Shown: positions 1 through 64,000 of the stretch, piece by piece | Layout: each line of letters begins with the position of its first letter | How positions within the stretch are numbered: the first letter of the stretch is position 1 | Origin: Candidatus Micrarchaeum sp. | GTDB taxonomy: Archaea > Micrarchaeota > Micrarchaeia > CABMEP01 | DNA length: 64,000 nucleotides | Direction of reading: 5' to 3' | Assembly: GCA_020723065.1 (NCBI GenBank) | Contig: DYJP01000005.1 | Span: 2,668-66,667, forward strand | The notes under the pieces: generated by a model | Seen by the model: only the letters and a program-made list of their open reading frames with translations | The model's database searches: none | What the model was told of the DNA's origin: nothing | Position numbers and translations under genes: made by a program

Positions 1-81
1 CTTTAAGCATGCAGCCACTATAGAATCCGCTATGCTGTCCTTCACTGGTGCTAATAGGTCCATAATTCTATTGGGCAGCAT
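1..81 (-). CDS. 5' end (N-terminus) of an unidentified gene continuing beyond the window start (MLPNRIMDLLAPVKDSIADSIVAACLK...)
   Basis: ATG at 79-81 (revcomp) opens a minus-strand frame that runs to position 1 with no stop. No recognisable motifs. Confidence 0.25.
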   Translation of the reverse strand, partial: MLPNRIMDLLAPVKDSIADSIVAACLK

Positions 82-182
82 ATCTTTATAAGATTTAATG
101 GGCAAAAGAAGTATAGAAAATACAAGAAAGCGAAAGCGTCTCAACATGTTTTAATAATATGTACAATATAATATTCACACGC

Positions 183-255
183 GGGGTCGTGGGCTAACCT
201 GGTACGCTACCAGCTTCGGGAGTTGGTGATTCGAGTTCAAATCTCGACGGCCCCA
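183..255 (+). tRNA. tRNA-Pro (anticodon CGG)
   Basis: Acceptor GGGGTCG/CGGCCCC with one G-U pair. Anticodon stem CCAGC/GTTGG, loop TTCGGGA (U33, anticodon CGG, R37). T-arm TCGAG-TTCAAAT-CTCGA. Discriminator A. CCA not encoded. Confidence 0.8.
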
Positions 256-885
256 TATTACTAATTTTATTCAATCACTATTACAAAAGTATATTTACAT
301 CGAATATTAGAATAAAATATGAAAATTGATTTTAAAAAGAAATAACATCTCGTTAATAAATTAAAAAGCGGAATACGTAATAATGCAAATATTATATTAG
401 AAGATATAATTGTAAAGAAAATAAATCAAGGAAACCAAAATGGTTGGAATCTAGAGCGTACGCGTCACAATATCGATCGAACAAAGCAGAATATACATGC
501 ATCCAAGCATTGAATACGATCCCAGAAAGATTTCGCTTGAATATATAGTGTTCCATGAGCTCAAGCACAATTAGACACGGTCTTCAACTTATCCTGGAGC
601 ATAATTTGACCTAAAGGATTAACCTAATTCAAAATCCATAATCTAAACATATTCTAGTATGTACTGATTTTTGCAAAGCTCACTATCACAGAAAAAGATT
701 TGATCAAAGAATCTATAAGGAAAGTTTAACATTGCCTTATAGATATATTACGGATTATTGCAACGTTCAAACAAAACAATGCAAATCTTGGCGGTACATA
801 AATATTTCCATGAAGGTCTGATAAAGAATTTGAAAATAGAAGGCAGGATAAGCTTTAAAGTGAAAAAATATTGCAAAGCAAGCAA

Positions 886-3800
886 TCAGTCAAAAGACCT
901 GTCGTCGACTACCTCATCGATCTCAAAATAATTTGGCTCTGAGGGAAGCTCTAGCTTTTCAAATTTGCCTATAGGGATCAGCGGAGCATTCGCAAAATCA
1001 ATAACCTGCCCTTCCTTCTCCTGAAAATAGATATAGTCTCCCTTCGCACCTATCACCGTAACTCCATTAGCCCGGATCCAGTCTCCTATGGTCTTATATG
1101 CCATATTAAGGAATTCTCTAAAGGAAGCCACACCTTCCGGCGCAATATGGTAGACTGCATTGAACACTCTGCTCCTATGTGTAGCAAGGCTGAACTGGTT
1201 GAATGCGAATATCAGATTCTCAGCAGATATCTTTTCTGTAAGACTCCTATTCTCATCTTTTGACAGAATATCAATAATTGACTTTTCTATCTCTCTAAAT
1301 TTTATGAACTGTGCCCTGAACCTATCGAGCTTCTTCTTGGAATCCTCTTCAAGAAGATCAACATACATATCTGGCATCTCATTAAGGGAGATTAAGTCAG
1401 AATTCTCCTTGCTGAAAAGATCTACGAACGAGAATATAAGCTGAGAATCCTCCCTCCTTGTCGGCTCCGATCTAATAAACGCCTTTATCTTCCTACTGGA
1501 AGACTTATCCTTTACCTTTAAAGTGGTATAAAAAGACCTAAAACTGTCCTTCAACATGAGATAGGCGTGCTTATATTTTAGTGTTAGCAATTTGTTCTCC
1601 ATCGAATCAAACTCTGAATTCAATGAGGCATTATACGCACCGTTGCTCTTGAAAACTGTGATGTAATAGCGCTGAAAAAGCATAAGCATTTCAGACATAC
1701 TCATATTTATCTGGTGCATGAACTCTTGTAAGACATCCTTCTCCCTTCGGTATAAATAATAATCGACGTGGATGTGCCTTCTCATGAAATATTTTGGATA
1801 TTGAAGCTGGGCGAAACGCACAACTGGATCTTTGTGAAGCTTCGAGAAATAATCGTGCCACTGGGGGGTATTCGGAAAGAATGTTCCGGAAACCAGAAGT
1901 TCTAACGGGATATATGCGATTCGCACGTTTCTAAAAACACCCTTGGAAGGAAGTTGTATTATCCCTTCGTCCTCAAGTTGCCTCTTCATGTAGGTATCGA
2001 GACGTTTCTTGAATATCTGCCTCTCATCCTCCCTCATCTTCTCTTTGTATCCGTAATTGAGCTGAGCATGCCTTGACTGCCACTCCCGGATATGGAATAT
2101 TTCTGTGATTGAATTTGGAGAGAATGCAACATCCGTAATCGGAATGTGAGGGACCATTCCGGCAGCACTATATATCGTTTTAAGCAAAGGTTCGAAAAGA
2201 AACATCTCTCTAAGGGGATCGATATCACAAATTGAATATCTGTCAAGAGTCTGTTCCGCAACCGCGTCCCCATTTATCGCTTTTATCTCAAGCTCCTTGA
2301 GCTCATCGTGAGTTGCTATCTTGTGGAACTCTCCAGACAGAATAGTCGGAAAGCCCATCCTGCGCTTTTCTCTGTATATAAAATTAGAGACGTCCGCAAG
2401 CTTGTGGGTCATTCCGAACGCATTTGTCTTCAAATATGGAAACCAGACTGCACCTAGCCTGTATGTGTCGATCACTTCCTGCGCAACCATAGAAATCTTC
2501 TGGTAAAATCCTCTTCTCCAAATTCTCGGCTCCTTCTTTTTCACTGCCAGATCAAAAGAAGTGGTCCGATTCTCTCTTGCACCATCTCTAATGTTACTCA
2601 AATCGTAAGGGATTACATGACCCACTATCCTGTACGGCTGCTCATGCTTGAGAAAATTGAGCACAGAGCCTATGAGCTCATATTCATTATCATAATGAAG
2701 AACGATAAAGCCATTTAAATTCTTCTCATGCTCCCTTGAATTAGCGGTTGACGGATTATTAAGCTTGAAATAGAGCCTTACCTCAGAACCATCCTCCCTT
2801 GTTATATGCATCATCACCCTCGATATTTGCTCCTTGTACCTATCCTGGCTGAGATCTACATCTCCAGACTGCTTTGACTTGAACAGAATCTTGGACGTCA
2901 ACTCCGATATCTTTTCCTTTGTCTCTAAAGGATCCAGCTTGGAATTGGGATTGATGAGTTCTGCCTGAAGCTCGGAAATCTGACTCAAGATTTTCCTTTC
3001 CTCTTCAGTCTTCCACATCGGCTTTTCGATATCCAGGAAACAAGTTGACAGGGATTTCCAGCATTCGTACGAAATTCTGTTCTTATGCACTATAAGACCA
3101 TTTGGCTCCGTCTTTCCATGCTCAAATGGATTGCTCGAACTCTTAGATTCGAGCACTATCTCATATGCCTTTGTATCGTCATTATACCTGAGTGAATTCT
3201 TTGAATCTAACTGCTTAACTATCTCTCTCAATGAAAAGAAAAGAGAGGAAAGTTTTTTCATATTCTCTTCTATTCTTTTGAACTTCTCACTATCTTTAAG
3301 GAACATTTTGTAAACAATAGGAAATTTCTTGGAAACAAACTTAAACTGACTCGGATCGTTAAATGCACTCATGCTGTATTTTTCTCTATAAAATTTCCTT
3401 ATCTGGTTAAATGCCCTAGTCTTTTTTGCAGCCATAGACGGATCGTAATTTTCGCAAGAATAAAAAGATGAGACTATATCTGAAGCCTTCTCGTAAAGCT
3501 GACCAAGAGTTTCAAACCTGGAAAATAAATATTCAAGGCTTTCATTAATGGTCACTTCCCTGTACATCCACTCCAATTCCCGACGTATAACTTTATTCAG
3601 ATTCTTTATTTGAAAACCGTATTTCTTAAGCTTGTTTAAGATTTTCTTGTCACAAGGTACTTCCGCATTGAGAACAAAGAGATGGGAATCTTCAACTTGA
3701 AATGAAATATTCGGAAAGTTTACTTCCAACTCCTTTTTTTTGTCCCGGAATCTTAATGAAATGTACGCTGTAATTTTATACTTTGCAACATTCTCATCTT

Positions 3801-4179
3801 TATGCACCCGTTTAAGCACGGATACGAATTGCTCATAGCTATAAAATACTGGTGTTGCAACCTTCACAGGATGCCTGACATAGACTGTGATAGTCTTGGG
3901 GTCATCCAAAGACCATTTTCTCAAAGACAAAATAAGCCGGTTCTCCCTGGATTCATATTCCTCAAAGCCCAGGTGACTCACAAACCAGAATGGCTTGATG
4001 CGGCCGAGCGATTCCCGTACAGCTTGCTCCTTTGTCTTCGAAATCTCATCAAAAATATAATTGTCCGCCTTCGAATCCATTTGCGGAACTTCGAAAGGCT
4101 CTTCATCTATTATTTCATCTTTAAAATTAATTGTATGATTAGCTAGGACTGCATCTTGCAATTTATGTCGTATTTGCAT
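886..4179 (-). CDS. Large (1097 aa) soluble hypothetical protein of unknown family. Weak acidic motifs: LDIEKP, HYDNEYEL, KTNAFG, YSICDIDPL, PHIPITD.
   Basis: Uninterrupted 3.3-kb ORF with an ATG start. No P-loop, no Cys clusters, not hydrophobic. Bracketed by tRNA-Pro and tRNA-Leu. The motifs faintly resemble family-B exonuclease DxE/NxxFD and polymerase or primase DxD, but are not diagnostic. Confidence 0.6.
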   Translation of the reverse strand: MQIRHKLQDAVLANHTINFKDEIIDEEPFEVPQMDSKADNYIFDEISKTKEQAVRESLGRIKPFWFVSHLGFEEYESRENRLILSLRKWSLDDPKTITVYVRHPVKVATPVFYSYEQFVSVLKRVHKDENVAKYKITAYISLRFRDKKKELEVNFPNISFQVEDSHLFVLNAEVPCDKKILNKLKKYGFQIKNLNKVIRRELEWMYREVTINESLEYLFSRFETLGQLYEKASDIVSSFYSCENYDPSMAAKKTRAFNQIRKFYREKYSMSAFNDPSQFKFVSKKFPIVYKMFLKDSEKFKRIEENMKKLSSLFFSLREIVKQLDSKNSLRYNDDTKAYEIVLESKSSSNPFEHGKTEPNGLIVHKNRISYECWKSLSTCFLDIEKPMWKTEEERKILSQISELQAELINPNSKLDPLETKEKISELTSKILFKSKQSGDVDLSQDRYKEQISRVMMHITREDGSEVRLYFKLNNPSTANSREHEKNLNGFIVLHYDNEYELIGSVLNFLKHEQPYRIVGHVIPYDLSNIRDGARENRTTSFDLAVKKKEPRIWRRGFYQKISMVAQEVIDTYRLGAVWFPYLKTNAFGMTHKLADVSNFIYREKRRMGFPTILSGEFHKIATHDELKELEIKAINGDAVAEQTLDRYSICDIDPLREMFLFEPLLKTIYSAAGMVPHIPITDVAFSPNSITEIFHIREWQSRHAQLNYGYKEKMREDERQIFKKRLDTYMKRQLEDEGIIQLPSKGVFRNVRIAYIPLELLVSGTFFPNTPQWHDYFSKLHKDPVVRFAQLQYPKYFMRRHIHVDYYLYRREKDVLQEFMHQINMSMSEMLMLFQRYYITVFKSNGAYNASLNSEFDSMENKLLTLKYKHAYLMLKDSFRSFYTTLKVKDKSSSRKIKAFIRSEPTRREDSQLIFSFVDLFSKENSDLISLNEMPDMYVDLLEEDSKKKLDRFRAQFIKFREIEKSIIDILSKDENRSLTEKISAENLIFAFNQFSLATHRSRVFNAVYHIAPEGVASFREFLNMAYKTIGDWIRANGVTVIGAKGDYIYFQEKEGQVIDFANAPLIPIGKFEKLELPSEPNYFEIDEVVDDRSFD

Positions 4180-4293
4180 ATCTATTAAAGGTTTTTCTTG
4201 TATTTAAACATTTCTAAATAAAAAATTAAAGATTGAAAAAAATCAGCGGATATAAAAGATATTTAATAATTTACAGACATATGTAATTGAAAA

Positions 4294-4379
4294 GCAGGGG
4301 TGACAGAGCTAGGTCAATTGTGCAAGGCTCAGAACCTTGTGCCTTAGTGGCTGCGTGGGTTCAAATCCCACCTCCTGCA
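4294..4379 (+). tRNA. tRNA-Leu (anticodon CAG), long variable arm
   Basis: Acceptor GCAGGGG/CTCCTGC. Anticodon stem CAAGG/CCTTG, loop CTCAGAA. Long variable arm. T-arm GTGGG-TTCAAAT-CCCAC. Discriminator A. Confidence 0.8.
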
Positions 4380-4403
4380 CTTTCTGCTTGACAAAGTGAT
4401 AAA

Positions 4404-5480
4404 ATGGCTTTTGAAGAAATGCTAACCCTAAACTTATTCGGAAATACTGTCTACGACTACCTAGTGTCCTTGGGAATATTCATACTGACATGGATAGCAA
4501 TATTCGCGATAAAGAACATCCTGCTAATCCAACTCAAGAAAATAGCGAAAAAGACAAAGACAACCCTGGACGACAAGATAATTGAATACATACAGGGAGT
4601 CAGCATAGTTTTCTATTTCATATGGTCGATATACGTAAGCACTTCCTTCCTAATCCTACCCAAGATAGTGCAAACTGTAATATACTATTCTCTGCTTCTC
4701 ACCATAGGTTACTATATAACCAAGCTTATTAACAAAATAGTCGAATACTTCTTCGGAAAAATGGAAAATGAGCAGACGAAGAAATTCCAGGAAAGCGACT
4801 TCTCCCAACTTCACCTAATGAGGGATATAGTCAAAACAGTGATCTGGTTCCTTACGATACTAATATTTCTGTCCAACCTAGGATTTGACATAACCACTAT
4901 GATAGCAGGATTGGGAATCGGAGGCATTGCAATAGCGTTCGCTTTGCAGAGCATACTTACAGACATATTTGCTTCGTTCTCGATATATTTCGACAAGCCA
5001 TTCAAGAAAGGAGACTTTATAGTCGTCGGAAATGAAAGCGGAAATATAAAAAAGATAGGGCTCAAAACAACCAGGATGGAATCTCTAGCTGGAGAGGAGA
5101 TCATCATTTCCAACAAAATGCTAGTAGATTCCAACATCCATAATTACAAAAAAATGAACTACAGAAGGTCCATATTTAGCATAGGAGTTGACTACGATAC
5201 CCCGGTAGAAAAGCTAGAAAAAATTCCAGGATACATAAAAGACATAATAGATAGCGTAAAGAAAGATGGCAAACATATGGCCAAAACTGAAAGAATACAT
5301 TTCAAATCTTTCGGGGATTTCGCGCTCATGTACGAGATAATGTATACCATAAATTCAAGCGACTACAATGTTTATATGGACATCCAGCAAGACATAAATC
5401 TCGGAATAGTCAGAAAATTCAAGAAAGAAAAGATAAAAATGGCGTATCCGACACAGACAGTCTACATTAAAAGAGAATAA
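4404..5480 (+). CDS. Small-conductance mechanosensitive channel (MscS family)
   Basis: Three N-terminal TM helices followed by the MscS beta-domain motif (GDFIVVGNESGNIKKIGLKTTRMESLAGEEIIISN). Confidence 0.75.
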   Translation: MAFEEMLTLNLFGNTVYDYLVSLGIFILTWIAIFAIKNILLIQLKKIAKKTKTTLDDKIIEYIQGVSIVFYFIWSIYVSTSFLILPKIVQTVIYYSLLLTIGYYITKLINKIVEYFFGKMENEQTKKFQESDFSQLHLMRDIVKTVIWFLTILIFLSNLGFDITTMIAGLGIGGIAIAFALQSILTDIFASFSIYFDKPFKKGDFIVVGNESGNIKKIGLKTTRMESLAGEEIIISNKMLVDSNIHNYKKMNYRRSIFSIGVDYDTPVEKLEKIPGYIKDIIDSVKKDGKHMAKTERIHFKSFGDFALMYEIMYTINSSDYNVYMDIQQDINLGIVRKFKKEKIKMAYPTQTVYIKRE

Positions 5481-5528
5481 AATGAGAACGAAAGAATCAA
5501 ACTGCCTTACAAACTGGCCGGAATATTC

Positions 5529-5972
5529 TTGATTCTGGCAATTTTATTTATTTGGTACGCAAACTTATCTTCTTCATTAGATAGAAGGCAAAACGCCACC
5601 GTGGGTCATCTAATAACTTCTATGTCTGCATCAGTTCTGATAATATATCTTGCAGTACAGTTCAGACTGAAACAACGCGCATTCCACAGGGAAGCAGCCT
5701 ATTTGATGACAATCTTTGGAATACTCAGCTTCTATTTTGCATGGAAATACGGATTTGCGCTTCAATTCTCGCTAAACACTGCCGACCTACACAATATATT
5801 CGGCTTCTTGTCGCTCGGTCTTTCGCTTTTCCCGATGATCTTAAGACCAGGAGGAAAACTGAAGCTTCACTGCAGGATTGCGACTACAGCGGCATTTTTT
5901 GCAATATTGAGCATTATAACGGGAATAATGGCTTACGGACACCACATACTCAGAATTTTTGGAATGGAATAA
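5529..5972 (+). CDS. Hypothetical polytopic membrane protein
   Basis: 147-aa ORF with about four hydrophobic segments. No recognised motif. Confidence 0.45.
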   Translation: MILAILFIWYANLSSSLDRRQNATVGHLITSMSASVLIIYLAVQFRLKQRAFHREAAYLMTIFGILSFYFAWKYGFALQFSLNTADLHNIFGFLSLGLSLFPMILRPGGKLKLHCRIATTAAFFAILSIITGIMAYGHHILRIFGME

Positions 5973-6032
5973 AATAATCGAGAACTAAGCATTGGTTTAA
6001 AATGATTATAGAACAAATAAAGTTGTGATAAT

Positions 6033-6230
6033 ATGGGTACTCTCTCAGTTGCATCTGTCGAACGACTTATACGATCCGCAGGAGGAAACAGAGTAAGCAA
6101 GGACGCTGCCGAAGCATTGTCAGTGATTCTTGAACAAAAGGGAATGGAAATAGCCTCCAAAGCCGCAAAGCTTGCAAGACATGCGGGAAGAAAAACTATA
6201 ACTGCGGACGACATAAGACTAGCACAGTAA
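6033..6230 (+). CDS. Archaeal histone (HMf/histone-fold family)
   Basis: 65 aa. Clear similarity to HMfB (RLIRSAGGNRVSKDAAEAL...EIASKAAKLARHAGRKTITADDIRLA). Confidence 0.85.
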   Translation: MGTLSVASVERLIRSAGGNRVSKDAAEALSVILEQKGMEIASKAAKLARHAGRKTITADDIRLAQ

Positions 6231-6266
6231 TTTTAATTTTTAAAAATATAAAAGATTTCCAAGCAC

Positions 6267-6635
6267 TCAAAGCTTAGAAAGCGCGTATATCAGTATCGCA
6301 TCCAAAACCAAGAAAGAAACAGCAAGAACATTTCCTGGCGATCCTAAAATATAGACATTGGAGAATTCGTTTAACACCATCATTTCCATGGCGATCGCAG
6401 ACATAACCACTATGGCTTTTGAAACAAATATTCCATAGGTCAGTATCACATAACCCCCAAATATAGCAATGAGAATCCAGCTCAAAAGAGCGAGATCGCT
6501 GAAGGAAGTGAACCAGAGAACTATCGAAGATGCCAGTATGAGCATCAAGAAAGAAATGAACTTGGTCTTCAGATTGTGCTCTATTATTTCAATTTGCTTG
6601 GATTCCTTTTTAGTTTTTCTTACTGTCCCGACCAA
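6267..6635 (-). CDS. Hypothetical small membrane protein
   Basis: 122 aa with three predicted TM segments. Confidence 0.4.
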   Translation of the reverse strand: MVGTVRKTKKESKQIEIIEHNLKTKFISFLMLILASSIVLWFTSFSDLALLSWILIAIFGGYVILTYGIFVSKAIVVMSAIAMEMMVLNEFSNVYILGSPGNVLAVSFLVLDAILIYALSKL

Positions 6636-6651
6636 CTGATCTACCCCTGGA

Positions 6652-6897
6652 TTACATTAAATTAACTTCTTCTACCTGTGCCTGACTAACTCCAGGTATC
6701 TTGTTGAGCTTTTCTTCTACATCACCGCCTGCGCTATCGGGCATGATAATCAATACCTTCAATGCTTTCATTCCAAAACCAACATCCTCCAATCTGGAAT
6801 CCTGAAGCTTTCCTATATTAGAAATTTCCGCCTTGATAGAATCAAATTTAGAAGGATCTTCTGAATAAATTTTTGCTGTTACCATTACATCTCCCAT
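6652..6897 (-). CDS. ef1b: Translation elongation factor aEF-1 beta
   Basis: 81 aa. Characteristic aEF-1beta length and motifs (KIMPDS...EEKL...IPGV). Confidence 0.75.
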   Translation of the reverse strand: MGDVMVTAKIYSEDPSKFDSIKAEISNIGKLQDSRLEDVGFGMKALKVLIIMPDSAGGDVEEKLNKIPGVSQAQVEEVNLM

Positions 6898-7082
6898 AAA
6901 ATCACTATAGTTATATTGGAGGGAGAGCTTTAAAAGATTTATTAACTTTGAAATTTAGAGAATTAGAAAACATCAACAGAAAGGAATAAAAATAGGAATT
7001 ATCTAATATATATAACTGGTTTTGCATAAACAAGAGCATTGTCTTAATGCATCCAGCATTATATTTTACTTAAGGTGAATTT

Positions 7083-7226
7083 ATGAAAACATGCATAAGC
7101 TGCGGAAAGCAGACAAAGCAATACACTGAATTCGAAAGTCCGGAAGGAGAAAAAATTGTAAGATGCAAACACTGCAAAGAAACTGGTGTACCTTACAAGA
7201 CGCCAGCAGGATTCGAAGGTCCGTAA
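7083..7226 (+). CDS. Small zinc-ribbon protein (47 aa, two CxxC pairs). Resembles the conserved archaeal small zinc-finger gene often found beside ef1b.
   Basis: MKTCISCGK...RCKHCKETG. AGGTGA Shine-Dalgarno motif 6 nt upstream of the ATG. Below the ORF-track length cutoff. Confidence 0.5.
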   Translation: MKTCISCGKQTKQYTEFESPEGEKIVRCKHCKETGVPYKTPAGFEGP

Positions 7227-7261
7227 CTCAAAATAATTTATTTTTTAAAGTTTAATCGTAA

Positions 7262-8662
7262 TTATTTCAATTTCTTAACCATATACGGACCCTCAAGCTC
7301 ATACCCTAATTTTCTGTAATATTCCCTGACACCTACACCACTTATTACGTAAAGTTTCCTTATTCCTTTTTCCTTTGCGATCTCTTCGGATCTCTGCATC
7401 AACTTCGTTCCCAATCCGAGATGTTGAACTGGAGTGACTTTCTTTGTACTTGTAGAATCTGTTATTTTATTCAATTTCAATTCCGGACCATAAACGTGAA
7501 GCTCCCTTATGAAAGCGAACTCTTTATTTCCATCCATGATCCTAAGTCTGCACAAGCCAAAAAGAGTGTCTTTATGTTCATAAGACAAGAAAAATTCAGT
7601 TCCTTCTGAAGCTCGATACTCTTCAACCAGAAGATTCAAATCGCTTGCAGACAAACTAAATAACTCTTCTTTTGTCATCTTTCCTTTCATAATCGAAAAG
7701 CCTACCTCCCTGCACCTTATGCATTTGCATGAAAGACCCTTCTTTGAAAGCTCTGTAAACAGAAGATTTCTCATGTCTATCTTAGTGGTTCCATTCGCAA
7801 TATAAACAGGAGGTATCTCTCTCATCACCCTCATTATCCGTGTCCATTTAGGAACCATCATCTTCATTTCCATTAGAATCTCAAGCAGTTCAGCGTCAGA
7901 ATAAGTCTTGTACTTTCCTTCATAATACCACTGCTCGAGTTCGCTTCCCTTCATAACCTGGGTGGGATAAAGCTTGATCTGGTCCGGCTTGAAATCTTCC
8001 GAAGTGAATATTTCTTTAAATTTCTTAAGGTCCATCTCCCTTGTGACCCCGGGAAGACCTGGCATGAGATGGTAACCTACCTTGAATCCTGCGTTCTTCA
8101 ACCTTTTAGTTGCTTCGACCACGTCCTTTACTGTGTGACCCCTCTTATTCAATTTGTAAATCTCATCATCAGGGAATTGCACTCCAAGTTCACAGCGCGT
8201 GGCGCCGAATTCAAGCATTCTTTTAATATCTTCATCTTTACACCAATCCGGCCTAGTCTCTATGCAGAGACCTATACACCTATGCTTTGCTGTTTCATTT
8301 ATCTTCTTCGCCTCTGCAAGGTCCTTGGATTCAATTCCATTCATTGCATCAAAGCATTTCTTCACGAATTCATACTGATATTCGACAGGATAGGCCAAGA
8401 AAGTCCCACCCATGATAATAAGCTCGATTTTCTCAGTAGGATGTCCCATAGCTTCGAACGACCTTATTCTTGCCAAAACCTGTTTGTATGGATCATAATT
8501 CAGTTCCCTCGCCCTCATGATTGCAGGACTTAATGGAGTATAGGACTGCGGAACGCCCAAGGTAGGGCAATATAGGCATGTACCGTGTGGACAAGGCATT
8601 GGCTTTATCACTACAGCTAATGGAGTAACTCCGCTCATTGTCCTTGTAGGCTTTGTCGGCAT
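7262..8662 (-). CDS. elp3: Elp3-like tRNA U34 modification enzyme (radical-SAM plus C-terminal GNAT acetyltransferase domain)
   Basis: CPHGTCLYCP radical-SAM cysteine motif. Elp3-conserved central region. C-terminal GNAT fold. Start moved to the first ATG (8662); the track start is a GTG. Confidence 0.8.
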   Translation of the reverse strand: MPTKPTRTMSGVTPLAVVIKPMPCPHGTCLYCPTLGVPQSYTPLSPAIMRARELNYDPYKQVLARIRSFEAMGHPTEKIELIIMGGTFLAYPVEYQYEFVKKCFDAMNGIESKDLAEAKKINETAKHRCIGLCIETRPDWCKDEDIKRMLEFGATRCELGVQFPDDEIYKLNKRGHTVKDVVEATKRLKNAGFKVGYHLMPGLPGVTREMDLKKFKEIFTSEDFKPDQIKLYPTQVMKGSELEQWYYEGKYKTYSDAELLEILMEMKMMVPKWTRIMRVMREIPPVYIANGTTKIDMRNLLFTELSKKGLSCKCIRCREVGFSIMKGKMTKEELFSLSASDLNLLVEEYRASEGTEFFLSYEHKDTLFGLCRLRIMDGNKEFAFIRELHVYGPELKLNKITDSTSTKKVTPVQHLGLGTKLMQRSEEIAKEKGIRKLYVISGVGVREYYRKLGYELEGPYMVKKLK

Positions 8663-8722
8663 AATTATAATTAGCACTGAAAATTAAAGAATTTATCCTG
8701 TATTATACTAAAAAGGTTAAAC

Positions 8723-9160
8723 ATGCAAAAAAACAGAAAAATAAAAAGATTCGAATGGAAAGACATCACAGAAGTAATGCAAATAGAGCGCGAGGCTTTC
8801 GAAAAAGACAGATGGGACGAAATAGAATTCATGAAATGGCATGAAATGTTTCCGAACGGATTCCTTGTAGCAGAAGATCATAACAACAAGATCATCGGAT
8901 ATATTATTTGCGACAGAGAAGGATACATACATTCAATAGCTGTAAAAAGAACAGAACAGAGAAAGGGAATAGGAAAGGCGCTGATAGAAGAAGAAACCAA
9001 CATAATTAATACTGATGAGTTCTATCTCCATGTAAGGGCAAGCAACAAAAATGCAATACGATTCTATGAAAAGCTAGGATTTCAAAAAACACAGATTTTC
9101 AGCGGAATCTATGCAGATGGAGAGGATGCACTCCACATGAAGCTGCAAATCCGAAAATAA
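8723..9160 (+). CDS. GNAT N-acetyltransferase (RimI-like)
   Basis: 145 aa with an acetyl-CoA binding motif (IAVKRTEQRKGIGKALI). Divergent from elp3. Confidence 0.7.
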   Translation: MQKNRKIKRFEWKDITEVMQIEREAFEKDRWDEIEFMKWHEMFPNGFLVAEDHNNKIIGYIICDREGYIHSIAVKRTEQRKGIGKALIEEETNIINTDEFYLHVRASNKNAIRFYEKLGFQKTQIFSGIYADGEDALHMKLQIRK

Positions 9161-9773
9161 ACATTCCGTTTGGGGAATAGATTTAAAATATTATTTTTTT
9201 AAAGGATGAAATATATCACACCTACCAACAGAAGTTTTCCTTACGAAAGGAGTGAGGCGCCACAATGAGAATCTGGCGTCATTTGAACTTACATTTAAAG
9301 ATATAGGCATAAAAAAAATGCAACTTGATCTACATATCAAGCATCCTGCCCCCTAACTGCAAAATGATATCGAAGGGCAAAGGGTAAACCATCTCAAGCC
9401 AAAGCAGATAACTTACTACGTCATGATGGTGGCGGAAACCAACGAAACCAATCGGCTGGTTGTCGCACCCATAGGATCCACTTGCCAAAAAACATCAACG
9501 CATAGAGATACATCAGCAAACACTACAAGCACAGCGAAACTAATGAAAAAGTCGGAAATTATACGGAAGATCTGACTGCCAACATACTCGTCACAAAGCT
9601 CAGGATAGAATTCGACCCTAAATAGAGTTGGGACGAAAAAGAAAATCTCTACAAGGGATTCGAAAAGATAATAAAGATGAAAAACATCATGCAGTTCTCG
9701 GAAGAGAAGACAAGATTATAGACCAATTTAATCGCAGCCACAGTGTGCTCAAAGCTGGAATAATAGTGAATGT

Positions 9774-10463
9774 ATGAATCCAAAATTCAACAGGGAAGAA
9801 CAACAGGGCGTCTGGAACGCTATCGCAAAAGGATGGTCAGGCTGGAGAAACATGGCAAGAAAAGATGTCATCCAGTTTAGCGAAGACTGGAAAATAGGAA
9901 AGCTGCTTGATATCGGATGCGGAAGCGGAAGAAACTTATTCTATTTTGCAAGCAAAGGATTCGATTTCTATGGAATAGATTTCAGTAAAAATATGATCAG
10001 AGAAGCAAGAAAGAATCTCGAAAAAAGCAGAATAAACCTGAAACCAACAAAATCAAGGCAGAAGAATGAACGTCTCATAGCGGCAGACATGACCGATCTT
10101 CCATTCAGTGACGAATCCTTCGACTACTGCATATCGATTGCATCTTTTCACCACCTGCCAAAAGAAAGACAGAAAAAGGGACTGGACGAGATCAACCGAG
10201 TGCTCAAAAAGGACGGCGAATGCGTAATAAGCGTATGGAACAAGTATTCCTTCAAGCATCCCGGATTCTGGTTTTCTCCGAAGGAAACCTTTGTAGTGTG
10301 GAAAAGAAAGGAAAATGGAACACTAAAGCCGTACAACAGGTATTATTATCTGTTCAGCTACTCTGAATTCAAGAAACTGATTCTGAAAAGCGGATTCAGG
10401 ATCAAGAAATCAAGCGGAAGATTTGATGAAAACATAACTTTTCTCATTAAGAAAAAAGAATAA
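9774..10463 (+). CDS. Class I SAM-dependent methyltransferase
   Basis: Motif I LDIGCGSGRN. Acidic motif II DMTDLPF. Confidence 0.7.
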   Translation: MNPKFNREEQQGVWNAIAKGWSGWRNMARKDVIQFSEDWKIGKLLDIGCGSGRNLFYFASKGFDFYGIDFSKNMIREARKNLEKSRINLKPTKSRQKNERLIAADMTDLPFSDESFDYCISIASFHHLPKERQKKGLDEINRVLKKDGECVISVWNKYSFKHPGFWFSPKETFVVWKRKENGTLKPYNRYYYLFSYSEFKKLILKSGFRIKKSSGRFDENITFLIKKKE

Positions 10464-10633
10464 ACTTATTCATGTTCTTCAAATCGGCGAGAAACTTCTC
10501 CATCCTGTCGTTCAGATTTATATTAGCCGAATCCAGCGTTTTCTTGCCAAGATCAAGCCTGAAATTATTGGACATGACCATTAAATTATCCCTCAATAAA
10601 ATTGAATTCGTATCGAAATCAGTGAGATAGTCA

Positions 10634-10978
10634 TCAATTGTCTACTGGAATTTTCCTGTGGACCAGTACAAATGCAGGAAGTAGCATAAATATCCTGTCC
10701 TTTCCGATTCCGAATTTAGTTGAATATTTCAGCAACTGACCGCGTATTTCGGCTATCTGCTTCCTGGGATCTTTGCTGCTTTTTCCTGAATTGAACTTAG
10801 CCAGATATTTGCCTCCCTTTCTTTGGAAAAGAAAGCCTGCATCCAGCCTGCCTTCTAAGATAAACCTAAGGTCAGAACGAGTGTGGTAGGTTATCCTTGA
10901 AACCAAGAATTCGAATTCAGATGTCACAGGATTGTGATAGGTACATTCAAACCTTCCATCCTTGAAGCTTGTTTCCAC
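10634..10978 (-). CDS. Hypothetical protein. The upstream in-frame sequence is interrupted by a TAG.
   Basis: 114 aa with a GTG start in the track. The same frame continues upstream (MANIMDMKKEYYSRLDSRAKEL-TAG-SFSSKESPSL...). Possibly a pseudogene or a mis-called start. Confidence 0.35.
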   Translation of the reverse strand: METSFKDGRFECTYHNPVTSEFEFLVSRITYHTRSDLRFILEGRLDAGFLFQRKGGKYLAKFNSGKSSKDPRKQIAEIRGQLLKYSTKFGIGKDRIFMLLPAFVLVHRKIPVDN

Positions 10979-11172
10979 CTTCGCGGATAGATAAAGGGAA
11001 TGAATATCCTCAAGCGGAAGTGAAGGGCTTTCCTTGCTTGAAAAGCTCTACAACTCTTTTGCGCGAGAGTCGAGCCTTGAATAATATTCCTTCTTCATGT
11101 CCATTATATTAGCCATGTAAACCTAAATAAACAGGATGTAAATAATAGGATCTGAAAAAAAAGCGCTTAAAA

Positions 11173-11952
11173 TCACTTTATCTGCTGCATCCTGCCGAAG
11201 CTTATTATTCCAATCCAAGAGAAGACAATTCCCATCCCGATCAAAACAAGAATGTCGTAGTAAAGCGGGAAAACGCTTGAGCCAAGAATGACACTCCTTA
11301 ATGCATCCACTCCGTAAGTCAAGGGATCAAATGCGGAAGCGGCTTTCAAAAAATCTGGAAGGTTCGAAGCACCAACATCAAACAAGGCGCCACTGAAAAA
11401 GAAAAGGGGCCAAACTACAAAGTTCTGAACCATGCCAAAACCTTCCTGGGTCGACATGTTCGACCCTATGACCAATCCCAGCGCCACCATAGACCAGGTG
11501 ATAAGGGCCATGACCAAAAGTATTGGAATTATATTAAGCAAAGGGAACTGGATAAGCAGAATAAAGCCTAGCACCAATAGGATAAACCCCTGAATCATCG
11601 AATCAGTGATTCCGCCCAAAAGCTTTCCGAAAAACACCGTGCTCCTGGAGACAGGCGCAACCAAAACTTCCTTGAGGAAGTCGAGCTTCCTGTCCCAAAT
11701 TATGTAAACCCCGAAAAATACTGAAGAGAATAATACGGACATTGTCAGTATACCAGGAAATATAAACTGCTGGTAGTTTCCGCCTTCGGTTTGAATGGAT
11801 CCTCCTATACCACCTCCGAATATGAAAAGCCAGAGCAACGGCGAAATGAAAGAAGCAATCACCCTCTCCTTCTCCCTGAAATAGACTTTAATCTCCCTCA
11901 GCCATATCGCATAAATTCCTTTCATGCTCACCATAATAACCACGACCATCAA
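11173..11952 (-). CDS. ABC-2 type transporter permease
   Basis: 259 aa, six TM helices, ABC-2 topology. Directly downstream of the ATPase gene. Confidence 0.7.
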   Translation of the reverse strand: MMVVVIMVSMKGIYAIWLREIKVYFREKERVIASFISPLLWLFIFGGGIGGSIQTEGGNYQQFIFPGILTMSVLFSSVFFGVYIIWDRKLDFLKEVLVAPVSRSTVFFGKLLGGITDSMIQGFILLVLGFILLIQFPLLNIIPILLVMALITWSMVALGLVIGSNMSTQEGFGMVQNFVVWPLFFFSGALFDVGASNLPDFLKAASAFDPLTYGVDALRSVILGSSVFPLYYDILVLIGMGIVFSWIGIISFGRMQQIK

Positions 11953-11973
11953 TTACTTCTAACTATCACTAAC

Positions 11974-12945
11974 TCATCTTGTCGTCTTGTATGTTGCAAT
12001 CCTATTAAAGAATGAATCCTTGCCATTCTCCTCATTTATAGAATGACCAGTATAGTGAAGAAAAACATCATCGAGGGAAACTCTTCTAACTTCAACAGAA
12101 TCAATCTCTCCTACATAAGAAAGAATCTTTTGAAGATTTTTCGCCGCGTTCTCCACCACCAAATCGACATGCTTCCCTTCCTTTTCGAATGTAACCTTTT
12201 TTACGCACTTCATTTTTTCAAATTTGGACTTGTCAACCTTCCCTTTTATCCGGACCACATCTTCTCCTATCGTACCTTTCAACTGATCACTAGTGCCTTG
12301 AATAACAATCTTCCCTTTGTCTATTATTGCAATCTGATCGCAAAGCGCGTCGGCCTCTTCCAGATAGTGAGTTGTAAGTATGGTAGTTATATTTTTCTCT
12401 TTTGTGACCTTTTCTATGTATTTCCATATATTCCTTCTGCTTGCTGGATCTAAACCTAAAGTTGGTTCGTCTAGGAAAAGTATCTTCGGCATATGCAGCA
12501 GGCCTCTTGCTATCTCCAATCTTCTTCTCATTCCGCCGGAATAGGCCCTCACAAGATCGTCCGCTCTGTCTGTAAGCTCAACAAGCTCAAGCATTTCATC
12601 TATCCTTTCCTTTGCAACCTTTGAATCCATCCCATAGAGCAATGCATGAAGCTCAAGATTCTCTCTTCCAGTAAGAAGATCGTCAACGCTCGGCTCCTGG
12701 AAAACTATTCCAATATTTTCCCTTACTTTAAGTGGCTCCTTTATGACATCGTGGCCCGCAACGAATGCCTTACCCGAGGAAGGAATTATCAAGGTAGAAA
12801 GCATGCTAATCGTGGTTGTTTTGCCAGCTCCATTGGGGCCGAGAAGCCCGAATATCTCTCCTTCGGCTATCGAAATGGAAATCTTGTCCACTGCTGTAAA
12901 GTCTTCGAATCTTTTTGTCAACTCTTTTATCTCAATTGAAGGCAT
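11974..12945 (-). CDS. ABC transporter ATP-binding protein
   Basis: Walker A GPNGAGKTT. Signature LSGGMRRRL. Walker B ILFLDEPTLGLD. Confidence 0.85.
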   Translation of the reverse strand: MPSIEIKELTKRFEDFTAVDKISISIAEGEIFGLLGPNGAGKTTTISMLSTLIIPSSGKAFVAGHDVIKEPLKVRENIGIVFQEPSVDDLLTGRENLELHALLYGMDSKVAKERIDEMLELVELTDRADDLVRAYSGGMRRRLEIARGLLHMPKILFLDEPTLGLDPASRRNIWKYIEKVTKEKNITTILTTHYLEEADALCDQIAIIDKGKIVIQGTSDQLKGTIGEDVVRIKGKVDKSKFEKMKCVKKVTFEKEGKHVDLVVENAAKNLQKILSYVGEIDSVEVRRVSLDDVFLHYTGHSINEENGKDSFFNRIATYKTTR

Positions 12946-13007
12946 AATATCACATGAAATGTTGTTTACAGGAAATAATTATTCATATGAAATGATTATT
13001 ATTTTAA

Positions 13008-13736
13008 TCAAAAGTCTAATTTGACTTGCTTTGTCTTAAACTTCGCTTCCGCAATTATCCGCTTAGCAGTGGACCATTCCGTCCTTAAGTATTTTAAAAG
13101 AACTGGATTGTCCACATTATCCTTTATGCATTGTATGGTAAGCTCGTCGTGCGGATAGCCTGTCCCAAAATCGCAACCTATCTCTTTCTTTATCTTCTCA
13201 ATTTCTTCGTCTCTAGTTACCTTTGCTATGATGGAGGCGGCACTCGCAATAGGATATACAACGTCCGCTTTATGAGAAGAATGGAGCTTCGAAGAGATTA
13301 CCGCATCTGAAGGAAAATGAGACTTTATCCTATTGGTAAATCGTTCTGCAACAGTATCGGGAGAATCAATATATATTCTGTCAACTTGCTTTGCAATGTC
13401 TAAATCAATCTCCAGCAACGCCTTCGACACAAACATAGCCTCTATCTCATTGAGGCTCACTCCCTTTTTCATGAGTGAATTGATTTCCTTTGCAGTTATC
13501 TTCTGAACGTGAATATGGCAGTATTTCTTAATCTCCCTAGCCAACTCCTCCCTTTTCTCAGGAGCAAGCATCTTGGAATCCTTAACACCTAGACTTTTAA
13601 GGAAAGGCTCCTTGTCTTTCTCACAAAGCGCAACGCACAGAACAAGCGGGCCTAAAACTGGACCTCTTCCAGCTTCATCCGCCCCTCCTACGACTCTTCC
13701 ATTTAGCTTGAAATGTACGCTCTTCATAATGATCAT
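13008..13736 (-). CDS. rnhB: Ribonuclease HII
   Basis: GADEAGRGPVLGPLV catalytic motif. Length 242 aa. Confidence 0.8.
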   Translation of the reverse strand: MIIMKSVHFKLNGRVVGGADEAGRGPVLGPLVLCVALCEKDKEPFLKSLGVKDSKMLAPEKREELAREIKKYCHIHVQKITAKEINSLMKKGVSLNEIEAMFVSKALLEIDLDIAKQVDRIYIDSPDTVAERFTNRIKSHFPSDAVISSKLHSSHKADVVYPIASAASIIAKVTRDEEIEKIKKEIGCDFGTGYPHDELTIQCIKDNVDNPVLLKYLRTEWSTAKRIIAEAKFKTKQVKLDF

Positions 13737-13742
13737 CTTGTA

Positions 13743-14099
13743 TCATAATTTGATTTTATAGTAAGCATAGGAAAATATAGATGCGAGGATAAGAAACACA
13801 ACGAATGCAACCCCTATTGCTTTCAAGACACCTATCTTCGGAGCGAAGTATATTATGGAATACATATAAGGTATCCAGCTAACTATGGTCCCGAGCAACA
13901 CGAATGTAGCATGCTCGGAGATCTGTTGCGGAGTTCCGAAATCGCCTATGAAAAGATAGCTGAGCCACGTCAAAATCGGGAATAGCATCGCTATTCTTGA
14001 AAGAAACGTGTAGCCTGATTCCTCAAAGAACACCACAGTGGATACTACCAATCCACCTATGATGAAATAAAATAGATAACGCAATAGGTCTAAAGCCAT
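13743..14099 (-). CDS. Hypothetical membrane protein (four TM)
   Basis: 118 aa, strongly hydrophobic. Confidence 0.4.
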   Translation of the reverse strand: MALDLLRYLFYFIIGGLVVSTVVFFEESGYTFLSRIAMLFPILTWLSYLFIGDFGTPQQISEHATFVLLGTIVSWIPYMYSIIYFAPKIGVLKAIGVAFVVFLILASIFSYAYYKIKL

Positions 14100-14171
14100 A
14101 ATAATGATTGTTAGACAAATTTCATAAAGGATATGTTTACAGTAAAAAAATAATAAAAAAAATAAAATCTT

Positions 14172-15035
14172 TTACTTCTTGTTGGCTTCGAGGAGTTGCA
14201 TAATGGTCCTTGAGATATTGGCTGCCTCGTTTTCCTTGTAGAAGTCGATTGTCCTCATGAACAGCTCAGTATGGGTAATTCCAGGGTACTTTATCGCCTT
14301 CCTAGTGATCTCGAAGATAGTCTTCATCTTGTAGTCAAGGCTGAGCTTCTCACTGTCCATCACGTAGTTAAACACCTTCTCATATATCTCTCTTCCACAT
14401 TCCGGACTGATTTTTGCTGCAAGCGCCTGCTCATAGACTTCGACCAGTCTATCGGCCTTCTCCTCAATTCGTCTCTCCTTATCGATCTCGGTTTTAAGAA
14501 GCTTATCGATCATAAGTTCGAAAGCGCTCGGAACTGAAATGACATGTCCATTCTCAAGTTTCTCGTTGGAAATCTCTATACTTGCGAGAACCCTACATGC
14601 GCTATTAATATACTCGTTCGAAAGAACCGGAAGGCCAAACGAATTCTTCTCAGTAAGCAGGAAATCTATGATGTTATAGTAAAGATTTTCATCCTGGACC
14701 TGTGCAATTGCTGCACTCTGCCCCAAGGACTCTACATGAAGATAGATCTTTTCCACTCGGTATGACTTCAAGTGTTCAAAAGCATTCCTATAAAAAGCAG
14801 GATCTCTTATCGGCGTCGGAAGCTCGCTTACTGTTGCCGCAAGATTAATTATCTTATTGATTTCCTTGGCCTCGATGTACTTCTCGAGCTGTCTAAAGAA
14901 TCTGATTTCCTCTTTACTCTTACGCTCAACCTTTTCAATAAGCGCAGTTTCGGATGCTGGCTTGGAATCATTGAATGTTACCTCTCTCTGATTCGAGCTC
15001 AAAGTCTTAATTGTTTTCTTGCATTTCGGAGTCAT
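14172..15035 (-). CDS. Hypothetical protein
   Basis: 287-aa ORF. No recognisable motifs. Confidence 0.45.
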   Translation of the reverse strand: MTPKCKKTIKTLSSNQREVTFNDSKPASETALIEKVERKSKEEIRFFRQLEKYIEAKEINKIINLAATVSELPTPIRDPAFYRNAFEHLKSYRVEKIYLHVESLGQSAAIAQVQDENLYYNIIDFLLTEKNSFGLPVLSNEYINSACRVLASIEISNEKLENGHVISVPSAFELMIDKLLKTEIDKERRIEEKADRLVEVYEQALAAKISPECGREIYEKVFNYVMDSEKLSLDYKMKTIFEITRKAIKYPGITHTELFMRTIDFYKENEAANISRTIMQLLEANKK

Positions 15036-15245
15036 ATTATTTACCTCTACAAACCTGAATGAAAATCAATCTTCAAATCGATTAATTTTCAACAAAATAA
15101 ACACTCAAAAGTTATTTATATACATTTTGGTAGGGCGCTTCATTTAACTTCAATGAAATTAATTTAAAAAACGCATAAAAAAACAAATTTAAGCCTGAAA
15201 AAAGCGCACGAAAGGATAGTTATTTAAACTATAATATTATCATAT

Positions 15246-15261
15246 ATACTATATATAGAGT
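15246..15261. promoter_or_regulatory. Candidate NrdR box (atACTATATATAGagt, perfect palindrome CTATATATAG) about 80 bp upstream of nrdR. Could equally be the TATA box.
   Basis: Matches about 13 of 16 positions of the bacterial NrdR-box consensus acaCwAtATaTwGtgt. A related ACTATATG element lies upstream of nrdJ. Confidence 0.3.
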
Positions 15262-15337
15262 TAAATGACACATACATATCACAATCAATAGTATTTATTT
15301 GAAAAAAAAATCTAATGAAAAAACAAAAGGTGAAGAT

Positions 15338-15796
15338 ATGAAATGCCCGTTCTGCGGTCACGAAGACACAGATGTCATCGATTCAAGGGACACTGAAGAC
15401 CTCAATGCGATAAGAAGGAGAAGGGAATGCCCCACCTGCAAGAAAAGATTCACCACATACGAAAGGCCCGAAGAAAGCGTCATCATAGTGATAAAGAGGG
15501 ACGGCAGAAGGGAGAAGTTCGACAAACAGAAGCTCATTAACAGCATACTCAAGTCCATTGGAAAAAGGCCGATCAGCTACAACAAGGTAATCGAAATCGT
15601 CGAAAGCATAGAGAGAGAGCTGAGGTCCAAGCAGTCCGAGGAGATAAACAGCACCACGATCGGAGAAATGGTTCTCAGAAGGCTTAAGAAGCTCGACGAC
15701 ATAGCATACATAAGATTCGCCGCAGTATACAAGGAATTCAAGGAACTCGGAGACATTGTCAATGAAATAAAAATGCTGCAGAAGCAAAAGAAATAA
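15338..15796 (+). CDS. nrdR: Transcriptional repressor NrdR (zinc ribbon plus ATP-cone)
   Basis: MKCPFCGH...CPTCKKRFTTYER zinc ribbon followed by an ATP-cone. AGGTGA 6 nt upstream of this ATG. The track start at 15299 is a TTG. Confidence 0.85.
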   Translation: MKCPFCGHEDTDVIDSRDTEDLNAIRRRRECPTCKKRFTTYERPEESVIIVIKRDGRREKFDKQKLINSILKSIGKRPISYNKVIEIVESIERELRSKQSEEINSTTIGEMVLRRLKKLDDIAYIRFAAVYKEFKELGDIVNEIKMLQKQKK

Positions 15797-16080
15797 CTTC
15801 GTTAAACATCAACTAAAAATTCTCCGAAATCTTACGAGATAAAAAACTGAATAAACACTGCAACAAATCTTAAAATAGCTTATTTTTCATTTTATTTTTT
15901 ATTTATTTGATATTTTAATATTTATTTTTCCCTAAAACAATTAAAAATATAATCAAAAACTAATTCTATGTTATAAAATAGCTACATGATTTTTCATGAT
16001 ACAGAGAAATCAACGTCGGAGTGAAAACATTTATAAACTAAAAATACAAACACAACTAGTAGTTTATGAAAATAAATGAT

Positions 16081-16098
16081 ACCACTATATGATGTGAT
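16081..16098. promoter_or_regulatory. Weak NrdR-box-like element (accACTATATGATGTGat) about 210 bp upstream of nrdJ
   Basis: Shares the ACTATAT core with the element upstream of nrdR. About 12 of 16 positions match the consensus. Confidence 0.2.
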
Positions 16099-16308
16099 AA
16101 GGAAAAAATTAATGGAATATGAGGGTATTCCAATAAACAAAAATCTCAGAAAAGAGAATCCGAAAAGCAACAAAGAAAAGTGCATGAAAAATCGAAAAAC
16201 ACGATAGTGAAATCATATTTGTAACCAAACGAAATAAAGAAAGATACAGGAGAGGCACATAAAAACACAACGCGTAGAATAAATACTCTAAAAAATATAG
16301 GTGAATCA

Positions 16309-19170
16309 ATGACAAAAACAGAAATAGAAATACCGGAATACAAATTCCAGAGATTATTCACCAAGAATGGCGTACACCCGTTCGATATGGTGATGTGGGA
16401 GAAGAGAGACTCAGTTATAATGGACTCGAAAGGAAAGAAGATCTTCGAGCAGAAGGATGTCGAAATACCTACATCGTGGTCCCAGACCGCAACAAACATT
16501 GCAGTCTCCAAATATTTCAGAGGGAAGATAGGAACTCCCCAGAGAGAGACTAGCGTAAAACAAATGATAAGCAGGGTGGTTGACACAATAGTCGAATGGG
16601 GAAAGAAAGACGGCTACTTTAATTCTGCTGAAGAAGTGGCGACGTTCAACGATGAACTTACTTACATACTACTTAACCAGATGGCTGCGTTCAACAGCCC
16701 GGTCTGGTTTAACTTTGGAATAGAGAAAAGACCACAAGGATCCGCATGCTTCATCAACTCCGTGGAGGACGACATGAAATCAATACTCACGCTCGCAGTT
16801 ACAGAAGGAATGCTGTTCAAGTACGGTTCCGGAGCGGGATCAAACCTGTCTGTATTGAGATCGTCCAGAGAATATTTATCTAGCGGAGGAAGAGCCTCTG
16901 GCCCGGTCTCTTTCATGAAGGGATACGACGCATTCGCAGGCGTAATTAAGTCCGGAGGAAAGACTAGGAGGGCAGCAAAGATGGTCATCCTTAATATAGA
17001 CCATCCGGACATTAAGGAATTCATCTGGTGCAAGGCGAAGGAAGAGAAAAAGGCCAAGGAGCTAGTCAAGCTCGGATATGACGGCTCACTGGACGGAGAT
17101 GTTTATGCGAACATATTCTTCCAGAACGCTAACAATTCAGTCAGAGTGAACGACGAATTCATGACTGCGGTCAAGCAGGGCAAGGAATTTTCCACAAAAT
17201 ACGTTTCTGATGGGAAAGAATGTGAAAAGTACGATGCAAAGACGCTTCTCAACGAAATCGCTCAGGCCACCTGGGAATGCGGAGACCCCGGAATGCAGTA
17301 CGACACCACGATAAATAAGTGGCACACCTGCAAAGCAAGCGGAAGGATAAACGCATCCAACCCGTGCTCTGAATTCATGTTCCTTGACGATTCTGCGTGC
17401 AACCTCGCTTCGATCAACCTCATGAAATTCCTTGATACAGAGACTGGTAGATTTGATATTGAGAGATTCAAGCACACTATCGCATTACTGATAACTGCAC
17501 AGGAAATAATCGTAGGAAACGCCTCCTATCCGACAGCGGCAATAGAAAGAAACTCGATTGACTTCAGACCGCTCGGATTGGGATACGCGAACCTCGGGGC
17601 GCTGCTCATGGCCACAGGTTTGCCTTATGACAGCGACGAAGGCAGGAACTACGCGGCGGCTATCACTTCCGTGATGACAGGATACGCGTATTACATCTCG
17701 GCTTCGCTGGCGAAGAGGATGGGGCCGTTCAAACAGTACCACATGAACAAGGATTCCATGATGGAAGTGATGAACATGCACCTCAACGCTACTAAGGAAA
17801 TAGGCGAGAAGGGGGTGCCCCACTACCTGCACAAGGCGGCGGTGGAGGTCTGGCAGTCCGCGTTCTCGCAGGGATCGCTATACGGATACAGGAACGCGCA
17901 GGTCTCCGTGCTTGCGCCGACCGGAACGATAGGGTTCCTCATGGACTGTGACACTACGGGAATAGAGCCGGATATGGCTCTTGTAAAGTACAAATGGCTC
18001 GTGGGAGGAGGAATGATGAAAATCGTCAACTCCACGATTCCGATAGCATTGAAGAAGCTCGGATACGACCAGACTCAGACCGACGCGATACTCAAGTACA
18101 TAGACGACAACGACACGATAGAGGGCGCGCCTCACATAAAGCAGGAGCACCTTCCAGTGTTCGACTGCGCGTTCAAGTCTGCGAAAGGAAGCAGATTCAT
18201 TAGTTATCTTGGTCACATCAAGATGATGGCTGCAGTCCAGCCGTTCATTTCCGGAGCGATTTCAAAGACTGTTAACATGCCGAAAGAATCCACAACTGAA
18301 GACATCTACAACGCATACCTGACATCCTGGGAGTTGGGCCTCAAGGCAATCGCTATATACAGAGACGGATCCAAGGGAGTCCAGCCCGTCACGCTCACCA
18401 AAGAGGTGAAGGAGGTAGATAAGATCGAAACTGCGACCAAGTTGGAGATCAAATCTGAAGTGAGAGAGGTTATCAAGGAAGTAATAGTCAACAAGCCTAT
18501 GAGGCGGAAGCTTCCCGATGAAAGGAAATCATTGACACACAAGTTCAGTATTTCCGGACACGAAGGATACATCACCGTCGGACTGTACGAGAACGGACAG
18601 CCTGGAGAGATTTTCATCACCATGTCGAAGGAAGGAAGCTCCATATCGGGAATGATGGACGCGTTCTCAACGTCAATCTCCATCGCCTTGCAATACGGAG
18701 TTCCGGTAAAAACCTTGGTGAAAAAGTTCGCGCACATGCGATTTGAACCCTCCGGATACACTTCACACCCGAACATAAGGTATGCGAAGTCTCTGATGGA
18801 CTACATATTCAGGTGGATGGCCTTGAAGTTTCTATCAAGAGAGGAACAGATGGAAGTTGGCTTAAATCTTGACATAGAAGAGACCATAACGAGCTATGTA
18901 GAGAAAGAAACCGCTCCGGAACCGCAAACTGTAAAGACAATCCCAACGGTTGAAAATAAGGCACTGGGATCTCCACCAGGAGACAATGTAACCACCATAG
19001 GGAGCGAAGCTCCAGTCGCGATAGAAATGAAAGCCGAAACCAAGAACAGCAAGATTGCATTCCAGAACAGCGAGGATTCTCCAATGTGCCACTTCTGCGG
19101 CGCGATAATGGTAAGGAACGGGACATGTTACAAGTGCCTCAACTGCGGAGCTACAAGCGGATGCAGCTGA
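16309..19170 (+). CDS. nrdJ: Class II (adenosylcobalamin-dependent) ribonucleotide reductase with C-terminal zinc ribbon
   Basis: 953 aa. RNR ten-strand barrel motifs (NPCSEF, active-site Cys). C-terminal CHFCG...CYKCLNCG. AGGTGA Shine-Dalgarno motif. Confidence 0.85.
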   Translation: MTKTEIEIPEYKFQRLFTKNGVHPFDMVMWEKRDSVIMDSKGKKIFEQKDVEIPTSWSQTATNIAVSKYFRGKIGTPQRETSVKQMISRVVDTIVEWGKKDGYFNSAEEVATFNDELTYILLNQMAAFNSPVWFNFGIEKRPQGSACFINSVEDDMKSILTLAVTEGMLFKYGSGAGSNLSVLRSSREYLSSGGRASGPVSFMKGYDAFAGVIKSGGKTRRAAKMVILNIDHPDIKEFIWCKAKEEKKAKELVKLGYDGSLDGDVYANIFFQNANNSVRVNDEFMTAVKQGKEFSTKYVSDGKECEKYDAKTLLNEIAQATWECGDPGMQYDTTINKWHTCKASGRINASNPCSEFMFLDDSACNLASINLMKFLDTETGRFDIERFKHTIALLITAQEIIVGNASYPTAAIERNSIDFRPLGLGYANLGALLMATGLPYDSDEGRNYAAAITSVMTGYAYYISASLAKRMGPFKQYHMNKDSMMEVMNMHLNATKEIGEKGVPHYLHKAAVEVWQSAFSQGSLYGYRNAQVSVLAPTGTIGFLMDCDTTGIEPDMALVKYKWLVGGGMMKIVNSTIPIALKKLGYDQTQTDAILKYIDDNDTIEGAPHIKQEHLPVFDCAFKSAKGSRFISYLGHIKMMAAVQPFISGAISKTVNMPKESTTEDIYNAYLTSWELGLKAIAIYRDGSKGVQPVTLTKEVKEVDKIETATKLEIKSEVREVIKEVIVNKPMRRKLPDERKSLTHKFSISGHEGYITVGLYENGQPGEIFITMSKEGSSISGMMDAFSTSISIALQYGVPVKTLVKKFAHMRFEPSGYTSHPNIRYAKSLMDYIFRWMALKFLSREEQMEVGLNLDIEETITSYVEKETAPEPQTVKTIPTVENKALGSPPGDNVTTIGSEAPVAIEMKAETKNSKIAFQNSEDSPMCHFCGAIMVRNGTCYKCLNCGATSGCS

Positions 19171-19174
19171 GTCC

Positions 19175-19197
19175 TTTTTTTATTTTTTAATTTTTTT
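19175..19197 (+). terminator. Oligo-T archaeal-type terminator after nrdJ
   Basis: Three T6-T7 runs immediately after the nrdJ stop. Confidence 0.35.
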
Positions 19198-19253
19198 ATA
19201 AATCCATAATCTGTTTTTTAAAAGTTTAATAATCTTAAGAGACAGATAATAAC

Positions 19254-19859
19254 ATGAACTCAAAAAACCTATCCATACTTATATCAATTGCAGTAGTCTC
19301 GTTATTTATTCTCGCTGCAGGATGCGTAGGTAAAGTACCTACGGTCCAAGGTTATTCAGATACGACAACAGACGCCGCATTAGGCAACTCGACAGGTGAA
19401 AATATGGCGAAAAACAATCTATCTTCAAACTCAAACCCAGTGGTCATTTTCGTGACGACAAAAGGAACGTTCAAGGCCGAAATATACCAAAACAAGGTCC
19501 CGGTCACTGCAGCAAACTTCCTAAAGCTGGTTAACAGCGGATTCTACAACAACCTGACATTCCACAGGTATGTTCCTGGATTCGTAATCCAGGGAGGAGA
19601 CCCTTCCGGAGACGGGACTGGAGGAAGCAACGAAACCATTCCGCTCGAAATAGTTCCGGAACTGACCCATGTCAAGGGCTCGCTGGGAATGGCGAGGACA
19701 AACGACCCCAACAGCGCATCAAGCCAGTTCTATATTTCTCTCGAGGATATACACAACCTTGACGGCTCGTATGCCGTATTCGGACAGGTAGTAGAAGGCA
19801 TGGATGTGGTCCTCAAGCTCAGACAGGACGACAGAATGACTAAAGTCAGTGTGGAATAA
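19254..19859 (+). CDS. Cyclophilin-type peptidyl-prolyl isomerase, predicted secreted lipoprotein
   Basis: Signal peptide ending in the lipobox-like LAAGC. Cyclophilin core FHRYVPGFVIQGGDPSGDGTGG. Confidence 0.8.
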   Translation: MNSKNLSILISIAVVSLFILAAGCVGKVPTVQGYSDTTTDAALGNSTGENMAKNNLSSNSNPVVIFVTTKGTFKAEIYQNKVPVTAANFLKLVNSGFYNNLTFHRYVPGFVIQGGDPSGDGTGGSNETIPLEIVPELTHVKGSLGMARTNDPNSASSQFYISLEDIHNLDGSYAVFGQVVEGMDVVLKLRQDDRMTKVSVE

Positions 19860-20055
19860 TACTTAAATCTATCATTTCTGCTGTTTTGCATCTTTTATTA
19901 TTTTTGCAATATTATTTCCAAAGTTTACTGCCCCATATATACAGAACGCACAATCTTATTTTAAATTGGCATAATCATGAAGCCCAATCCAAATTCTATT
20001 TGAAAAACAGAAGATATTAAAAACTCCACAAATAAATGAATATTAGTGAAATCAT

Positions 20056-20460
20056 ATGAGAAATATAACATTAGCAATAGTAATTCTGTTTAGTTTGTTA
20101 GTATTCGGCTGCATCGGACAGGATACAAACACCCAATCAAATAGTGGAAATGAAGATTCACAGAAGATATTGATAAACGAAAGCGTAACAGGTTCGAACC
20201 TTAGCACCCAGACTGGTTCAGAAAGTATCGAATGCGATACCGGAATGACCTGGTCTACCAGTTCAGACGGATACACGTCCAGCGGAACTATTGTCGGAGT
20301 TGAAACATACAAAGGAAAGCGAGTGTGCCACGTGACTGCCACGATTGAAGGCGGATACGGCAACATCGATGTGTATATCGACATGACAAACTCCGAATCA
20401 GCCTGCACAGTCATGAACATAGGCGGACAGACGACAGAAACCTGCGTAAACTGGGAATAA
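20056..20460 (+). CDS. Small secreted Cys-containing lipoprotein, hypothetical
   Basis: Signal peptide plus VFGCIG lipobox. 134 aa. Confidence 0.5.
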   Translation: MRNITLAIVILFSLLVFGCIGQDTNTQSNSGNEDSQKILINESVTGSNLSTQTGSESIECDTGMTWSTSSDGYTSSGTIVGVETYKGKRVCHVTATIEGGYGNIDVYIDMTNSESACTVMNIGGQTTETCVNWE

Positions 20461-20919
20461 GCATTCCCATTTTTCTTTTTTTTTATTTTAATAGCCTCTA
20501 GCGAAGCAAAAAAACAGGTACGTACATAACTGGGGGAAAATCTAAAATCCGTTTCCCTTGATTTCTGGAAGCTTCCCGTACTTCCAAATATAGTATTCCT
20601 CAATTCCTTCCTGCAACATTAGATGCAAAATAAGAGTAAATTCACTTCTTGAAACAGCAATCGTATCTCTTTTTGATCAGCTTTGCCACTCAGCAACCAA
20701 TCCTCTATTCCGCGTAAAAATTTGCAATAAAAACAGCATCCCAGCTGAAACGTTGACCTAGTTTAATATTAAAATAAACCTCGACTCGTCAATAAAATTT
20801 GCGAAAAATTTTTCTTTGTCTTTTTCTTATTTCTTATTTATGAATATCACTATGTGCCTAACAGTGAAGTTTGGTGAATATAAATATTGTGTGAAATATA
20901 TAAAATAAAGCTTCTGAAA

Positions 20920-21471
20920 CTATATCTTATTCTCTTCTTTGAAACGTTTGAGAAATAACGGCATCTCCCTGTAAAGCCACTCATTAAGCTGAAGGAACGC
21001 CTTGGTCTCGTCTTCTATATATTTTATTATGCTGGGATAGTCCTTACTGGCGTACCATTCAGGTATTTTGCTGCCGTTCATCGGCTTTGCAGTTATCCTG
21101 TCCAATCCCGAGCCCTTGAACTCTCCTCTGTTCATTATTACCCCGAACGCCTTCAAATCTATGAACGGCCGGTTCAGCACATCCACTGGCTCCAGGCCGT
21201 ATTGAAGGCTCTTGTAAAGAAGGAAATTGTGCTCGAAATTGAGATTGTAACCGACGGGAATGAACGAGAAGGGATTCTCCTCTATCACTCCGGATTCCAT
21301 CATGAACCTTGAGACTATGTCCTTTTCCGAGGACTCCCACTCCTTGAGTATCCTGAGTTCTCCCGCAGCTTTTCCAGTGTTCCTTTCCAAAGGCTGGTAT
21401 TGGATGGTGATTATCTTGCAATATTCCGGCTCGAGGCCGTTTGTCTCGATGTCAAGATAGAACTCTCCCAT
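20920..21471 (-). CDS. RNase-H-fold 3'-5' exonuclease of the YprB/MrfB-like (PolB-exo-like) type
   Basis: LDIETNG (Exo I), GYNLNFEHNFL (Exo II-like), FIDL...GSGLDRI, YIEDET. Start lies 4 bp after the XPD stop. Confidence 0.6.
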   Translation of the reverse strand: MGEFYLDIETNGLEPEYCKIITIQYQPLERNTGKAAGELRILKEWESSEKDIVSRFMMESGVIEENPFSFIPVGYNLNFEHNFLLYKSLQYGLEPVDVLNRPFIDLKAFGVIMNRGEFKGSGLDRITAKPMNGSKIPEWYASKDYPSIIKYIEDETKAFLQLNEWLYREMPLFLKRFKEENKI

Positions 21472-21475
21472 AGAC

Positions 21476-23467
21476 TCACCTTTTTACATCCGAATTCGAA
21501 CCATTCATCTTTTTAATGAACTTGGAAACGAACTCCCCCATCCCCCCGACTGAAACATACTGGATGTTCGACCTTAGGTGCGGCTGAAGGTACACCTTCT
21601 CCATCATGAACCTCGAGTCCACCAGTATGCTTGCGCACCAGTCCCTTTCGTTCCTGATTCCCCTACCTATCGCCTGGTTCGTCCTTATCATTGCGGGCAT
21701 TATCGCAGACATCTTCCATGCGGTTTCATAGTCGAACTTGTCCCTGAGGTATCTCTGGTACGCCTTCTGGGAGGCGTTATAAGTCGAGATAGGAAAGCCT
21801 GCCACCACAATCGCTTTGAATGGATTGAACCTGAAGTCGATGCCTTCGTAGTAGGAGCCGCCCATTATCCCATGAAGTATGAACGGAACATTCTCTTTTG
21901 CGTATTTCTCTATCCTATCTTTCCTTTCCTTCCTGTGCTTATTACTCTCTCCCTGGATTTCCACTTCATGTTTAAAATCTGGAAACTCCTCTTCATTCTT
22001 TAAAAGCTCCATGAACTTGTATGAAGGATAGTAGACTGCCATTGAATTCGGATAGACTGCAGAGGCGGTGTCTCTTATAACTTTCTTAAAAGAATCGATG
22101 TTATCCTTATCGTTCCTATCCTTCTTCATTGAGGATGCTCCAGCACATATTACAACCGGCTGCAACAATGGATCGAACGGGCTCGGATAAGTTTCCTTGT
22201 CGAGTTTGAGCACCCTTTTCTCATCCAGACCAAGCTGCTTGATCAATAAATCTTTCATCGGAAGCGTCCCGCTCATAAGTATCGCAGAATGAGCGGAATG
22301 AATCACTCCCTTTGCTATTATCGCTGGATCAAACGGAACCGCCCTAAGCCTGAAATTCTTGTAGTCTTCTGAATCGAAAAACAGCCCGATGGTTTTGTCC
22401 CCGGAAAGAAATGCTTCTGCAGAGCATAATACGCCGGACAGCTGCATCAGATCGTCAACGGAGATTTTCTGCTCTGGACGATTCTCCTTCTGGCTGAAAA
22501 GAAACTGCACGTATTCACTTATACGAAGAAGTGAATCCGTAACCGAAGCCTCTTTCCAGGAAAGGAGCGCCTTAACTTCAGAAGAAGATAGCTCAATCTC
22601 CCCTCCGAGATAGCTGCTCTTCCGTGTAAGAATCTTTACATAAGGCCTGAGGCTTGTCTTGATGTACGAAGCTACAGACTCTATCGAATCAAGCACCTTG
22701 TCCTCCTTGCATATCTCCCTTAAATCTGAAAGCGCTGCAAGGCTCTCCTTGATCACTTCGGAATCAACCTGGTATGTGTTTAGATCGAGTATCCTATCCG
22801 CAAGATTGTGAGCCTCGTCTATGATGATGTCGCAGTTCCCGAGGCCGACGTCCAGGTATTGAAAGAATATTTTACGTATTTCCCTATCGAATAGGTAAGA
22901 GTAATCGCAGACTATGACGTCTGCATCTTTTGAAGCAATCAACGCTGCATAGTGCGCGCAATAGTCCTTAGCGATGCTAAGCTTGACTGCGGTTTCTGCG
23001 TCTATCGGATCGGAAAGCAGAAGATCCGAAGCCGGAAAGTTCTGCCTGCGGTAATCGCAGGACATACTTATCACGTCGCAGTTGACAACCTTGCTCACGC
23101 CTTTGGCCTTAAGAAGACACATCTTGCCCTTCCCCACTTTGTCTATGGCCTTTATCTTTTTTATGCCCAACGCGGCAAGCGCATCAGCTCTTTTTTCGTT
23201 CATCTCTCTGATTTCCTGTATCGCTTGAATATGGTGTGTATCTCGGGTGGTAAGAAATATGACTTTCCTTCCAGCAGGTATAGATTCCTGGAGAATGGAC
23301 AATGCGGCTGCAGTCTTGCCTATTCCTGTTGGAGCATTGGCTAGGAGTATCTTTCCTGTTCTTACGGTCTCCAAAGCATCCGAATAGAACTCGAATTGTC
23401 CAAGACTCATGTCGTCTTTGGGAAATATTGAACCCTGCGGAGAACTTATTCTCTTATTTTCGTACAT
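21476..23467 (-). CDS. xpd: XPD/Rad3-family (DinG-like) SF2 helicase with FeS domain
   Basis: Walker A ANAPTGIGKT. DEAH box IIDEAHNL. Four Cys between motifs I and II. XPD signature ADVIVCDYSYLFD. C-terminal Q/R motifs. Confidence 0.8.
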   Translation of the reverse strand: MYENKRISSPQGSIFPKDDMSLGQFEFYSDALETVRTGKILLANAPTGIGKTAAALSILQESIPAGRKVIFLTTRDTHHIQAIQEIREMNEKRADALAALGIKKIKAIDKVGKGKMCLLKAKGVSKVVNCDVISMSCDYRRQNFPASDLLLSDPIDAETAVKLSIAKDYCAHYAALIASKDADVIVCDYSYLFDREIRKIFFQYLDVGLGNCDIIIDEAHNLADRILDLNTYQVDSEVIKESLAALSDLREICKEDKVLDSIESVASYIKTSLRPYVKILTRKSSYLGGEIELSSSEVKALLSWKEASVTDSLLRISEYVQFLFSQKENRPEQKISVDDLMQLSGVLCSAEAFLSGDKTIGLFFDSEDYKNFRLRAVPFDPAIIAKGVIHSAHSAILMSGTLPMKDLLIKQLGLDEKRVLKLDKETYPSPFDPLLQPVVICAGASSMKKDRNDKDNIDSFKKVIRDTASAVYPNSMAVYYPSYKFMELLKNEEEFPDFKHEVEIQGESNKHRKERKDRIEKYAKENVPFILHGIMGGSYYEGIDFRFNPFKAIVVAGFPISTYNASQKAYQRYLRDKFDYETAWKMSAIMPAMIRTNQAIGRGIRNERDWCASILVDSRFMMEKVYLQPHLRSNIQYVSVGGMGEFVSKFIKKMNGSNSDVKR

Positions 23468-23515
23468 CTGCCCACGCCATTTTCTGATGAATCCAAATAA
23501 TGGATGTTAAAGTAT

Positions 23516-26311
23516 TTAATGGAACTCCCAGAATCTCTTTGTCCTGATGAAGGTCTTCTGCGCGTTCAACAGCGCTGTATAAAATTCCTCATCGGACTTG
23601 TGTGTCCTACCAAGTATTCCCGGCGCCTTTGACGGACCGACCCCGTAAGTCGAAAGGGTGATGACTCCCCACTTTCCTGAAGCGCTTACCACTGCGGCGG
23701 AACGGTCAAGCCTTTCTTTGTACACCTTCTCCTCTTTTGTTAACCGTTTCTTCTTCAGTAATTTGCGGACATCCTCAACGGAAATGGATTTAGGCAAAGG
23801 AGCCACCATGGTACTTCCGCACTTCGGGCACTTGACCTTGTCCTCTAATGCTCCTATGAACGATATCCAATCCTTTCCGCAGTGCATGCAGTACAATACG
23901 ACCGATTTGCCGAGCAACTTAGCCTTGAACGCCTTAATTATTTCCGAAGTGGGCTCGATCGGAGCAATCAATTCAGAACCATGATTCCTGACAAGCGCCC
24001 TCACTGCAACGGGAGAAAGCTGCTTCACATGGAAAGCGTGGACAGAAATTTCTTTTGTCCGTATCCCATTCAGTATCGCCTTCGCATTTTTTATGTCGTA
24101 ATAAGAAGCGTAGACATCCCTCAATGTCTCATTATAAACTGGAGTGCCTACGAAATTCTGTATGAACTTTTCCGAAATTCTCGGAGTTTCCTTGAAAAGA
24201 TAGAACATCTTACCTATGTGAATGAACTTGAACCTGAAAAGCTTGTGCTTGGAGATGTGCAACTCAAGGTCTTTTTCTATCGCTCCGTTCGAGATGTCGA
24301 GAAGGTGATTCTTTATCGAAATTGCGTCAGCCTTTCTTGGAAGTATGAATGCAATCCTGTACGCATCTACGAGAGTTTGAACCGAAGACCCGTATTCCCT
24401 CGCAAGCCTTTCAGCAAGGACCGCGGATAATGTCCTGTTTCCATTCAATCCGCCAAGAACATGAATGACTGCCACATCATTCCAGGCCTCTATGAGTATC
24501 CCTTTGTCAGTGGGAATGAATTCCTTAAATTCCAACAAGTCAGAGATTGCATCCTTCTCCAGCTCCATTCTCTTGCTAAGCAAGTTTATCTCCTTTTCCT
24601 TTCCTCCGTTTTCAAAATCTCCCTTGTGCTCTCTTGCATAATCAGAAATCTCCCTTCTTATCCTTCCAACTGTCTGCGCGACCTCGTAGCTCGTAGGAAT
24701 CTCTTCCCCTTCCCAGTCGGGAATCGCCGCGCTTATGTCATCCGCAGCCTCCACTACGACTATCTTCTTGTCATTGTCGATGTCCAGGATCCTCCATGGG
24801 AGCCCTTTAGTTATGAACATCTCGTTGTTCTCGAAGAATGAGACGAAATTCTCATCCAATGTGGAAATTATCTTGTTCGTTGCCGCATCCTTCACCAGAT
24901 ATTTCTGGACTGAAGGGATCGTGGAAAGGTGCTCGTAGTAATACATTCGGGTGGACACCATCTTATGTAGTGTGCCATGCTCTGTCTTCTTCAGAAGCCT
25001 CTTGTCCTCCATGAAATTCACTACTGAAAGGAACGCCTCGGCGTCCAGCATGGAATAAAGATAAGCCCTTTTCACTATATTATAAATCTCGGAAATTGTC
25101 ATTTCCCTATCGAAGTCCATAAGAATTCCGGCGATCTGGTGAGCAAGAACGTCCAGCGCGTTAGAGCAAATCTGCTGCTCCTCAAGCACTCCTTCCTTTA
25201 TAAGCCTCAGCAGCGCGTGCGCCTCGACTATGTCGTCGGGATCCGCGCAGATGATCGTTCCTGTTGAAGTTCCCTTGACAGTATGACCACTTCTTCCCAC
25301 TCTTTGGACAAGCCTCGACACCTGCCTCGGAGACATATACTGAATTACATGTGAAATATCCCCTATATCTATTCCTAACTCTAGAGAGGAAGTTGCAACC
25401 AATGCATCAAGATTCCCTCCCTTGAAATCATCCTCCAGCTGTATTCTCACTTCTTTTGAAAGGGAACCGTGATGAACCGCTATCTTGGGATCCAGCTTCA
25501 TCATCCTTGAACCGAGGATCTCTGCAATTGAACGGGTGTTTACGAATATCAATGTCTTGTTGTCCTTTATTATCCGCTGGATTTCCTTCAACCTCGCGAC
25601 CGCAGCAATGTCAACCTGCAGCTCGTTTGCAGCGGAATCATAGGACTTGCTGGCCTGAGGATAAATAATGTCAAATTTCATTGACCTAAGGTATTTCAGG
25701 TCCACTATCTCGCAAGACCTATATCCACACAAGAATTTGGAAACCTGGATTGGATCAGCAACAGTTGCACTTAAACCGATTCTCTGGAATTCTCCCGCCT
25801 TTTCTGATAGCCTTTCCAATGCCACGGAAAGCTGAGCACCTCTTTTGTTGTCTATGAGTTCATGAAGCTCGTCCACCACCACATACTTCACGTTCTTCAA
25901 ATGCTGGCCCATGACCTTTGCAGGAAGAATTGCCTGCAATGTCTCAGGCGTAGTGATCAGAAGCTGCGGAGGCTTCTTCGCCTGCATGGACCGTTCTGTG
26001 GTAGTCGTATCACCATGCCTTACGGCAATGGTTATGCCCATCTCATTCGCCCATTCTTTGAGTCTTTTCATCATGTCCCGGTTGAGCGCACGAAGAGGCG
26101 TAATATAAATTGCCGCAATACCTGGGAGCTTGTTGTCTTTTATCTTTTCCATGACAGGAATTGCCGCAGTCTCTGTTTTTCCGGAACCAGTCGGAGCTAT
26201 CACTAAAACATTTCTTCCTTCTTCCACTAATGGGATTCCTTTCTTCTGAACATCTGTGAGTTCTCCAAATTTCCTTGTTAAAAACGAGGACATACGAGTA
26301 AAACTAGACAA
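23516..26311 (-). CDS. lhr: Lhr/MrfA-like DEXH helicase with C-terminal 4-Cys zinc ribbon
   Basis: 931 aa. Lhr-type N-terminus (DVQKKGIPLVEEGRNVLVIAPTGSGKTE), DELH box, HRVGRSGR motif. C-terminal CMHCG...CPKCGS as in DUF1998/MrfA. Confidence 0.7.
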   Translation of the reverse strand: MSSFTRMSSFLTRKFGELTDVQKKGIPLVEEGRNVLVIAPTGSGKTETAAIPVMEKIKDNKLPGIAAIYITPLRALNRDMMKRLKEWANEMGITIAVRHGDTTTTERSMQAKKPPQLLITTPETLQAILPAKVMGQHLKNVKYVVVDELHELIDNKRGAQLSVALERLSEKAGEFQRIGLSATVADPIQVSKFLCGYRSCEIVDLKYLRSMKFDIIYPQASKSYDSAANELQVDIAAVARLKEIQRIIKDNKTLIFVNTRSIAEILGSRMMKLDPKIAVHHGSLSKEVRIQLEDDFKGGNLDALVATSSLELGIDIGDISHVIQYMSPRQVSRLVQRVGRSGHTVKGTSTGTIICADPDDIVEAHALLRLIKEGVLEEQQICSNALDVLAHQIAGILMDFDREMTISEIYNIVKRAYLYSMLDAEAFLSVVNFMEDKRLLKKTEHGTLHKMVSTRMYYYEHLSTIPSVQKYLVKDAATNKIISTLDENFVSFFENNEMFITKGLPWRILDIDNDKKIVVVEAADDISAAIPDWEGEEIPTSYEVAQTVGRIRREISDYAREHKGDFENGGKEKEINLLSKRMELEKDAISDLLEFKEFIPTDKGILIEAWNDVAVIHVLGGLNGNRTLSAVLAERLAREYGSSVQTLVDAYRIAFILPRKADAISIKNHLLDISNGAIEKDLELHISKHKLFRFKFIHIGKMFYLFKETPRISEKFIQNFVGTPVYNETLRDVYASYYDIKNAKAILNGIRTKEISVHAFHVKQLSPVAVRALVRNHGSELIAPIEPTSEIIKAFKAKLLGKSVVLYCMHCGKDWISFIGALEDKVKCPKCGSTMVAPLPKSISVEDVRKLLKKKRLTKEEKVYKERLDRSAAVVSASGKWGVITLSTYGVGPSKAPGILGRTHKSDEEFYTALLNAQKTFIRTKRFWEFH

Positions 26312-26349
26312 TTAAGATATTAAATAGTTTCTAAGGGAGATTTCTGGTG

Positions 26350-26964
26350 TTATCTCCTGAAATGCTCCGGAATCGGATGCTGCTCGAACTCCTTCAAAAG
26401 CGACTTCCCGTAGAGTATCCTTGAGAAGGATTCCGCTGCCGCCTTAGCTCCAAATAATGCGTTATGCGGCTTCGGCTCGTCCGGAAGCCCCACATAATTG
26501 AGGACCTTGTTGAAGCTAAGGTCCGTCCTCTTGTCTTTAAGCGGAGGCTCCTCGTGCCTCTTTAGAAAATCAATGTAACAAACTGAATGGAGATCCACAA
26601 TCCTCTTGTGCGGCTTCCATGACATATTGTAAATGTCCGCTGTTGCCTTCAAGAAAGCCCAGTCAAATCCAAAGTTATGTCCTGCGAGAGTCTGCCTTTC
26701 GGACTGATCTACCCAGGTGATGAAATCGTGCATCGCCTCGTAAAGGGTCTTCTTGCTCTCGTCCATTATCTGCTCCTGCGTGAATCCATTCACCTCGAGC
26801 GCATCCGGATCTATGAGTGCCCCGTTCCACGGTCTGCATTCCACATAAAACGTCCGTTCCGGGTGAAGGAAATCGATCGCCCCGAAACTGACTATGGAAT
26901 TCTTAGACGGATCAACTCCCGTGGTTTCTAAATCTACTATCAGCATATCATCACTTCTTTTCAT
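26350..26964 (-). CDS. DnaQ/RNase T-like DEDD 3'-5' exonuclease
   Basis: LIVDLETTG (Exo I), GHNFGFDWAFL (Exo II), HNALFGA (Exo III-like, with Asp replaced by Gly). Confidence 0.65.
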   Translation of the reverse strand: MKRSDDMLIVDLETTGVDPSKNSIVSFGAIDFLHPERTFYVECRPWNGALIDPDALEVNGFTQEQIMDESKKTLYEAMHDFITWVDQSERQTLAGHNFGFDWAFLKATADIYNMSWKPHKRIVDLHSVCYIDFLKRHEEPPLKDKRTDLSFNKVLNYVGLPDEPKPHNALFGAKAAAESFSRILYGKSLLKEFEQHPIPEHFRR

Positions 26965-27003
26965 TTCAATTTTTTCAATTTTAGTTTTGCTTAGTTTTAA
27001 ATC

Positions 27004-27471
27004 TTAATTCTTGCCTTCTTCATACATGTTCTGGAGCAGCTGCATCGCCTGCTTGATGTTGAAGAACGCCATGTAGGCCCGTTTCTGATAGGTCTGCTCC
27101 ATTGCGGAAGGAAGGTTATCGAACTGAAAACCTGAGAACCTGTAAACGCCTCTGTCTTCCTCAATAACCCCTGCTTTTCTCAACTGGGTGAGGTGGTACC
27201 GTATGGTCTTTTCATTCAAGATCTGACCTTCCTTGGAAAAATAATCAACCAAGTCCTGATAGTTCGGCTCCTTCTTATCCTTCAAATGATAATAAAGCAA
27301 CGCCTCCAATATCATAAGCACGGATTGCCTTGATTCCTTTTTGGAAATAAGACCGAGCGAAAGCGCAAGCCATCTTATAAGCGACTTTCTCGCCATCTTT
27401 ACGTCGTCGCTTAAATCCATGTCCCTCAAAACAATTTCGGATTTGATCAATTTCGCTTCTGGAAGTTCCAT
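27004..27471 (-). CDS. Putative winged-helix DNA-binding regulator, first gene of the helicase/exonuclease operon
   Basis: 155 aa with a predicted HTH (TIRYHLTQLRKAGVIEE). Co-directional with the exo-lhr-xpd-exo genes, 39-bp gap. Confidence 0.4.
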   Translation of the reverse strand: MELPEAKLIKSEIVLRDMDLSDDVKMARKSLIRWLALSLGLISKKESRQSVLMILEALLYYHLKDKKEPNYQDLVDYFSKEGQILNEKTIRYHLTQLRKAGVIEEDRGVYRFSGFQFDNLPSAMEQTYQKRAYMAFFNIKQAMQLLQNMYEEGKN

Positions 27472-27611
27472 GAGTATATTAGAATAGCAAGATTTAAATT
27501 AACTGAGACCCCTATATTATAGTATTCGGCACGACGTAAATCTCTGATTATCCTGACCAATTTCAAATGAATTGTATATATATTTATTTCATGAAATTTT
27601 AGGTGAATTTT

Positions 27612-28613
27612 ATGGTAGACGAAACAAAAGTAAAAGAAGCTTTTGACACTGACTTCGGCACAAAATCTGTAGAGCCAGAAGGCGCAATAGTAAAAGGATA
27701 CGATTTCAACAAGACATTTGAGTTTGGAGAATTCCTGAAAGCATATTCAGTCACAGGAATGCAAGCATCGAACCTTGGAAGGGCAATAGAGCTAGCGAAA
27801 AAGATGAGAGAAGAAAAAGTAGTCATCTATCTTGCCTACAATTCCAACATGGTGAGCTCAGGATTGAGAGAAGTCATAGCCTATCTTGTGAAAAACAAAA
27901 TGGTGGACGTTTTAGTTACTACTGCGGGCGGAGTGGAAGAAGACATCATGAAAACTATGAAACCCTTCATCATGGGAGACTTCAAGGCTCCCGGAAGAGA
28001 GCTTAGAGCCAAGGGGATAAACAGAATAGGGAATGTATTCGTCCCTAACGACAGGTACGCATTATTTGAGAAGTTCATGCAGCCTTTCCTCGCCAAGCTC
28101 TTAGAAGAACAGAGAAAAACGGGCCACATATTCACAGCTTCAGAGATTATACGCAAGCTCGGGAGCGAAGTTAAAGACGAGAACTCCATATACTACTGGG
28201 CAACAAAGAACAATATACCTGTATTCTGTCCTGCAATAACCGACGGTTCGATAGGAGACATAATCTACTTCTTCAAGGCATCGGACAAGAAAAACGCCGA
28301 TTTCAAAGTTGACATCGCTGAAGATATGGTCAGGATAGTCAACATTGCGCTTGACGCAAAGAAGACCGGAATGATAGTGCTAGGGGGGAATTTCATCAAA
28401 CACCACACCGCGAACGCGAACCTTTTCAGAGGGGGATCCGACTATGCAATCTACATCTCCACTGAAACAGAAGAAGGGGGATCGGACAGCGGGGCCACAC
28501 CGGACGAAGCTGTTTCTTGGGGCAAGTTGAAAGGCAAGGACACCACTATCAAGGTGTTCGCAGACGCAACAATAGCATTTCCGCTCCTTGTTGCGGGAGC
28601 GTTCAAAGAATGA
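27612..28613 (+). CDS. dys: Deoxyhypusine synthase
   Basis: DHS family motifs (TTAGGVEEDIMK, NAD-binding). AGGTGA 6 nt upstream of this ATG. The track start is a GTG. Confidence 0.8.
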   Translation: MVDETKVKEAFDTDFGTKSVEPEGAIVKGYDFNKTFEFGEFLKAYSVTGMQASNLGRAIELAKKMREEKVVIYLAYNSNMVSSGLREVIAYLVKNKMVDVLVTTAGGVEEDIMKTMKPFIMGDFKAPGRELRAKGINRIGNVFVPNDRYALFEKFMQPFLAKLLEEQRKTGHIFTASEIIRKLGSEVKDENSIYYWATKNNIPVFCPAITDGSIGDIIYFFKASDKKNADFKVDIAEDMVRIVNIALDAKKTGMIVLGGNFIKHHTANANLFRGGSDYAIYISTETEEGGSDSGATPDEAVSWGKLKGKDTTIKVFADATIAFPLLVAGAFKE

Positions 28614-28944
28614 CTTGAGATGAAAAGGCATGAATTTCAAATTCGTGATCGATAAAGAAAAAGATATAACAATTGCGAAACAACGCAGCCATTCAGAGGA
28701 AACAATAGCAAGGATAGAAATGAATACGTCATAATGTATGGTTATCTTGAAAGCTCGGTAGAACTGTATCAAAGATCCTGGGACGAAATAAATGACAGAT
28801 TTTCCGACTACGTTGAAAAAAACTACAAACTACAAATGGTTCTATCCCAAATACACCTGCGTAATCTCGCTCGTGCACAAGAGAATCTCTAACTGAAGAC
28901 AGGAACTCCCGGTATATAGAATATAGAATGAAGGACCATACGCA

Positions 28945-29208
28945 ATGAGAAAGATCACCGCCCACGAACTCATACTTTCGCACTATTTTGAGATTTATAG
29001 ACGCCATTATGGCGACAGAAGGCTAACTGACAACCAAGTCTTGGCGCTTGCAGAGATCGCCGCTTTCGCATTGACCTCCCTTGACCCGCAAATCAAGGAA
29101 TTCTGGCCATGGAACAACGAATACTACACGAACCACAACTATCCGCACATAATCGGGCTTCAGAACGAGCTCAAATACATCTTTCTGAACCAGAAAAGCT
29201 TCGACTAA
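28945..29208 (+). CDS. Hypothetical small protein
   Basis: 87-aa ORF between dys and speB. Confidence 0.35.
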   Translation: MRKITAHELILSHYFEIYRRHYGDRRLTDNQVLALAEIAAFALTSLDPQIKEFWPWNNEYYTNHNYPHIIGLQNELKYIFLNQKSFD

Positions 29209-29414
29209 TACATCACAAAGGGAATAGAGTTCGTAAGGAAATATCTGGAAATGAACCCAAAAGGGATCTGAAACCTGCGCTTCTTTTTTCAGTCTGGATA
29301 CTACCTGCCTTTTCAATGGCAAACTAATGTTTTTAAACTAAATCCTTCAACATTATATTAAACATCTATGGCGGGAAAACTTCTATTTCCAACGCCAGAA
29401 AACATGGGTATAAT

Positions 29415-30344
29415 ATGGTCAAGAAAGAGGAAAAACAAAACAACAACTCTGTCTTCAAGAAAGTTGATTTCATGGGTCTGGAGCTGACCTACGATGAGGC
29501 GAAGACCATACTTTTCCCCGCTCCTTATTCTTCTACATCCCTGACGCAGGGCACGCTTGACGGCCCGTCCGAAATCATCCAGAACTGGAACATGGAGGAC
29601 TACGACCTAGAACTTAACTACGCCCCATGCACTGCAAAAATTTACCCCCTTCCCGAAAAACTGTACGAAGGAGAGAAGGGATTGCAAGAAATACATGATA
29701 TTACTGGACAAATAATTAAAGACAAGAAACTTCCAGTAGTGCTTGGAGGAGACCATGCAATCTCGATCTCCACAGTAAAAGCCGCCTCAGAATCTTACAA
29801 CAACCTCAGCGTAGTCATATTCGACGCCCACACAGACATGAAGGACAGCTTCGACAACAAGAAGAACTCCAACCTCTCAGTCGCAAAGAGGATATCGGAG
29901 ACAGGAGTGGACATAGTCCAGATAGGGATAAGAAGCGTCGGAAGCGAAGAACTGGAGGACGCAGAGAAAATGAAGGCCTACTGCAGGGTGACTGAAAAAG
30001 AAATAAACCAGATAGTCAAGGATCTTAACGATAATGTTTATATTAGCATAGACGTGGATGCATTCGATCCTTCTATAATGCCTGCTACTCCGATGCCTGA
30101 GCCGTGGGGACTAAAATGGGAAGAAGTCATCGCTCCGCTCAAGAAGATCGGGAACAAAAAGAACATAGTAGGAATAGACATAACTGAACTGTCACCGATA
30201 CATGGATTCAGCACGCCGAATGTAATATGCGCACAGCTGGCCTACAAGGCGATCGGAATAAAGTACAGAAGGCAGGCGGAAGAAGAAGGATGGGAAAACT
30301 ACTACGAAAAGCAGATAAAGGAAAAGAAAGCGGTGAATAGATGA
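29415..30344 (+). CDS. speB: Agmatinase (arginase/ureohydrolase family)
   Basis: Mn-binding motifs GGDHAIS, DAHTD, SIDVDAFDPS. Confidence 0.8.
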   Translation: MVKKEEKQNNNSVFKKVDFMGLELTYDEAKTILFPAPYSSTSLTQGTLDGPSEIIQNWNMEDYDLELNYAPCTAKIYPLPEKLYEGEKGLQEIHDITGQIIKDKKLPVVLGGDHAISISTVKAASESYNNLSVVIFDAHTDMKDSFDNKKNSNLSVAKRISETGVDIVQIGIRSVGSEELEDAEKMKAYCRVTEKEINQIVKDLNDNVYISIDVDAFDPSIMPATPMPEPWGLKWEEVIAPLKKIGNKKNIVGIDITELSPIHGFSTPNVICAQLAYKAIGIKYRRQAEEEGWENYYEKQIKEKKAVNR

Positions 30345-31540
30345 AAATGAATAAACTTATGCTTGTAGCGGCTCTTGTATTCACAGTACTTCTGTTCGGA
30401 TGCATAGGGCCGAATGTGGAAGGGAACGGAGTAATAAAGAAGAATGGAACCAACATGACAAACGGAACAATCCCTTCAAATGGAACAAACCAAACCTTGC
30501 CGACAAGATGCGAGGAAATGACTTCCGGAAAGGAAGCATGCATAATTCAAAGGGCATACAACAATAATTACATTTACGATTGCTACCTACTTGATGGTGA
30601 ATATTTCGAACAGTGCATCAACAAGATAAGCGATCTAAACTATTCATACTGTATGAAGCTCGGCAACTCCACCAGTATGGACAACTGTCTAATGAACGTC
30701 GTAGCCAGATTCGGAGACAATGCGTGCGAGATGATCACAAATGAGACGCTGAGAACGAATTGCCTGCTCAGAGACTACACGGAGGAATGCAGGAACATCT
30801 CAAACCTGTTTGCAAGGACAGTCTGTAACGCAATAGCTAAAGCGAACGCTTCATTTTGCTCAGACCTTGACGATTCGACTCAAAAGGACGACTGCTACTT
30901 AGACTACTCTTTCACTAGGAACGAGAACGAATGCGAAAACATTGCCAATTTGGGAAAGAAAACCGCATGTAAGGATCTCGTGCTTAATCAAACAACCTGC
31001 GGCTCCCTGACGAACATCCAGATACAGGCAAACTGCTACCTTTACTACGCTGCTTACATGAAGGAATGTTCCTGGTGCGACCCGATAGGAGACATCACCT
31101 ATAAGAACAATTGCTACGAAAAGTGCGCAATAGAGACGAACAATATGGCAGTATGCGCCAGAGTATCTAGCGAGCTTGACAGAGACAACTGCTACTGGAA
31201 CTATGCAAAGGCAACTTTGGATGTGGATGCATGCCAAATGATAAAGATCATTTCATTCGAAAAGACCTGCACACAGCAGATTGCGCTTGCAAACGCGAAG
31301 CCAGCCGAATGCGACAACATGAAGGACACCACTGGCCTGAGCCAGACAGACATATCTGCGTGCTACATGGCGGTAATAACTGGAGCTGAAGTTTCCTTCG
31401 ACAACTGCGTGGCGATGAACGACGCATACATGGAGGACATCTGCATCTACAATGCAATAAAAAGGGACGGAATCTCTACTGACTACTGCGCCTACATCAA
31501 AGACAACGCCCTCAGAGAGGAATGCCTAAAGCTGTTCTAA
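30341..31540 (+). CDS. Secreted Cys-rich repeat lipoprotein with N-glycosylation sequon cluster
   Basis: Signal peptide plus LFGCIG. NGT/NMT/NQT sequons. About 38 Cys in reiterated D-x-C-Y...C units. ATGA start/stop overlap with speB. Confidence 0.6.
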   Translation: MKMNKLMLVAALVFTVLLFGCIGPNVEGNGVIKKNGTNMTNGTIPSNGTNQTLPTRCEEMTSGKEACIIQRAYNNNYIYDCYLLDGEYFEQCINKISDLNYSYCMKLGNSTSMDNCLMNVVARFGDNACEMITNETLRTNCLLRDYTEECRNISNLFARTVCNAIAKANASFCSDLDDSTQKDDCYLDYSFTRNENECENIANLGKKTACKDLVLNQTTCGSLTNIQIQANCYLYYAAYMKECSWCDPIGDITYKNNCYEKCAIETNNMAVCARVSSELDRDNCYWNYAKATLDVDACQMIKIISFEKTCTQQIALANAKPAECDNMKDTTGLSQTDISACYMAVITGAEVSFDNCVAMNDAYMEDICIYNAIKRDGISTDYCAYIKDNALREECLKLF

Positions 31541-31682
31541 TTCAATCCTTATTTTCTTTTTTACTTTTAAAATCAGTAGCACAAGCACTATCAATGCGAA
31601 ATAGTGCTAAACATAGGAGTTTTGGAATCAAAAAACCAAAGAAAATAAAAAGGAAAATGTAAGGAAGAACAAAAGTACGAAT

Positions 31683-32351
31683 TTATTCTGACTTTTCTTC
31701 AGAGACGTCAGAGTCTTCGTCAGACCCTTCGGTGTTCTCCTCTGTGTCAGACGCTGTAAGAACTGAAAGCTCGAAGTCCTCTGGCTTATACTTGAACTCA
31801 GAATCGTCCTTTATCATCCCCTTCGCCTTCATGAGCTCCTTTGTCAGTAGGTAAAATATAAACGGCACGGATTTCTTACCCTTATTGTTGCAAGGGATGA
31901 AGAAATCCAAATTCTTTGTGGAATTATCTGTATCAGCAAGGCCTATATTCAGGGATCCTCTGAAAGTTCCCTCAACAAGCGCCTGCTTCTCCACTCTCGG
32001 GTCGCAGACAAATATCACGTTTGGCTCAAAGAAATTACTCTTGGAGGGATTCGTGAACGTTCCAGGTACGAATCTTCCAAAGAATGGCTTCGCTCCGAAT
32101 ATTTCCGCGAACTTCTTTGCGGCAGGAACTGCATATACTCTCGATGCGACTATCGCCACCTTGGACATGTCCACTTTGGCGAGAATCTTCGCCATCTCCT
32201 GTATCCTCTTGTCGATCATCTCGACATTGAGCATAACAAGCTTGTCTTTCCTGTACTTGTAAACGAACTTCTTCATCCACTTGCTGGACACTCTGGTGCC
32301 GATGTGCACACCGGCTTCAAGATACTGTTCATGAGAATTGTTTTCAACCAT
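31683..32351 (-). CDS. rps2: Ribosomal protein uS2 (S2)
   Basis: uS2 core motifs and an acidic C-terminal tail. Position next to the RpoN cluster. Confidence 0.85.
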   Translation of the reverse strand: MVENNSHEQYLEAGVHIGTRVSSKWMKKFVYKYRKDKLVMLNVEMIDKRIQEMAKILAKVDMSKVAIVASRVYAVPAAKKFAEIFGAKPFFGRFVPGTFTNPSKSNFFEPNVIFVCDPRVEKQALVEGTFRGSLNIGLADTDNSTKNLDFFIPCNNKGKKSVPFIFYLLTKELMKAKGMIKDDSEFKYKPEDFELSVLTASDTEENTEGSDEDSDVSEEKSE

Positions 32352-32422
32352 TTAATCAACCTTTAATATCAATTACATATTTAATTAGCATAATTTTCAA
32401 ATCTTCATTCTGATTATTACGA

Positions 32423-32584
32423 TGGGGCCGCCGAGATTTATTCAAACTTTCAGGCATTTTGATGAAACTTTAACTTTTTAAAAGTTAAAATTTCGCAATT
32501 ATTGCAAAACTTTTCCAAAAAGTTTCTTGAACTCGGGTCGCCACCACCCCAAGGTGGAAGCCTACCAGGCTAGCAGACGGCCCC
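32423..32584 (-). tRNA. tRNA-Pro (anticodon GGG) with an about 97-nt intron in the T-loop (non-canonical position)
   Basis: 5' half: GGGGCCG acceptor, D-loop with conserved GG, anticodon arm CCACC-TTGGGGT-GGTGG, T-stem CCGAG plus TTCAA. 3' half 97 nt downstream: AAT-CTCGG, then CGGCCCC plus discriminator A, a perfect acceptor match. The ends of the intervening sequence pair (GAAACTTT/AAAGTTTG). Confidence 0.55.
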
Positions 32585-32593
32585 GGTTAATAC

Positions 32594-32791
32594 TCAGTGT
32601 CCCTTGTAGTGTATTACCTCGTCGGAAAGGTCTATGTGGGATATGAACATCCTTCTGCAACAGTATCTCTTGATTCCCAATTCGTCCAAAACTGCCGAAG
32701 GATCCTTGCCCTGCGAAACCTTCTCCTTATATGATTCAAATAAATGTCCAATCGGTTTCCCGCACGAAAAACATCTTATCGGTGCCAGCAT
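32594..32791 (-). CDS. rpoN: RNA polymerase subunit N (Rpb10)
   Basis: MLAPIRCFSCGKPIG...KRYCCRRM zinc motif. Start placed at the internal ATG. Confidence 0.85.
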   Translation of the reverse strand: MLAPIRCFSCGKPIGHLFESYKEKVSQGKDPSAVLDELGIKRYCCRRMFISHIDLSDEVIHYKGH

Positions 32792-32810
32792 ATGATTACC
32801 TCTTGTATAA

Positions 32811-33197
32811 TTATCTCTTACTATTGTCAATAATGAAATTGACAAACTCCTCGACTTCCTTCCTGAGCTTCTCGCTCGTAATCCTTATTTGAGCATGCTT
32901 CATGTCCGCAGTATTGATTTCCAACCCCGCTATTGATCTGGTAAAAAGCCCAAGTATGCAGCTGAGACTCAACGCATCTTTAGCCGAGATGTAAAGCTCA
33001 TCAAGCTCGTCTGGAACACCCCTTACCCACTTAACATTGATAAGTCCCATCTTAGGCTCGAGCATAATATCTACATTACCCATCTTGCTCTTGCTGAACG
33101 CTCTAACCTGTGTCCATTCATTTGTGGTATTGACTATCACATTGCTGATCGAATTCGTTCTCGATATGAACTTCATCTCATTTTCCTGTAAAGCCAT
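32811..33197 (-). CDS. Hypothetical protein inserted between rps9 and rpoN
   Basis: 128 aa with no recognisable family. Occupies the slot where rpoK/eno usually sit. Confidence 0.45.
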   Translation of the reverse strand: MALQENEMKFISRTNSISNVIVNTTNEWTQVRAFSKSKMGNVDIMLEPKMGLINVKWVRGVPDELDELYISAKDALSLSCILGLFTRSIAGLEINTADMKHAQIRITSEKLRKEVEEFVNFIIDNSKR

Positions 33198-33218
33198 AAT
33201 ACCACCGAATGAAATATA

Positions 33219-33758
33219 TCATCTGTAGGACTTCTGGAACCTTGCTCTTGCCTTTCTTCCCTTGAATTTCTTTGGCTCAACTTGCCTGGAATCGTCTACA
33301 AGAAGGAAACGATCGTAAGCGAGCATATCTTTCTTAAGCTGGGAGTCCTTGGTGTACATCACGAGCGCCTTTGCTATTGCAGATCTTGCAGCCTGCGCCT
33401 GACCCATCTGACCTCCTCCGCAAACATTGACATTAATGTCCACTTGGGATGCGTAGTCTCCAGCTATTTTAAGCGGTTCTGATATCATCATCTTTACATG
33501 TGGATTGTCTATCGCTTGAAGGTTGATCTTGTTGATCTTGACGACGCTCTTACCTGCCTTTATGGAGGCTCTTGCAATCGCCATCTTCCTTCTTGCCGAG
33601 ACAGTTATCTGCTTAGGCTTCGAAATTCTCTTCTTTTTAGACTCTACCTTCTCTACCTTTTGCTCTATCTTGACTTCCTTGTGCTTCTCTTCCTTCACAG
33701 GAGTCTCTACAATCTTCTCCGCTTCTACGGATTCTTTAGTAGTCTTACGCTTTGCCAT
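33219..33758 (-). CDS. rps9: Ribosomal protein uS9 (S9) with Lys-rich N-terminal extension
   Basis: C-terminal ...GRKARARFQKSYR and an S9 core. Confidence 0.85.
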   Translation of the reverse strand: MAKRKTTKESVEAEKIVETPVKEEKHKEVKIEQKVEKVESKKKRISKPKQITVSARRKMAIARASIKAGKSVVKINKINLQAIDNPHVKMMISEPLKIAGDYASQVDINVNVCGGGQMGQAQAARSAIAKALVMYTKDSQLKKDMLAYDRFLLVDDSRQVEPKKFKGRKARARFQKSYR

Positions 33759-34170
33759 ACCAACCCAACTCTCTCGATAAATCGCTCATTGAAATATACA
33801 TCTTAGGAACCTTTTTCTCCACCGGGACCGCGGATGCGAGCTGCTTTGCAAGCTCATCTGGAACTCCCATATGGACAGTAAGCCTCTTGTAGGCCTGTCT
33901 TCCAGTCGATCTGTCGAACGGAATCATACCCCTGATCATCCTTCTGACCAGCATGTCCGGCCTTCTCGGGAACTTCGGAGATTTCTCCGGATCCGCTTTC
34001 TGCTTGAGGCTTCTCCTTACCTTGAACTTCGCGACAATCTGCTTCGGATTGCCGCTAATTATTATCTTCTCTGCGTTGACAACTACAACCTGCTCTCCAT
34101 TGAGCACTGATTTCGCCGCAACTGTTGCAAGCCTTCCGAAGATAGCTCCTTCACCGTTAATAATCTTCAT
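33745..34170 (-). CDS. rpl13: Ribosomal protein uL13 (L13)
   Basis: INGEGAIFGRLATVAAK...VVVVNAEK. Start moved to the ATG at 34170. Confidence 0.8.
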   Translation of the reverse strand: MKIINGEGAIFGRLATVAAKSVLNGEQVVVVNAEKIIISGNPKQIVAKFKVRRSLKQKADPEKSPKFPRRPDMLVRRMIRGMIPFDRSTGRQAYKRLTVHMGVPDELAKQLASAVPVEKKVPKMYISMSDLSRELGWYGKA

Positions 34171-34190
34171 ATAAACACCTTCAAACAACA

Positions 34191-34535
34191 TTACTTAACG
34201 AGTATGATGTCCTTAGCACCCCTCTTCACGAGCCATGCATAATCATGCATCGCTCCGCCGCTCGCCTTTATCTTCTTCTTTGCTGAATCACTGAATGAGA
34301 GCGCAACAATGTCCACCTTGTGAGCGAGTTCGCCGCTTCCCAGAACCTTTCCTGCAATCACCACTACAGAATTCGGCTTTGAAACATAAGATATTTTGTT
34401 CAAATTAACACTAACCTGCTTTCTACTTGGAGCCTTAAGCATGCTCGCAAGAAGCTTGAACACCTTGGAACCCTTCGCTGCGGTCAATGTCTTTATAGCA
34501 TTTATCGACTCTATTTTTTCCGGTCCGTATACCAT
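34191..34535 (-). CDS. rpl18e: Ribosomal protein eL18 (L18e)
   Basis: 114 aa. L18e family similarity and conserved position. Confidence 0.75.
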   Translation of the reverse strand: MVYGPEKIESINAIKTLTAAKGSKVFKLLASMLKAPSRKQVSVNLNKISYVSKPNSVVVIAGKVLGSGELAHKVDIVALSFSDSAKKKIKASGGAMHDYAWLVKRGAKDIILVK

Positions 34536-34654
34536 AATTACACCTTAAATATCATTCATTCCGATCGTGAATATAATTTATTCTGATTTTTCACATTTGT
34601 TTTTTTTTTTCATTTTCATTTTTTTTAATTAAACTTTTTCCTGAAAAGTTTGAA

Positions 34655-34740
34655 TGCAGGAGGTGGGATTTGAACCCACGCAGCCACTACGGCACCAACC
34701 CCTCAAGCTGGCGCATTTGACCTAACTCTGCCACCCCTGC
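34655..34740 (-). tRNA. tRNA-Leu (anticodon GAG)
   Basis: Acceptor GCAGGGG/CTCCTGC. Anticodon loop TTGAGGG. Long variable arm. T-arm GTGGG-TTCAAAT-CCCAC. Discriminator A. Confidence 0.8.
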
Positions 34741-34757
34741 AGGATCAATGTGAATTC

Positions 34758-35330
34758 TCACTCTGATTTCTTGAGCTCGGATTCTATCTCCTCGGCAGAC
34801 TCTTGGATCTTCACCAGTACTTTCTTGAGTATTGTCTCCGCTGGCATCTGTCCGTAAGACTCGATAATGAACTTAAATTCATCTCCAACATGCTCATATG
34901 CGACGAGTCCAGGCTGGTGCCTTGCGTGCTTCTTACCTGTGGCAAGAACCGCCTTGCATTCCATTCTTATGTTCTGATCGTCGAGTAGCTTTATTATCGG
35001 CATGTTTGAGTAGACTGGGACCACATTCTTGTCCGTGGATTTCAAACTGTCTGAATAGATGGTGTTCGGTCCAGTGACATCGAGCATAAGGGTCACTTCC
35101 TCTCCCAGCTTCGCTTTAGACGGCGTGGTGAGCGGAATTAAACCGAGCCTGTGCGTTATATACTCATCGAAGAAAGATGAGTTATTCTCGTATATCGCAA
35201 CCTCCTCTATCGCGAACACTGGCACAGAATTCACTGCATATCTTCTGATCAGGTTTGCGAAAGGAGTAGTTGCTCCGCTCAACGTAAAGCTCATTTCCTG
35301 TTCAGTGTTTGATTGGACCGATATTTTCAT
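34758..35330 (-). CDS. rpoD: RNA polymerase subunit D (Rpb3 homolog), short form without Cys cluster
   Basis: RpoD dimerisation-domain motifs (ANLIRRYAVNSVP, HRLGLIPL). 190 aa, as in methanogen RpoD. Confidence 0.75.
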   Translation of the reverse strand: MKISVQSNTEQEMSFTLSGATTPFANLIRRYAVNSVPVFAIEEVAIYENNSSFFDEYITHRLGLIPLTTPSKAKLGEEVTLMLDVTGPNTIYSDSLKSTDKNVVPVYSNMPIIKLLDDQNIRMECKAVLATGKKHARHQPGLVAYEHVGDEFKFIIESYGQMPAETILKKVLVKIQESAEEIESELKKSE

Positions 35331-35379
35331 GTTTGCACCTTTAATCCATAAGTATCCTGAATTAAACCGGGAAATGAGA

Positions 35380-35943
35380 TTAAACCCTCCTTCCTCTTCT
35401 TCCGCCCGGCCTCTTTGTGGTGTCGGTCGGAACCGGAGTTACGTCTTCGATTCTTTCAATCCTCATTCCAGAACGCGCAAGCGCTCTTACCACTGCCTGC
35501 GCTCCAGGTCCTGGAGTCTTCTCATTGTGTCCTCCCGGGGCTCGGATCTTCACTCTTATCCTTGTAAATCCTTTTCTGACTGCGATTTCCGCCGCCTTGA
35601 TCGTTGCCCTCATGGCTGCGAACGGAGATCCTTCTTCTCTATCTGAATCGACCACCATTCCACCGCTGCCACGGGAAATTATTTCTGATCCAGTAAGATC
35701 AGTTATTGTAATTATCGTATTATTCCTTGAGGAATAGACATGAGCGACTGCAACCTTTCCCTGTCCTGACGGAAGGAACGATCTCTGTCTGAAGCGCCCG
35801 CCCGTGCGTCCGCCTCTTTTCTCTCTTCTTCCCTCACCGCTTTCCCCTTTCGGCTCTTCCTTGGTCTCTACTTTCTCATCAAGAGGTTTGACCTGCTCTT
35901 TCTCCTTTAAAACAACCTTCTCTTCTTCTGCCATAAATATCAT
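35380..35943 (-). CDS. rps11: Ribosomal protein uS11 (S11) with N-terminal extension
   Basis: S11 core ([18 protein letters not shown]...[11 protein letters not shown]). C-terminal basic tail. Confidence 0.85.
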
Positions 35944-35961
35944 CTCAAATCTTTATGAAAA

Positions 35962-36498
35962 TTACTGGACTATCTCGGCATCCGGCTTCTGTGATTTGAG
36001 CTCCACTTTCTGCGTGACATCGATTTGGATAGGTTTATAATATCCTATCTTTGTCTGGAGTTCAACTGGAACCTGATAACTCGGAGACCTCACTTTCTTT
36101 CCATCTATGGAAATGTATCCATGTGTAATGAGCTGTCTTGCCTGTTTCATTGTCTTTGAAAGGCCGTTCCTGTACACCAAAGTCTGCAGTCTTCTCTCTA
36201 ACACGTCTTTTGTTGTTAGCGAAAGAATTTCATCCACATTCGCTGTCGGCTTGCAGTATCCTGCAATGATGGTCTGTTTGAGAATTTCCGTCTTCTGGGC
36301 TTCTCCTTTTTCACCTAACGCAAGCAAGTCCTTATATCTTGTTCTCAGCTTTCTCAGAATCGACTTTGCAATCCAAATCTCCTTAATATTCTTGAGCCCG
36401 TACTCCTGGACTAAACCGCTCTCTTCACTAATTCTTGTAGAGTCCCACAATTGCTGCGGAACGGCGTATCTCTTCCTTAATTTTCTCGGATCTCCCAT
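35962..36498 (-). CDS. rps4: Ribosomal protein uS4 (S4)
   Basis: MGDPRKLRKRY N-terminus and an S4 RNA-binding domain. Confidence 0.85.
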   Translation of the reverse strand: MGDPRKLRKRYAVPQQLWDSTRISEESGLVQEYGLKNIKEIWIAKSILRKLRTRYKDLLALGEKGEAQKTEILKQTIIAGYCKPTANVDEILSLTTKDVLERRLQTLVYRNGLSKTMKQARQLITHGYISIDGKKVRSPSYQVPVELQTKIGYYKPIQIDVTQKVELKSQKPDAEIVQ

Positions 36499-36525
36499 AA
36501 ATATCACTTCATAAAAATAAAATTA

Positions 36526-37098
36526 TCACTTCTTTGCCGATGCAGTCTTTGCTGCCGACTTCGCCTCTGCTGCAGGCTTTGCAGCAGTTGTAATCTTGGA
36601 CTTGGTGACTCCCATAGTGAGTCCCTTTCTTCCGGTCGTCCTTGTTCCTTGGCCCCTTACTTTCTGGCCGTAGGCATGCCTGTATCCCTTCCAGGTGTAC
36701 AACGTCTTCTGCCTTTCAACGTCTCCCCTCATCGTGAAGAGCACATCGTTTCCTGTAATATGGACATCTTTCCCTGTTTCCATATCCTTCCTTCTGTTGT
36801 ATAAATATACAGGTATATTGTACTTCGCAGGAGACTTAACTATCTCTTCTATCTGGTCTGTCTGCTCCTCAGTGAACTTTCCAATTGGAGTGTCCACTGA
36901 AATGTTCATCTCCTTAGAAATTATCTTGGCGTAAACCTTTGACAACCTGAAGCCTACTCCCTTAACTTGCCTCAATGCGTCAATCAATGGGACATGACCC
37001 TTGACGTCCTTTCCGATCAGGTGCACGATTCCCCTGATCTCTTCTGACTGCGCCTCGTGATGAGGTGCCTTTGCATGTGAAATATTATCTTTCGCCAT
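36526..37098 (-). CDS. rps13: Ribosomal protein uS13 (S13)
   Basis: IRGIVHLIGKDV... S13 motifs. Basic Ala/Lys C-terminal tail. Confidence 0.85.
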   Translation of the reverse strand: MAKDNISHAKAPHHEAQSEEIRGIVHLIGKDVKGHVPLIDALRQVKGVGFRLSKVYAKIISKEMNISVDTPIGKFTEEQTDQIEEIVKSPAKYNIPVYLYNRRKDMETGKDVHITGNDVLFTMRGDVERQKTLYTWKGYRHAYGQKVRGQGTRTTGRKGLTMGVTKSKITTAAKPAAEAKSAAKTASAKK

Positions 37099-37313
37099 TT
37101 AATTCACTCTTTAAATCGGAATAATCCGTTAAATCACCCGAAGGGTGCAATAACCTAAGAAGATACTGTAAGAAAAGCGGTGAGCGATGCTTACATATAT
37201 CGTATACTACTTAAAAAGTATATTATATTATCATAAACAACTTTTTAAATATTCCTATGGCCAGGTTATACTAACCACGTCGAAACAGCCCTTGCCAGAA
37301 AGGCCATTTTGAG

Positions 37314-37452
37314 CGCGGAGGGCGAGATTTGAACTCGCACGGCCAATTAAGACCACCAGCTTACCAGCAAACTCTTTAAGAAAGAGTTTGATCAGAAATG
37401 AATTCTGAACCAATTTCCAGGCTGGCGCAATACCAGGTTATGCGACCTCCGC
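37314..37452 (-). tRNA. tRNA-Ser (anticodon GGA) with an about 52-nt canonical 37/38 intron
   Basis: Acceptor GCGGAGG/CCTCCGC. Discriminator G (a Ser identity element). Anticodon stem CCAGC with loop CTGGAAA, interrupted before the GCTGG return strand. Long variable arm (GGTC/GGCC). T-arm GCGAG-TTCAAAT-CTCGC. Confidence 0.6.
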
Positions 37453-37711
37453 ATATGATATAAGTGCTCAAACTTTGAACCCACGACTAGCTGCCATGAG
37501 AATAAGCAGTAATAATTAGAGCGCGAAGTATTTAAAATTTCCCTTGTTCTAATAAAAGGCATGCGATTAAAATACAGGCTTTTATAACTAGATTGCGTCG
37601 ATATATGCAGAATGAAAAGGAAACTGTAACGATGTAGAATAAAAACGAAAAGCGGACAGGAAACCGATCTTCCGAGAGAAGATCGACGAGGAATCCCTGG
37701 ATAAAGATCGC

Positions 37712-37996
37712 ATGATCATAAGAGCATTCACAAGGGCGAAGATAAAGACATATCCTCAACTTTATAAGAAAGCAAAAGCAGAATACAACCTATTCTATAT
37801 AAACGGTTTAAACACAAAACTGATAAATGAAATACAGAAATATCTTCTCATGACTGGAAGAAAAGGCCTATCAGACTATGAAACGAACCTTAAAGAAAAG
37901 CCAAAAGCCGCCCGCAAGAGAAGAAGGACGGAAAAGATCTTGAGGGAATACTTGGACCTAGCCAAAAGGCAAACCAAATTGATGGACATGTATTGA
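37712..37996 (+). CDS. Small basic hypothetical protein
   Basis: 94 aa, Lys/Arg-rich. Confidence 0.35.
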   Translation: MIIRAFTRAKIKTYPQLYKKAKAEYNLFYINGLNTKLINEIQKYLLMTGRKGLSDYETNLKEKPKAARKRRRTEKILREYLDLAKRQTKLMDMY

Positions 37997-38031
37997 AACA
38001 GAAAATGTAATTTACTGAAAAACGAAAAATA

Positions 38032-39015
38032 CTAATCTTTCTTTTTCTTTTCCTTTTTCCACGATGGATAGACGCCCCGGTCCATCATAACCCTGAGCGT
38101 CTTAACGACCTGCTTCCTGCTGACATCCGTAAGCTCGTCCGACGAATACAGGGATTTTGCGAATGCGACAAGCTCGTCCTTGGTGGTCATTATCGCGACG
38201 GTCTCTCCGTCTTTTATCTTGTTGTTGAAGGCTGCAAGCCCGGGCTCCATCAACTGGGCCCCGGAGCATATCGCGTTGACGGCGGAATCTGCTATCCACA
38301 TCATTTTTATTCCGAAATACTCTAACGCCTCCTCCAAGGGAATCACCATTTTCCTCAGGAGCCTCTCGTCGTTCTCGTTTTTGAAAAGCCACATGGCCTC
38401 TGCAAGCTCGTGCAGGGTGACTGCGTCCTTTTCCGAGATCTCCCCTACGTCAGTCCTTCTGAGCTCGAGCATGTTCGCCCCTATTCCTAACTCCTGTCCG
38501 ATGTCATGGACAAGCTTCCTTATATACGTGCCGGCCTCGACATGGGCCTTGAAAAGAACGTTCCTTCCAGTCATTTCCACGATTTCCAATTCGAAAATTT
38601 CCCTTTCCCTAAATTTTCTTGCAACTGCGGACTTAACCGGAGGAAGCTGTTTTATCTTTCCAGTAAATTTCAAAAAGGCGTCCCTTATCTTCTGCTCTTC
38701 GATATCATTATGCAGCTGCATCACTCCAACGTACTTTTTGTCTTTGTTAAGGTATGCTGCGGCATGGACGGACTTGCCTAGAAGAATGGGGAGAACTCCA
38801 GACACTTCCGGATCGAGCGTGCCGATGTGGCCTGCAATCTCAACCCCGAGTAGGGCTTTGACCTGCTCCACTACCTGGTTACTAGTTGGACCCTTCGGCT
38901 TGTCCAGAATGAGAAAGCCTGAATTCAGAAGCTCATTGAGGCCCCTCTGCTTCGGCGCCTTTCCGTAGCCGGCATTGGTATGGACATCCCTCTTTATTAT
39001 GACAAGCTCATCCAT
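38032..39015 (-). CDS. cbf5: H/ACA RNP pseudouridine synthase Cbf5 (TruB family with PUA)
   Basis: ILDKPKGPTSNQVV...GHIGTLDPEVSGVLP catalytic-Asp motif. C-terminal PUA domain. Confidence 0.85.
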   Translation of the reverse strand: MDELVIIKRDVHTNAGYGKAPKQRGLNELLNSGFLILDKPKGPTSNQVVEQVKALLGVEIAGHIGTLDPEVSGVLPILLGKSVHAAAYLNKDKKYVGVMQLHNDIEEQKIRDAFLKFTGKIKQLPPVKSAVARKFREREIFELEIVEMTGRNVLFKAHVEAGTYIRKLVHDIGQELGIGANMLELRRTDVGEISEKDAVTLHELAEAMWLFKNENDERLLRKMVIPLEEALEYFGIKMMWIADSAVNAICSGAQLMEPGLAAFNNKIKDGETVAIMTTKDELVAFAKSLYSSDELTDVSRKQVVKTLRVMMDRGVYPSWKKEKKKKD

Positions 39016-39130
39016 GAGTAATAATCAAACCAAAGGTATAAAAAGATAAATTAAACCTAGAAAATTAAAAAAAAGAAACAAAAAATGAAAAAGGAAAACA
39101 AAACAAAAATTAAAAAAAAGAAGAATTAAA

Positions 39131-39343
39131 CTACTCGGAAAGGGCTGCCTTGATCTGCTCTTCCGACTTCGGATCAACTTTCTTTTCGAGCGGAGTGAGG
39201 TGCAAAACATTCACCTTCCTGGCCTGCTTCCTGTTCTTGGATACGATCTCCACGAACTGGTTGTCCAATACATTTATTACGACGCACTTTTGTCCAGCAT
39301 CTCTTCCAGTCTTCTTGATGCAAACCATTCCTTCATCTATCAT
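39131..39343 (-). CDS. rpl14e: Ribosomal protein eL14 (L14e, KOW)
   Basis: GMVCIKKTGRDAGQKCVVINVLD KOW motif. Start placed at the internal ATG. Confidence 0.65.
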   Translation of the reverse strand: MIDEGMVCIKKTGRDAGQKCVVINVLDNQFVEIVSKNRKQARKVNVLHLTPLEKKVDPKSEEQIKAALSE

Positions 39344-39399
39344 GATATCACCTACATATTTCCAAGTCACCGTCACCGGCCGACAATCCAAGATTAAAA

Positions 39400-40977
39400 T
39401 CACTCGCTATATGACTTATCGATAACCGCGTTGTATACTAACGTAGTTATTCCAACTCCAAGAAGCGAACCAAGAAGCGTTGTCGTGGCGAATCCTATTA
39501 CCTCCACTATATTAGAAAACATCAATGGAAGCATAACCACTGTGAGGACCCCGACGTCCCTTGTCAATATATACTTCGCCTTGTCAAGTCTTCTCTTGGC
39601 TTCATCCTTTCCTCCGGCTCCTCGGCCCAAGATCTCATCCGTTATAACTATCTGATAATCCACTGAGGTTCCAAGGGTCCCAAAAAGACCTGCGATTGTC
39701 GCAAGATCGAGTGTTCCAACTGCCGCCATGAAGCACACCAGTATGGTGAGCTGCGTACCTGCAACGAACACGAGAGGCAGTATGTGTTCAGGATGCCTAT
39801 ATCTGAACGCTATGAAAAGCAACACGGTAAGCCCCGCGACCATCATTCCGATGACGCTGTACTTGAGGAACTCACTTCCCAAGGAGGCAGGAACAGTTAT
39901 AATGCTTCCGAGCTCGATTGAGACTGGAAGCGCTCCTCCGCTCAGAATACTCTTGATCCTGGAGGTCTCTGCAAGCGCATATGCCTGCCTCTCCGCAAAC
40001 GTGTCGCCCTTCGCAGTTCCTTCTATGCTAAACCGCTGGGAGGTCTGGCCCGTTGCCAGCGCAGGGCTCAAAGTCGGGGCTGAAAGGAGTCCTATCGCGC
40101 CCCACTGGTTCACTGAATTGCCCTCGAGGCCCATGTTCACGACATCCGGAATCATTTCCTGCTGCGGCTTTGCAATTACCTTTACCCTGCTCTTATTGTC
40201 TAAGCGGGAATTAATCTCTGTTATCGCGGAAATGAGCTCTTGCTCGTCTTCCGAAATTATGACTTTCGATTTGTTCTGCAAGAACACCAAGCTTGCCTGG
40301 GCTGAAGCGTTTTCCGTCGGATCCGCAAAGACAACCGAATTGTCTCCGTACAATACAACTTTATTCAACTCAGAATAAATCTCCTGCACTGAAAGGGTGG
40401 AATTCTCAAAGTAAAGCTCCCTGATGACCACCACGCTGTCCTCTGCCTTGTCAAGGAAGAGATTCACCGGATAGTTAGCCTTTCCGTATGCCGCGTTCGA
40501 AAACATCTTAGCCCCGTTCTGAGTAACCACGAATGTTACGCCCCACTTTACGGAGTCTCCACTTGACCTGGCGGATTCCTGGATGCTTCCACTGACTATG
40601 TATTCTCCAGTAAGCGCAACATTGCCGTCAATTATCGCCTCGAACTTTCCTTCCGAACTGAGTATGTCCTTGACCTGCTGTACGTAGGTCTGGTCAGAAG
40701 ACTGCGGGAGCTCAACATAAAGCTGCTGATCTCCGATCGATCTGACTGTAACCTGGCTCAGGCCGAATTTCGTGATCCTAGATTTAATTATACCTACTAT
40801 GTCATCCATGGTGGCCTTTGAAACTGATTTCTCTAAAGTTATAGGTATCCTAGTTCCTCCTGTGAACTCCAGCCCCAAATGAGCGCCCTGAAAGTAGAGG
40901 AGAATAAGACTTCCCAGAGTCAATGCAATTACAAATAAAACACGATTATCTCTTAACCATGCGAGCGAGAATTTCAT
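39400..40977 (-). CDS. secD: Protein-export membrane protein SecD
   Basis: N-terminal TM helix, about 350-aa extracytoplasmic domain, C-terminal six-TM SecD core. Confidence 0.75.
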   Translation of the reverse strand: MKFSLAWLRDNRVLFVIALTLGSLILLYFQGAHLGLEFTGGTRIPITLEKSVSKATMDDIVGIIKSRITKFGLSQVTVRSIGDQQLYVELPQSSDQTYVQQVKDILSSEGKFEAIIDGNVALTGEYIVSGSIQESARSSGDSVKWGVTFVVTQNGAKMFSNAAYGKANYPVNLFLDKAEDSVVVIRELYFENSTLSVQEIYSELNKVVLYGDNSVVFADPTENASAQASLVFLQNKSKVIISEDEQELISAITEINSRLDNKSRVKVIAKPQQEMIPDVVNMGLEGNSVNQWGAIGLLSAPTLSPALATGQTSQRFSIEGTAKGDTFAERQAYALAETSRIKSILSGGALPVSIELGSIITVPASLGSEFLKYSVIGMMVAGLTVLLFIAFRYRHPEHILPLVFVAGTQLTILVCFMAAVGTLDLATIAGLFGTLGTSVDYQIVITDEILGRGAGGKDEAKRRLDKAKYILTRDVGVLTVVMLPLMFSNIVEVIGFATTTLLGSLLGVGITTLVYNAVIDKSYSE

Positions 40978-42127
40978 ATTTGCCCTCCAAATACCACAGC
41001 ACCAAGACTGCGTTCAAGGCCCATGTCGCAATTAGGTCTCCAATAAGGCCTGCAACCGCGACCGCACCTATCTGATAATATGTAGAAATGTGAGTAACGC
41101 TTCCCAAAACTGTGAGCACCGCAAACGCCACTATCACTGTTGTGGTCATTGCGAATCCGGTCTTAAATGCGTCATAAGCTCTTTCTCTCGGAGTTCCCTC
41201 CCTCCTCTTAACTGTCTTAATCGTAAGCATCATGTCGGTATCCAAAGATAAGGCGACAATCATCATCAGCGTCGCAAAGGAAGAAAGCGTAAGTGGAATT
41301 CCGAATAACGACATCGCACCTAGAGCCATAGTAAGGTCTGACGTTGCTCCGACTAGAACTGCAAGTGAAGGAACCAAAGTCCTGAAAACCAGGAAGACTA
41401 CGATTATCGCAAGAAACGCAGATATTAAGGCTATGTTTATTACCTTATTTATGAAAAGACTGCTCAGGGAAGGGCTGACCTCTTCGAGCTTGATCTCGTC
41501 TATGGAATACGAAAGCGTAAGGGAATTAAGAAGCTTTTCCTTGTACTTCAACTTTGCTTCTGAAAAGACCGCATTGCATGCCTTCTGAAGGTTAACTATC
41601 TCGGAACCTTCATATTTTGCTGTGGCGGGGATCCCGCCAATCAGTTCTGCGGAAGCGGAGAATATTTCATTCTGAAGAGAGACCGCGTTCTGCATAAGCG
41701 AAGAGATCTTCGCCTCGTCTGCGGAAATCTGCGATGATACATCCTTTCCAGTGCTCATCTGCTCCGCCCGGTATCTTGCAAGCTCGCTCTCGAGAGTGCT
41801 TATCTGCTCGCTGATGCTCTCGATGCTTGAAATCTTGTCGTCTATTGTGGTTATGCGCTCATCAATTGGAATCTCTATCTCAGCAACGTATCCATCAAGA
41901 TCTGTAAAGAACCTGACCTCTGCATCCTTTATTCCCTGGGCAGAGACTGCGGACCTGAGAGCCTGCTCGTCTATGCTCTGTGAAGTCTGTATACTTATAA
42001 GCATTCCACCTTTGAGATCAATTCCGTACTTAAGATTAGGAATAAGGAATATGCTTGTCACTATAAGAACAATCGGAAGCAGAACCAAGATGCTGTAATT
42101 TCCCTGATAAATATTCGGAAGCTTCAA
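40946..42127 (-). CDS. secF: Protein-export membrane protein SecF
   Basis: N-terminal TM helix, periplasmic coiled-coil region, C-terminal SecF TM core. Overlaps the secD start. Confidence 0.7.
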   Translation of the reverse strand: MKLPNIYQGNYSILVLLPIVLIVTSIFLIPNLKYGIDLKGGMLISIQTSQSIDEQALRSAVSAQGIKDAEVRFFTDLDGYVAEIEIPIDERITTIDDKISSIESISEQISTLESELARYRAEQMSTGKDVSSQISADEAKISSLMQNAVSLQNEIFSASAELIGGIPATAKYEGSEIVNLQKACNAVFSEAKLKYKEKLLNSLTLSYSIDEIKLEEVSPSLSSLFINKVINIALISAFLAIIVVFLVFRTLVPSLAVLVGATSDLTMALGAMSLFGIPLTLSSFATLMMIVALSLDTDMMLTIKTVKRREGTPRERAYDAFKTGFAMTTTVIVAFAVLTVLGSVTHISTYYQIGAVAVAGLIGDLIATWALNAVLVLWYLEGKYEILARMVKR

Positions 42128-42367
42128 AAGATCACATCCCTGAGAACAATAGCATTGAACCTATACCTAGGACATCCGTATGAAAGAATAACACTCATGC
42201 TTTAGACTTTGATAAAAATGCCTAACTATAGAATATAGTATAATTTAGATAAAAATATTTAAAACATATGCTAATCTGGGTAAAAAAAGGAAATGCGAAC
42301 GCCAAAAGAAAAACACGCGAAATGACCTTCCTTTTAATTTTTAAATCCTAATCTCCCATGTTTAATC

Positions 42368-43897
42368 ATGAAGCTGATGTCGCGGGAATACCAGGAACGA
42401 ATTGCAGAAAGTGCGATCAGGAATGGCAACACACTGGTAGTACTCCCAACCGGAATGGGCAAAACCTTAATAGGCGCGCTAGTGATGGAAAAATTCCTCA
42501 AGGAAAAGAAGAGATGCCTGTTCCTTGCACCGACAAGGCCCCTTGTTGCCCAGCATGGAAAAAGACTGAACGAATATTTCTACGAAAGCTACGACATCGC
42601 ACAGGTAACGGGACAGATTAAAAAAGAAGACAGACGCATTCTTTATGAGAAAAGTGATGTGATAATATCCACGCCCCAGACTATAAAGAACGATATAGAA
42701 TCAACTGCGACAGAGGACAACCCCGGCGGAATACTTTCGAACTTTTCATGTATAGTAGTCGATGAATGCCACCGCGCAGTCGGACAATACGCATACACCT
42801 ATGTGGCAAATTCGGCAATAGAGCAGGGAAAGAAAAACGGAAAGATACTGCTCCTCGGACTCACTGCATCCCCGGGGGGAAGCGCATCAAAAATAAAGGA
42901 AATAACGGATGCGTTGTCCATAGATAATGTCGAGATAAGAACCGAAACAGACTCGGACGTGTCCAAGTATATCCAGAATATAAATATCCAATGGAAGGAA
43001 GTTGAACTTTCGCAGGAAATGAACGAAGCCATCGCGCTCCTCAAAGAACTGATGGACGAAAAAAGCAAGACGCTAGGAGAACTCAACATCATGATATCCA
43101 GAAAAACCCCGAGAGGAAGATTATCACAGATATACAGACGCCTCATCGACAACAAATACATGGCCGCGCTGGGACATTTCGCAATGTTCTACAACGCATT
43201 CCACGGCGTGGAGCTGATTGAAAGCGAAAGCCCGCTGGCTTACTCAAAATTCGTAGAGAGACTGAAGGAAAGGAAGAAAAGAGTGGATTGGAGATTTACA
43301 CAGGCCGCCAACAAACTAACTAATATCGAGCACCCAAAAATGAAAGTACTTATAGACCTGATAAGCGAAAGAAAGGAAAAGAAGATAATCGTGTTCGCGC
43401 AGTACAGGGACCAAGTCAACCACATAGTGGACAAGCTCAGCGAATCGGGATTCAAGGCGAAACCATTCCTTGGAAAAGGAAATGGAGGCGTTGCCGCAGT
43501 CAGGGAACAAAAGAAAACAATCACTGAATTCGCTAACGGAGATATCGACATACTGGTCGCATCCTCTATCGGAGAGGAAGGGATAGACATCCCTGCGGCA
43601 GATACTGCTATCTTCTACGAACCGGTTCCGAGCGAGATAAGATCGATCCAAAGAAGGGGAAGAGTTGGAAGGACCAAAGAAGGAGAAGTGATTATACTCG
43701 TGGCGAAAGGAACCAAGGACGAAGTATTCAAGTACGTCTCCCTTGCAAAGGAAAAGAAAATGAAAGGAATCATCAGATCGTTGAAAAAAGAAAAGAAAAA
43801 TTCAACTGACATGAGTGGAAACAAGTTTCAAATCAGAGAGCCGCAACCAAAGGAAGCCAAACAGTCCCTCCTTTCAGAATTCCTAGGAAAGCAGTAA
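42368..43897 (+). CDS. Hef/FANCM-like SF2 helicase (helicase domains only, no ERCC4 nuclease)
   Basis: YQERIAESAIRNGNTLVVLPTGMGKTLIG. DECH box VVDECHRAVG. Motif VI RRGRVGR. 509 aa. Confidence 0.7.
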   Translation: MKLMSREYQERIAESAIRNGNTLVVLPTGMGKTLIGALVMEKFLKEKKRCLFLAPTRPLVAQHGKRLNEYFYESYDIAQVTGQIKKEDRRILYEKSDVIISTPQTIKNDIESTATEDNPGGILSNFSCIVVDECHRAVGQYAYTYVANSAIEQGKKNGKILLLGLTASPGGSASKIKEITDALSIDNVEIRTETDSDVSKYIQNINIQWKEVELSQEMNEAIALLKELMDEKSKTLGELNIMISRKTPRGRLSQIYRRLIDNKYMAALGHFAMFYNAFHGVELIESESPLAYSKFVERLKERKKRVDWRFTQAANKLTNIEHPKMKVLIDLISERKEKKIIVFAQYRDQVNHIVDKLSESGFKAKPFLGKGNGGVAAVREQKKTITEFANGDIDILVASSIGEEGIDIPAADTAIFYEPVPSEIRSIQRRGRVGRTKEGEVIILVAKGTKDEVFKYVSLAKEKKMKGIIRSLKKEKKNSTDMSGNKFQIREPQPKEAKQSLLSEFLGKQ

Positions 43898-43980
43898 TAT
43901 TCCTTGATTCTATTTTTCATTTTGAAACATGAAAAACACAAAACGAAAAGTATATATATTCCATATACGTAGAAAATTAC

Positions 43981-44553
43981 ATGTCAACTCAGAACGAGAA
44001 ACACAATTATAATTTTCAAGAAAGGATGACAAAAACTAGGAAATTCATACGCGCAACTCCGGTACTGATAGAGGAGTTAAGGCACAGGTTAGAACTGATG
44101 GACTTTTACGGCAGCAAAAATGAACTTGACGTATTTGTTTCATACGCAAAAAAATTCGACAATCCTGCAAGAGCTCTGTCACTGCTCCACAATTGCCACG
44201 TAATAAGAACCAATAATGGATATCCTTCAAAACCAAAACTTATTGTACAAGCACTAAACGCGGTAATCATTCCAGGAGACCCAACAATGGCACTGGAAAA
44301 AGCAGTTGAAACACTCAGCGCAAATATCGAATACACTTTAAACAGGGAAGAACTAGGCCTCACTAAACTCAAAAAAAGAATAGACAGCATGGTCAAAAAA
44401 CCGAAAAAGGATACCGAGGAAAAAACAAATAAAAAGCACGATGAAGAAGCAGAGTATGACGAAAAAAACTTTGAAGAAGAACCGAGCGAAGAGGACTTGA
44501 AGCAACTCGAAAAGAAACTTGAAAAAGGGGAATACGAAGAAGACGACGAATAA
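43981..44553 (+). CDS. Hypothetical protein with highly acidic Glu/Lys-rich C-terminus
   Basis: 190-aa ORF immediately downstream of the Hef-like helicase. Confidence 0.4.
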   Translation: MSTQNEKHNYNFQERMTKTRKFIRATPVLIEELRHRLELMDFYGSKNELDVFVSYAKKFDNPARALSLLHNCHVIRTNNGYPSKPKLIVQALNAVIIPGDPTMALEKAVETLSANIEYTLNREELGLTKLKKRIDSMVKKPKKDTEEKTNKKHDEEAEYDEKNFEEEPSEEDLKQLEKKLEKGEYEEDDE

Positions 44554-44682
44554 TCTATTGTCGAGAAGAAGCAAGGTCTAATTTTTTATTTCAAGAATTG
44601 AGCGCAGCAGCTAGGCACGAATTAAAAATAAAAAAAGACGCATTCAACGATACATATCTTCAGATAAGAGAAGAAATCGTTT

Positions 44683-46233
44683 TTAGCGACGTCTCTTCCT
44701 TCTCTTCATTCCGTATCTCTCTTTTCTTTCATCATGGTGCTCTCTCTCGTCCACCTGCATGCTAACGGTTTCATCTCCGAATTTATAAAGCTCCCATTCG
44801 ATCTTTCCAGTTTCGAAATCGCTTACCTGGACAACTGGCCTTGCAAGGTCACGATCCCTCATTCCATGCGGAATCTTGACTCTCATGCGAAGCTCGAGAA
44901 CCTTCTTGATCTTTCCTTCATTTATGAAAATCACAGTATCCACTATCTGCGGAATCATTCCCAGATCGACTCGCCCAAGGAATCTTTGAATCGATTCAAT
45001 CGGCCTTGTCGCATGAACAACTCCAACCATTCCGATACCTGAAAGGCGCAAATCTGAAAACACCTTGAAGTCTGTCGTCTTCCTCATCTCGTCATAGATG
45101 CTGTAATCTGGCCTCACCAGGAGAAGAATATCTCCTGTCTTCTCAAAACTTCCATCAAGAGCGGCATACTGGGTGACTTCGTCCGGAACTTGAAGGTCTC
45201 TTGGGGATTCTAAGGTCTTAACAATCTTATTCCTCTTCATAAACATCTCTGCCATCGCGGCCGCAAAAGTGGATTTACCGCTTCCTGGAGAACCGCAAAT
45301 GATCACTCCCTCAGCCCTTTCGAGAAGCCTCTGCTTGAGCTTATCTGAAAGGGTATAATCTTCCAGCGAAGCCTTTACTATGGGCCTTACTATGGTTATC
45401 TCTATCCCATCTGAGAATGGCGGTCTTGCTATCGCAATCCTGTATTCCCTAAGCTGGATTACTGCAGCTCCCTTACTATCAGATTCAAAATAGGATTTGC
45501 TATCGGATCTCGCAGTATCGACAATCTCCTTAATCATATCCTCGAGAGACTCCTTTGTTGTCCTTTCTTCCGAAAGAACCACAAGCCTAACTTCTCCTGG
45601 CTTCCCTCTCTTTGCAAGAGGTTTTGTATCCTCCTTAAAGTGAAGGGAAACAGTATCTGGCGTAAGGTACTGCTTAAATGAAAGCTCTCTTATAGATTTC
45701 ATAGGCTCAAGATAGATTACATTTATCCCTTCAGCCCTTGCAACCTCGGACTGCACTTTGTCGGAAGTCACCAGCATTGCAGAAAGCTCTTTTGCAAGCT
45801 CCCTTATCGTTGCGTCAATCTCTCCAAGTTTTGCCGCCCTCACCATGAGATCGGTACTTCTTTCGCCTCCGAATTCAAGCTCAATGTCACCTTTCTTTGC
45901 AATTTCTCTCAAAGCCTTTATCTCGGCCAATCCACTGAAGCCAATCTCCTTTCCCGTGTTTGCCTGATGCTCAAGTTCTCCAACAGTCGCTTTGTGGATT
46001 ACTATCTTTATACCTTTGATTCTTTTTTCCCTGATTATCTCAGTCATTCTACCGTCAATAATCACAGAAGTGTCAGGAACAATGATCTTATGTTCTCCCA
46101 ATTCAAACTTTTCTCCGTAAATCTGAGATTTTCCCAATCTTGCCGGCACATTCCTGCGCTCGGATGATTCATTTGCTTCTGTTTTCTTATTTTCTATATT
46201 TTGTTTTTCTGTATTTCTTATGTCTTGTGACAT
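44683..46233 (-). CDS. PIN-domain plus PilT-like P-loop ATPase (PINA-type)
   Basis: N-terminal PIN ([13 protein letters not shown]). Central and C-terminal Walker [10 protein letters not shown] and PilT-like motifs. Confidence 0.65.
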
Positions 46234-46286
46234 ATGTTTTCACCTTATTGTGACTAGTGTTGATTGATTCGTCTCGTATAATTCAT

Positions 46287-46319
46287 AAAAAACAGCCCAA
46301 ATGGGCCTTTAGCCCATTT
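46287..46319 (-). terminator. Hairpin plus T6 putative terminator downstream of the Gly-tRNA ligase gene
   Basis: AAATGGGC-CTTTA-GCCCATTT stem-loop followed on the minus strand by TTTTTT. Contains a nested CCCAAATGGG palindrome. Confidence 0.35.
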
Positions 46320-46471
46320 TAAATTAGACTGCTTAATTCAATTCTTATAAATCAAACAACGTGTCATAAACTTTACAACTAGACTTTCAGATTGACACGT
46401 TTAATTTTACAATCTTAAAAAAGTCTTATGAATAATATACGTGCTTTCTATTTATAATCCTTTTGCTAAGT

Positions 46472-47983
46472 TTAGAATTTGCTTACAATTGAAGAAATCT
46501 CATTGATCTTTATCCTAGTCTGCTTTGCAGTATTCCTGTCTCTTAAAGTCACAGTCTCATCTTTCAAAGTATCATAATCAACGGTGACCGCCCACTTCAT
46601 TCCGATCTCATCCGCACGGGCATATCTCTTTCCTATGCTTCCTGACTCATCGTAAATCACGGTGAATCCCTTGTTCCTGAGTAAAGACGAAATGTCCTGC
46701 GCCTTCTCTGCAAGGCCGTCCTTTTTCATAAGTGGAAATACTGCGACATCGTACGGAGACAGCGCAGTAGGGAGATTGAGCCATTCCCAGTCATGCGCTT
46801 CATCTTTGCCTCGATATGAATGCTCGAGCACTGCCCAAAGTAGCCTGTCGAGGCCGAATGAAGGTTCGACGACGTGAGGAATAATTCTTCTTCCGTCCGG
46901 AGTCACAACCGTTATATTGCTTCCAGAAGCCGTCTCGTGACTCTTAAGATCATAATCAGTCCTGTATGCAAGACTAACTGTCTCGAGCCAACCGAATGAT
47001 GTCTGCACCTCGAGATCGAAAGTTCCGCCCGAGTAATGCGCCCGCTCGGAAGGTGAAAGCTGTCTGAATCTCATGCTTTCGAAAGGTATTCCGCATGCCT
47101 CATAGAATTCAAAGGTAAGCCCAATGAAATATGCTGTGATCTCGTTCGGAGCAATCTTCTTGTCAAGAAGCTCCTGACATGTAAGGACTACAGGCTTTGC
47201 CTCGTTCCTTCTCTGCTCTGCTTTGCTTTGCACTTTTGACTTCTCCTGCTCTTCGTATGTTAGGACTGCGACTTTCTTGCCCGCCATGTCCCTGAATCGT
47301 GGGAATGACTGGTCGTTCGGGTCGAAGAAGTACTCAAGCTCCATCTGGTTGAACTCCCTAAGCCTAACCACTCCCTGTCTCGGAGAGATCTCGTTCCTGA
47401 ATGACCTTCCAACCTGCCCCATGGCCATCGGAAGCTTGCCATAAGACTTGAACATCCTCGGGAACGCCATGAATATCCCCTGAGCTGTTTCCGGCCTCAG
47501 GTATCCGGGAGTCCCTTCTACTGGGCCAATATTCGTCTTGAACATGAGATTAAAAAATGCCACTTCGGTAAACCCTTTATTCCCGCAATTAGGGCATTTT
47601 ATATCGGAATGATGAAGCAGCCTGTTGATGTCCTCAATCGTTGTTCCCGCCGTCTCTATCTTATTCTCTTCAAGAAGCTGGTCCGCCCTAAACTTTGCAC
47701 CGCAGCTCTTGCATGTTGTGACAGGATCGGAAAAGTGATCGATATGCCCGGAAGCCTTGACTGCGATCTCCGGAAGGATAAGCGAGGTGTCGACTTCGAA
47801 ATATCCATTTCGCTCTATGAAAAGCTTCTTCCAGATCCTGACGATCTTGTCTCTTACGCCCTTTCCCACAGGACCTAGATCGAAGATTCCTCCCATCGGC
47901 GGATAGATATCCGCGGACGGAAATATTATGTTCCTTCTTAGCGTAATCTGTGTAAGCTTATCTCTGACTTCTCTTGAAACCAT
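46472..47983 (-). CDS. glyS: Glycine--tRNA ligase (archaeal/eukaryotic-type class II)
   Basis: Class II motifs and the GlyRS-specific N-terminus. Start placed at the ATG at 47983; the track start is a TTG. Confidence 0.8.
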   Translation of the reverse strand: MVSREVRDKLTQITLRRNIIFPSADIYPPMGGIFDLGPVGKGVRDKIVRIWKKLFIERNGYFEVDTSLILPEIAVKASGHIDHFSDPVTTCKSCGAKFRADQLLEENKIETAGTTIEDINRLLHHSDIKCPNCGNKGFTEVAFFNLMFKTNIGPVEGTPGYLRPETAQGIFMAFPRMFKSYGKLPMAMGQVGRSFRNEISPRQGVVRLREFNQMELEYFFDPNDQSFPRFRDMAGKKVAVLTYEEQEKSKVQSKAEQRRNEAKPVVLTCQELLDKKIAPNEITAYFIGLTFEFYEACGIPFESMRFRQLSPSERAHYSGGTFDLEVQTSFGWLETVSLAYRTDYDLKSHETASGSNITVVTPDGRRIIPHVVEPSFGLDRLLWAVLEHSYRGKDEAHDWEWLNLPTALSPYDVAVFPLMKKDGLAEKAQDISSLLRNKGFTVIYDESGSIGKRYARADEIGMKWAVTVDYDTLKDETVTLRDRNTAKQTRIKINEISSIVSKF

Positions 47984-48133
47984 TTCATCACATTTTATAT
48001 AATCGCGCAAATCATTAAATAAAAAACGATTTGAACTCTATGTGCGTTGTATACTATATAAAAGAAAAAAAGTTATAAATGGCGCCTATGATATATAATG
48101 TATAACTAAAAACTAAACAAAAGCAGTGAGACT

Positions 48134-48928
48134 ATGGTCAAACGAAGAGAAAAAATTCTGGAAGAGATGAAAGCTAAAATCAAAAAGTCATATTTATCAA
48201 GAGACAACCTGCTCGTTTTTGCAGACAACGCATCCAGCGATCTTGAGAAGCAAGCGAATATCCTATTTGAAAGGCTCACAGAGTGGTACGGGATATACTT
48301 CCCGGAGCTAAAACTTGATGACAGATCCAAATATTGCAACCTCGTGCTGCAGATAGACAAGAAAAAAATGCAGGAAAGCAAGAAAGCGATCCAGTCGCTC
48401 ATGGGTGACAAGTCCTCGAGCATAATAAGTCAACTCGAGCACACTATGGGTTCCGAGATGCAGGAAAAGGACATAGAAACTATAAGGATGCTAGCGCAGC
48501 AAATACTTACTTTGGAAGAGACAATGGAGCAGATAGAGCAATACAAGGAATCTCTCGCAAAAGAAGTCTGCCCGAACATGTCTGAAGTCGGTGGACCGAA
48601 GATAGCGGCCAAGCTCATCGCACACATGGGAAGTCTTGAGAAGCTGGCGAAGTTGCCTGCAAGCACCATACAAGTATTGGGAGCCGAGAAGGCACTGTTC
48701 AAGCACCTCAGGAGAAAGACAAAACCTCCGAAGCACGGGATAATATTCCAGCATACGCTCATCCACTCTGCACCAAAAGACAAGAGAGGAAGGCTAGCAA
48801 GGGCATTAGCATCGAAGCTTGCCATAGCCGCAAAGGTCGACGCATACGGAAAAGGGCATTTTATTGGTAACGAACTTAGGACCGATTTCCAAAAAAGAGC
48901 GAACGATATACTCAACGCAAAGGATTGA
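48134..48928 (+). CDS. Nop5/Nop56-like protein (Nop domain), short form
   Basis: C-terminal Nop domain (GPKIAAKLIAHMGSLEKLAKLPASTIQVLGAEKALFKHL). Only 264 aa. Confidence 0.6.
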   Translation: MVKRREKILEEMKAKIKKSYLSRDNLLVFADNASSDLEKQANILFERLTEWYGIYFPELKLDDRSKYCNLVLQIDKKKMQESKKAIQSLMGDKSSSIISQLEHTMGSEMQEKDIETIRMLAQQILTLEETMEQIEQYKESLAKEVCPNMSEVGGPKIAAKLIAHMGSLEKLAKLPASTIQVLGAEKALFKHLRRKTKPPKHGIIFQHTLIHSAPKDKRGRLARALASKLAIAAKVDAYGKGHFIGNELRTDFQKRANDILNAKD

Positions 48929-49329
48929 ATTCTTTTGGTTTTAATTTTAAAATTCTTATTTTTTTATAACCATGGCTGTAGCTGAAGCCAGATCATACAA
49001 ATTAAAAAAAGAAATTTAAAAAAAATACTAAATAGTTAATATTCAGATGGAACCTTCTCCTCATTCAAAAGAATGCTGTGTGAAGAAACAGTTCTTAGAA
49101 CTTAAAAAACATTGCGCGTATCAGATTCATCCCTATATCTTTCCTATCTTATGCTCTTTTGATAATCCGTTGACCACTCTTGTCTAATATGAATTTAAAC
49201 TGATGTTGTTTTAATGCAATATTCTTATTTCATCGTTCTCTTTTAAGGCTGATAGGATTAATCATCAAAAAGAGCGATCTTCAAGAATGGCACTTGCTTA
49301 AATCACTCCTGATCCTCCATGTTTTTTTC

Positions 49330-49752
49330 CTAGTCAAATGAATGCGTCCATCTTTTTAACATATTGGATATCTGCTGTTCCTGGGTTACAAATTCCTGAA
49401 CGTTATGGTAAAAATTCGATTCGATTATAAGCTCTCCAGTCTCATCAAATAACTTAAGGTATTCCTGGCCGTCTTTTCTCAGAACATACTGCCAACCAAG
49501 CTCCTTGCTTTTTATTTTATAGAGGAACGAATCGATCTCTTTCTTCATTTTCAGAATCGCATCTGAATTCGATGTCAACGCTTTTTCTGTCCTGAGACAC
49601 GCAGGCACCTCTCTCCTTATATAGAACTCAGCAACTTTCTGAAACTTTTCCTCTAATAGGATTGACTCACGAGTCTTCTTAAATCTCTCTTGAAATTCAT
49701 TCCGTATAAATTTCCTTGTTGTTTCTACAACCTTTGAATTTAACTCTTCCAT
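49330..49752 (-). CDS. Hypothetical protein
   Basis: 140-aa ORF with no motifs. Confidence 0.35.
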   Translation of the reverse strand: MEELNSKVVETTRKFIRNEFQERFKKTRESILLEEKFQKVAEFYIRREVPACLRTEKALTSNSDAILKMKKEIDSFLYKIKSKELGWQYVLRKDGQEYLKLFDETGELIIESNFYHNVQEFVTQEQQISNMLKRWTHSFD

Positions 49753-50051
49753 AGCATCACCTTTATTAATAATATTAATTTCGAATTAAATGAAATTCCA
49801 TAATCCAACTAACAAGGTATTACGCACTCACTGACAAAATAAGTAAACAAAACTAGTATATATACTTTTTCTTTTACATTTGATATTCAGAAAAGGACAA
49901 TAAACAGAGTGAGTATTGAGAATAAGTATTGATTTAATTATTACCAAATAGTAAATTAGACATTATAACAATTGGAATAGATCTAATCTACAAAATTGTT
50001 TAATCCGCCAACTGAAGACAGCGGTATTCTTGTACCAGATAATAAAAAAGA

Positions 50052-50642
50052 TTACTTGGCGAATGTCTCCTTGATCTCGAGCTTTCTTATCTCGATTCTC
50101 TTGATAGGAGCTATCTTTTTGATCGGTGCAATCAAGGACTGTCCGTATCTCTTGAAGAGGACTTCTCTGAGGAGATCGTCCTGATTCGTCTTTGCAGCCT
50201 TCTCCTTGATTTCCTTCCTTATTATCGTCCTGATGTTGGATTCTGCGTCCCTTGCAATCTTTCCTGCAGTATAGACGATCGGCTTGATCCTTACCTGATG
50301 TCCGTCCGCAGTCGTCACGTCTATAACATCGTCGATAAGCGTCCTTCTCCTCCTTATGAATGTCTTCACGTAGCTAGGAAGCTGCTCGAATCCTATGAAC
50401 TTTGTCGTCGCATTTTTGCCCTTGACATCTACTATCCTGAGCTTGACTGCGGTGTAGGCCTGGGAGAAGTCTCCTGTGAGCTCGTCCAATCCGACCTTAA
50501 CCACTCTGTTAACGAGGTTCTTGCTATCCGAGGATATTACCTCTCCAATAACCTTGGAATCGAATATCGAAGGAGCAACTACCTCGAACCATTGCTTTGT
50601 CTTCCATGTGTCAACTACTTTTTTCACCAAAATAATCACCAA
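50052..50642 (-). CDS. rps3ae: Ribosomal protein eS1 (S3Ae)
   Basis: KKVVDTWKTKQWFEVVAP N-terminus typical of S3Ae. Confidence 0.8.
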   Translation of the reverse strand: MVIILVKKVVDTWKTKQWFEVVAPSIFDSKVIGEVISSDSKNLVNRVVKVGLDELTGDFSQAYTAVKLRIVDVKGKNATTKFIGFEQLPSYVKTFIRRRRTLIDDVIDVTTADGHQVRIKPIVYTAGKIARDAESNIRTIIRKEIKEKAAKTNQDDLLREVLFKRYGQSLIAPIKKIAPIKRIEIRKLEIKETFAK

Positions 50643-50655
50643 TTAATGAGCTTCA

Positions 50656-51105
50656 TTACTTGAACTGGATTGCAGCCTTCACTGGATCGTATTTCCATCC
50701 AGACGAAAGTACTCCCTTTTTTGTGTAGTACTTTCCAAGCCTTCTGATTTTGGATTCTATAGACTGCAACTTTACTCTTGTATGAAGATCGGACTTGTTC
50801 TTGTCGAGATGAGCCCGTACCCTGACTGCCTTCTTCATTAGGTTGGCAAGATTCTCCGGAAACTCTGTTTTTCCGGAAACCCCCTGTATTATCTGGACTA
50901 CAGACTTTCCTGTCGCACCCTTGACGCTTCCAATCGCATGCTGGTCTCTGAGAATATGACCTATGACAGACGGAGCAGTCCCTGACCTGTAAAGTTCGAT
51001 GACAAGCTTCTCAATTTCGTCCTTGCTTATCTCGGATGGGGTAGATCCTCCCTTGAATTTTCTTGAACCTGATTTTCCTTTTTTCTTCGTGTGCAGTTTT
51101 GCCAT
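50656..51105 (-). CDS. rps15: Ribosomal protein uS15 (S15P/S13e)
   Basis: MAKLHTKKKGKSGS N-terminus and a C-terminal S15 domain. Confidence 0.8.
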   Translation of the reverse strand: MAKLHTKKKGKSGSRKFKGGSTPSEISKDEIEKLVIELYRSGTAPSVIGHILRDQHAIGSVKGATGKSVVQIIQGVSGKTEFPENLANLMKKAVRVRAHLDKNKSDLHTRVKLQSIESKIRRLGKYYTKKGVLSSGWKYDPVKAAIQFK

Positions 51106-51257
51106 AATATCAACTTGATAAAATTTCGTAAACGAAATTTGTTAACATGACGAGTTGTTTGACCTGATATTAAAACATCAAAAGACGAGCCTGATGTAAT
51201 AAGATAATAATCATAGGTCATCAAAGTTTTTAAATATTATTATAAGCCTGTTCGCAT

Positions 51258-53711
51258 TCATGCCTTGCCCCGCTGTGCTGATTCTTTCGGCTTTTCCGGA
51301 AGAACAACCATATATTCCCCGTACTCGAGCTTCTTAACCGAATGGGAGAACATGAGGTCCTTCTCTATGGATCTGAACTTTTCGTGAACGTGAAGATGAG
51401 TTATCTCGTCCTTCAAAGATAGTCCCGCGTCCTTCTTACTCTTCCAGATTTTTCTGTCCATCTCCTCCAATTCAGAGAATTTGAACTCCTGCTCGACAAT
51501 CTCCTCTGGCTCCGGAAATGCCTCATGATGAATGTTCTTCCCGTAGAGCTGCTTGTAAAGTGAAGCGGTTATGAAAGGAGTAATCGGCGCCATTATCTTC
51601 AAAAGAGTGGACAAAACTTCGTGCAGGGTCCATATAGCGGATGCCTGCTCCTCGTCACTGAACTGACTATTGCTGTTATACGCTCTGTTCTTGGAAACTT
51701 CAATATAATGCGATGCAAAGGATTCCCAGATGAAGTTCCTGATCCTCACCCCTGGATTGTGGAAATCGTAATTCTTGTATCTTACTCTGGAATCCCTGAC
51801 CAAAGAGTATAACTCATTCAGTATCGCTCGATCAAGCGGCATGATCTTAGATGGTTTGGCTACATTTGGAAACATCGAGACATATTTTGCAACATTCCAG
51901 AGCTTGTTGAGCGTCTTTCCTGCGCCTATTATCCTCTCGTTGGAGCACCTGAAGTCCTGTTCGGTTATATTGCCTTCGATCGCCGCCCAGAGTCTGAATG
52001 GCTCCGCGCCGAACTGCTCCAATATCTTCTGTGGGTCTATGACATTACCTACTGACTTCGACATCTTATTTCCTTTCTCATCCACTACATGGTAATTTAT
52101 CCATGCATCCCTGAAGATCTGCTTGTCGGTAAGCAGATAGCATTTCAGTAATGTATAATAAAGCCATGTCCTAATAATCTCCTTTCCTTGCGGCCTCAAG
52201 GTGCACTGCGGATGCTTCCTGAAAAATTCAGGATACCTCTCATAACCATGAATGTAAAGCGGAGTGATGGAAGAGTCAAACCAAGTGTCGAAAACCCTTG
52301 TTTCCCCCTCGAATTCATTGCTTCCACATTTCGGACATTTATCTATCGGCGGACTTTCCTTCCATGGCTGGTAATACTTTCCTTTTGGAGGAACGTACTT
52401 GTAACCGCACTTCTTGCAGTACCACAAGGGAACTTCTGTGGCATAGTATCTTCTTCTGCTTATCGGCCAGTCGATTGAAAGGCTGTTTATCCAATCTATA
52501 AGTATCTTCCTGCTTTCACTGGAAAAGAAATTGAGCGAATTTGCAATTTCCATCATCTTCTCTCTCTGGTCAAGCTGCTTAACGTAGAACTCTTTCATCG
52601 GGATGAACTCTATCGGATCCTTCGACCTTTCGCAGATCGGAGTCCTGTGCATTATCTGCTTCTCTGCCCTGATCTTGTTCTGGACCTTAAGCTCGGAAAC
52701 TATTTTCTCCCTTCCCTTCAAAACAGAAAGTCCGGCTGCAGGGCCTGCATTCTCATTAAGCTTGCCATCTGCACCAATAGAATAAATCGGAGTTAGATTC
52801 ATCTCTCTGAAGAATCGAATATCTGTAAGATCTCCGAACGAGCACATCATAACCAATCCGGATCCCTTCTCGGGATTTGCAAGCGGATGCGCCTTTATCG
52901 GAACCTCCTTGTTGAAGAGAGGTGTAATCGCATGCATTCCCTCAAATTTCTTATACCTCTCATCTTCAGGATTGTAGATCACCATCGCACAACTGCCAAG
53001 CAGCTCTGGCCTAGTAGTTGCAATTATGATCTCTTCCCCGGTTTCCTTCACTGTGAATGCCAAATCGTAAAATTTCGTAGAAATGTCTAGATAATCCACT
53101 TCCGCATCCGCCAGCGTAGTTCTGCAGCCAGGGCAGTAGTTGTTGGTCCTTTCTGATTCATAGATCAGCCCCCGATTCCACATGTCAATAAATGTGGCCT
53201 GGGTCAGCGCCCTATATTCTGGAGAATCGGTCATGTACCCGTCCCCGAGCTTGTTTCCAAATTCCCAAGAAGAAAAGGAAACCCCTGCTTTCAGGAATGA
53301 ATCAGCGGTAGTCGAAGAAGATTCCTCGAGAACCGTCTTGCACATCGAAAGAAACTCTTCCCTTTTGACCTGATTCAGCTTGACCTTGAATTTCTTTTCT
53401 GCAGCCATCTCAATCGGAAGACCATTCCTGTCCAATCCCAGCGGAAAAATAACGTTGTAGCCAATCATCCTGTGGAATCTAGCGAACATATCCATGAGTA
53501 CATAGGTTGTTAGCTGCCCTATGTGTATCGGAGTATTGACATACGGAGGAGGCGTATCTATGGAAAAAAGAGGCTTGTCGGAATCGGGATCAAATTTATA
53601 TGACTTATCGCTCTTCAACTCTTCGTACATAGATTTCTCTAAAGATTTGTCCCAATTCTTTTCAGCAATTGTGACTTGATTAATTGCAATCGGCATTATA
53701 CCACTTGACAT
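51258..53711 (-). CDS. Class Ia aminoacyl-tRNA synthetase of the Val/Leu/Ile family, most likely valine--tRNA ligase. Unusually short at 817 aa.
   Basis: HIGH-type motif PIHIGQ. KMSKSVGNVIDP. CP1 CPGC zinc knuckle. Further CxxC pairs. Confidence 0.65.
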   Translation of the reverse strand: MSSGIMPIAINQVTIAEKNWDKSLEKSMYEELKSDKSYKFDPDSDKPLFSIDTPPPYVNTPIHIGQLTTYVLMDMFARFHRMIGYNVIFPLGLDRNGLPIEMAAEKKFKVKLNQVKREEFLSMCKTVLEESSSTTADSFLKAGVSFSSWEFGNKLGDGYMTDSPEYRALTQATFIDMWNRGLIYESERTNNYCPGCRTTLADAEVDYLDISTKFYDLAFTVKETGEEIIIATTRPELLGSCAMVIYNPEDERYKKFEGMHAITPLFNKEVPIKAHPLANPEKGSGLVMMCSFGDLTDIRFFREMNLTPIYSIGADGKLNENAGPAAGLSVLKGREKIVSELKVQNKIRAEKQIMHRTPICERSKDPIEFIPMKEFYVKQLDQREKMMEIANSLNFFSSESRKILIDWINSLSIDWPISRRRYYATEVPLWYCKKCGYKYVPPKGKYYQPWKESPPIDKCPKCGSNEFEGETRVFDTWFDSSITPLYIHGYERYPEFFRKHPQCTLRPQGKEIIRTWLYYTLLKCYLLTDKQIFRDAWINYHVVDEKGNKMSKSVGNVIDPQKILEQFGAEPFRLWAAIEGNITEQDFRCSNERIIGAGKTLNKLWNVAKYVSMFPNVAKPSKIMPLDRAILNELYSLVRDSRVRYKNYDFHNPGVRIRNFIWESFASHYIEVSKNRAYNSNSQFSDEEQASAIWTLHEVLSTLLKIMAPITPFITASLYKQLYGKNIHHEAFPEPEEIVEQEFKFSELEEMDRKIWKSKKDAGLSLKDEITHLHVHEKFRSIEKDLMFSHSVKKLEYGEYMVVLPEKPKESAQRGKA

Positions 53712-53957
53712 TAACTATATTGTTTCAAAAACACGTCGCAGATAAACTGAAAATTACTGCAAAACATGAATCTGATCAGATGATAAATAATAATACCTTA
53801 AATTTTAATAATTATCCGTAAGAAGACTGAAATTTTTCGAAAAATCCTAACCCCTCCAAAAATACTTTAAAACGAAATATTTATAAATAACTTATGCATT
53901 ATAATTATGTAAAAAATGCGAAAAATTTGTGCGGAGAAACCACAAAAAAGTGTTGAA

Positions 53958-54713
53958 ATGAAAGGAATCTTACTAGACATGGAAGGAGTCATAAGGGACT
54001 CAAAAAATGCTTTCCATCACGCTTACGAAGCTGCTCTTTTGTCCATAGGACTTAAGCTCAAGTCCTATCCTGCTGCAACTTGGAAACTTAGAGGCTTCGC
54101 AGAGCTCAGCCATCAAGAACATTTCCTTAAGGCACTATTCGCAATCACCAAGAACGGAGAAGATGTCTCACGAATCCTATGGAAGAAGTATCCTATGGAA
54201 TACGTGAAGGAGCTTGTGAAGAACAACGGACCCACCAAATCCGAAATGGAAAAGATGGAAGAGGCGTACATGAAGGCGCTCACTCACCCGTCTGTTTTGA
54301 AAAGAATCCCGCCGGTGAGGGCAGGAAAAAAAGGAGCGAAGATGCTCAAGGACGCAGGATTCAAACTTGGAATAGTGACCAATGCAAAGAGAGACTACAA
54401 TATAGCTTGGATGACAGACAGGGAAATCCTCAATATGTTTGAAACGATCATAACTTCCGAAGACGCAGCCGAACCGAAACCAGCACCGGACATGATACTC
54501 AAGGGCTGCGAGAAAATCAAGTCGAAACCGAAGGACACTTATTATCTCGGAGACAGCGAGGCAGACATTATTGCTGCCAAAGCAGCAGGATGCATCCCGA
54601 TCGGAATCGTGTCCGACGCAACCGAAAGAGCGAAACTCAAGCAGCTAGGAGCGGTCGAAGTATACGACTCTGTCACAGACTTCGCACTCCAGATGAAGAA
54701 GGGAAAGTTCTAA
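53958..54713 (+). CDS. HAD-superfamily hydrolase
   Basis: Motif I LLDMEGV (an atypical DxE). Motif IV GDSEADI. Rossmann-like core. Confidence 0.6.
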   Translation: MKGILLDMEGVIRDSKNAFHHAYEAALLSIGLKLKSYPAATWKLRGFAELSHQEHFLKALFAITKNGEDVSRILWKKYPMEYVKELVKNNGPTKSEMEKMEEAYMKALTHPSVLKRIPPVRAGKKGAKMLKDAGFKLGIVTNAKRDYNIAWMTDREILNMFETIITSEDAAEPKPAPDMILKGCEKIKSKPKDTYYLGDSEADIIAAKAAGCIPIGIVSDATERAKLKQLGAVEVYDSVTDFALQMKKGKF

Positions 54714-54879
54714 ACAACTAAACCCTATTTTTCTGATTATTGCATCACACCACCATCAATATTCTTAAACTTTTCCATATATTATATATTATAATTCTAA
54801 TTAAAAATAAGAAAACCTATAGTTTACTTGGCTCAATTTTAATGTTAACTAAATTATAGCTCTATACAGAGGTGTAAAT

Positions 54880-56505
54880 ATGTCAAATGGACAGCAAGTA
54901 GTTTTACCAGAAGGCACTTCCAGAACAATAGGAAGAGATGCGCAGAGAGTAATGATTGCAGTAGGAAGGGCGGTCGGAGAGATCGTCAAGAAGACATTGG
55001 GTCCGAGAGGAAGCGATGTCATGCTTGTTTCCGAATTGGGTGACATTGTCATAACCAATGATGGAGCAACCATTCTTACTGAAATGAATACGGACCACCC
55101 AGCGGCAAAGATTCTTGTTGACGTAGCAAAGACACAGGATAAAGAAGTTGGAGACGGAACAACCACTTCAGTGGTACTTTCAGGAGAGCTCCTCAAGGGA
55201 GCGGAAGACCTCCTTGACAAGGATATACACTCGTCCACCATCCTTAGAGGATACAAGCTTGCTGCGATGAGAACCCTCGCAAAGATAAACGAGATTTCCA
55301 GCAAGGTGACAGTGAATGACAGGAAGACGCTTCAGAACATCGCTGCGATCTCCATGGGTTCAAAATCCGTCGGAGTAGGCGGATCCAAAGACCTGCTCGC
55401 AAAGATAGTGGTCGACGCAGTCATCCAAGTATCCGAACAAAAGAACGGAAAGCTCGTGATAGACCAAGATCTCATCAAGCTAGAGAAGAAAGCTGGAGGG
55501 TCTATAGACGACACCAATCTCATCAATGGAGTCCTAATAGACAAAGAGATTGTCCATCCGGGAATGCCAAAGAAGATTGAGAATGCGAAGATCGCGCTCC
55601 TTGACACCTCGTTGGAGATAGAGAAAACGGAGACCGACGCGAAGATCGAGATCACGGATCCGAACCAGCTCACCGCATTCCTTGACCAGGAAGACAAGAT
55701 GCTCAAGGACATGGTAGACAAGATCGACAAGAGCGGAGCAAACATGCTTTTCTGCCAGAAAGGAATAGATGACGTAGCGCAGCACTACCTCTCAAAGAAG
55801 GGAATAGTGGCAGTAAGAAGAGTGAAGCGCAGCGACATGGAGAAGCTCGCAAGGGCGACCGGAGCAAGGATAGTCACAATACTAAACGACCTTTCACCGA
55901 AGGATCTCGGACACGCCGGAATAATAGAGGAAAAGAAGATCGGCGGAGAGGCTATGATCTTCGTGGAAAAGTGCAAGGACCCGAAGTCAGTAACAATACT
56001 CGTTAGAGCTTCCACAGACCACGTGGTCAACGAGGGAGAAAGAGCGATAAGAGATGGCCTCGGAGCAGTCTCATCTGCAGTCGAAGAAGGCAAATACGTA
56101 TTCGGAGGAGGAGCAAGCGAGATAGAGCTCGCAAGAGACCTCAGGGAGTACGCGAATAAGGTCGGCGGAAGAGAGCAACTCGCGATACTCGCATTCGCAG
56201 ACGCATTGGAAGTGATTCCAAGGACTCTCGCTGAAAGCGCGGGAATGGATGCCATTGACACGTTGGTATCACTGAGATCCAAGCACAACAATAAGGACGG
56301 AATTATATACGGAGTTAACGTAACCGATGCAAAGATAGACAACATGGAGAAAGCCGGGGTAATAGAGCCTGCGAAGGTAAAGGAGCAGGCGATCAAGTCC
56401 GCAAGCGAGGCAGCAGAAATGCTCCTCAGAATAAGCGACATGATAAGCGCAAGGCCGAAGCCAATAGCACCTCAAGGCGGAATGGGAGGAATGGGCGAAT
56501 ACTGA
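54880..56505 (+). CDS. ths: Thermosome subunit (group II chaperonin)
   Basis: GPRGSDVML, ITNDGATIL, VGDGTTT, GGGA motifs. C-terminal GGM repeats. GAGGTG Shine-Dalgarno motif. Confidence 0.9.
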   Translation: MSNGQQVVLPEGTSRTIGRDAQRVMIAVGRAVGEIVKKTLGPRGSDVMLVSELGDIVITNDGATILTEMNTDHPAAKILVDVAKTQDKEVGDGTTTSVVLSGELLKGAEDLLDKDIHSSTILRGYKLAAMRTLAKINEISSKVTVNDRKTLQNIAAISMGSKSVGVGGSKDLLAKIVVDAVIQVSEQKNGKLVIDQDLIKLEKKAGGSIDDTNLINGVLIDKEIVHPGMPKKIENAKIALLDTSLEIEKTETDAKIEITDPNQLTAFLDQEDKMLKDMVDKIDKSGANMLFCQKGIDDVAQHYLSKKGIVAVRRVKRSDMEKLARATGARIVTILNDLSPKDLGHAGIIEEKKIGGEAMIFVEKCKDPKSVTILVRASTDHVVNEGERAIRDGLGAVSSAVEEGKYVFGGGASEIELARDLREYANKVGGREQLAILAFADALEVIPRTLAESAGMDAIDTLVSLRSKHNNKDGIIYGVNVTDAKIDNMEKAGVIEPAKVKEQAIKSASEAAEMLLRISDMISARPKPIAPQGGMGGMGEY

Positions 56506-56510
56506 GCCCA

Positions 56511-56540
56511 TTATTTCTTTTTTTTTTATTTTTATATTTT
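56511..56540 (+). terminator. Oligo-T terminator after the thermosome gene
   Basis: T10 run plus further T tracts directly after the stop codon. Confidence 0.3.
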
Positions 56541-56653
56541 TAATCAGTTTTTGATCAAACTTCAACTTTTATAAAGTCGATTTATTCATTTCCATGAATA
56601 ACCTTTTTTTAATTCAACTCATTTTTAATTTGATTAAATTTTTTATTGAAAGC

Positions 56654-57355
56654 CTATTTCAGCACAGAACCGATGAAATCTTTTCCTTCCAGCGCTTTTT
56701 CCAGACTGTCGAGATTCTTTCCGTTTATTACATAAACTGTAAGTCCCAGTCTCTCGGCTTCCTTTGCTGCGACAGGGTCGAATGGAGCATTGAGTCCTGG
56801 ACTCCACTTGTTCCCCACAATCTGTCGATAGAACTTCCAACTTATCTGCTTCAAGGGCCTTGCGTCCTTGAATTGTTTGGGATTCTTATCGTATATATAA
56901 TCAACGTTCGTGAGGTTTATTATAGTCTTTACACCGTAAGTCTTGGCAAAAAGCACTGCATCGTAATCTGTAGAACAGCCCGGCTTCCACCCTGCTGCCA
57001 CTATGACCTTTTTCCTTCCGAACGAAACCTTCTCATTCGGATTCTTCAACACTCTCTTGTAGGCGATTCCAGAGAATATCGTCCTCAATAGATGACCGTT
57101 CAGCCTGGTGCCGTGTATCCCTATCCAGTCGAGATCCTGGTCAGAAGGCGAGGCGACTTCCCTAGCCGCATCCTGATAATTCCTTACGATCCTTCCTCCA
57201 CCTGAAATAAATATGAATTGTGTTGCCGGTTTCTTTCCGATATACTTCAAAATAAGTTTCCTGAAAGAAGAAAGAAAACCGATATTCAACTTCTCTGGCG
57301 CGATGAGCGATCCGCCAACAGATATTATTACAGATTTTTTGTAATCCTTTGGCAT
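56654..57355 (-). CDS. pyrH: UMP kinase (amino-acid-kinase family)
   Basis: VIISVGGSL and FIFISGGGRIVRNY motifs. Start placed at the ATG at 57355; the track start is a TTG. Confidence 0.65.
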   Translation of the reverse strand: MPKDYKKSVIISVGGSLIAPEKLNIGFLSSFRKLILKYIGKKPATQFIFISGGGRIVRNYQDAAREVASPSDQDLDWIGIHGTRLNGHLLRTIFSGIAYKRVLKNPNEKVSFGRKKVIVAAGWKPGCSTDYDAVLFAKTYGVKTIINLTNVDYIYDKNPKQFKDARPLKQISWKFYRQIVGNKWSPGLNAPFDPVAAKEAERLGLTVYVINGKNLDSLEKALEGKDFIGSVLK

Positions 57356-57410
57356 AATTATATGACTTGATGATAATTTAAAAAGCATGACTTTGCCAAA
57401 ATAAAAATGC

Positions 57411-58622
57411 TTACTTCACTAGCTTGCCTACTGTAGACATTTCCTCGAACTTCATGACCAACTGCTGGCCGTAAAGGGAGACAATAGTCTGGAGATTCTT
57501 GAACCCATGCATGGAATTATGGAGAAGCTCCGACTCTATGTTCTTTGCATACGCATTTCCGATAGTATTGCCTGCAAGATGCATCCTCTCGTTAAACGCG
57601 TAAAGGATTGTCTTCGTTTCCTCTATCGACCCGCCGCTCTTCACATAATCATTTATGAAATCGTCCACCCCTTTGAAAAGATCCCTTTCCTTCTTTAGAT
57701 TGTTCGTAACATACGCAAGGAAAGTCTTTGTACGCTTGACGTGTTCCGGATCTGTCTTGAAAATCTTGAGCGAATCCGAATCAATTATGTTGTCGAGAAT
57801 AAACCTGGCCCTTTCCTTATCATCAACTATAGTACCCATTTTTTTGACAAAATTCGGATTTGAGAAGATGACTTTCACTTCATCCATGCTCTTCAGGCCT
57901 GTGAAGCTCCCAAGCGCAGCTCTCCTTGAGAGTCCCGCAAGGAATTTCCTCTCCTTCATGACTTTGTCCTTTAAATTCTTCTCCCATGCGGCCACTTTCT
58001 TTATCAAACCCGAAAGGTTCCCCGCTAACCTAGGATTAACGTTTTCAATCGACTTGAACCCCTCGATCTTCTTGAGCTTCTTGATATTTTTTATCTGCTT
58101 CATTGGCCCAATACCCATCACGATCATGGATGCTGCCAGCACCCTTGATGAAACAGACATCTGCTCTTCAGTTTCTATACCCTGGTAGAATGCAACTGCA
58201 TTAAGCCCAAGATTCTTAAGCTCTATGAACTCGTTTGCAGACTCGATGTAAGACTGCGCAGCCCTTCCGACTGCGGAATACTGTTTGTAGAAATTCTTCC
58301 TGTCCTGTTCTGTCTTCGCTTCCTTCAATCTGACTCTCAAATCGGAAAACATGGAATGTATCTCCTTGTCGGATACGATTGGGACGCCTGGAATATACTT
58401 GAGCTCTTTGTTTGCCTTCTTCCAGGAATCCTCAGTCTCCTTCATCTTCTGCTCAAGAAGTTTGGAATCCTTGATTGAATAAGTAGGCAATGCCTTTTTA
58501 AAACCTAAATAAGAAGGAAATGGTTTCTTAATCTCTAGATTCTGAACTTGTTTTGGCTTCTGAACTTGTTTTGGCCCAACTTTTGGAACCTGTCTGATTG
58601 CCTTTGTCTCTGAAACCATCAA
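57411..58622 (-). CDS. Hypothetical protein with N-terminal KQVQKP tandem repeat
   Basis: 403-aa ORF. The N-terminus is encoded by an 18-bp direct repeat. Confidence 0.4.
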   Translation of the reverse strand: MMVSETKAIRQVPKVGPKQVQKPKQVQNLEIKKPFPSYLGFKKALPTYSIKDSKLLEQKMKETEDSWKKANKELKYIPGVPIVSDKEIHSMFSDLRVRLKEAKTEQDRKNFYKQYSAVGRAAQSYIESANEFIELKNLGLNAVAFYQGIETEEQMSVSSRVLAASMIVMGIGPMKQIKNIKKLKKIEGFKSIENVNPRLAGNLSGLIKKVAAWEKNLKDKVMKERKFLAGLSRRAALGSFTGLKSMDEVKVIFSNPNFVKKMGTIVDDKERARFILDNIIDSDSLKIFKTDPEHVKRTKTFLAYVTNNLKKERDLFKGVDDFINDYVKSGGSIEETKTILYAFNERMHLAGNTIGNAYAKNIESELLHNSMHGFKNLQTIVSLYGQQLVMKFEEMSTVGKLVK

Positions 58623-58678
58623 TGCACCAAATATAATAAACAGCAGAGTTATTTAAATATTCCCCACCAGAATAAATC

Positions 58679-59098
58679 ATGGAAAATGAAACGAAACTGA
58701 AGGTAAAGGAAATTCTCAATTCAAATGGAGACCTTGAACTCGCTTCAGAACTTGTTTCCAATGCGATAAGAGAGAACCCTTCAGACTACGAAAACTACTA
58801 TCTTTATGGAATGATCTTTTTTCAGAGAAAGGAATTCGCGCTTGCTTCTCTGATGTTCGAAGCCGCGAATGCGATAACCGAGAATGTAGATTCACTTTTC
58901 ATGGCTTCGATCAGCTACCTTCTTCAGGACAAACCTAAGCTGACAAAACTTGCGATAAAGCAGGCATTGTACCTTGACACTCAAAAAACTATGAAAAAGC
59001 TAAGATCGTTTGTTGAAGAAAATTATGCGAATGGCCTAAGCCAAGAAGAAAAATATTTAATGAAAATAAAACTGAAGGCCCTTGAGGAAAGCATCTAA
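58679..59098 (+). CDS. TPR-repeat protein
   Basis: 139 aa with three or four TPR-like helical repeats. Confidence 0.5.
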   Translation: MENETKLKVKEILNSNGDLELASELVSNAIRENPSDYENYYLYGMIFFQRKEFALASLMFEAANAITENVDSLFMASISYLLQDKPKLTKLAIKQALYLDTQKTMKKLRSFVEENYANGLSQEEKYLMKIKLKALEESI

Positions 59099-59430
59099 GC
59101 CTGAAACATTTTGCTGAAAAACAACAGGAACGGAAAGAATAAACGTCCTTTATTGTGCATTGCTTAAAATAAGATTGCGCGTACTGTATATATGGGAGCA
59201 GTACTTCCTTAGAAACAATATTGCAAATATCACATAAAATTCGATTAAATCCTTATTTTAGTCAAAATAAGCTTAAAATAAAAATATACAAAAATTAAGA
59301 ATAGACATGCGTTTCAAATGCAAGCAGAATAAGCAAAGAAACAGATAGAGTTAAAATATTTCAATTCTAATATATAATATAGCAGAAATGCTGCAAAAAT
59401 TCATTTTGACCAGACTTACCAGGTGAAATT

Positions 59431-60732
59431 ATGCTTGACATAAAGCTCATAAGAAAAAACCCTGAAATAGTCAGAGCGGATCTCCAAAAAAGAGGAGACA
59501 TTGAAAAGATCCAGTGGCTGGAAGACTTAATCCAGAAAGACAAGGAATACAGGGAACTGCTCGGGGAAGTGGAGAAGCTCAGAGGCCAGAGAAATACGGT
59601 CACAAAGCAGATCGCAGACGCAATGAAGAACAAAGACATCCAGAAGGCAAATGAAGCCAAAAAAGCGGCTGCCGAAATACCTGAGAAGATAAGACAGGCA
59701 GAGCAAAAAATGGAAAAAATACAGGAGAAAGTCAAATTTTACCTCATGAGGTTACCGAATATACTCCATGAAAGCGTCCCAGTAGGAAAGGGAGAGGAAG
59801 ACAATGTGGTGGTAAGGACCTGGGGAATCCCCAAGAAAAAGGAAGACTATGGGTTCGAGATGAAAAGCCATGTCGACCTTCTACCAATGATTGACGGCGG
59901 AAACCTGGAGAAGGCTGCCGAAGTCTCAGGCGCAAGATTTTATTACTTAAAAAATGATCTAGTGCTGCTAGACATGGCTATCCAGAGAATGGTCATGGAC
60001 ATAATTGTAAAGAAAGGTTTCATTCCAGTGTATCCTCCATTCATGCTCAAGAAAGAACCATACGAAGGAGTGACCGACCTTGGAACGTTCGAGGAAGCAC
60101 TCTACAAAATAGAAGGAGAAGACCTCTATCTGATTTCCACTTCGGAACACCCTATAGCTGCAATGCACATGGGAGAGATAATTGAAGAGGAAAGGCTGCC
60201 GATCAAGTACGTTGGATTAAGCACCTGCTTCAGGAAGGAAGCCGGAGCCCACGGGAAGGACACGAAGGGAATATACCGAGTCCACCAGTTCAATAAGATA
60301 GAAATGTTCATATTCTGCAAGCCTGAAGACTCCTGGAAGCTCCACGAAGAACTTCTGAAGAACGCTGAGGAAGTGTTTCAGAAGCTCGAAATCCCCTACA
60401 GAATCATAAACACCTGTACTGGAGAGATAGGAATAGTGGCTGCTAAGAAATATGACCTTGAAGCTTGGATGCCGGTTCAAAATTCTTACAGGGAAATGGT
60501 TTCCTGCAGTAATTGCACAAGCTACCAGTCAATTAGACTAGGGATCAGATATGGCAAAATAGGGAGCGGAGAAAAAGAAAGCCTACACACCCTTAACAGC
60601 ACCGCGATAGCCACCCCCAGGGCGATAGTTGCGATAATGGAAAACCACCAGAACGCCGATGGATCCATAACTATTCCAAAGGCGCTCGTACCTTATTTCG
60701 GAAAGGACAGAATAGAGCCTGTAAAAAGATAG
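59431..60732 (+). CDS. serS: Serine--tRNA ligase
   Basis: N-terminal coiled coil. Class II motifs 2 and 3 (FRKEAG, GSGEKESLHTLNSTA). AGGTGA Shine-Dalgarno motif. Confidence 0.85.
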   Translation: MLDIKLIRKNPEIVRADLQKRGDIEKIQWLEDLIQKDKEYRELLGEVEKLRGQRNTVTKQIADAMKNKDIQKANEAKKAAAEIPEKIRQAEQKMEKIQEKVKFYLMRLPNILHESVPVGKGEEDNVVVRTWGIPKKKEDYGFEMKSHVDLLPMIDGGNLEKAAEVSGARFYYLKNDLVLLDMAIQRMVMDIIVKKGFIPVYPPFMLKKEPYEGVTDLGTFEEALYKIEGEDLYLISTSEHPIAAMHMGEIIEEERLPIKYVGLSTCFRKEAGAHGKDTKGIYRVHQFNKIEMFIFCKPEDSWKLHEELLKNAEEVFQKLEIPYRIINTCTGEIGIVAAKKYDLEAWMPVQNSYREMVSCSNCTSYQSIRLGIRYGKIGSGEKESLHTLNSTAIATPRAIVAIMENHQNADGSITIPKALVPYFGKDRIEPVKR

Positions 60733-60832
60733 CGATTTTTCCAATCCAAACAAGAATTAGCTTTAGAAAAGCAAGAGATAAATATAATTAAATTCAAATA
60801 ATAAGGAATAGATTTAAACAATAGAGAAAGTG

Positions 60833-62038
60833 ATGCGAATGAGCACGGACAAGCAGAAAAGAGAAATGACAAAGCTAATAAACAAGCTGCGAAACATAAG
60901 GGGCAGCGGCACGGAACTCATCAGCATCTACATACCAGCTGGATATCCCATTACTGAAACCATTAACAAGCTCAGGACAGAGCACGGTCAGGCAGGAAAC
61001 ATAAAGTCGAAGACCACGAGAGGCAACGTCCAGGATGCAATAGACAAAATACTTAATTACCTCAAACTTTTCAAGAAAACCCCCAAGAACGGGATCGCAA
61101 TATTCTGCGGAAACATTTCAAAGGATCCAGGAAAGACGGACATAGAACTCTTCTCCATAGAGCCTCCGCTCCCGCTCCAAGTCAGCATGTATAGGTGTGA
61201 CTCTGAATTCCTTCTGGAACCACTGCGAGAGCAGGGCAAAGTAAAAGAAAGATACGGGCTTGTCACCATAGACGGAAAAGACGCAACGATCGCGATACTC
61301 GAAGGCAACACTACTAAGATAGTCAAAAGACTCACCACCACAGGCCCGAGCAAGTCCACGAAAGGAGGATCGTCCGCAGCCAGGTACCAGAGATACGTGG
61401 AAGAGCTCATAGAGGATTACTACAAGAGAGTGGGAGAGGCGATGGACGAAACGCTCATAACCTCAGGAATAAAGAAAGTCATAGTCGGAGGCCCGGGACC
61501 GGTAAAAGAGAATTTCCTAAAAATGAAGGCATTCAACTACCAGTTCCAGATCATAGCCGTTCTGGACACCGGATACGTCGATGACTACGGGATACAGGAG
61601 CTCGCGAGAAAGTCTGTTGAAGTGATATCCGAGGAGAAGGCCAAGAAGCAGAAGAAGCTGATGGACCAGTTCTTCGGAGAGGTAGCAAAGAACGGACTCG
61701 CAGTATACGGCCCGAAGGAAACTCTTGAAGCCATGGACAGCGGAAAGCTCAGCCTGCTTCTCCTTTCGGAAGGAATAGAGACCAAACACTATGTCATCCA
61801 GTGCGAGGAAGGGGAAGAAGAACAGTTCATAGACGGCGACATCAAGGAGAAGGAAATGAGATGCAGCCACGGAAAGAAGATAGAGAAGCTTATCAACGAA
61901 CAGGAAGTATTTGATGAAGCCTACGAAAAGGCAGAAAAGCACGGAATCGAGCTCGAACTGATCCCTGCCGACAGCAACGAAGGAAAGCAGTTTCTTGGCG
62001 GATTCAGAGGAATCGGCGGAATACTAAGATACAAATAG
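60833..62038 (+). CDS. prf1: Peptide chain release factor aRF1, with a GGS in place of the GGQ motif
   Basis: aRF1 N-domain with NIKS (GQAGNIKSKTTRGNV). Domain 2 reads TKGGSSAARYQRY, where GGQSALRF is expected. Confidence 0.8.
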   Translation: MRMSTDKQKREMTKLINKLRNIRGSGTELISIYIPAGYPITETINKLRTEHGQAGNIKSKTTRGNVQDAIDKILNYLKLFKKTPKNGIAIFCGNISKDPGKTDIELFSIEPPLPLQVSMYRCDSEFLLEPLREQGKVKERYGLVTIDGKDATIAILEGNTTKIVKRLTTTGPSKSTKGGSSAARYQRYVEELIEDYYKRVGEAMDETLITSGIKKVIVGGPGPVKENFLKMKAFNYQFQIIAVLDTGYVDDYGIQELARKSVEVISEEKAKKQKKLMDQFFGEVAKNGLAVYGPKETLEAMDSGKLSLLLLSEGIETKHYVIQCEEGEEEQFIDGDIKEKEMRCSHGKKIEKLINEQEVFDEAYEKAEKHGIELELIPADSNEGKQFLGGFRGIGGILRYK

Positions 62039-62113
62039 ATCCAGATCGATCCTATTTCTAAACAAACAAGCCTGGCATCAATTTTTTTCGAATAAAAAAG
62101 GCAAAGAAAAAAA

Positions 62114-62755
62114 TTAGCTTGAATTCGCGGATGTGATCACGCTGGTTTTTCCTGATGAAGATATCCTGAATGAACATTCGTCTGTGAAAGATTCATCCAC
62201 AAAAATGAAAGCCGTATTGACACTAAATATTGAATACGAAGCCCCGTACCTTATATAGAATGTCACATGGGCTGGATTGAGGTTCGCTGACTCTATTTCT
62301 GCGATGCATTCAGATGCAGTCTTCACCGAAGTCTCATTGGATACCTGGCTTTCGTTCAGACTAGGAGAACTGTAAGTGCAGGAATCGCCTTCTATAACAT
62401 ATACCGAAAGCATTGATATATTCTTTCCAAGTTTGCCCCAACTTCCCGCAAGGCCCGCTCCACAGGCATACACATACTGAGAATTGCTTGCATCAAGATC
62501 TGTCACGTTGGCAACTATGGAGATGCTTTCTGCGTTATAAAGTGTTTCGCTGAACTCCTGGACATTTCCTGTGTAATTTATCGCATTGTCCGATTTGCCT
62601 ATATCACTGCTTATCGGCTTTGAGGTGCTGAACACCCAGAAAAGAACAATGAAAACTACAAAAAGGGCAAACGCCAAGAACATCATATCCTTCGTCACTC
62701 TCGTCTTTCTCGACGCTTCCTGATCTTTCACTCCTTTTTTCAATTTTTCCGCCAT
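62114..62755 (-). CDS. Hypothetical membrane-anchored extracellular protein
   Basis: N-terminal TM helix, Ser/Asn-rich ectodomain, several N-x-S/T sequons. Confidence 0.4.
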   Translation of the reverse strand: MAEKLKKGVKDQEASRKTRVTKDMMFLAFALFVVFIVLFWVFSTSKPISSDIGKSDNAINYTGNVQEFSETLYNAESISIVANVTDLDASNSQYVYACGAGLAGSWGKLGKNISMLSVYVIEGDSCTYSSPSLNESQVSNETSVKTASECIAEIESANLNPAHVTFYIRYGASYSIFSVNTAFIFVDESFTDECSFRISSSGKTSVITSANSS

Positions 62756-62791
62756 TAGCTCACCATCATCCTTCTGAATTCGAAAAAAAAA

Positions 62792-64000
62792 TCATTCCAT
62801 GAATTCGGCCACATAGCATTTCTCAAAATACTCCTGACCTCCCTGGATTATTCCTTCCGGCTTATAGAACGTGTAGAAATTCGAGTCATCTATATCAGAA
62901 TACTGGAGCTGTATCAAGGGCTCATCACCCAAGTCCGACATACATTCAGTAAGAAGCCTGTCGTTACATATTCCGTCAACAACGGATATCTTATTGACTT
63001 CTACTCCATCCATTATGAATTTGACTTCAAGGTCGGATGCGCAGCCAAGGATAGCTGTTGAATTTTCAGTTGAAAGATATTCCACCATAATATTTACCTT
63101 GCCCGCATCCTTCACTTCAGACATGAAGTCATAAATGGACGTACTGCTGATCTCGTTAGAGATTGCGACGTTCAAGGCGTAAGACAATCCAAGCAGCAAA
63201 ACTATCACCACTGCGAAGATCGCTATCCAGGTATTGATCACTTTGGTCCTGAGGAATGCGGACGAACCTTTCATCACAAGGAAGAAGAACGCAACTGAGA
63301 AAACTGCAAGGAGCAGTATGTCAGTAATTCCTATTATGATGAGCGGTATGTTAGTCATCCACGCCCTCTTCTCACTCTCCTTTATTCCCAGAGGGGTTGA
63401 GAATGTATCGAGAACCGCTAGGGAGACTCCCTTCATTGTTGACGACAATGCCGAAGGAACTGTCTCTGCATTCGATTCCTTTTTCTTGGCAATTAGAGCT
63501 TCAAGATCTTTGACTATGCCGGAGAATTCATCCGAGAATGAAGGAATCTCGGAATAAACTATCTTCTCCGAGAGCTTTGCATTCAAACTACTGTATTTGC
63601 TCTTCAATGTCTGAAGGTCTGCATACAGCGTGGAATCTGATTCATCTATGACCACCGATGCCTTCTCGAAGAGCATCTCTGCATTGTCCCTGTAGTCGAC
63701 CATGGTATTGAAAGATGAGTAAGTTATGTTCAGATAATTCTCAAAATCGTCCAATTCGTCCACTATATAGCTGAGAACCAAGCCAGCAGAATCCGTCTGC
63801 CCGCTACTGAGATTAGCATAGAACGCCTGATTGAGGGATTCGACCGATGACAGGTAATTGCTTATCTGGGAATCATCCATAAGTTCAAGTATGGATGTTC
63901 CGGTATCTGAAAGTTCGTTGTACCTTGAAGACAGGTTATTAAACTGATTCTGAAGGTTTAATTTCGCCTTCGTGCTTCCATATAGATCTATTCTCCTGAA
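62792..64000 (-). CDS. Hypothetical membrane protein. The ORF continues past the window end, so the 5' end is incomplete.
   Basis: The frame stays open upstream of the ATG at 63880 to position 64000. Central TM pair and a Cys-containing C-terminal domain. Confidence 0.4.
   Translation of the reverse strand, partial: FRRIDLYGSTKAKLNLQNQFNNLSSRYNELSDTGTSILELMDDSQISNYLSSVESLNQAFYANLSSGQTDSAGLVLSYIVDELDDFENYLNITYSSFNTMVDYRDNAEMLFEKASVVIDESDSTLYADLQTLKSKYSSLNAKLSEKIVYSEIPSFSDEFSGIVKDLEALIAKKKESNAETVPSALSSTMKGVSLAVLDTFSTPLGIKESEKRAWMTNIPLIIIGITDILLLAVFSVAFFFLVMKGSSAFLRTKVINTWIAIFAVVIVLLLGLSYALNVAISNEISSTSIYDFMSEVKDAGKVNIMVEYLSTENSTAILGCASDLEVKFIMDGVEVNKISVVDGICNDRLLTECMSDLGDEPLIQLQYSDIDDSNFYTFYKPEGIIQGGQEYFEKCYVAEFME

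What the first reader, a model, noticed from the sequence alone, without database searches (positions are those of the whole stretch)
183..4379. 1097-aa orphan protein precisely bracketed by tRNA-Pro(CGG) and tRNA-Leu(CAG), with a 630-bp gene-free spacer
tRNA 3' ends are classical integration targets. The only content between the two tRNAs is one giant soluble ORF on the minus strand, plus an unusually long non-coding stretch (256-885) in an otherwise compact genome. The protein has no P-loop and no Zn clusters. It does have ordered acidic motifs: LDIEKP, HYDNEYEL, KTNAFG, YSICDID, PHIPITD. These weakly recall a DEDD-type exonuclease followed by a DxD nucleotidyltransferase, as in a family-B or primase-polymerase-like enzyme. 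No integrase or direct repeat of the tRNA end was found. It may therefore be a remnant island or a lineage-specific replication or repair enzyme.
Basis: partly seen in the sequence, partly recalled or inferred. Interest (0 to 1): 0.65.

Follow-up and report, generated by a model that had tools for sequence, protein, structure and literature searches.

The report
Thumbless DNA polymerase B relative, DPANN archaea
The large "orphan" gene between two tRNA genes is not an inserted island but a core gene of tiny DPANN archaea: an unannotated, very divergent relative of family B DNA polymerases that keeps its proofreading nuclease site intact, while its polymerase half has lost most catalytic motifs and the whole thumb domain.

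Summary
In detail: tRNA-Pro(CGG) 183-255, a 1097-aa ORF on the minus strand (886-4179) and tRNA-Leu(CAG) 4294-4380.

The island reading is refuted. The order MscS / tRNA-Leu / gene / tRNA-Pro / ArgRS is kept in nine Micrarchaeia loci at 51-72% protein identity, and more loosely in a 27%-identical relative. There is no integrase, no att repeat, no composition shift and no viral homologue.

The 630-bp "spacer" is a decayed pseudogene of a lineage-specific HExxH ORFan that is still intact in the closest relative.

The protein belongs to an unannotated DPANN family (Micrarchaeota, Woesearchaeota, Pacearchaeota; about 87 cluster representatives). A confident AlphaFold model (pLDDT 89) matches only family B DNA polymerases.

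All DEDDy exonuclease residues are invariant in 63 of 63 members. In the polymerase half:
- motif A has no Asp (YIPLE);
- motif B is lost;
- motif C keeps only the second Asp (KGD1048Y);
- the chain ends about 45 residues after motif C, so there is no KxY motif and no thumb;
- about 90-140 extra helical residues lie between motifs A and B.

Most likely it is a 3'-5' exonuclease for replication or repair on a polymerase-derived DNA-binding scaffold. A non-canonical polymerase activity is not excluded. I rate it a new variant of a known kind.

The parts
1..63 (-). 5' end of the arginyl-tRNA synthetase gene (it runs off the window). This is the conserved downstream neighbour of the locus.
   Evidence: Translation is MDLLAPVKDSIADSIVAACLK, against MDLLLPVKDSIADSIAAACANAKFE for the ArgRS of L001. 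ArgRS follows tRNA-Pro in all Micrarchaeia loci.
183..255 (+). tRNA-Pro(CGG)
   Evidence: ARAGORN. Rfam RF00005, 51.4 bits. The same tRNA abuts the 3' end of the gene in all relatives.
319..850 (+). Decayed pseudogene of a 235-aa HExxH ORFan. It starts at ATG 319 in frame +1 and continues in frame +2 from about 470. HELKH is at 554-568, followed by an in-frame TAG at 572-574. Many further stops follow. This accounts for the 630-bp 'spacer'.
   Evidence: tblastn of L001:13319-14026(-) against the window gives two frame-shifted segments of 32% identity, E 4e-13 and 2e-10, and 6e-9 in the larger database. The intact protein has no homologue other than itself among 5.8e9 proteins and no Pfam family.
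886..4179 (-). The 1097-aa gene: a DPANN-specific family B DNA polymerase-like protein (group 1 of the family).
   Evidence: ORF; homologues; AF2 model with pLDDT 89.2 and pTM 0.87; Foldseek hits are all PolB.
4003..4179 (-). Residues 1-59: poorly conserved, partly disordered N-terminal tail.
   Evidence: pLDDT below 50 for residues 1-41. Column identity 0.27.
3055..4002 (-). Residues 60-375: N-terminal domain, with a helical insertion (213-325) specific to the long members.
   Evidence: Secondary structure of the model. Members of about 820 aa have only about 170 residues before Exo I.
2080..3054 (-). Residues 376-700: DEDDy 3'-5' exonuclease domain.
   Evidence: PF03104 hits in 6 of 11 close members. 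Profile against PDB matches Pfu / Deep Vent residues 184-375 at E 2e-9. hhalign probability 90-94%.
3019..3036 (-). Exo I, LDIEKP (D383, E385). The family signature is DIEKP[LMF][WF]K.
   Evidence: D383 and E385 are invariant in 63 of 63 sequences.
2599..2622 (-). Exo II, GHVIPYDL (D526).
   Evidence: D526 is invariant in 63 of 63. It aligns to Pfu NGDSFDFPYL.
2218..2238 (-). Exo III, YSICDID (Y648, D652).
   Evidence: Y648 and D652 are invariant in 63 of 63. They align to Pfu YSMEDA.
940..2079 (-). Residues 701-1080: remodelled polymerase-like half (palm, finger remnants and a helical insertion; no thumb).
   Evidence: hhalign chain: canonical PolB to group 2 at 98.3%, and group 2 to group 1 at 99.5%. 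Spacing table.
1888..1941 (-). Residues 747-764: motif-A-like strand and helix, VRIAYIPLELLVS. No Asp at the catalytic position. E760 is kept in at least 90% of group 1.
   Evidence: Pfu GLWENIVYLDFRALYPS aligns with GVFRNVRIAYIPLELLVSG. Conservation.
1225..1647 (-). Residues about 845-985: helical insertion specific to group 1, between motif A and motif B. The boundaries are approximate.
   Evidence: Group 1 against group 2 hhalign shows about 90-140 unmatched residues here. Motif A to motif C is 245-290 aa, against 138 in Pfu and 124-196 in group 2. No similarity to the group 2 thumb (probability 0.8%).
1147..1200 (-). Residues 994-1011: motif-B-equivalent helix, NQFSLATHRSRVFNAVYH. The K, N, S and G of KxxxNSxYG are not kept.
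   Evidence: Mapping through group 2. F1006 and Y1010 are at least 90% conserved in group 1.
1021..1059 (-). Residues 1041-1053: motif-C-like beta hairpin, TVIGAKGDYIYFQ. K1046 stands in place of the first Asp. D1048 corresponds to the second (metal-binding) Asp of DTD.
   Evidence: Pfu VLYIDTDGLY aligns with P0074 IIHQKGPYLY, which aligns with window VIGAKGDYIY. D1048 and Y1049 are invariant in 25 of 25 group 1 sequences.
946..984 (-). Residues 1066-1078: last palm strand, PLIPIGKFEKLEL. The protein ends shortly after it.
   Evidence: Strand 1068-1078 in the model. R/K1071 is at least 90% conserved. Only 25-75 residues follow motif C in group 1, against 232 in Pfu.
889..939 (-). Residues 1081-1097: disordered acidic tail ending ...DEVVDDRSFD.
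   Evidence: pLDDT below 50. Family tails are enriched in a terminal LF. The group 2 tail aligns to the Pfu PIP box.
4294..4380 (+). tRNA-Leu(CAG), upstream of and divergent from the gene.
   Evidence: ARAGORN. Rfam, 52.1 bits. Present at the same place in L001, L002, L007, L009-L012, L014 and L021.

Best explanation
The ORF is a vertically inherited core gene of Micrarchaeia. It belongs to a previously unannotated family of family-B-DNA-polymerase derivatives, seen so far only in DPANN archaea.

Shown:
- It has the PolB fold.
- Its DEDDy 3'-5' exonuclease site is complete and invariant.
- Its polymerase half has lost the motif A aspartate, motif B, the first motif C aspartate, the KxY segment and the whole thumb.
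- It has gained a helical insertion of about 90-140 residues.

Inferred:
- It works chiefly as a DNA 3'-end exonuclease. That could mean proofreading in trans, or removal of mismatched or damaged 3' ends during replication and repair.
- The polymerase-derived palm and fingers would serve as a module that binds primer-template DNA. This module is still under purifying selection: E760, D806 and D1048 are conserved in group 1.
- It probably acts alongside PolD as the bulk replicase.

The two flanking tRNAs are ancestral neighbours, not integration scars. The 630-bp gap is a dead lineage-specific gene.
For: Core gene:
- The same order (MscS, tRNA-Leu(cag), gene, tRNA-Pro(cgg), ArgRS) occurs in L001, L002, L007, L009-L012 and L014, at 51-72% identity.
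- tRNA-Pro and ArgRS without a detectable tRNA-Leu occur in L004-L006, L018 and L019.
- tRNA-Leu upstream, with tRNA-Pro and ArgRS 7.8 kb downstream, occurs in the 27%-identical L021.
- In another lineage the gene sits among aIF5B and S6e genes.

PolB fold:
- 254 PDB hits at E<1e-3, and the top 50 are all PolB. BFVD gives the same picture.

Exonuclease:
- D383, E385, D526, Y648 and D652 are invariant in 63 of 63 sequences at 18-73% identity.
- PF03104 hits, and a profile match to the Pfu exonuclease domain.

Polymerase half:
- PF00136 never hits.
- Motif mapping rests on two strong profile alignments: 98.3% (E 2e-14) and 99.5% (E 4e-22).
- Only 25-75 residues follow motif C.
- The model shows one strand after the motif C hairpin and then a disordered tail.

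Constraint on the polymerase half:
- Column identity is 0.52-0.59 there, against 0.68 in the exonuclease domain.
- D806, D1048 and Y1049 are invariant, and E760 is kept in at least 90% of 25 group 1 sequences.

PolD presence (indirect): PMC12680538 reports that only Baldrarchaeia and Aenigmatarchaeota lack DP2 while keeping DP1.
Against: No biochemical data exist. The conserved acidic trio in the palm (E760, D806, D1048) could mean that a nucleotidyl-transfer site survives. There is a precedent: archaeal PolB2/Dpo2, with one Asp in motif C, was predicted to be dead and proved active (PMC7544198, PMC8764526).

I could not read the model coordinates, so the spatial clustering of these residues and the position of the insertion are unknown.

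I could not test whether the same genomes encode PolD or a canonical PolB. The role of partner to another replicase is therefore an inference.

Gene neighbourhoods give no consistent link to replication or repair. There are only scattered gyrase, RNR/NrdR and PD-(D/E)XK nuclease neighbours.
Confidence: 0.6

Rival explanations
1. It is still an active DNA polymerase with a non-canonical active site. Glu760 would replace the motif A Asp, Asp1048 would be the motif C metal ligand, and Asp806 might be a third carboxylate. The helical insertion would take over the duplex-gripping role of the missing thumb. It would act as a repair, gap-filling or even replicative enzyme of DPANN archaea.
For: D806, D1048 and Y1049 are invariant and E760 is kept in at least 90% of 25 group 1 sequences that share only 22-53% identity with the window protein. 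D1048 maps onto the catalytic second Asp of DTD. The polymerase half is under purifying selection. Precedents: PolB2/Dpo2 and primer-independent PolBs work with one motif C Asp (PMC7544198; PMC8764526).
Against: No Asp at motif A. Motif B residues K, N, S and G are absent, and within Micrarchaeia the motif B position is variable (FNAVYH, FMALYH, FLALYG). The steric-gate Tyr of SLYPS is absent. The KxY segment and thumb are absent. The sister group 2 has lost both palm acids but keeps the exonuclease. This shows that the exonuclease, not the polymerase, is the constrained function of the family.
Confidence: 0.25
2. It is a catalytically dead scaffold, comparable to the C-terminal half of Pol epsilon. 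Its only role would be to hold replisome or repair partners together.
For: Most of the polymerase motifs are degenerate. There is a disordered acidic tail with a terminal aromatic residue.
Against: All five DEDDy residues are invariant across 63 very divergent sequences. That pattern is expected for an active nuclease. In known dead modules (Pol epsilon C-terminal half, the PolB2 exonuclease domain) these residues have drifted (PMC7544198).
Confidence: 0.08
3. It is the cargo or remnant of a mobile element integrated at a tRNA gene. It would also cover a pipolin-like or casposon-like self-replicating element.
For: The gene lies between two tRNA genes. The DNA next to the 3' end of tRNA-Pro is variable: an ORFan gene in L001, its remnant in the window, nothing in L002 and L004, and a 7.8-kb pilus-like operon in L021.
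Against: The gene itself is at the same place in every relative examined. No integrase is among the neighbours. No repeat of either tRNA end is present. GC content is like that of the surroundings. There is no homologue in IMG/VR, GenBank phages, PHROGs or PADLOC.
Confidence: 0.02

Closest known systems
Canonical archaeal family B DNA polymerases (PolB1/PolB3, e.g. Pyrococcus furiosus Pol, PDB 3a2f/2jgu)
   Same: The overall fold matches. The exonuclease domain has Exo I, II and III in the same order. The motif A strand and helix and the motif C hairpin have the same topology.
   Different: Sequence identity is about 8-12%. PF00136 does not hit. DxxSLYPS is replaced by YIPLELLVS, KxxxNSxYG is lost, and DTD is replaced by KGD. 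About 90-140 extra residues lie between motifs A and B. KxY, the thumb and a clear PIP box are absent. The N-terminal region is about 240 aa longer.
Archaeal PolB2 / Dpo2 (the 'inactivated' PolB group of Rogozin et al. 2008; shown to act as a translesion extender, PMC8764526)
   Same: A divergent archaeal PolB paralogue with only one Asp left in motif C. It is a precedent showing that motif loss does not prove inactivity.
   Different: PolB2 has a degenerate exonuclease: Exo I is not conserved and Exo III is missing (PMC7544198). It keeps a thumb. Here the situation is reversed: the exonuclease is intact and the thumb is missing.
C-terminal inactivated PolB module of eukaryotic Pol epsilon
   Same: A PolB-derived module kept under selection after losing polymerase motifs, presumably for binding or scaffolding.
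   Different: In Pol epsilon C both the exonuclease and the polymerase sites are dead and the module is fused to an active PolB (PMC7544198, PMC2669801). Here the protein stands alone and its exonuclease site is intact.
Group 2 of the same DPANN family (e.g. P0074, P0088 from Woesearchaeota)
   Same: The exonuclease signature and the post-motif-A helices (LQY..F, DYY) are shared. Both groups are found only in DPANN and are annotated as hypothetical proteins.
   Different: Group 2 keeps canonical spacing, the KxY region, the thumb and a C-terminal PIP-like QGxLF. It has replaced the acidic residues of both motif A and motif C.
Stand-alone DEDD proofreading exonucleases (DnaQ / epsilon; PolB-exo-like proteins PF10108 and PF13482)
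   Same: The proposed activity: a 3'-5' exonuclease that is not coupled to a polymerase site in the same polypeptide.
   Different: Those are single-domain proteins of about 200-300 aa. This protein retains the whole N-terminal domain and a palm and fingers remnant of a PolB. It does not hit those Pfam models.

Membership tests
Family B DNA polymerase superfamily (fold level) | N-terminal, exonuclease and palm/fingers architecture superimposable on solved PolBs | tested here: met
   Model with pLDDT 89.2 and pTM 0.87. Foldseek against PDB gives 254 hits at E<1e-3, and the top 50 are all PolB (ASFV 1.9e-10, RB69, Pol epsilon, Pol alpha, P. calidifontis TMt 0.47, E. coli Pol II). BFVD top 50: every match that carries a name is a family B DNA polymerase; 13 of the 50 carry no name in the tables at hand. 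TM-scores are modest (0.2-0.47).
Family B DNA polymerase superfamily | DEDDy exonuclease motifs Exo I (DxE), Exo II (Nx2-3F/YD) and Exo III (Yx3D) | tested here: met
   D383/E385, D526 and Y648/D652 are invariant in 63 of 63. They align to the Pfu motifs.
Catalytically canonical family B DNA polymerase | Motif A DxxSLYPS with the metal-binding Asp and the steric-gate Tyr | tested here: not met
   YLDFRALYPS aligns to YIPLELLVSG. D405 falls on I757 to L759 depending on the alignment. The nearest acidic residue is E760. There is no Tyr at the gate position.
Catalytically canonical family B DNA polymerase | Motif B KxxxNSxYG (dNTP binding) | tested here: not met
   The equivalent, mapped through group 2, is about residues 998-1011 (RSRVFNAVYH). 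The group 1 consensus is F.A[KR]YG. K, N and S are not kept.
Catalytically canonical family B DNA polymerase | Motif C (Y)xDTDS with two Asp | tested here: not met
   KGD1048Y: the first Asp is replaced by Lys and the second Asp is retained and invariant in group 1. One Asp is also the state in PolB2 and in primer-independent PolBs, so this feature alone does not prove inactivity.
Catalytically canonical family B DNA polymerase | KxY segment and C-terminal thumb domain after the palm | tested here: not met
   49 residues follow D1048 in the window protein and 25-75 in group 1, against 232 in Pfu and 165-305 in group 2. The model has a single strand and then a disordered tail.
Catalytically canonical family B DNA polymerase | Match to Pfam PF00136 (DNA_pol_B) | tested here: not met
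   No hit in the window protein, in the 11 close members or in 9 distant members. Only PF03104 (exonuclease) hits, and weakly.
Catalytically canonical family B DNA polymerase | Templated DNA synthesis | not testable with these tools
   Needs primer-extension assays.
Archaeal PolB2 (Dpo2-type) | Degenerate Exo I and missing Exo III, with a group-specific D(K/R) motif (PMC7544198) | tested here: not met
   Exo I and Exo III are intact and invariant here. No direct sequence comparison with a PolB2 was made.
Archaeal PolB groups B4-B10 (Kazlauskas et al. 2020) | Membership by profile or phylogeny; all of these groups were described with recognisable motifs A, B and C | not tested
   Their HMMs were not available. 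The paper's text and the supplements held here do not mention Micrarchaeota. The lack of motifs A and B makes membership unlikely.
tRNA-integrated genomic island or integrative element | Integrase or recombinase gene in the element | tested here: not met
   None among the called neighbours with Pfam annotations in L001-L008. None in the L021 insert. The only ORF of 100 aa or more lying entirely between the two tRNAs, apart from the gene itself, is a 114-aa shadow frame on the opposite strand inside it (3802-4146).
tRNA-integrated genomic island or integrative element | Direct repeat of the tRNA 3' end (attL/attR) | tested here: not met
   No second copy of the tRNA-Pro 3' end at up to 3 mismatches anywhere in the 64-kb window, and no 16-mer of the 3' half of either tRNA at up to 2 mismatches in the first 6-8 kb. 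No relevant repeats.
tRNA-integrated genomic island or integrative element | Patchy presence among related genomes, and atypical composition | tested here: not met
   Present at the same site in all relatives examined. GC is 0.37-0.43, like the neighbouring genes.
Viral or plasmid PolB (protein-primed, pipolin, casposon) | Homologues in viral or mobile-element collections | tested here: not met
   IMG/VR scan with the family signature: none. tblastn against 50,697 GenBank phage and archaeal virus records: none. PHROGs and PADLOC: none.

The most novel reading that the evidence does not exclude
Group 1 of this family (including the window protein) would be a working DNA polymerase of a new architectural type within family B. 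It would be thumbless, with a Glu/Asp (E760/D1048, perhaps D806) active site and an inserted helical domain that grips DNA in place of the thumb. It would then be a polymerase of DPANN archaea that current annotation pipelines miss entirely.
Probability: 0.22. Interest if true: 0.85.

Novelty: new variant of a known kind. Interest (0 to 1): 0.55.

Why it matters
DPANN archaea have minimal genomes, yet they keep a protein of 800-1100 aa that every source naming a member calls 'hypothetical' (one fragment is called a 3'-5' exonuclease). It is a polymerase-derived protein in which selection has clearly shifted from the polymerase site to the proofreading nuclease.

The family offers a natural series:
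- group 2 keeps the thumb and a PIP-like tail but has lost the palm acidic residues;
- group 1 has no thumb and keeps one catalytic Asp.

This series shows how replicative polymerases are turned into accessory factors, a process otherwise known mainly from Pol epsilon and PolB2.

It also affects genome-based inventories of archaeal replication and repair genes, which would not count this protein. If the protein turned out to polymerise DNA without a thumb and without the motif A aspartate, it would change the accepted minimal requirements for family B catalysis.

Tried and rejected
1. Single-sequence Pfam, NCBIfam and PDB searches of the window protein gave only noise: an EF-hand at 20 bits and GST at E 0.007. 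I rejected these as chance.
2. A profile of the 11 close homologues against PDB found nothing. The 63-sequence profile was needed.
3. The first AF2 model, built from 11 sequences, was mediocre (pLDDT 68.7). It was replaced by the 63-sequence model.
4. Direct hhalign of group 1 against Pfu or against a diverse PolB alignment gave three mutually inconsistent placements of motifs B and C:
   - motif B on residues 863-880;
   - motif B on residues 998-1011;
   - motif C deleted and the C-terminal hairpin aligned to the thumb hairpin.
   The first and third are low-confidence extensions. They were rejected in favour of the two-step mapping through group 2.
5. The global hhalign mode failed.
6. Circular permutation (thumb moved ahead of motif C): the insertion shows no similarity to the group 2 thumb (probability 0.8%). 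Not supported.
7. Searching with Pfu Pol to find canonical PolBs of Micrarchaeia returned only Thermococcales in the listed hits. Co-occurrence with other polymerases remains untested.
8. Literature searches for the polymerase complement of Micrarchaeota gave only indirect statements.
10. The bacterial promoter and terminator scan was at chance level and is irrelevant for an archaeon.
11. A search for canonical PIP boxes found none at the termini, apart from one chance-like match.

Full report
**1. The observation.**
ARAGORN finds tRNA-Pro(cgg) at 183-255 and tRNA-Leu(cag) at 4294-4380, both on the + strand. Rfam confirms both and finds nothing else in 1-5000. The only long ORF between them is 886-4179 on the minus strand, 1097 aa. 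The stretch 256-885 has no ORF above 58 aa. The protein has no Walker A motif, no CxxC and only five cysteines. The window itself is archaeal. Its neighbours include an archaeal histone, EF-1beta, an Elp3-like radical SAM protein, a thermosome, class II RNR, and XPD and Lhr helicases. No other polymerase gene is among the ten large ORFs scanned with Pfam (16.3-60.7 kb of the window), though ORFs under about 430 aa were not scanned.

**2. Core gene, not an island.**
The protein has ten close homologues (39-80% identity, the most identical a 670-aa fragment). All named ones come from Micrarchaeota or Micrarchaeia MAGs. A scan of one genome per GTDB species finds it in six Micrarchaeia species.

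In every locus with enough flank, the order is: MscS channel, tRNA-Leu(cag), gene, tRNA-Pro(cgg), ArgRS.
- This holds for L001 (72% identity), and for L002, L009, L010, L011, L012 and L014 (54-56%), and for L007, which is the same sequence as the window.
- In L004-L006, L018 and L019 (about 52%), tRNA-Pro and ArgRS are there but no tRNA-Leu is detected.
- Even L021, whose protein is only 27% identical, has tRNA-Leu(cag) directly upstream. There, tRNA-Pro(cgg) and ArgRS lie 7.8 kb downstream. The intervening DNA encodes a type-IV-pilus-like operon (T2SSE, T2SSF) and no integrase.

The left end of the window holds the start of ArgRS.

Other evidence against integration:
- There is no second copy of the 3' end of either tRNA.
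- There is no compositional step.
- No integrase is among the annotated neighbours.
- The family is absent from IMG/VR, GenBank phage and archaeal virus genomes, PHROGs and PADLOC.

**3. The spacer.**
In L001 the space between the gene and tRNA-Pro holds a 235-aa gene with an HExxH motif. tblastn of that protein against the window aligns it to 319-850 on the + strand. The match is in two frames with many in-frame stops (E 4e-13 and 2e-10; 6e-9 against all fetched loci). The remnant HELKH lies at 554-568 and is followed by TAG. In L002 and L004 the tRNA-Pro follows the gene by 33 and 6 bp.

The 'unusually long non-coding stretch' is therefore a dead gene. The intact protein is a singleton in a 5.8-billion-protein collection and has no Pfam family. 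The position next to the 3' end of tRNA-Pro is variable between lineages, but I found no signature of site-specific integration.

**4. The protein belongs to the family B polymerase superfamily.**
The window protein alone hits nothing. Six of its eleven close relatives weakly hit PF03104, the PolB exonuclease domain. A full HMMER profile search of 1.84 billion cluster representatives finds 87 relatives at E<=1e-3. Named members are 'hypothetical proteins' of Pacearchaeota, Woesearchaeota and Micrarchaeota. Distant members again hit only PF03104 and never PF00136.

A 63-sequence profile matches the exonuclease domain of Pfu, Deep Vent and KOD polymerases in the PDB (E 2e-9 to 1e-5). With the 63-sequence alignment AlphaFold2 gives a confident model (pLDDT 89.2, pTM 0.87). 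Foldseek then returns 254 PDB chains at E<1e-3. The top 50 are all family B DNA polymerases: ASFV, RB69, Pol epsilon, Pol alpha, Pol delta, HSV, P. calidifontis PolB3 and E. coli Pol II. Among the matches in the viral structure library, every one that carries a name is a family B DNA polymerase. TM-scores are modest (0.2-0.47), as expected for a multi-domain protein with extra segments.

**5. The exonuclease is intact.**
Across 63 sequences that share as little as 18% identity, only eight columns are invariant. Five of them are the DEDDy catalytic residues:
- D383 and E385 (Exo I, family signature DIEKP[LMF][WF]K);
- D526 (Exo II, GHVIPYDL);
- Y648 and D652 (Exo III, YSICDID).

The others are D571, L594 and K620. 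hhalign places these residues on the Pfu motifs.

**6. The polymerase half is remodelled.**
I first checked that my recalled Pfu Pol sequence is identical to PDB 3a2f_A. I then built a diverse canonical alignment: four Thermococcales enzymes, a halovirus PolB, two gp43 proteins and E. coli Pol II.

The family splits into two architectures.
- Group 2 consists of 11 full-length distant members, including the one named example, P0088, from a Woesearchaeota MAG. It aligns to canonical PolBs over 583 columns (probability 98.3%, E 2e-14). The alignment covers motif A, motif B, motif C, the following palm strand, the thumb and even the C-terminal PIP box (KEVQGSLF against Pfu KTRQVGLT). Its motif A and motif C acidic residues are replaced, for example IDTDGLY becoming QKGPYLY.
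- Group 1 includes the window protein. From motif A to its C-terminus it aligns to group 2 from motif A to the motif C hairpin (probability 99.5%, E 4e-22).

This two-step mapping gives the following for the window protein.
- Motif A is Y756-I-P-L-E760, with no Asp. The Pfu D405 falls on I757 to L759 depending on the alignment.
- The motif B equivalent is about residues 998-1011 (RSRVFNAVYH). It lacks the K, N, S and G of KxxxNSxYG and varies even within Micrarchaeia.
- Motif C is K1046-G-D1048-Y. The first Asp of DTD has become Lys. The second, metal-binding Asp is retained.
- Only 49 residues follow D1048 (25-75 in group 1, against 232 in Pfu). The model shows one strand (1068-1078) and then a disordered acidic tail. 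The KxY segment and the thumb are therefore absent.
- Motif A to motif C spans 245-290 residues, against 138 in Pfu. The excess is about 90-140 helical residues, roughly 845-985.
- This insertion shows no similarity to the group 2 thumb (probability 0.8%). I found no support for a circular permutation.

Direct alignments of group 1 to canonical PolBs gave conflicting placements beyond motif A and were set aside.

**7. Constraint.**
Within Micrarchaeia the polymerase-like half is almost as conserved as the N-terminal domain. Mean column identity is 0.52-0.59, against 0.68 for the exonuclease domain. In 25 group 1 sequences (22-53% identity to the window protein), D806, D1048 and Y1049 are invariant. 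E760, Y756, F1006, Y1010 and R1071 are kept in at least 90%. The palm remnant is therefore functional in some sense. Whether it is catalytic or only binds DNA or metal cannot be decided here.

**8. Context and tails.**
No conserved operon partner exists. In one lineage of about 820-aa members the gene lies among aIF5B, an EF-1alpha-like GTPase and S6e genes, with a PD-(D/E)XK nuclease a few kb away. gyrA/gyrB lie 3-6 kb away in three loci, and an AddA-like helicase-nuclease in one. ATP-cone, NrdR or RNR genes recur nearby. None of this was tested statistically.

Family C-termini are acidic and often end in (Q/S)GxLF. 'LF' occurs in the last six residues of 11 of 63 members, against 1.6 expected (p = 4e-7). 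In group 2 this tail aligns to the PCNA-binding peptide of Pfu Pol. The window protein ends ...DEVVDDRSFD.

**9. Mechanism.**
Shown: PolB fold, a complete DEDDy site, loss of most polymerase determinants and of the thumb, and vertical inheritance.

Inferred: the protein acts as a 3'-5' exonuclease on primer ends, using the polymerase-derived module to bind DNA, alongside another replicase. That replicase is probably PolD. A 2025 survey states that only Baldrarchaeia and Aenigmatarchaeota lack DP2 while keeping DP1 (PMC12680538). I could not verify PolD in these genomes.

The main rival is a non-canonical polymerase that uses E760 and D1048. Its precedent is PolB2/Dpo2, which was predicted dead and found active (PMC7544198, PMC8764526). 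Against it stand the missing motif B, steric gate, KxY and thumb. In addition, the sister group has lost the palm acidic residues but not the exonuclease.

**10. Novelty.**
The systematic survey of PolB diversity defines archaeal groups B1-B10, all with recognisable motifs A to C. Neither its text nor the supplements held here mention Micrarchaeota. I found no paper that describes this family. All database names are 'hypothetical protein', apart from one '3'-5' exonuclease, partial'. I rate it a new variant of a known kind.

Noticed in passing
window 319-850 (+); L001:13319-14026 (-): Decayed pseudogene of a 235-aa HExxH ORFan, lying directly after the 3' end of tRNA-Pro. The intact copy in L001 has no homologue other than itself among 5.8e9 proteins and no Pfam family.
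   Followed up: yes
L021:13357-21129: In a 27%-identical relative, the same site (between the gene and tRNA-Pro) holds a 7.8-kb type-IV-pilus-like operon (T2SSE ATPase, two T2SSF proteins, small ORFs). The DNA next to the 3' end of tRNA-Pro is thus variable between lineages, but no integrase or att repeat is present.
   Followed up: partly
Family members P0071-P0096 (e.g. L015:10001-12913, L016:10001-12721): A sister clade (group 2; the one named member comes from a Woesearchaeota MAG) keeps the full PolB architecture, including the thumb and a C-terminal PIP-like QGxLF. The acidic residues of motif A and motif C are replaced (GPY, GNY, GQW), while all DEDDy residues are intact. This looks like a polymerase-dead, possibly clamp-tethered exonuclease.
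   Followed up: partly
C-termini of family members; window 889-939 (-): Disordered acidic tails that often end in (Q/S)GxLF. 'LF' occurs in the last 6 residues of 11 of 63 members against 1.6 expected (p = 4e-7). The window protein ends in SFD. This may be a peptide that binds PCNA or another hub protein.
   Followed up: partly
window 16309-19170 (+); L015:12910-13215; L017:15636-19020; L001:1-128: Genes for dNTP supply (class II RNR with a TSCPD domain, ATP-cone and NrdR-like proteins) recur within 0-12 kb of family genes in unrelated DPANN lineages. Not tested against chance.
   Followed up: no
L023:1131-6763; L033:1666-4152; L055:254-2317; L034:11922-14846; L036:2731-3546: DNA gyrase A/B genes lie 3-6 kb from the family gene in three loci; the gyrA of L023 carries an intein. 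One locus has an AddA-like UvrD/PD-(D/E)XK helicase-nuclease, and five loci have a Cas4-like PD-(D/E)XK nuclease.
   Followed up: no
L004-L006, L018, L019 (upstream of the gene): ARAGORN finds no tRNA-Leu(cag) upstream of the gene in the 52%-identical lineage, although a 315-bp gap between MscS and the gene is present. The tRNA may have been lost or moved, or it may contain an intron that the search missed.
   Followed up: no
window 21476-26311 (-), 42368-43897 (+): A cluster of DNA-repair helicase genes (XPD-like DEAD_2, an Lhr-type large helicase, and another DEAD/ResIII helicase) lies within the same 64-kb window.
   Followed up: no
window 34654-34741 (-): A third tRNA gene, tRNA-Leu(gag).
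   Followed up: no

Follow-up and report, generated by a model that had tools for sequence, protein, structure and literature searches.

Evidence for an 89-nt bulge-helix-bulge intron within the T-loop of a Micrarchaeia tRNA-Pro(GGG) gene

The interrupted tRNA locus between rpoN and rps2

Between the genes for RNA polymerase subunit N (rpoN; 32594–32845, minus strand; Pfam PF01194, E=5e-29) and ribosomal protein S2 (rps2; 31683–32351, minus strand; identified by Pfam PF00318 and by its homologues) lies a sequence whose 5' part, taken alone, looks like an orphan half-tRNA. The locus thus raises the question of whether it harbors a complete tRNA gene and, if so, how and at which nucleotides the gene is interrupted. 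Both genes were analyzed within a 64-kb stretch of DNA, hereafter the window, where they belong to a minus-strand cluster that runs through rpoD, tRNA-Leu(GAG), L18e, L13, S9, a 128-aa ORF, rpoN, the tRNA-Pro locus, and S2. The rpoN stop codon and the tRNA are separated by 9 nt, making co-transcription likely, and rps2 follows 71 nt downstream of the tRNA. In-silico splicing, a motif of the bulge-helix-bulge (BHB) type at the junctions, synteny, the recurrence of an intron at this position in close relatives and covariation across it make it very probable that the feature is a real tRNA-Pro(GGG) gene of a Micrarchaeia (DPANN) archaeon with a BHB intron within its T-loop. This reading of the sequence agrees with the initial annotation, which had also proposed the archaeal splicing endonuclease as the processing enzyme.

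The precursor spans 162 nt (32584 to 32423, minus strand) and contains all the elements that the initial annotation had listed: the acceptor, the D-arm, the anticodon loop, the T-stem, an AT-rich insert, a matching acceptor strand, and the discriminator A. The 5' exon (tRNA positions 1–58; 32527–32584), delimited from the sequence and by ARAGORN on the spliced product, comprises the acceptor strand GGGGCCG, the D arm UGCU-AGCCUGGUA-GGCU, the anticodon arm CCACC-UUGGGGU-GGUGG with anticodon GGG (32548–32550) and G37, a 4-nt variable region, the T-stem strand CCGAG, and the T-loop residues UUCAA. The 3' exon (positions 59–73; 32423–32437), defined from the sequence and invariant across the clade, contributes the T-loop residues AU, the 3' T-stem strand CUCGG, the acceptor strand CGGCCCC and the discriminator A, after which no CCA is encoded. 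The predicted intron that separates them (32438–32526, minus strand; GAAACUUUUUGG...CCUGAAAGUUUGAAUAA) had been estimated at about 97 nt, but subtracting the 73-nt product from the 162-nt precursor leaves 89 nt. Likewise, the T-loop had been thought to resume as AAT, whereas it resumes as AU and yields a 7-nt loop, UUCAAAU, in the spliced product. The insert has a GC content of 24%, compared with 67% in the exons and 42.5% in the whole window.

The gene is missed by standard tRNA finders. ARAGORN does not call a tRNA-Pro(GGG) gene here, whether or not introns are allowed, and the Rfam tRNA model misses it at the gathering threshold and also at E<=10 in a 400-nt region. Upon in-silico removal of the intron, ARAGORN calls the 73-nt product as tRNA-Pro(GGG). 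This product is identical at 58 of 73 positions to the uninterrupted tRNA-Pro(CGG) of the window (183–255), with which it shares the T-loop UUCAAAU, and at 65 of 73 positions to an intron-less tRNA-Pro(GGG) orthologue found at the equivalent genomic site (locus L009). A Logan assembly of the same organism (SRR1559028; locus L089) is base-for-base identical over the whole rpoN-S2 spacer, and this independent reproduction of the region indicates that it is not a mis-assembly. CCU and CCC account for 93 of the 273 proline codons in 16 window genes, so a tRNA with a GGG anticodon is needed, and no second tRNA-Pro(GGG) was seen within the 64-kb window by ARAGORN or by the BHB splice scan described below. 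The practical worth of the finding is one of annotation, as a genome annotated with ARAGORN and Rfam would seem to be without a decoder for CCU and CCC. Incomplete DPANN tRNA sets have been proposed to conceal, in all probability, disrupted genes (Kaneta et al., 2018; PMC5829648).

Splice motif, register and conservation in relatives

A strict BHB was defined as two 3-nt bulges around a 4-bp central helix, with flanking helices of at least 2 bp. A scan of the precursor returned a single strict BHB capable of restoring a 73-nt product (p58/q148, h=2, h'=8). Its 4-bp central helix H pairs G53-U54-U55-C56 (GUUC, 32529–32532) with GAAU (32440–32443). The 5' splice site falls within the bulge A57 A58|G (32526–32528), which completes a 5' side extending over 32526–32532, and the 3' splice site falls within the bulge A A|A59 (32437–32439), which completes a 3' side extending over 32437–32443. 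The outer helix h consists of A52-U60 and G51-C61, whereas the intron helix h', recovered by both the BHB scan and the fold, joins AAACUUUU (32518–32525) to GAAAGUUU (32444–32451) through 8 bp, all on the minus strand. In each bulge, the cut made by the archaeal splicing endonuclease, EndA, follows the second nucleotide, and this geometry, applied to the strict BHB, places the intron at 58/59 and accounts for the T-loop UUCAAAU. Given the run of A residues at the junction, cuts at 56/57, 57/58 and 58/59 generate identical mature sequences, and it is hence only the BHB geometry that sets the register.

Several controls bear on the specificity of this motif. The same scan recovers, as a positive control, the 37/38 BHB and 53-nt intron of tRNA-Ser(GGA) (37313–37452). 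When the 7,344 strict BHB candidates detected on both strands of the whole window were spliced and submitted to ARAGORN, a junction-spanning tRNA was obtained only at the tRNA-Pro locus. Furthermore, of 2000 shuffled introns placed between the unchanged exons, only 12 produced a suitable strict BHB. The expectation that folding of the precursor would reveal a BHB at the two junctions was borne out in part: the strict motif is found by enumeration, but the unconstrained minimum free energy (MFE) fold preserves the cloverleaf stems and places a 6x8 internal loop at the junction, which is why the BHB geometry was enumerated explicitly. With the rest of the cloverleaf enforced, the strict 58/59 conformer has a predicted energy of -50.4 kcal/mol, compared with -52.2 kcal/mol for a conformer with an intact T-stem, a UUCA/UGAA helix and a 5-nt 3' bulge, and with -53.2 kcal/mol for the cloverleaf-constrained fold alone, relative to which the strict BHB costs about 3 kcal/mol. 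With energies this close, all three conformers are accessible. Adoption of the strict 58/59 register leaves an outer helix of merely 2 bp and involves the opening of three of the five T-stem pairs. A relaxed BHB, which the initial annotation had deemed necessary for a T-loop intron, is not required here, since opening of the T-stem to 2 bp permits a strict 3-4-3 BHB.

Orthologous loci were fetched using rps2 as a syntenic anchor. The best S2 homologues come from Candidatus Micrarchaeia and Micrarchaeota; the nearest species representatives (L001 and L002) are hot-spring MAGs with S2 proteins 86% identical to that of the window, and an ENA contig (L081) encodes an S2 protein 97% identical. S2 of the host lineage, a hot-spring-type Micrarchaeia, is about 50% identical to that of the other Micrarchaeota loci retrieved. 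The sample of close relatives further includes seven JGI metagenome contigs bearing the anticodon arm of the clade (L082–L088), none of which is intron-less. In all 11 close relatives the T-loop is interrupted at the corresponding place, by introns of 29 to 47 nt with junctions at 58/59 or 59/60. Strict 58/59 motifs are present in L001 and L002 (35 and 37 nt; GUUC/GAAC) and in L082 and L084–L087 (29–39 nt), whereas L083 and L088 (46 and 47 nt) display relaxed motifs and L081 (30 nt) forms a perfect hBHBh' at 59/60, with the full T-stem as outer helix (h=5), h'=10 and a UUCA/UGAA central helix. ARAGORN reports an "intact" tRNA-Pro in L001 and L002, but alignment reveals this false 71-nt structure to be a forced mis-fold over the 35–37-nt intron.

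Conservation in these loci follows the splice motif and the exons. The 3' strand of the central helix reads GAAC or GGAC in the relatives, preserving the pairing with GUUC, and the central helix is kept throughout even as the intron base facing G53 alternates between U and C and that facing U55 between A and G. Exons are invariant in the clade save for positions 6 and 17 and a single base of the D-loop, the 5' exon being identical in L081 and L089, while introns vary in both length and sequence. The comparison of the window with L081 illustrates this pattern: DNA identity is 85–88% in the flanking genes and 100% in the exons, whereas the introns barely align. Splicing at 58/59 yields a window product identical to the L081 product at 73 of 73 positions, and UUCAAAU is the T-loop of every resolved relative after splicing. 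Covariation was assessed on 12 distinct interrupted genes spliced in silico. The stems that bridge the intron, acceptor and T, are fully paired (100%) in these genes, a percentage that is partly built in by the pre-filtering of candidates for acceptor pairing and ARAGORN validity; the compensatory double changes observed in five acceptor/T-stem pairs spanning the intron are not. Covariation over the whole structure reaches 0.449, against 0.165±0.023 in shuffles, none of which (0/500) attains the observed value, and slid registers remain at or below 0.13.

The main competitor to this register is a relaxed cleavage of the 59/60 type, as seen in L081 and ARMAN-2, in which the T-stem would remain fully closed, UUCA would pair with UGAA, and the bulges would be AG|A on the 5' side and the 5-nt UAAAU on the 3' side. 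Such cleavage would call for an EndA of broad specificity, and it predicts a mature T-loop UUCAAGU or, should the enzyme measure from the central helix, a 9-nt loop. The corresponding conformer retains an intact T-stem and gains about 2 kcal/mol in stability over the strict 58/59 BHB; L081, the closest relative, forms a perfect hBHBh' in that register, which is also the register of most Micrarchaeota loci, and relaxed 59/60 motifs are cut by the epsilon2 EndA (PMC3239211). These arguments are countered by the product and by the geometry. Relaxed cleavage would introduce a G at position 59 or enlarge the T-loop to 9 nt, against the UUCAAAU of every resolved relative and the identity with the L081 product that 58/59 confers, and a bulge of 5 nt departs from the 3-4-3 spacing at which the two active sites are fixed. 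The 59/60-type cleavage is hence regarded as unlikely, and the sequence leads us to prefer the 58/59 register, which retains A59 as in every relative, keeps the 3-4-3 spacing and has its strict motif in common with L001, L002, L082, and L084–L087.

Among the more distant S2-linked tRNA-Pro(GGG/AGG) loci that could be resolved, 17 possess a strict-BHB T-arm intron, at least 14 of them clear-cut. The T-arm introns of these distant Micrarchaeota are mostly located at 59/60, with some at 53/54, and several further loci appear by eye to hold two T-arm introns, like ARMAN-2. Intron-less S2-linked tRNA-Pro genes are found at L009, L061, and L065. A more far-reaching proposal can be put forward tentatively, with the odds at present weighing against it: that the T-loop intron of the rps2-linked tRNA-Pro(GGG/AGG) gene is an ancient and near phylum-wide fixture of the Micrarchaeota, rather than a sporadic insertion, maintained despite full turnover of its sequence and length even at 97% S2 identity. 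The register would slide by one nucleotide (58/59 to 59/60) with the product unchanged, since the junction lies in the A57–A59 run, and the 41 extra nt of the 89-nt form would represent a hairpin recently inserted into the apical loop, perhaps a BHB unit of nested or mobile nature. If this were the case, the persistence of the intron would suggest selection for it, for instance through the ordering of T-loop modification or the shielding of the gene as an integration target.

Intron interior and integrity of the gene

The last ~27 nt of the window intron at its 3' end are homologous to the L001 intron, and its apical part contains a 41-nt block (32469–32509, minus strand) that alignment finds absent from the L088 and L083 introns. 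This block makes the window intron the longest in the clade, and the other single T-loop introns in the loci examined measure 17–49 nt versus its 89 nt. Two predicted hairpins, GCAAUAAUUGC and a 14-bp stem, together span 32464–32505 and overlap the block, which is flanked by the short direct repeat AAAGUUU. The block does not recur elsewhere in the window. The intron has no copies in the rest of the window or in 80 loci, which led to the rejection of a repeat or mobile-element origin of the intron.

The insert could also be composite, with an older intron of ~40 nt hosting a nested BHB intron (~49–51 nt; precursor positions 74/124) that would be removed separately, or it could give rise to a stable small RNA derived from the intron. 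A strict BHB-like motif (h=4, h'=5) is indeed present in its interior, the removal of this motif leaves ~40 nt resembling the L001 and L088 introns in size and ends, and double T-arm introns are known in ARMAN-2. In 105 of 2000 shuffles of the same composition (5%), however, the internal BHB is equalled or bettered, the internal motif competes with both the 8-bp h' helix and the 14-bp hairpin, and the block is common to no relative. With respect to a small RNA, C/D box sRNAs carry a C box (RUGAUGA) near their 5' end, a D box (CUGA) near their 3' end and a kink-turn stem. The intron contains CUGA, but inspection of its sense strand reveals no C box, and there is no Rfam match, to snoRNA families or otherwise, in the intron; a C/D RNA was rejected on these grounds, and a composite or RNA-producing insert is considered very improbable. 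A single 89-nt intron at 58/59 remains the preferred reading of the insert.

It might also be argued that the locus represents a tRNA pseudogene in decay, or a gene inactivated by the insertion of foreign or mobile DNA, which would remain unspliced. The failure of standard finders to call it, the AT-rich and unusually long insert, and the 41-nt extra block between short direct repeats would all fit such a scenario. Decay is difficult to reconcile, on the other hand, with exons that are 100% identical to those of L081 when the neighboring coding DNA is only 85–88% identical, with the maintenance of the BHB in every relative despite the replacement of intron sequence, or with the compensatory changes across the intron. 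Furthermore, the window contains no second copy of the insert, its genes commonly use CCU and CCC codons, and no other tRNA-Pro(GGG) was seen there. An inactive gene is therefore judged highly improbable, and a functional gene with a spliced T-loop intron is retained as the interpretation of the locus.

The remaining candidates can be dismissed briefly. The ribozyme core of group I and group II introns takes up a few hundred nucleotides, and these introns are usually located in the anticodon loop, but the insert here is only 89 nt long and lies in the T-loop, and the region matches no Rfam family at E<=10. Split tRNAs arise from two separate loci, each half having its own promoter, and carry a complementary leader and trailer. 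The locus resembles the split and permuted tRNAs of Nanoarchaeum equitans, Caldivirga, and Cyanidioschyzon in its BHB-like junction and presumed EndA processing; its halves, however, are collinear, in normal 5'-to-3' order and 89 nt apart on one strand, which points to a cis intron and discards both a trans-spliced and a permuted tRNA.

Precedents, splicing enzyme and proposed pathway

Non-canonical BHB introns in the tRNA genes of Crenarchaeota and Thermoproteales are said to have been described by Marck and Grosjean in 2003 and by Sugahara in 2008, and are reviewed in PMC4090602. The window intron would belong to the same class of protein-spliced introns, in which sequence turns over fast and the BHB is maintained. 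The host belongs to a different superphylum, however, and the crenarchaeal enzyme is an (alpha-beta)2 EndA with a crenarchaeal loop. In addition, Thermoproteales introns transpose between tRNA genes, whereas the intron described here has no second copy in the window.

Closer precedents are available within the Micrarchaeota. The non-canonical intron positions documented in archaea include 53/54, 56/57, and 59/60 in the T-arm (PMC4090602), and in ARMAN-2 the T-loop of pre-tRNA-Pro(GGG) is interrupted at 53/54 and 59/60 (Fujishima et al., 2011; NAR 39:9695, PMC3239211, Fig. 1C). A 59/60 intron is cleaved in vitro by the ARMAN-2 epsilon2 EndA (PMC3239211). The initial annotation had considered a non-canonical site of this kind to be rare, but in the Micrarchaeota it has been published for ARMAN-2 tRNA-Pro (PMC3239211) and is the rule among the loci examined here. 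The window locus shares with ARMAN-2 tRNA-Pro(GGG) the phylum, the isoacceptor, the T-arm/T-loop site, a strict hBHBh' and a lineage in which epsilon2 EndA is widespread, but it differs in having a single intron, of 89 nt and at 58/59, in place of the two short ones of ARMAN-2 (53/54 and 59/60). Experimental precedent is provided by the EndA-cleaved 59/60 T-loop intron of another Micrarchaeota tRNA (also used in PMC5829648). This intron resides in a different tRNA and presents a relaxed hBH, whereas that of the window, ~7x longer, is able to adopt a strict 3-4-3 BHB. T-loop introns in tRNA-Pro(GGG) of Micrarchaeota are thus already documented, and the locus involves no new mechanism; what is added here is the 89-nt length, the 58/59 register, and the phylum-wide comparative series. 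The locus adds an unusually long and well-supported T-loop intron to a phylum, the Micrarchaeota, in which such introns and broad-specificity EndA are known to co-occur, and the series (29 to 89 nt, two registers, invariant exons) provides a compact data set on BHB-intron evolution.

In the proposed pathway, the precursor would be transcribed, probably together with rpoN, and its junctions would fold into the BHB through the AAACUUUU/GAAAGUUU helix, the AA|G bulge, the GUUC/GAAU central helix, the AA|A bulge, and the outer helix A52-U60 / G51-C61. EndA would then cut after nucleotide 2 of both bulges, in keeping with its established mechanism, and an RtcB-type ligase would presumably join the exons into a 73-nt product with the standard T-loop UUCAAAU. 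CCA would be added after splicing, as it is not encoded. Excision of the intron and ligation of the exons probably take place in vivo, as suggested by conservation and by the ARMAN-2 in-vitro data (PMC3239211). The intron itself may be an old feature of the tRNA-Pro(GGG) gene in the Micrarchaeota, of which the BHB alone is conserved while the interior changes fast, the window version having apparently gained its 41-nt hairpin block in the apical loop.

The EndA of this organism is most likely the broad-specificity, three-unit epsilon2 type, as in the phylum. No EndA or RtcB gene was detected in the 64-kb window by Pfam on 49 ORFs and by PDB searches on three unannotated ORFs of ~360–400 aa, and searches for EndA with a catalytic-motif regex or by tblastn with validated EndA sequences were also negative in the window, as was the catalytic-motif regex in the fetched relative loci. 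In 2018, epsilon2 had been reported only from Ca. Micrarchaeum (ARMAN-1 and -2), with a homologous epsilon2-type EndA in the related Ca. Mancarchaeum (PMC5829648). A broader search was based on the M. jannaschii EndA sequence, which is identical to PDB 1A79 over residues 9–179 and served as a probe leading to aligned segments of the ARMAN-2 EndA (4FZ2). Used as query, these segments matched 1415 proteins at E<=1e-8. The best 120 of these 1415 matches cover 97–100% of the three-unit query, nearly all of them measure ~385–390 aa, and many bear a Micrarchaeota, Micrarchaeia or Micrarchaeaceae label, suggesting that the epsilon2 architecture is common in the phylum.

The intron and D-stem of tRNA-Pro(GGG)

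Within the 89-nt T-loop intron of tRNA-Pro(GGG), a block of 41 nt (32469-32509, minus strand) overlaps two predicted hairpins and lies between copies of the short direct repeat AAAGUUU; it is this block that makes the intron the longest in its clade. Together, the direct repeat and the position across the hairpins are consistent with an origin by duplication or slippage, or by a small insertion, in the apical loop of the intron; no second copy of the block is present elsewhere within the 64-kb window. The D-stem of the same tRNA (32560-32575, minus strand) is weak, with a U-U mismatch at 10-25, a U-G wobble at 13-22 and two remaining Watson-Crick pairs. Since the 10-25 pair is non-standard in 8 of the 12 distinct Micrarchaeota tRNA-Pro genes in our alignment (A3), the comparison indicates that the weak D-stem is a lineage trait conserved in the Micrarchaeota, and a D-stem with one Watson-Crick pair has been reported for the ARMAN-2 tRNA-Pro(CGG/UGG).

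Anticodons, T-arm insertions and misleading gene calls

In many Micrarchaeota, the tRNA-Pro gene just upstream of the ribosomal protein S2 gene has A34 and thus reads AGG in its anticodon, an unusual feature in Archaea. This anticodon was found at the fetched S2-linked loci L004, L005, L006, L011, L014 and L015, as well as L007, L010 and L012, and every one of these genes also contains a T-loop intron; AGG-anticodon tRNA-Pro has likewise been described for ARMAN-4 and -5 (Fujishima 2011, PMC3239211). On inspection by eye, the S2-upstream regions of L007, L012, L033, L039, L043, L064 and L072 appear to hold two separate T-arm insertions in tRNA-Pro, 53/54-like and 59/60-like and in some cases totaling about 80 nt, which is the arrangement of ARMAN-2; the strict bulge-helix-bulge (BHB) solver gave no clean resolution of these loci.

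For two close relatives, ARAGORN reported a 71-nt "intact" tRNA-Pro(GGG) (L001:2841-2949 and L002:2839-2949). We rejected both calls as forced, false structures, each gene containing a T-loop intron (35 nt in L001, 37 nt in L002), and such calls on intron-bearing genes constitute an annotation trap in DPANN genomes. Another tRNA gene of the window, for tRNA-Ser(GGA) (37313-37452, minus strand; Rfam score of 43 bits), is interrupted at the canonical 37/38 position by an intron of 53 nt that has a strict BHB motif (outer helix length h=7); ARAGORN detected this gene only in -i mode and with different intron bounds.

The splicing endonuclease and other genes of the window

A protein search with ARMAN-2 splicing endonuclease (EndA) segments as query returned 1415 homologues of the three-unit epsilon2 type (E<=1e-8). 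The best 120 of these 1415 matches (P0121-P0240; see also loci L090-L095) are full-length relative to ARMAN-2 EndA, nearly all of them about 385-390 aa, and many are labeled Micrarchaeota, Micrarchaeia or Marsarchaeota. By homology, the predicted range of epsilon2-type EndA is far wider than the two genera named in the 2018 literature (PMC5829648).

No tRNA splicing genes were found in the 64-kb window. RNA-modification genes are plentiful there, comprising Cbf5, a TruB/PUA pseudouridine synthase (38032-39015, minus strand), the C/D RNP core protein Nop5 (48134-48928, plus strand) and an Elp3-like radical-SAM/GNAT protein (7262-8677, minus strand). Two open reading frames, one of 128 aa in the S9-rpoN interval (32811-33197, minus strand; no Pfam match) and one of 399 aa adjoining S2 (30341-31540, plus strand; no Pfam or PDB match), recur at the same place and with similar length both in the relative L081 and in L089, which is a separate assembly from the same organism. 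In this archaeal genome, the gene for a B12-dependent (class II) ribonucleotide reductase (16309-19170, plus strand) is directly preceded by one for an NrdR-like repressor with a zinc ribbon and an ATP-cone (15299-15796, plus strand).

What the first reader, a model, noticed from the sequence alone, without database searches (positions are those of the whole stretch)
61364..61372. aRF1 carries GGS instead of the universally conserved GGQ peptidyl-tRNA hydrolysis motif
Domain 2 reads STKGGSSAARYQRY (GGA GGA TCG). Canonical aRF1/eRF1 has GGQSALRF. The Gln is the catalytic, methylated residue of all class I release factors. The NIKS stop-recognition motif is intact. Changing CAG to TCG needs two substitutions, so a single sequencing error is unlikely. 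This may be a divergent paralog or a Pelota-like rescue factor derived from aRF1. Alternatively the termination chemistry is genuinely altered. TAA, TGA and TAG all appear as stops in this window.
Basis: seen in the sequence. Interest (0 to 1): 0.6.

Follow-up and report, generated by a model that had tools for sequence, protein, structure and literature searches.

The report
Archaeal release factor with GGS, not GGQ
The protein that ends translation in this tiny archaeon has serine in place of the glutamine long described as universal in all release factors. The change is real and is kept by selection across a whole lineage, so the glutamine side chain may not be indispensable in nature.

Summary
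Window 60839-62038 (+) encodes a full-length aRF1 (TIGR03676, 405 bits against a cutoff of 234.7). It has intact NIKS and YxCxxxF motifs. GGA GGA TCG at 61364-61372 aligns with GGQ.

It is not a sequencing error and not a one-off. Twenty-nine database homologues, down to 53% identity and all from Micrarchaeota (DPANN archaea), carry GGS. They form a clade with 100/100 bootstrap support. All six serine codons occur at this site, while synonymous sites are saturated.

The gene sits in the serS→aRF1 locus shared with canonical GGQ Micrarchaeota. It is therefore the positional ortholog of the canonical factor, not a Pelota-like offshoot.

The glutamine was also lost independently elsewhere:
- a second Micrarchaeota clade has GGS;
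- one lineage has GGA;
- 113 of the 118 other listed hits to a GGW query, from Aenigmatarchaeota and Nanoarchaeota, have GGW.

I found no paper describing any of this.

Most likely this is the organism's working release factor. Catalysis would rest on the Gly-Gly backbone and the main-chain NH, and the factor cannot be Gln-methylated. I could not show that no second, GGQ-bearing aRF1 exists elsewhere in the genome.

The parts
60839..62038 (+). aRF1 gene (399 aa from the ATG at 60839; an in-frame GTG at 60830 would give 402 aa). Stop codon TAG at 62036-62038.
   Evidence: ORF list. TIGR03676 scores 405 bits against a cutoff of 234.7. Pfam eRF1_1, eRF1_2 and eRF1_3 all match. P0001 is 100% identical and starts at the ATG, as do the homologues.
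60872..61231 (+). Domain 1 (eRF1_1, stop-codon recognition), containing NIKS and YxCxxxF.
   Evidence: Pfam PF03463, residues 15-134 of the 402-aa ORF.
60998..61009 (+). NIKS motif (AAC ATA AAG TCG).
   Evidence: Read. N54, I55, K56 and S57 are invariant across the GGS and GGQ relatives.
61190..61210 (+). YxCxxxF motif (YRCDSEF).
   Evidence: Read. Y118, C120 and F124 are invariant.
61253..61630 (+). Domain 2 (eRF1_2, the peptidyl-transferase-centre-reaching M domain).
   Evidence: Pfam PF03464, residues 142-267. In the AlphaFold model the loop sits immediately before helix 178-207.
61364..61372 (+). GGS tripeptide (GGA GGA TCG) in the position of the GGQ hydrolysis motif.
61646..62035 (+). 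Domain 3 (eRF1_3). In this subclade the usual CxxC...CxCG cysteines of the insertion are mostly lost.
   Evidence: Pfam PF03465, residues 273-402. Alignment columns 340-385.
59431..60732 (+). Seryl-tRNA synthetase gene directly upstream. This is the conserved neighbour that marks the ancestral aRF1 locus.
   Evidence: Pfam annotations. serS lies next to aRF1 in about 35 GGQ and GGS Micrarchaeota loci and in the GGA locus L088.
62114..62755 (-). Small gene (213 aa, no Pfam match) converging on aRF1. It is a conserved downstream neighbour.
   Evidence: Homologues lie in the same position in L007, L008, L009 and in several GGQ loci. No Pfam family matched.
62792..64000 (-). 3' part of a gene of about 688 aa that runs off the window. 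It is the second conserved downstream neighbour.
   Evidence: The full gene is 688 aa in L001. Homologues of about 700 aa lie in the same position and orientation next to GGQ aRF1 in the sister loci L003-L006 and others.

Best explanation
This is the organism's ordinary class-I release factor, the positional ortholog of aRF1. In its lineage of Micrarchaeota the Gln of GGQ has been replaced by Ser, and the Ser is kept by purifying selection.

Shown here:
- the substitution is real and shared by the whole clade;
- the gene is orthologous to canonical aRF1;
- the other functional motifs and the fold are intact.

Inferred mechanism: domain 1 still reads UAA, UAG and UGA. After delivery by aEF1-alpha-GTP, the M-domain loop enters the peptidyl-transferase centre. 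The two glycines give the required backbone geometry, and the main-chain NH of residue 3 (now Ser) positions the hydrolytic water. In bacterial factors the Gln side chain has only a 'packing' role that selects water as the nucleophile. Here that role is lost or taken over by the small Ser hydroxyl. N5-methylation by Mtq2 is impossible on this factor. Release would therefore use the same basic chemistry, without the side chain and without its methylation, perhaps more slowly or with less nucleophile selectivity.
For: - **Family and fold.** Searches show a full-length aRF1 with GGS aligned to GGQ. The predicted fold matches aRF1 4af1 (TM 0.74) and accommodated eRF1 5lzv (TM 0.73), against 0.48 or less for Pelota and Dom34.
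- **Clade-wide GGS.** All hits P0001-P0027 (53-100% identity), P0074 and P0093 carry GGS. All other hits in that search carry GGQ.
- **Monophyly.** With the motif columns masked, the main GGS clade is recovered in 100 of 100 bootstraps.
- **Conserved loop.** K172, K175, G176, G177, S178, R182, Y183 and R185 are invariant within the GGS sequences.
- **Selection on Ser.** The Ser codon is TCG, TCC, TCT, TCA, AGC or AGT in different members. Within the clade pS is 0.75-0.95 and pN is 0.13-0.23.
- **Positional orthology.** serS lies upstream in about 35 GGQ and GGS loci. The downstream small gene and ~700-aa gene are shared with the GGQ sister loci.
- **No sign of a second copy where I could look.** There is no second aRF1 or Pelota in the 64-kb window. 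The 80 best GTDB loci come from 80 different assemblies. Three main-clade GGS genomes and five sister-type GGQ genomes never coincide.
- **Standard code.** All three stop codons are in use and coding density is 84% under the standard code.
- **Independent recurrence.** A second GGS clade exists. A GGA lineage sits at a serS-aRF1 locus and was seen in two assemblies. GGW occurs in 113 of the 118 other listed hits of P0238. A GGW gene and a GGQ relative share the same upstream neighbour gene.
- **Literature.** In bacterial RFs the main-chain amide is catalytic, Gln-to-Pro abolishes release, and the side chain has a packing or nucleophile-selecting role (PMC4691834, citing Shaw and Green 2007 and Santos 2013; PMC5799190).
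Against: I could not search the whole genome, so a canonical GGQ aRF1 elsewhere is not excluded. No activity data exist for any natural GGS factor. Published in vivo work treats GGQ as essential (Song 2000 and Mora 2003, as cited in PMC4691834). Loss of the aRF1 Gln methyltransferase roughly doubles the generation time of Haloferax volcanii (PMC6144793), so a free loss of the Gln is unexpected. I found no compensating substitution in aRF1. The 23S rRNA and Mtq2 of these genomes could not be examined.
Confidence: 0.7

Rival explanations
1. The GGS protein is one of two aRF1 genes. A canonical GGQ copy elsewhere in the genome performs peptide release. The GGS copy has become a stop-codon-binding but hydrolysis-poor factor, for example for recycling with ABCE1, for rescue, or for hibernation.
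For: Whole genomes could not be searched. Members of the aeRF1 superfamily without hydrolytic function do exist: Pelota, Dom34 and Balon appear among the weaker fold matches.
Against: The GGS gene, not some other gene, occupies the ancestral serS-aRF1 locus. It shows no rate acceleration and its GGS loop is invariant. NIKS and YxCxxxF are retained. Eighty assemblies gave one locus each, and GGS and sister-type GGQ genes never shared an assembly. No GGQ hit in the listed tables lies on a contig of the same length as the 349-, 256-, 143-, 81-, 78- or 70-kb contigs that carry GGS genes.
Confidence: 0.2
2. The gene is a decaying or catalytically dead remnant, and the lineage relies on its host or on some unrelated hydrolase for termination.
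For: DPANN archaea have reduced genomes and depend on hosts (general knowledge). The catalytic hallmark residue is missing.
Against: The ORF is intact and highly conserved through saturating synonymous divergence. The GGS loop is invariant. Inteins are kept at exactly this site in GGS alleles, and these must splice out to give a functional protein. Ribosomes cannot borrow a host's release factor without protein import, for which there is no evidence.
Confidence: 0.05
3. The GGS is an artefact: a sequencing or assembly error, or a Ser codon that is recoded or edited to Gln.
For: None beyond the prior expectation that GGQ is universal.
Against: The same residue appears in 29 homologues from NCBI, JGI, ENA and Logan sources. 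It is encoded by all six Ser codons, which no single recoding or editing rule could cover.
Confidence: 0.01

Closest known systems
Canonical archaeal aRF1 / eukaryotic eRF1 (TIGR03676; PDB 4af1, 3agk, 1dt9, 5lzv)
   Same: The three-domain architecture is the same, as are the NIKS and YxCxxxF decoding motifs and the GG-x-S-x-x-R-[FY] loop and helix. The predicted fold matches (TM 0.73-0.74). The genomic locus next to serS is the same as in other Micrarchaeota.
   Different: The third motif residue is Ser rather than Gln, which the literature describes as universally conserved and methylated (PMC6144793, PMC5799190). The factor therefore cannot be a substrate for Mtq2 N5-glutamine methylation.
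Engineered GGQ-glutamine mutants of RF1, RF2, eRF1 and aRF1 (Shaw and Green 2007; Seit-Nebi 2001; the GGA mutant of H. volcanii aRF1)
   Same: A different residue replaces the Gln while both glycines are kept. The literature attributes catalysis to the main-chain NH and gives the side chain a packing or water-selecting role. Q-to-E retains reasonable activity, and only Q-to-P abolishes release (PMC4691834). The GGA mutant of aRF1 is not methylated (PMC6144793).
   Different: Those are laboratory mutants, and GGQ is reported to be required in vivo. Here the substitution is natural, fixed and maintained for a very long time in the orthologous gene. My recollection that Ala, Ser and Gly variants keep much of their hydrolysis rate is from memory; the primary papers were not held.
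Pelota / Dom34
   Same: It belongs to the same aeRF1 superfamily with related domains 2 and 3, and it lacks a catalytic Gln.
   Different: Pelota has a different N-terminal domain, no NIKS and no GG loop. The window protein scores 52.7 bits against a Pelota cutoff of 177.65. Its structural match to Pelota and Dom34 is TM 0.48 or less.
VLRF1/Vms1 and the bacterial baeRF families (Burroughs and Aravind 2019, PMC6514570)
   Same: The same RF peptidyl-hydrolase domain. That survey documents variation in the small residues around the catalytic Gln (GGQ, GxuQ, GGxSQ).
   Different: In all those families the Gln itself is retained. Here the Gln is the residue that is lost. The window protein gives only weak partial matches to baeRF_family10 and acVLRF1.
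GGW aRF1 of Aenigmatarchaeota / Nanoarchaeota, and GGA, GGF and GGM variants
   Same: These are full-length DPANN aRF1 proteins with NIKS in which the Gln is replaced. At least one GGW gene has the same upstream neighbour gene as a GGQ relative.
   Different: The replacing residue is different (large aromatic or hydrophobic rather than small polar) and the phyla are different. They are independent events rather than close relatives of the window's gene.

Membership tests
aRF1/eRF1 class-I release factor | Three-domain architecture eRF1_1 + eRF1_2 + eRF1_3, with a full-length equivalog score | tested here: met
   Pfam E-values are 4.6e-18, 5e-26 and 2.4e-22. TIGR03676 scores 405 bits against a cutoff of 234.7 over positions 2-402 of 403.
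aRF1/eRF1 class-I release factor | Stop-codon recognition motifs NIKS and YxCxxxF in domain 1 | tested here: met
   GNIKSK lies at 60995-61012 and YRCDSEF at 61190-61210. The columns are invariant.
aRF1/eRF1 class-I release factor | GGQ tripeptide at the tip of domain 2, with Gln as the methylated hallmark residue | tested here: not met
   The motif is GGS (GGA GGA TCG, 61364-61372). The Ser aligns to the Gln of 4af1 and eRF1. Both glycines and the following S-x-x-R-Y are kept.
aRF1/eRF1 class-I release factor | aRF1/eRF1 three-dimensional fold | tested here: met
   The AlphaFold2 model has pLDDT 82.8. Foldseek gives 4af1 E 7.6e-40 and TM 0.74, and 5lzv TM 0.73.
aRF1/eRF1 class-I release factor | Orthology with canonical aRF1 (same locus, nested within the aRF1 tree of the phylum) | tested here: met
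   The serS-aRF1 adjacency and the downstream neighbours are shared with GGQ loci. The clade is nested among Micrarchaeota GGQ aRF1 sequences.
aRF1/eRF1 class-I release factor | It is the genome's (single) release factor | tested here: inconclusive
   No second copy lies in the 64-kb window. Each of the 80 best GTDB loci comes from a different assembly. However, the scans were truncated and whole genomes could not be read.
aRF1/eRF1 class-I release factor | Stop-codon-dependent peptidyl-tRNA hydrolysis with aEF1-alpha-GTP | not testable with these tools
   This needs biochemistry.
Pelota/Dom34 rescue factor | Pelota equivalog score and a Pelota-type N-terminal domain, without NIKS | tested here: not met
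   TIGR00111 scores 52.7 bits against a cutoff of 177.65 and covers only residues 143-331. NIKS is present. TM to Pelota and Dom34 is 0.48 or less.
Balon / Rv2629-type hibernation factor (aeRF1 homologue) | NF052289 equivalog score | tested here: not met
   30.6 bits against a cutoff of 320. Structural matches have 13-17% identity and TM 0.42-0.53.

The most novel reading that the evidence does not exclude
In this Micrarchaeota lineage the only class-I release factor has no catalytic glutamine, and the same appears to hold more widely in DPANN archaea (GGS and GGA in Micrarchaeota; GGW, GGF and GGM in Aenigmatarchaeota, Nanoarchaeota and others). If so, living cells terminate every protein without the 'universal' GGQ Gln and without its N5-methylation. 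The Gln side chain would then be an optimisation rather than a requirement. These lineages would be natural experiments on its role, possibly with co-adapted ribosomal peptidyl-transferase centres or with loss of Mtq2.
Probability: 0.6. Interest if true: 0.85.

Novelty: new variant of a known kind. Interest (0 to 1): 0.74.

Why it matters
The papers read here call GGQ universally conserved in release factors of all three domains, and dedicated enzymes methylate its Gln (PMC6144793, PMC5799190, PMC4691834). Whether the Gln side chain is catalytic, merely a 'packing' residue, or mainly a methylation handle has been argued from laboratory mutants. Natural orthologous factors that carry Ser, Ala or Trp and have been kept by selection for very long periods would show what the ribosome truly requires.

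They would also make several predictions directly testable:
- release rates and nucleophile selectivity of GGS and GGW factors;
- the fate of Mtq2 and Trm112 in these genomes;
- compensating changes in 23S rRNA.

There is a practical consequence too. Annotation or quality filters that treat a missing GGQ as an error or a pseudogene would be wrong for these phyla.

Tried and rejected
- **Sequencing error.** Rejected because the residue is conserved across the clade and encoded by six different Ser codons.
- **Pelota-like factor.** Rejected on model scores and fold.
- **Stop-codon reassignment.** No sign of it. All three stops are used and coding density is 84%.
- **Second aRF1 or Pelota in the window.** An HMM search of all 196 ORFs of 60 aa or more found only the one gene.
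- **Gln methyltransferase in the window.** No ORF has an NPPY motif. The only [ND]PP[YFW] matches are in a 126-aa ORF and in an ORF antisense to aRF1. This says nothing about the rest of the genome.
- **Compensatory substitutions.** The only column shared by both GGS clades and rare among GGQ Micrarchaeota is His-to-Pro eight residues upstream. Pro is the usual archaeal and eukaryotic state there and also occurs in the GGQ sister group, so it is not a specific compensation.
- **GTDB and metagenome scans for a second locus per genome or contig.** I treat this as weak evidence.
- **Primary papers.** Shaw and Green 2007 and Seit-Nebi 2001 are not held. I relied on how later open papers describe them.
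- **Literature searches.** Searches for natural GGS or GGW release factors gave nothing relevant. The 'GGS' hits were DOI strings of the journal Genes Genet Syst. TIGR03676 as a marker was not found in any main text.
- **Taxonomy of non-Gln representatives.** Cluster look-up returned no organism names.

Full report
**1. What is there**

The window encodes, on the + strand, an ORF from 60830 (GTG) or 60839 (ATG) to the TAG at 62036-62038. Homologues start at the position of the ATG, so the product is most likely 399 aa.

It has the three Pfam domains eRF1_1, eRF1_2 and eRF1_3. It scores 405 bits on the NCBIfam equivalog model for aRF1, TIGR03676, whose cutoff is 234.7. The match covers positions 2-402 of 403. 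The Pelota model gives only 52.7 bits against a cutoff of 177.65.

The bases at 61364-61372 are GGA GGA TCG. In HMMER alignments to solved aRF1 (4af1) and eRF1 chains, the Ser lies opposite the Gln of GGQ. NIKS (60998-61009) and YRCDSEF (61190-61210) are intact.

An AlphaFold2 model (mean pLDDT 82.8) matches archaeal aRF1 4af1 (TM 0.74) and ribosome-accommodated eRF1 5lzv (TM 0.73). It matches Pelota and Dom34 much less well (TM 0.48 or less).

**2. It is not an error and not a one-off**

A search of 5.8 billion proteins placed the gene in Micrarchaeota, a phylum of DPANN archaea. The source names include Candidatus Micrarchaeia, Gugararchaeum, Burarchaeum and Anstonellales.

All hits from P0001 to P0027 (53-100% identity), plus P0074 and P0093, carry K-G-G-S-[SA]. 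Every other listed hit carries GGQ.

I built a neighbour-joining tree of 232 sequences with the four motif columns masked. The main GGS group (27 sequences) was recovered in 100 of 100 bootstraps. A second GGS group (P0074, P0093, P0121-P0125) was also recovered in 100 of 100. The two were never united (0 of 100).

Within the GGS sequences the loop is invariant: K172, K175, G176, G177, S178, R182, Y183 and R185.

At the DNA level the Ser codon varies between members:

| Clade | Codon | Loci |
|---|---|---|
| Main | TCG | window, L095, L096, L099 |
| Main | TCC | L007, L093, L097 |
| Main | TCT | L094 |
| Main | TCA | L098 |
| Main | AGC | L008 |
| Main | AGT | L009, L100, L101 |
| Second | TCG | L023 |
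| Second | TCA | L121, L123, L137, L158 |

Synonymous sites between members are saturated (pS 0.75-0.95), while pN is 0.13-0.23. Ser has thus been held by selection through very long divergence, including switches between the two unconnected Ser codon families. This rules out sequencing error, and it rules out any single recoding or editing rule.

**3. It is the ortholog of the canonical factor**

In the window the gene is preceded by seryl-tRNA synthetase (59431-60732). Two convergent genes follow it, of 213 aa and about 688 aa.

The serS-aRF1 adjacency is present in about 35 of the Micrarchaeota loci I fetched, GGQ and GGS alike. The downstream pair recurs beside GGQ aRF1 in the loci L003-L006. 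These loci belong to the group (P0085, P0104, P0109) that branches next to the GGS clade in the first tree. That sister relationship is weak: it was recovered in only 29 of 100 bootstraps.

The GGS gene therefore occupies the ancestral aRF1 locus. It shows no obvious rate acceleration in the tree.

**4. Is it the only release factor?**

This is the weak point of the analysis.

- The 64-kb window holds no second aRF1 or Pelota.
- A scan of GTDB species genomes returned 80 best loci (43-77% identity) from 80 different assemblies. Three main-clade GGS assemblies (JAVZPM, CABMEP, CAYHPR), one second-clade GGS assembly (JBNAVG) and five sister-type GGQ assemblies each appear once, and they never coincide.
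- No GGQ hit in the listed tables lies on a contig of the same length as the GGS-bearing contigs of 349, 256, 143, 81, 78 and 70 kb.

I therefore rate 'sole aRF1' as likely but unproven.

All three stop codons end long ORFs in the window (TAA 30, TGA 22, TAG 7). Coding density is 84% under the standard code. There is no hint of stop-codon reassignment.

**5. The same residue is lost elsewhere in DPANN**

- P0217 has GGA (codon GCA). It sits in a serS-aRF1 locus and was found in two assemblies, ENA ERZ27237515 and Logan SRR13236739.
- Single sequences show GGM (P0192) and VGQ (P0220). These may be errors.
- An exhaustive profile search of 1.84 billion cluster representatives turned up full-length aRF1-like proteins with NIKS but with GGW, GGF, GGM, GGA or GGE.
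- Using one GGW protein (P0238) as the query, 113 of the 118 other listed hits (57-78% identity) carry GGW. Where sources name them, they are mostly Aenigmatarchaeota or Nanoarchaeota. Some lie on contigs of 271-665 kb.
- The GGW gene P0440 and its GGQ relative P0493 share the same upstream KaiC-like ATPase gene. That again points to substitution within the orthologous gene.
- Inteins are inserted exactly after the third motif residue in GGS, GGQ, GGW, GGF and GGM alleles.

**6. How it most likely works**

The papers I could read call GGQ universally conserved (PMC6144793, PMC5799190). They describe the following for bacterial release factors (PMC4691834, PMC5799190):
- the two glycines adopt a backbone conformation that only glycine allows;
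- the main-chain amide of the Gln coordinates the hydrolytic water;
- Gln-to-Pro abolishes release;
- the side chain has a packing role that selects water as the nucleophile.

In Haloferax volcanii, Mtq2 methylates the aRF1 Gln. A GGA mutant is not methylated, and deleting mtq2 doubles the generation time (PMC6144793).

On that basis I infer that the GGS factor still decodes stop codons through its intact domain 1. I also infer that it still catalyses release through the Gly-Gly backbone and the main-chain NH of Ser178. It would do so without the side-chain contribution and without methylation. This mechanism is inferred, not shown.

I looked for compensating changes within aRF1 and found none that is specific.

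**7. Comparison with what is known, and novelty**

By sequence, fold, motifs and locus this is an aRF1. It fails one textbook defining feature of the family, the Gln of GGQ.

Known relatives that vary the motif (VLRF1/Vms1 and the bacterial baeRF families) still keep the Gln (PMC6514570). Pelota lacks the whole loop and also lacks NIKS.

Eight full-text searches for natural GGS, GGW or other non-Gln release factors, or for GGQ in DPANN archaea, found nothing relevant. That library omits most subscription journals, so prior description cannot be excluded.

I classify the finding as a new variant of a known kind.

**8. Verdict**

The 'genuinely altered motif' reading is supported.
- My confidence is 0.7 that this is the working, probably sole, release factor of the lineage. 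The main rival, a hidden GGQ paralog, gets 0.2.
- Interest is high for translation specialists. A residue taught as universal is dispensable in nature in at least this clade, and apparently in large parts of the DPANN archaea.

Noticed in passing
Proteins P0238 and P0376-P0493; locus L090 6001-7212 (GGW codon TGG near 6529-6531): A large group of DPANN aRF1 proteins carries GGW instead of GGQ: 113 of the 118 other listed hits of P0238. Where sources name them, they are mostly Aenigmatarchaeota or Nanoarchaeota. Some lie on contigs of 271-665 kb. The GGW gene P0440 and a GGQ relative (P0493; L091, L092) share the same upstream KaiC-like ATPase neighbour.
   Followed up: partly
Proteins P0074, P0093, P0121-P0125; loci L023/L087 (aRF1 gene 5807-7003), L121, L123, L137, L158: A second Micrarchaeota clade with GGS (flank APPKTHKGGSSAARYQRI) is phylogenetically separate from the window's clade (0 of 100 bootstraps unite them). 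Here the gene is not next to serS. It lies beside the ribosomal protein genes S11, S4 and S13.
   Followed up: partly
Protein P0217; locus L088 4573-5787 and locus L089: A Micrarchaeota aRF1 has GGA (codon GCA) in a serS-aRF1 locus and was seen in two assemblies. Single sequences with GGM (P0192) and VGQ (P0220) may be errors or very recent variants.
   Followed up: partly
Proteins P0011, P0026, P0066, P0224, P0235, P0241, P0246 and many other cluster representatives: Inteins of 135 to more than 500 aa, some with homing-endonuclease domains, are inserted exactly after the third motif residue (GG[QSWFM] | C...HN | S). The conserved Ser after the motif serves as the +1 extein residue. Intein-bearing alleles make up a large share of the 50%-identity cluster representatives.
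   Followed up: partly
Representatives P0290/P0373 (GGF), P0365 (GGM), P0330 and P0368 (GGA), P0362 (GGE), P0239, P0314, P0329 and P0352 (GGW): Further aRF1-like proteins have NIKS but a non-Gln third residue. They include short forms of about 350-356 aa that lack the domain-3 insertion. Their taxonomy is unknown, because cluster look-up gave no organism names.
   Followed up: no
window 37314-37452 (-): Rfam reports a 139-nt tRNA match (43.1 bits) that ARAGORN does not call. It looks like a tRNA gene interrupted by an intron of roughly 65 nt.
   Followed up: no
window 61750-61900 (aRF1 domain 3); alignment A1 columns about 340-385: In the window's subclade the CxxC...CxCG cysteines of the domain-3 insertion (a zinc-ribbon-like element in most relatives) are largely replaced by acidic residues (QCEEGEEEQF...RCSHGKK).
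   Followed up: no
window 889-4179 (-), 62114-62755 (-), 62792-64000 (-): A 1097-aa ORF and the small gene downstream of aRF1 have no Pfam match. The conserved downstream neighbour of about 688 aa has no family on record. This small-plus-large gene pair travels with aRF1 in many Micrarchaeota, and its function is unknown.
   Followed up: no
window 61057-61410 (-): A 117-aa ORF lies antisense to aRF1 across the GGS region. It has 'homologues' in other loci only because aRF1 itself is conserved. It is almost certainly not a gene.
   Followed up: no
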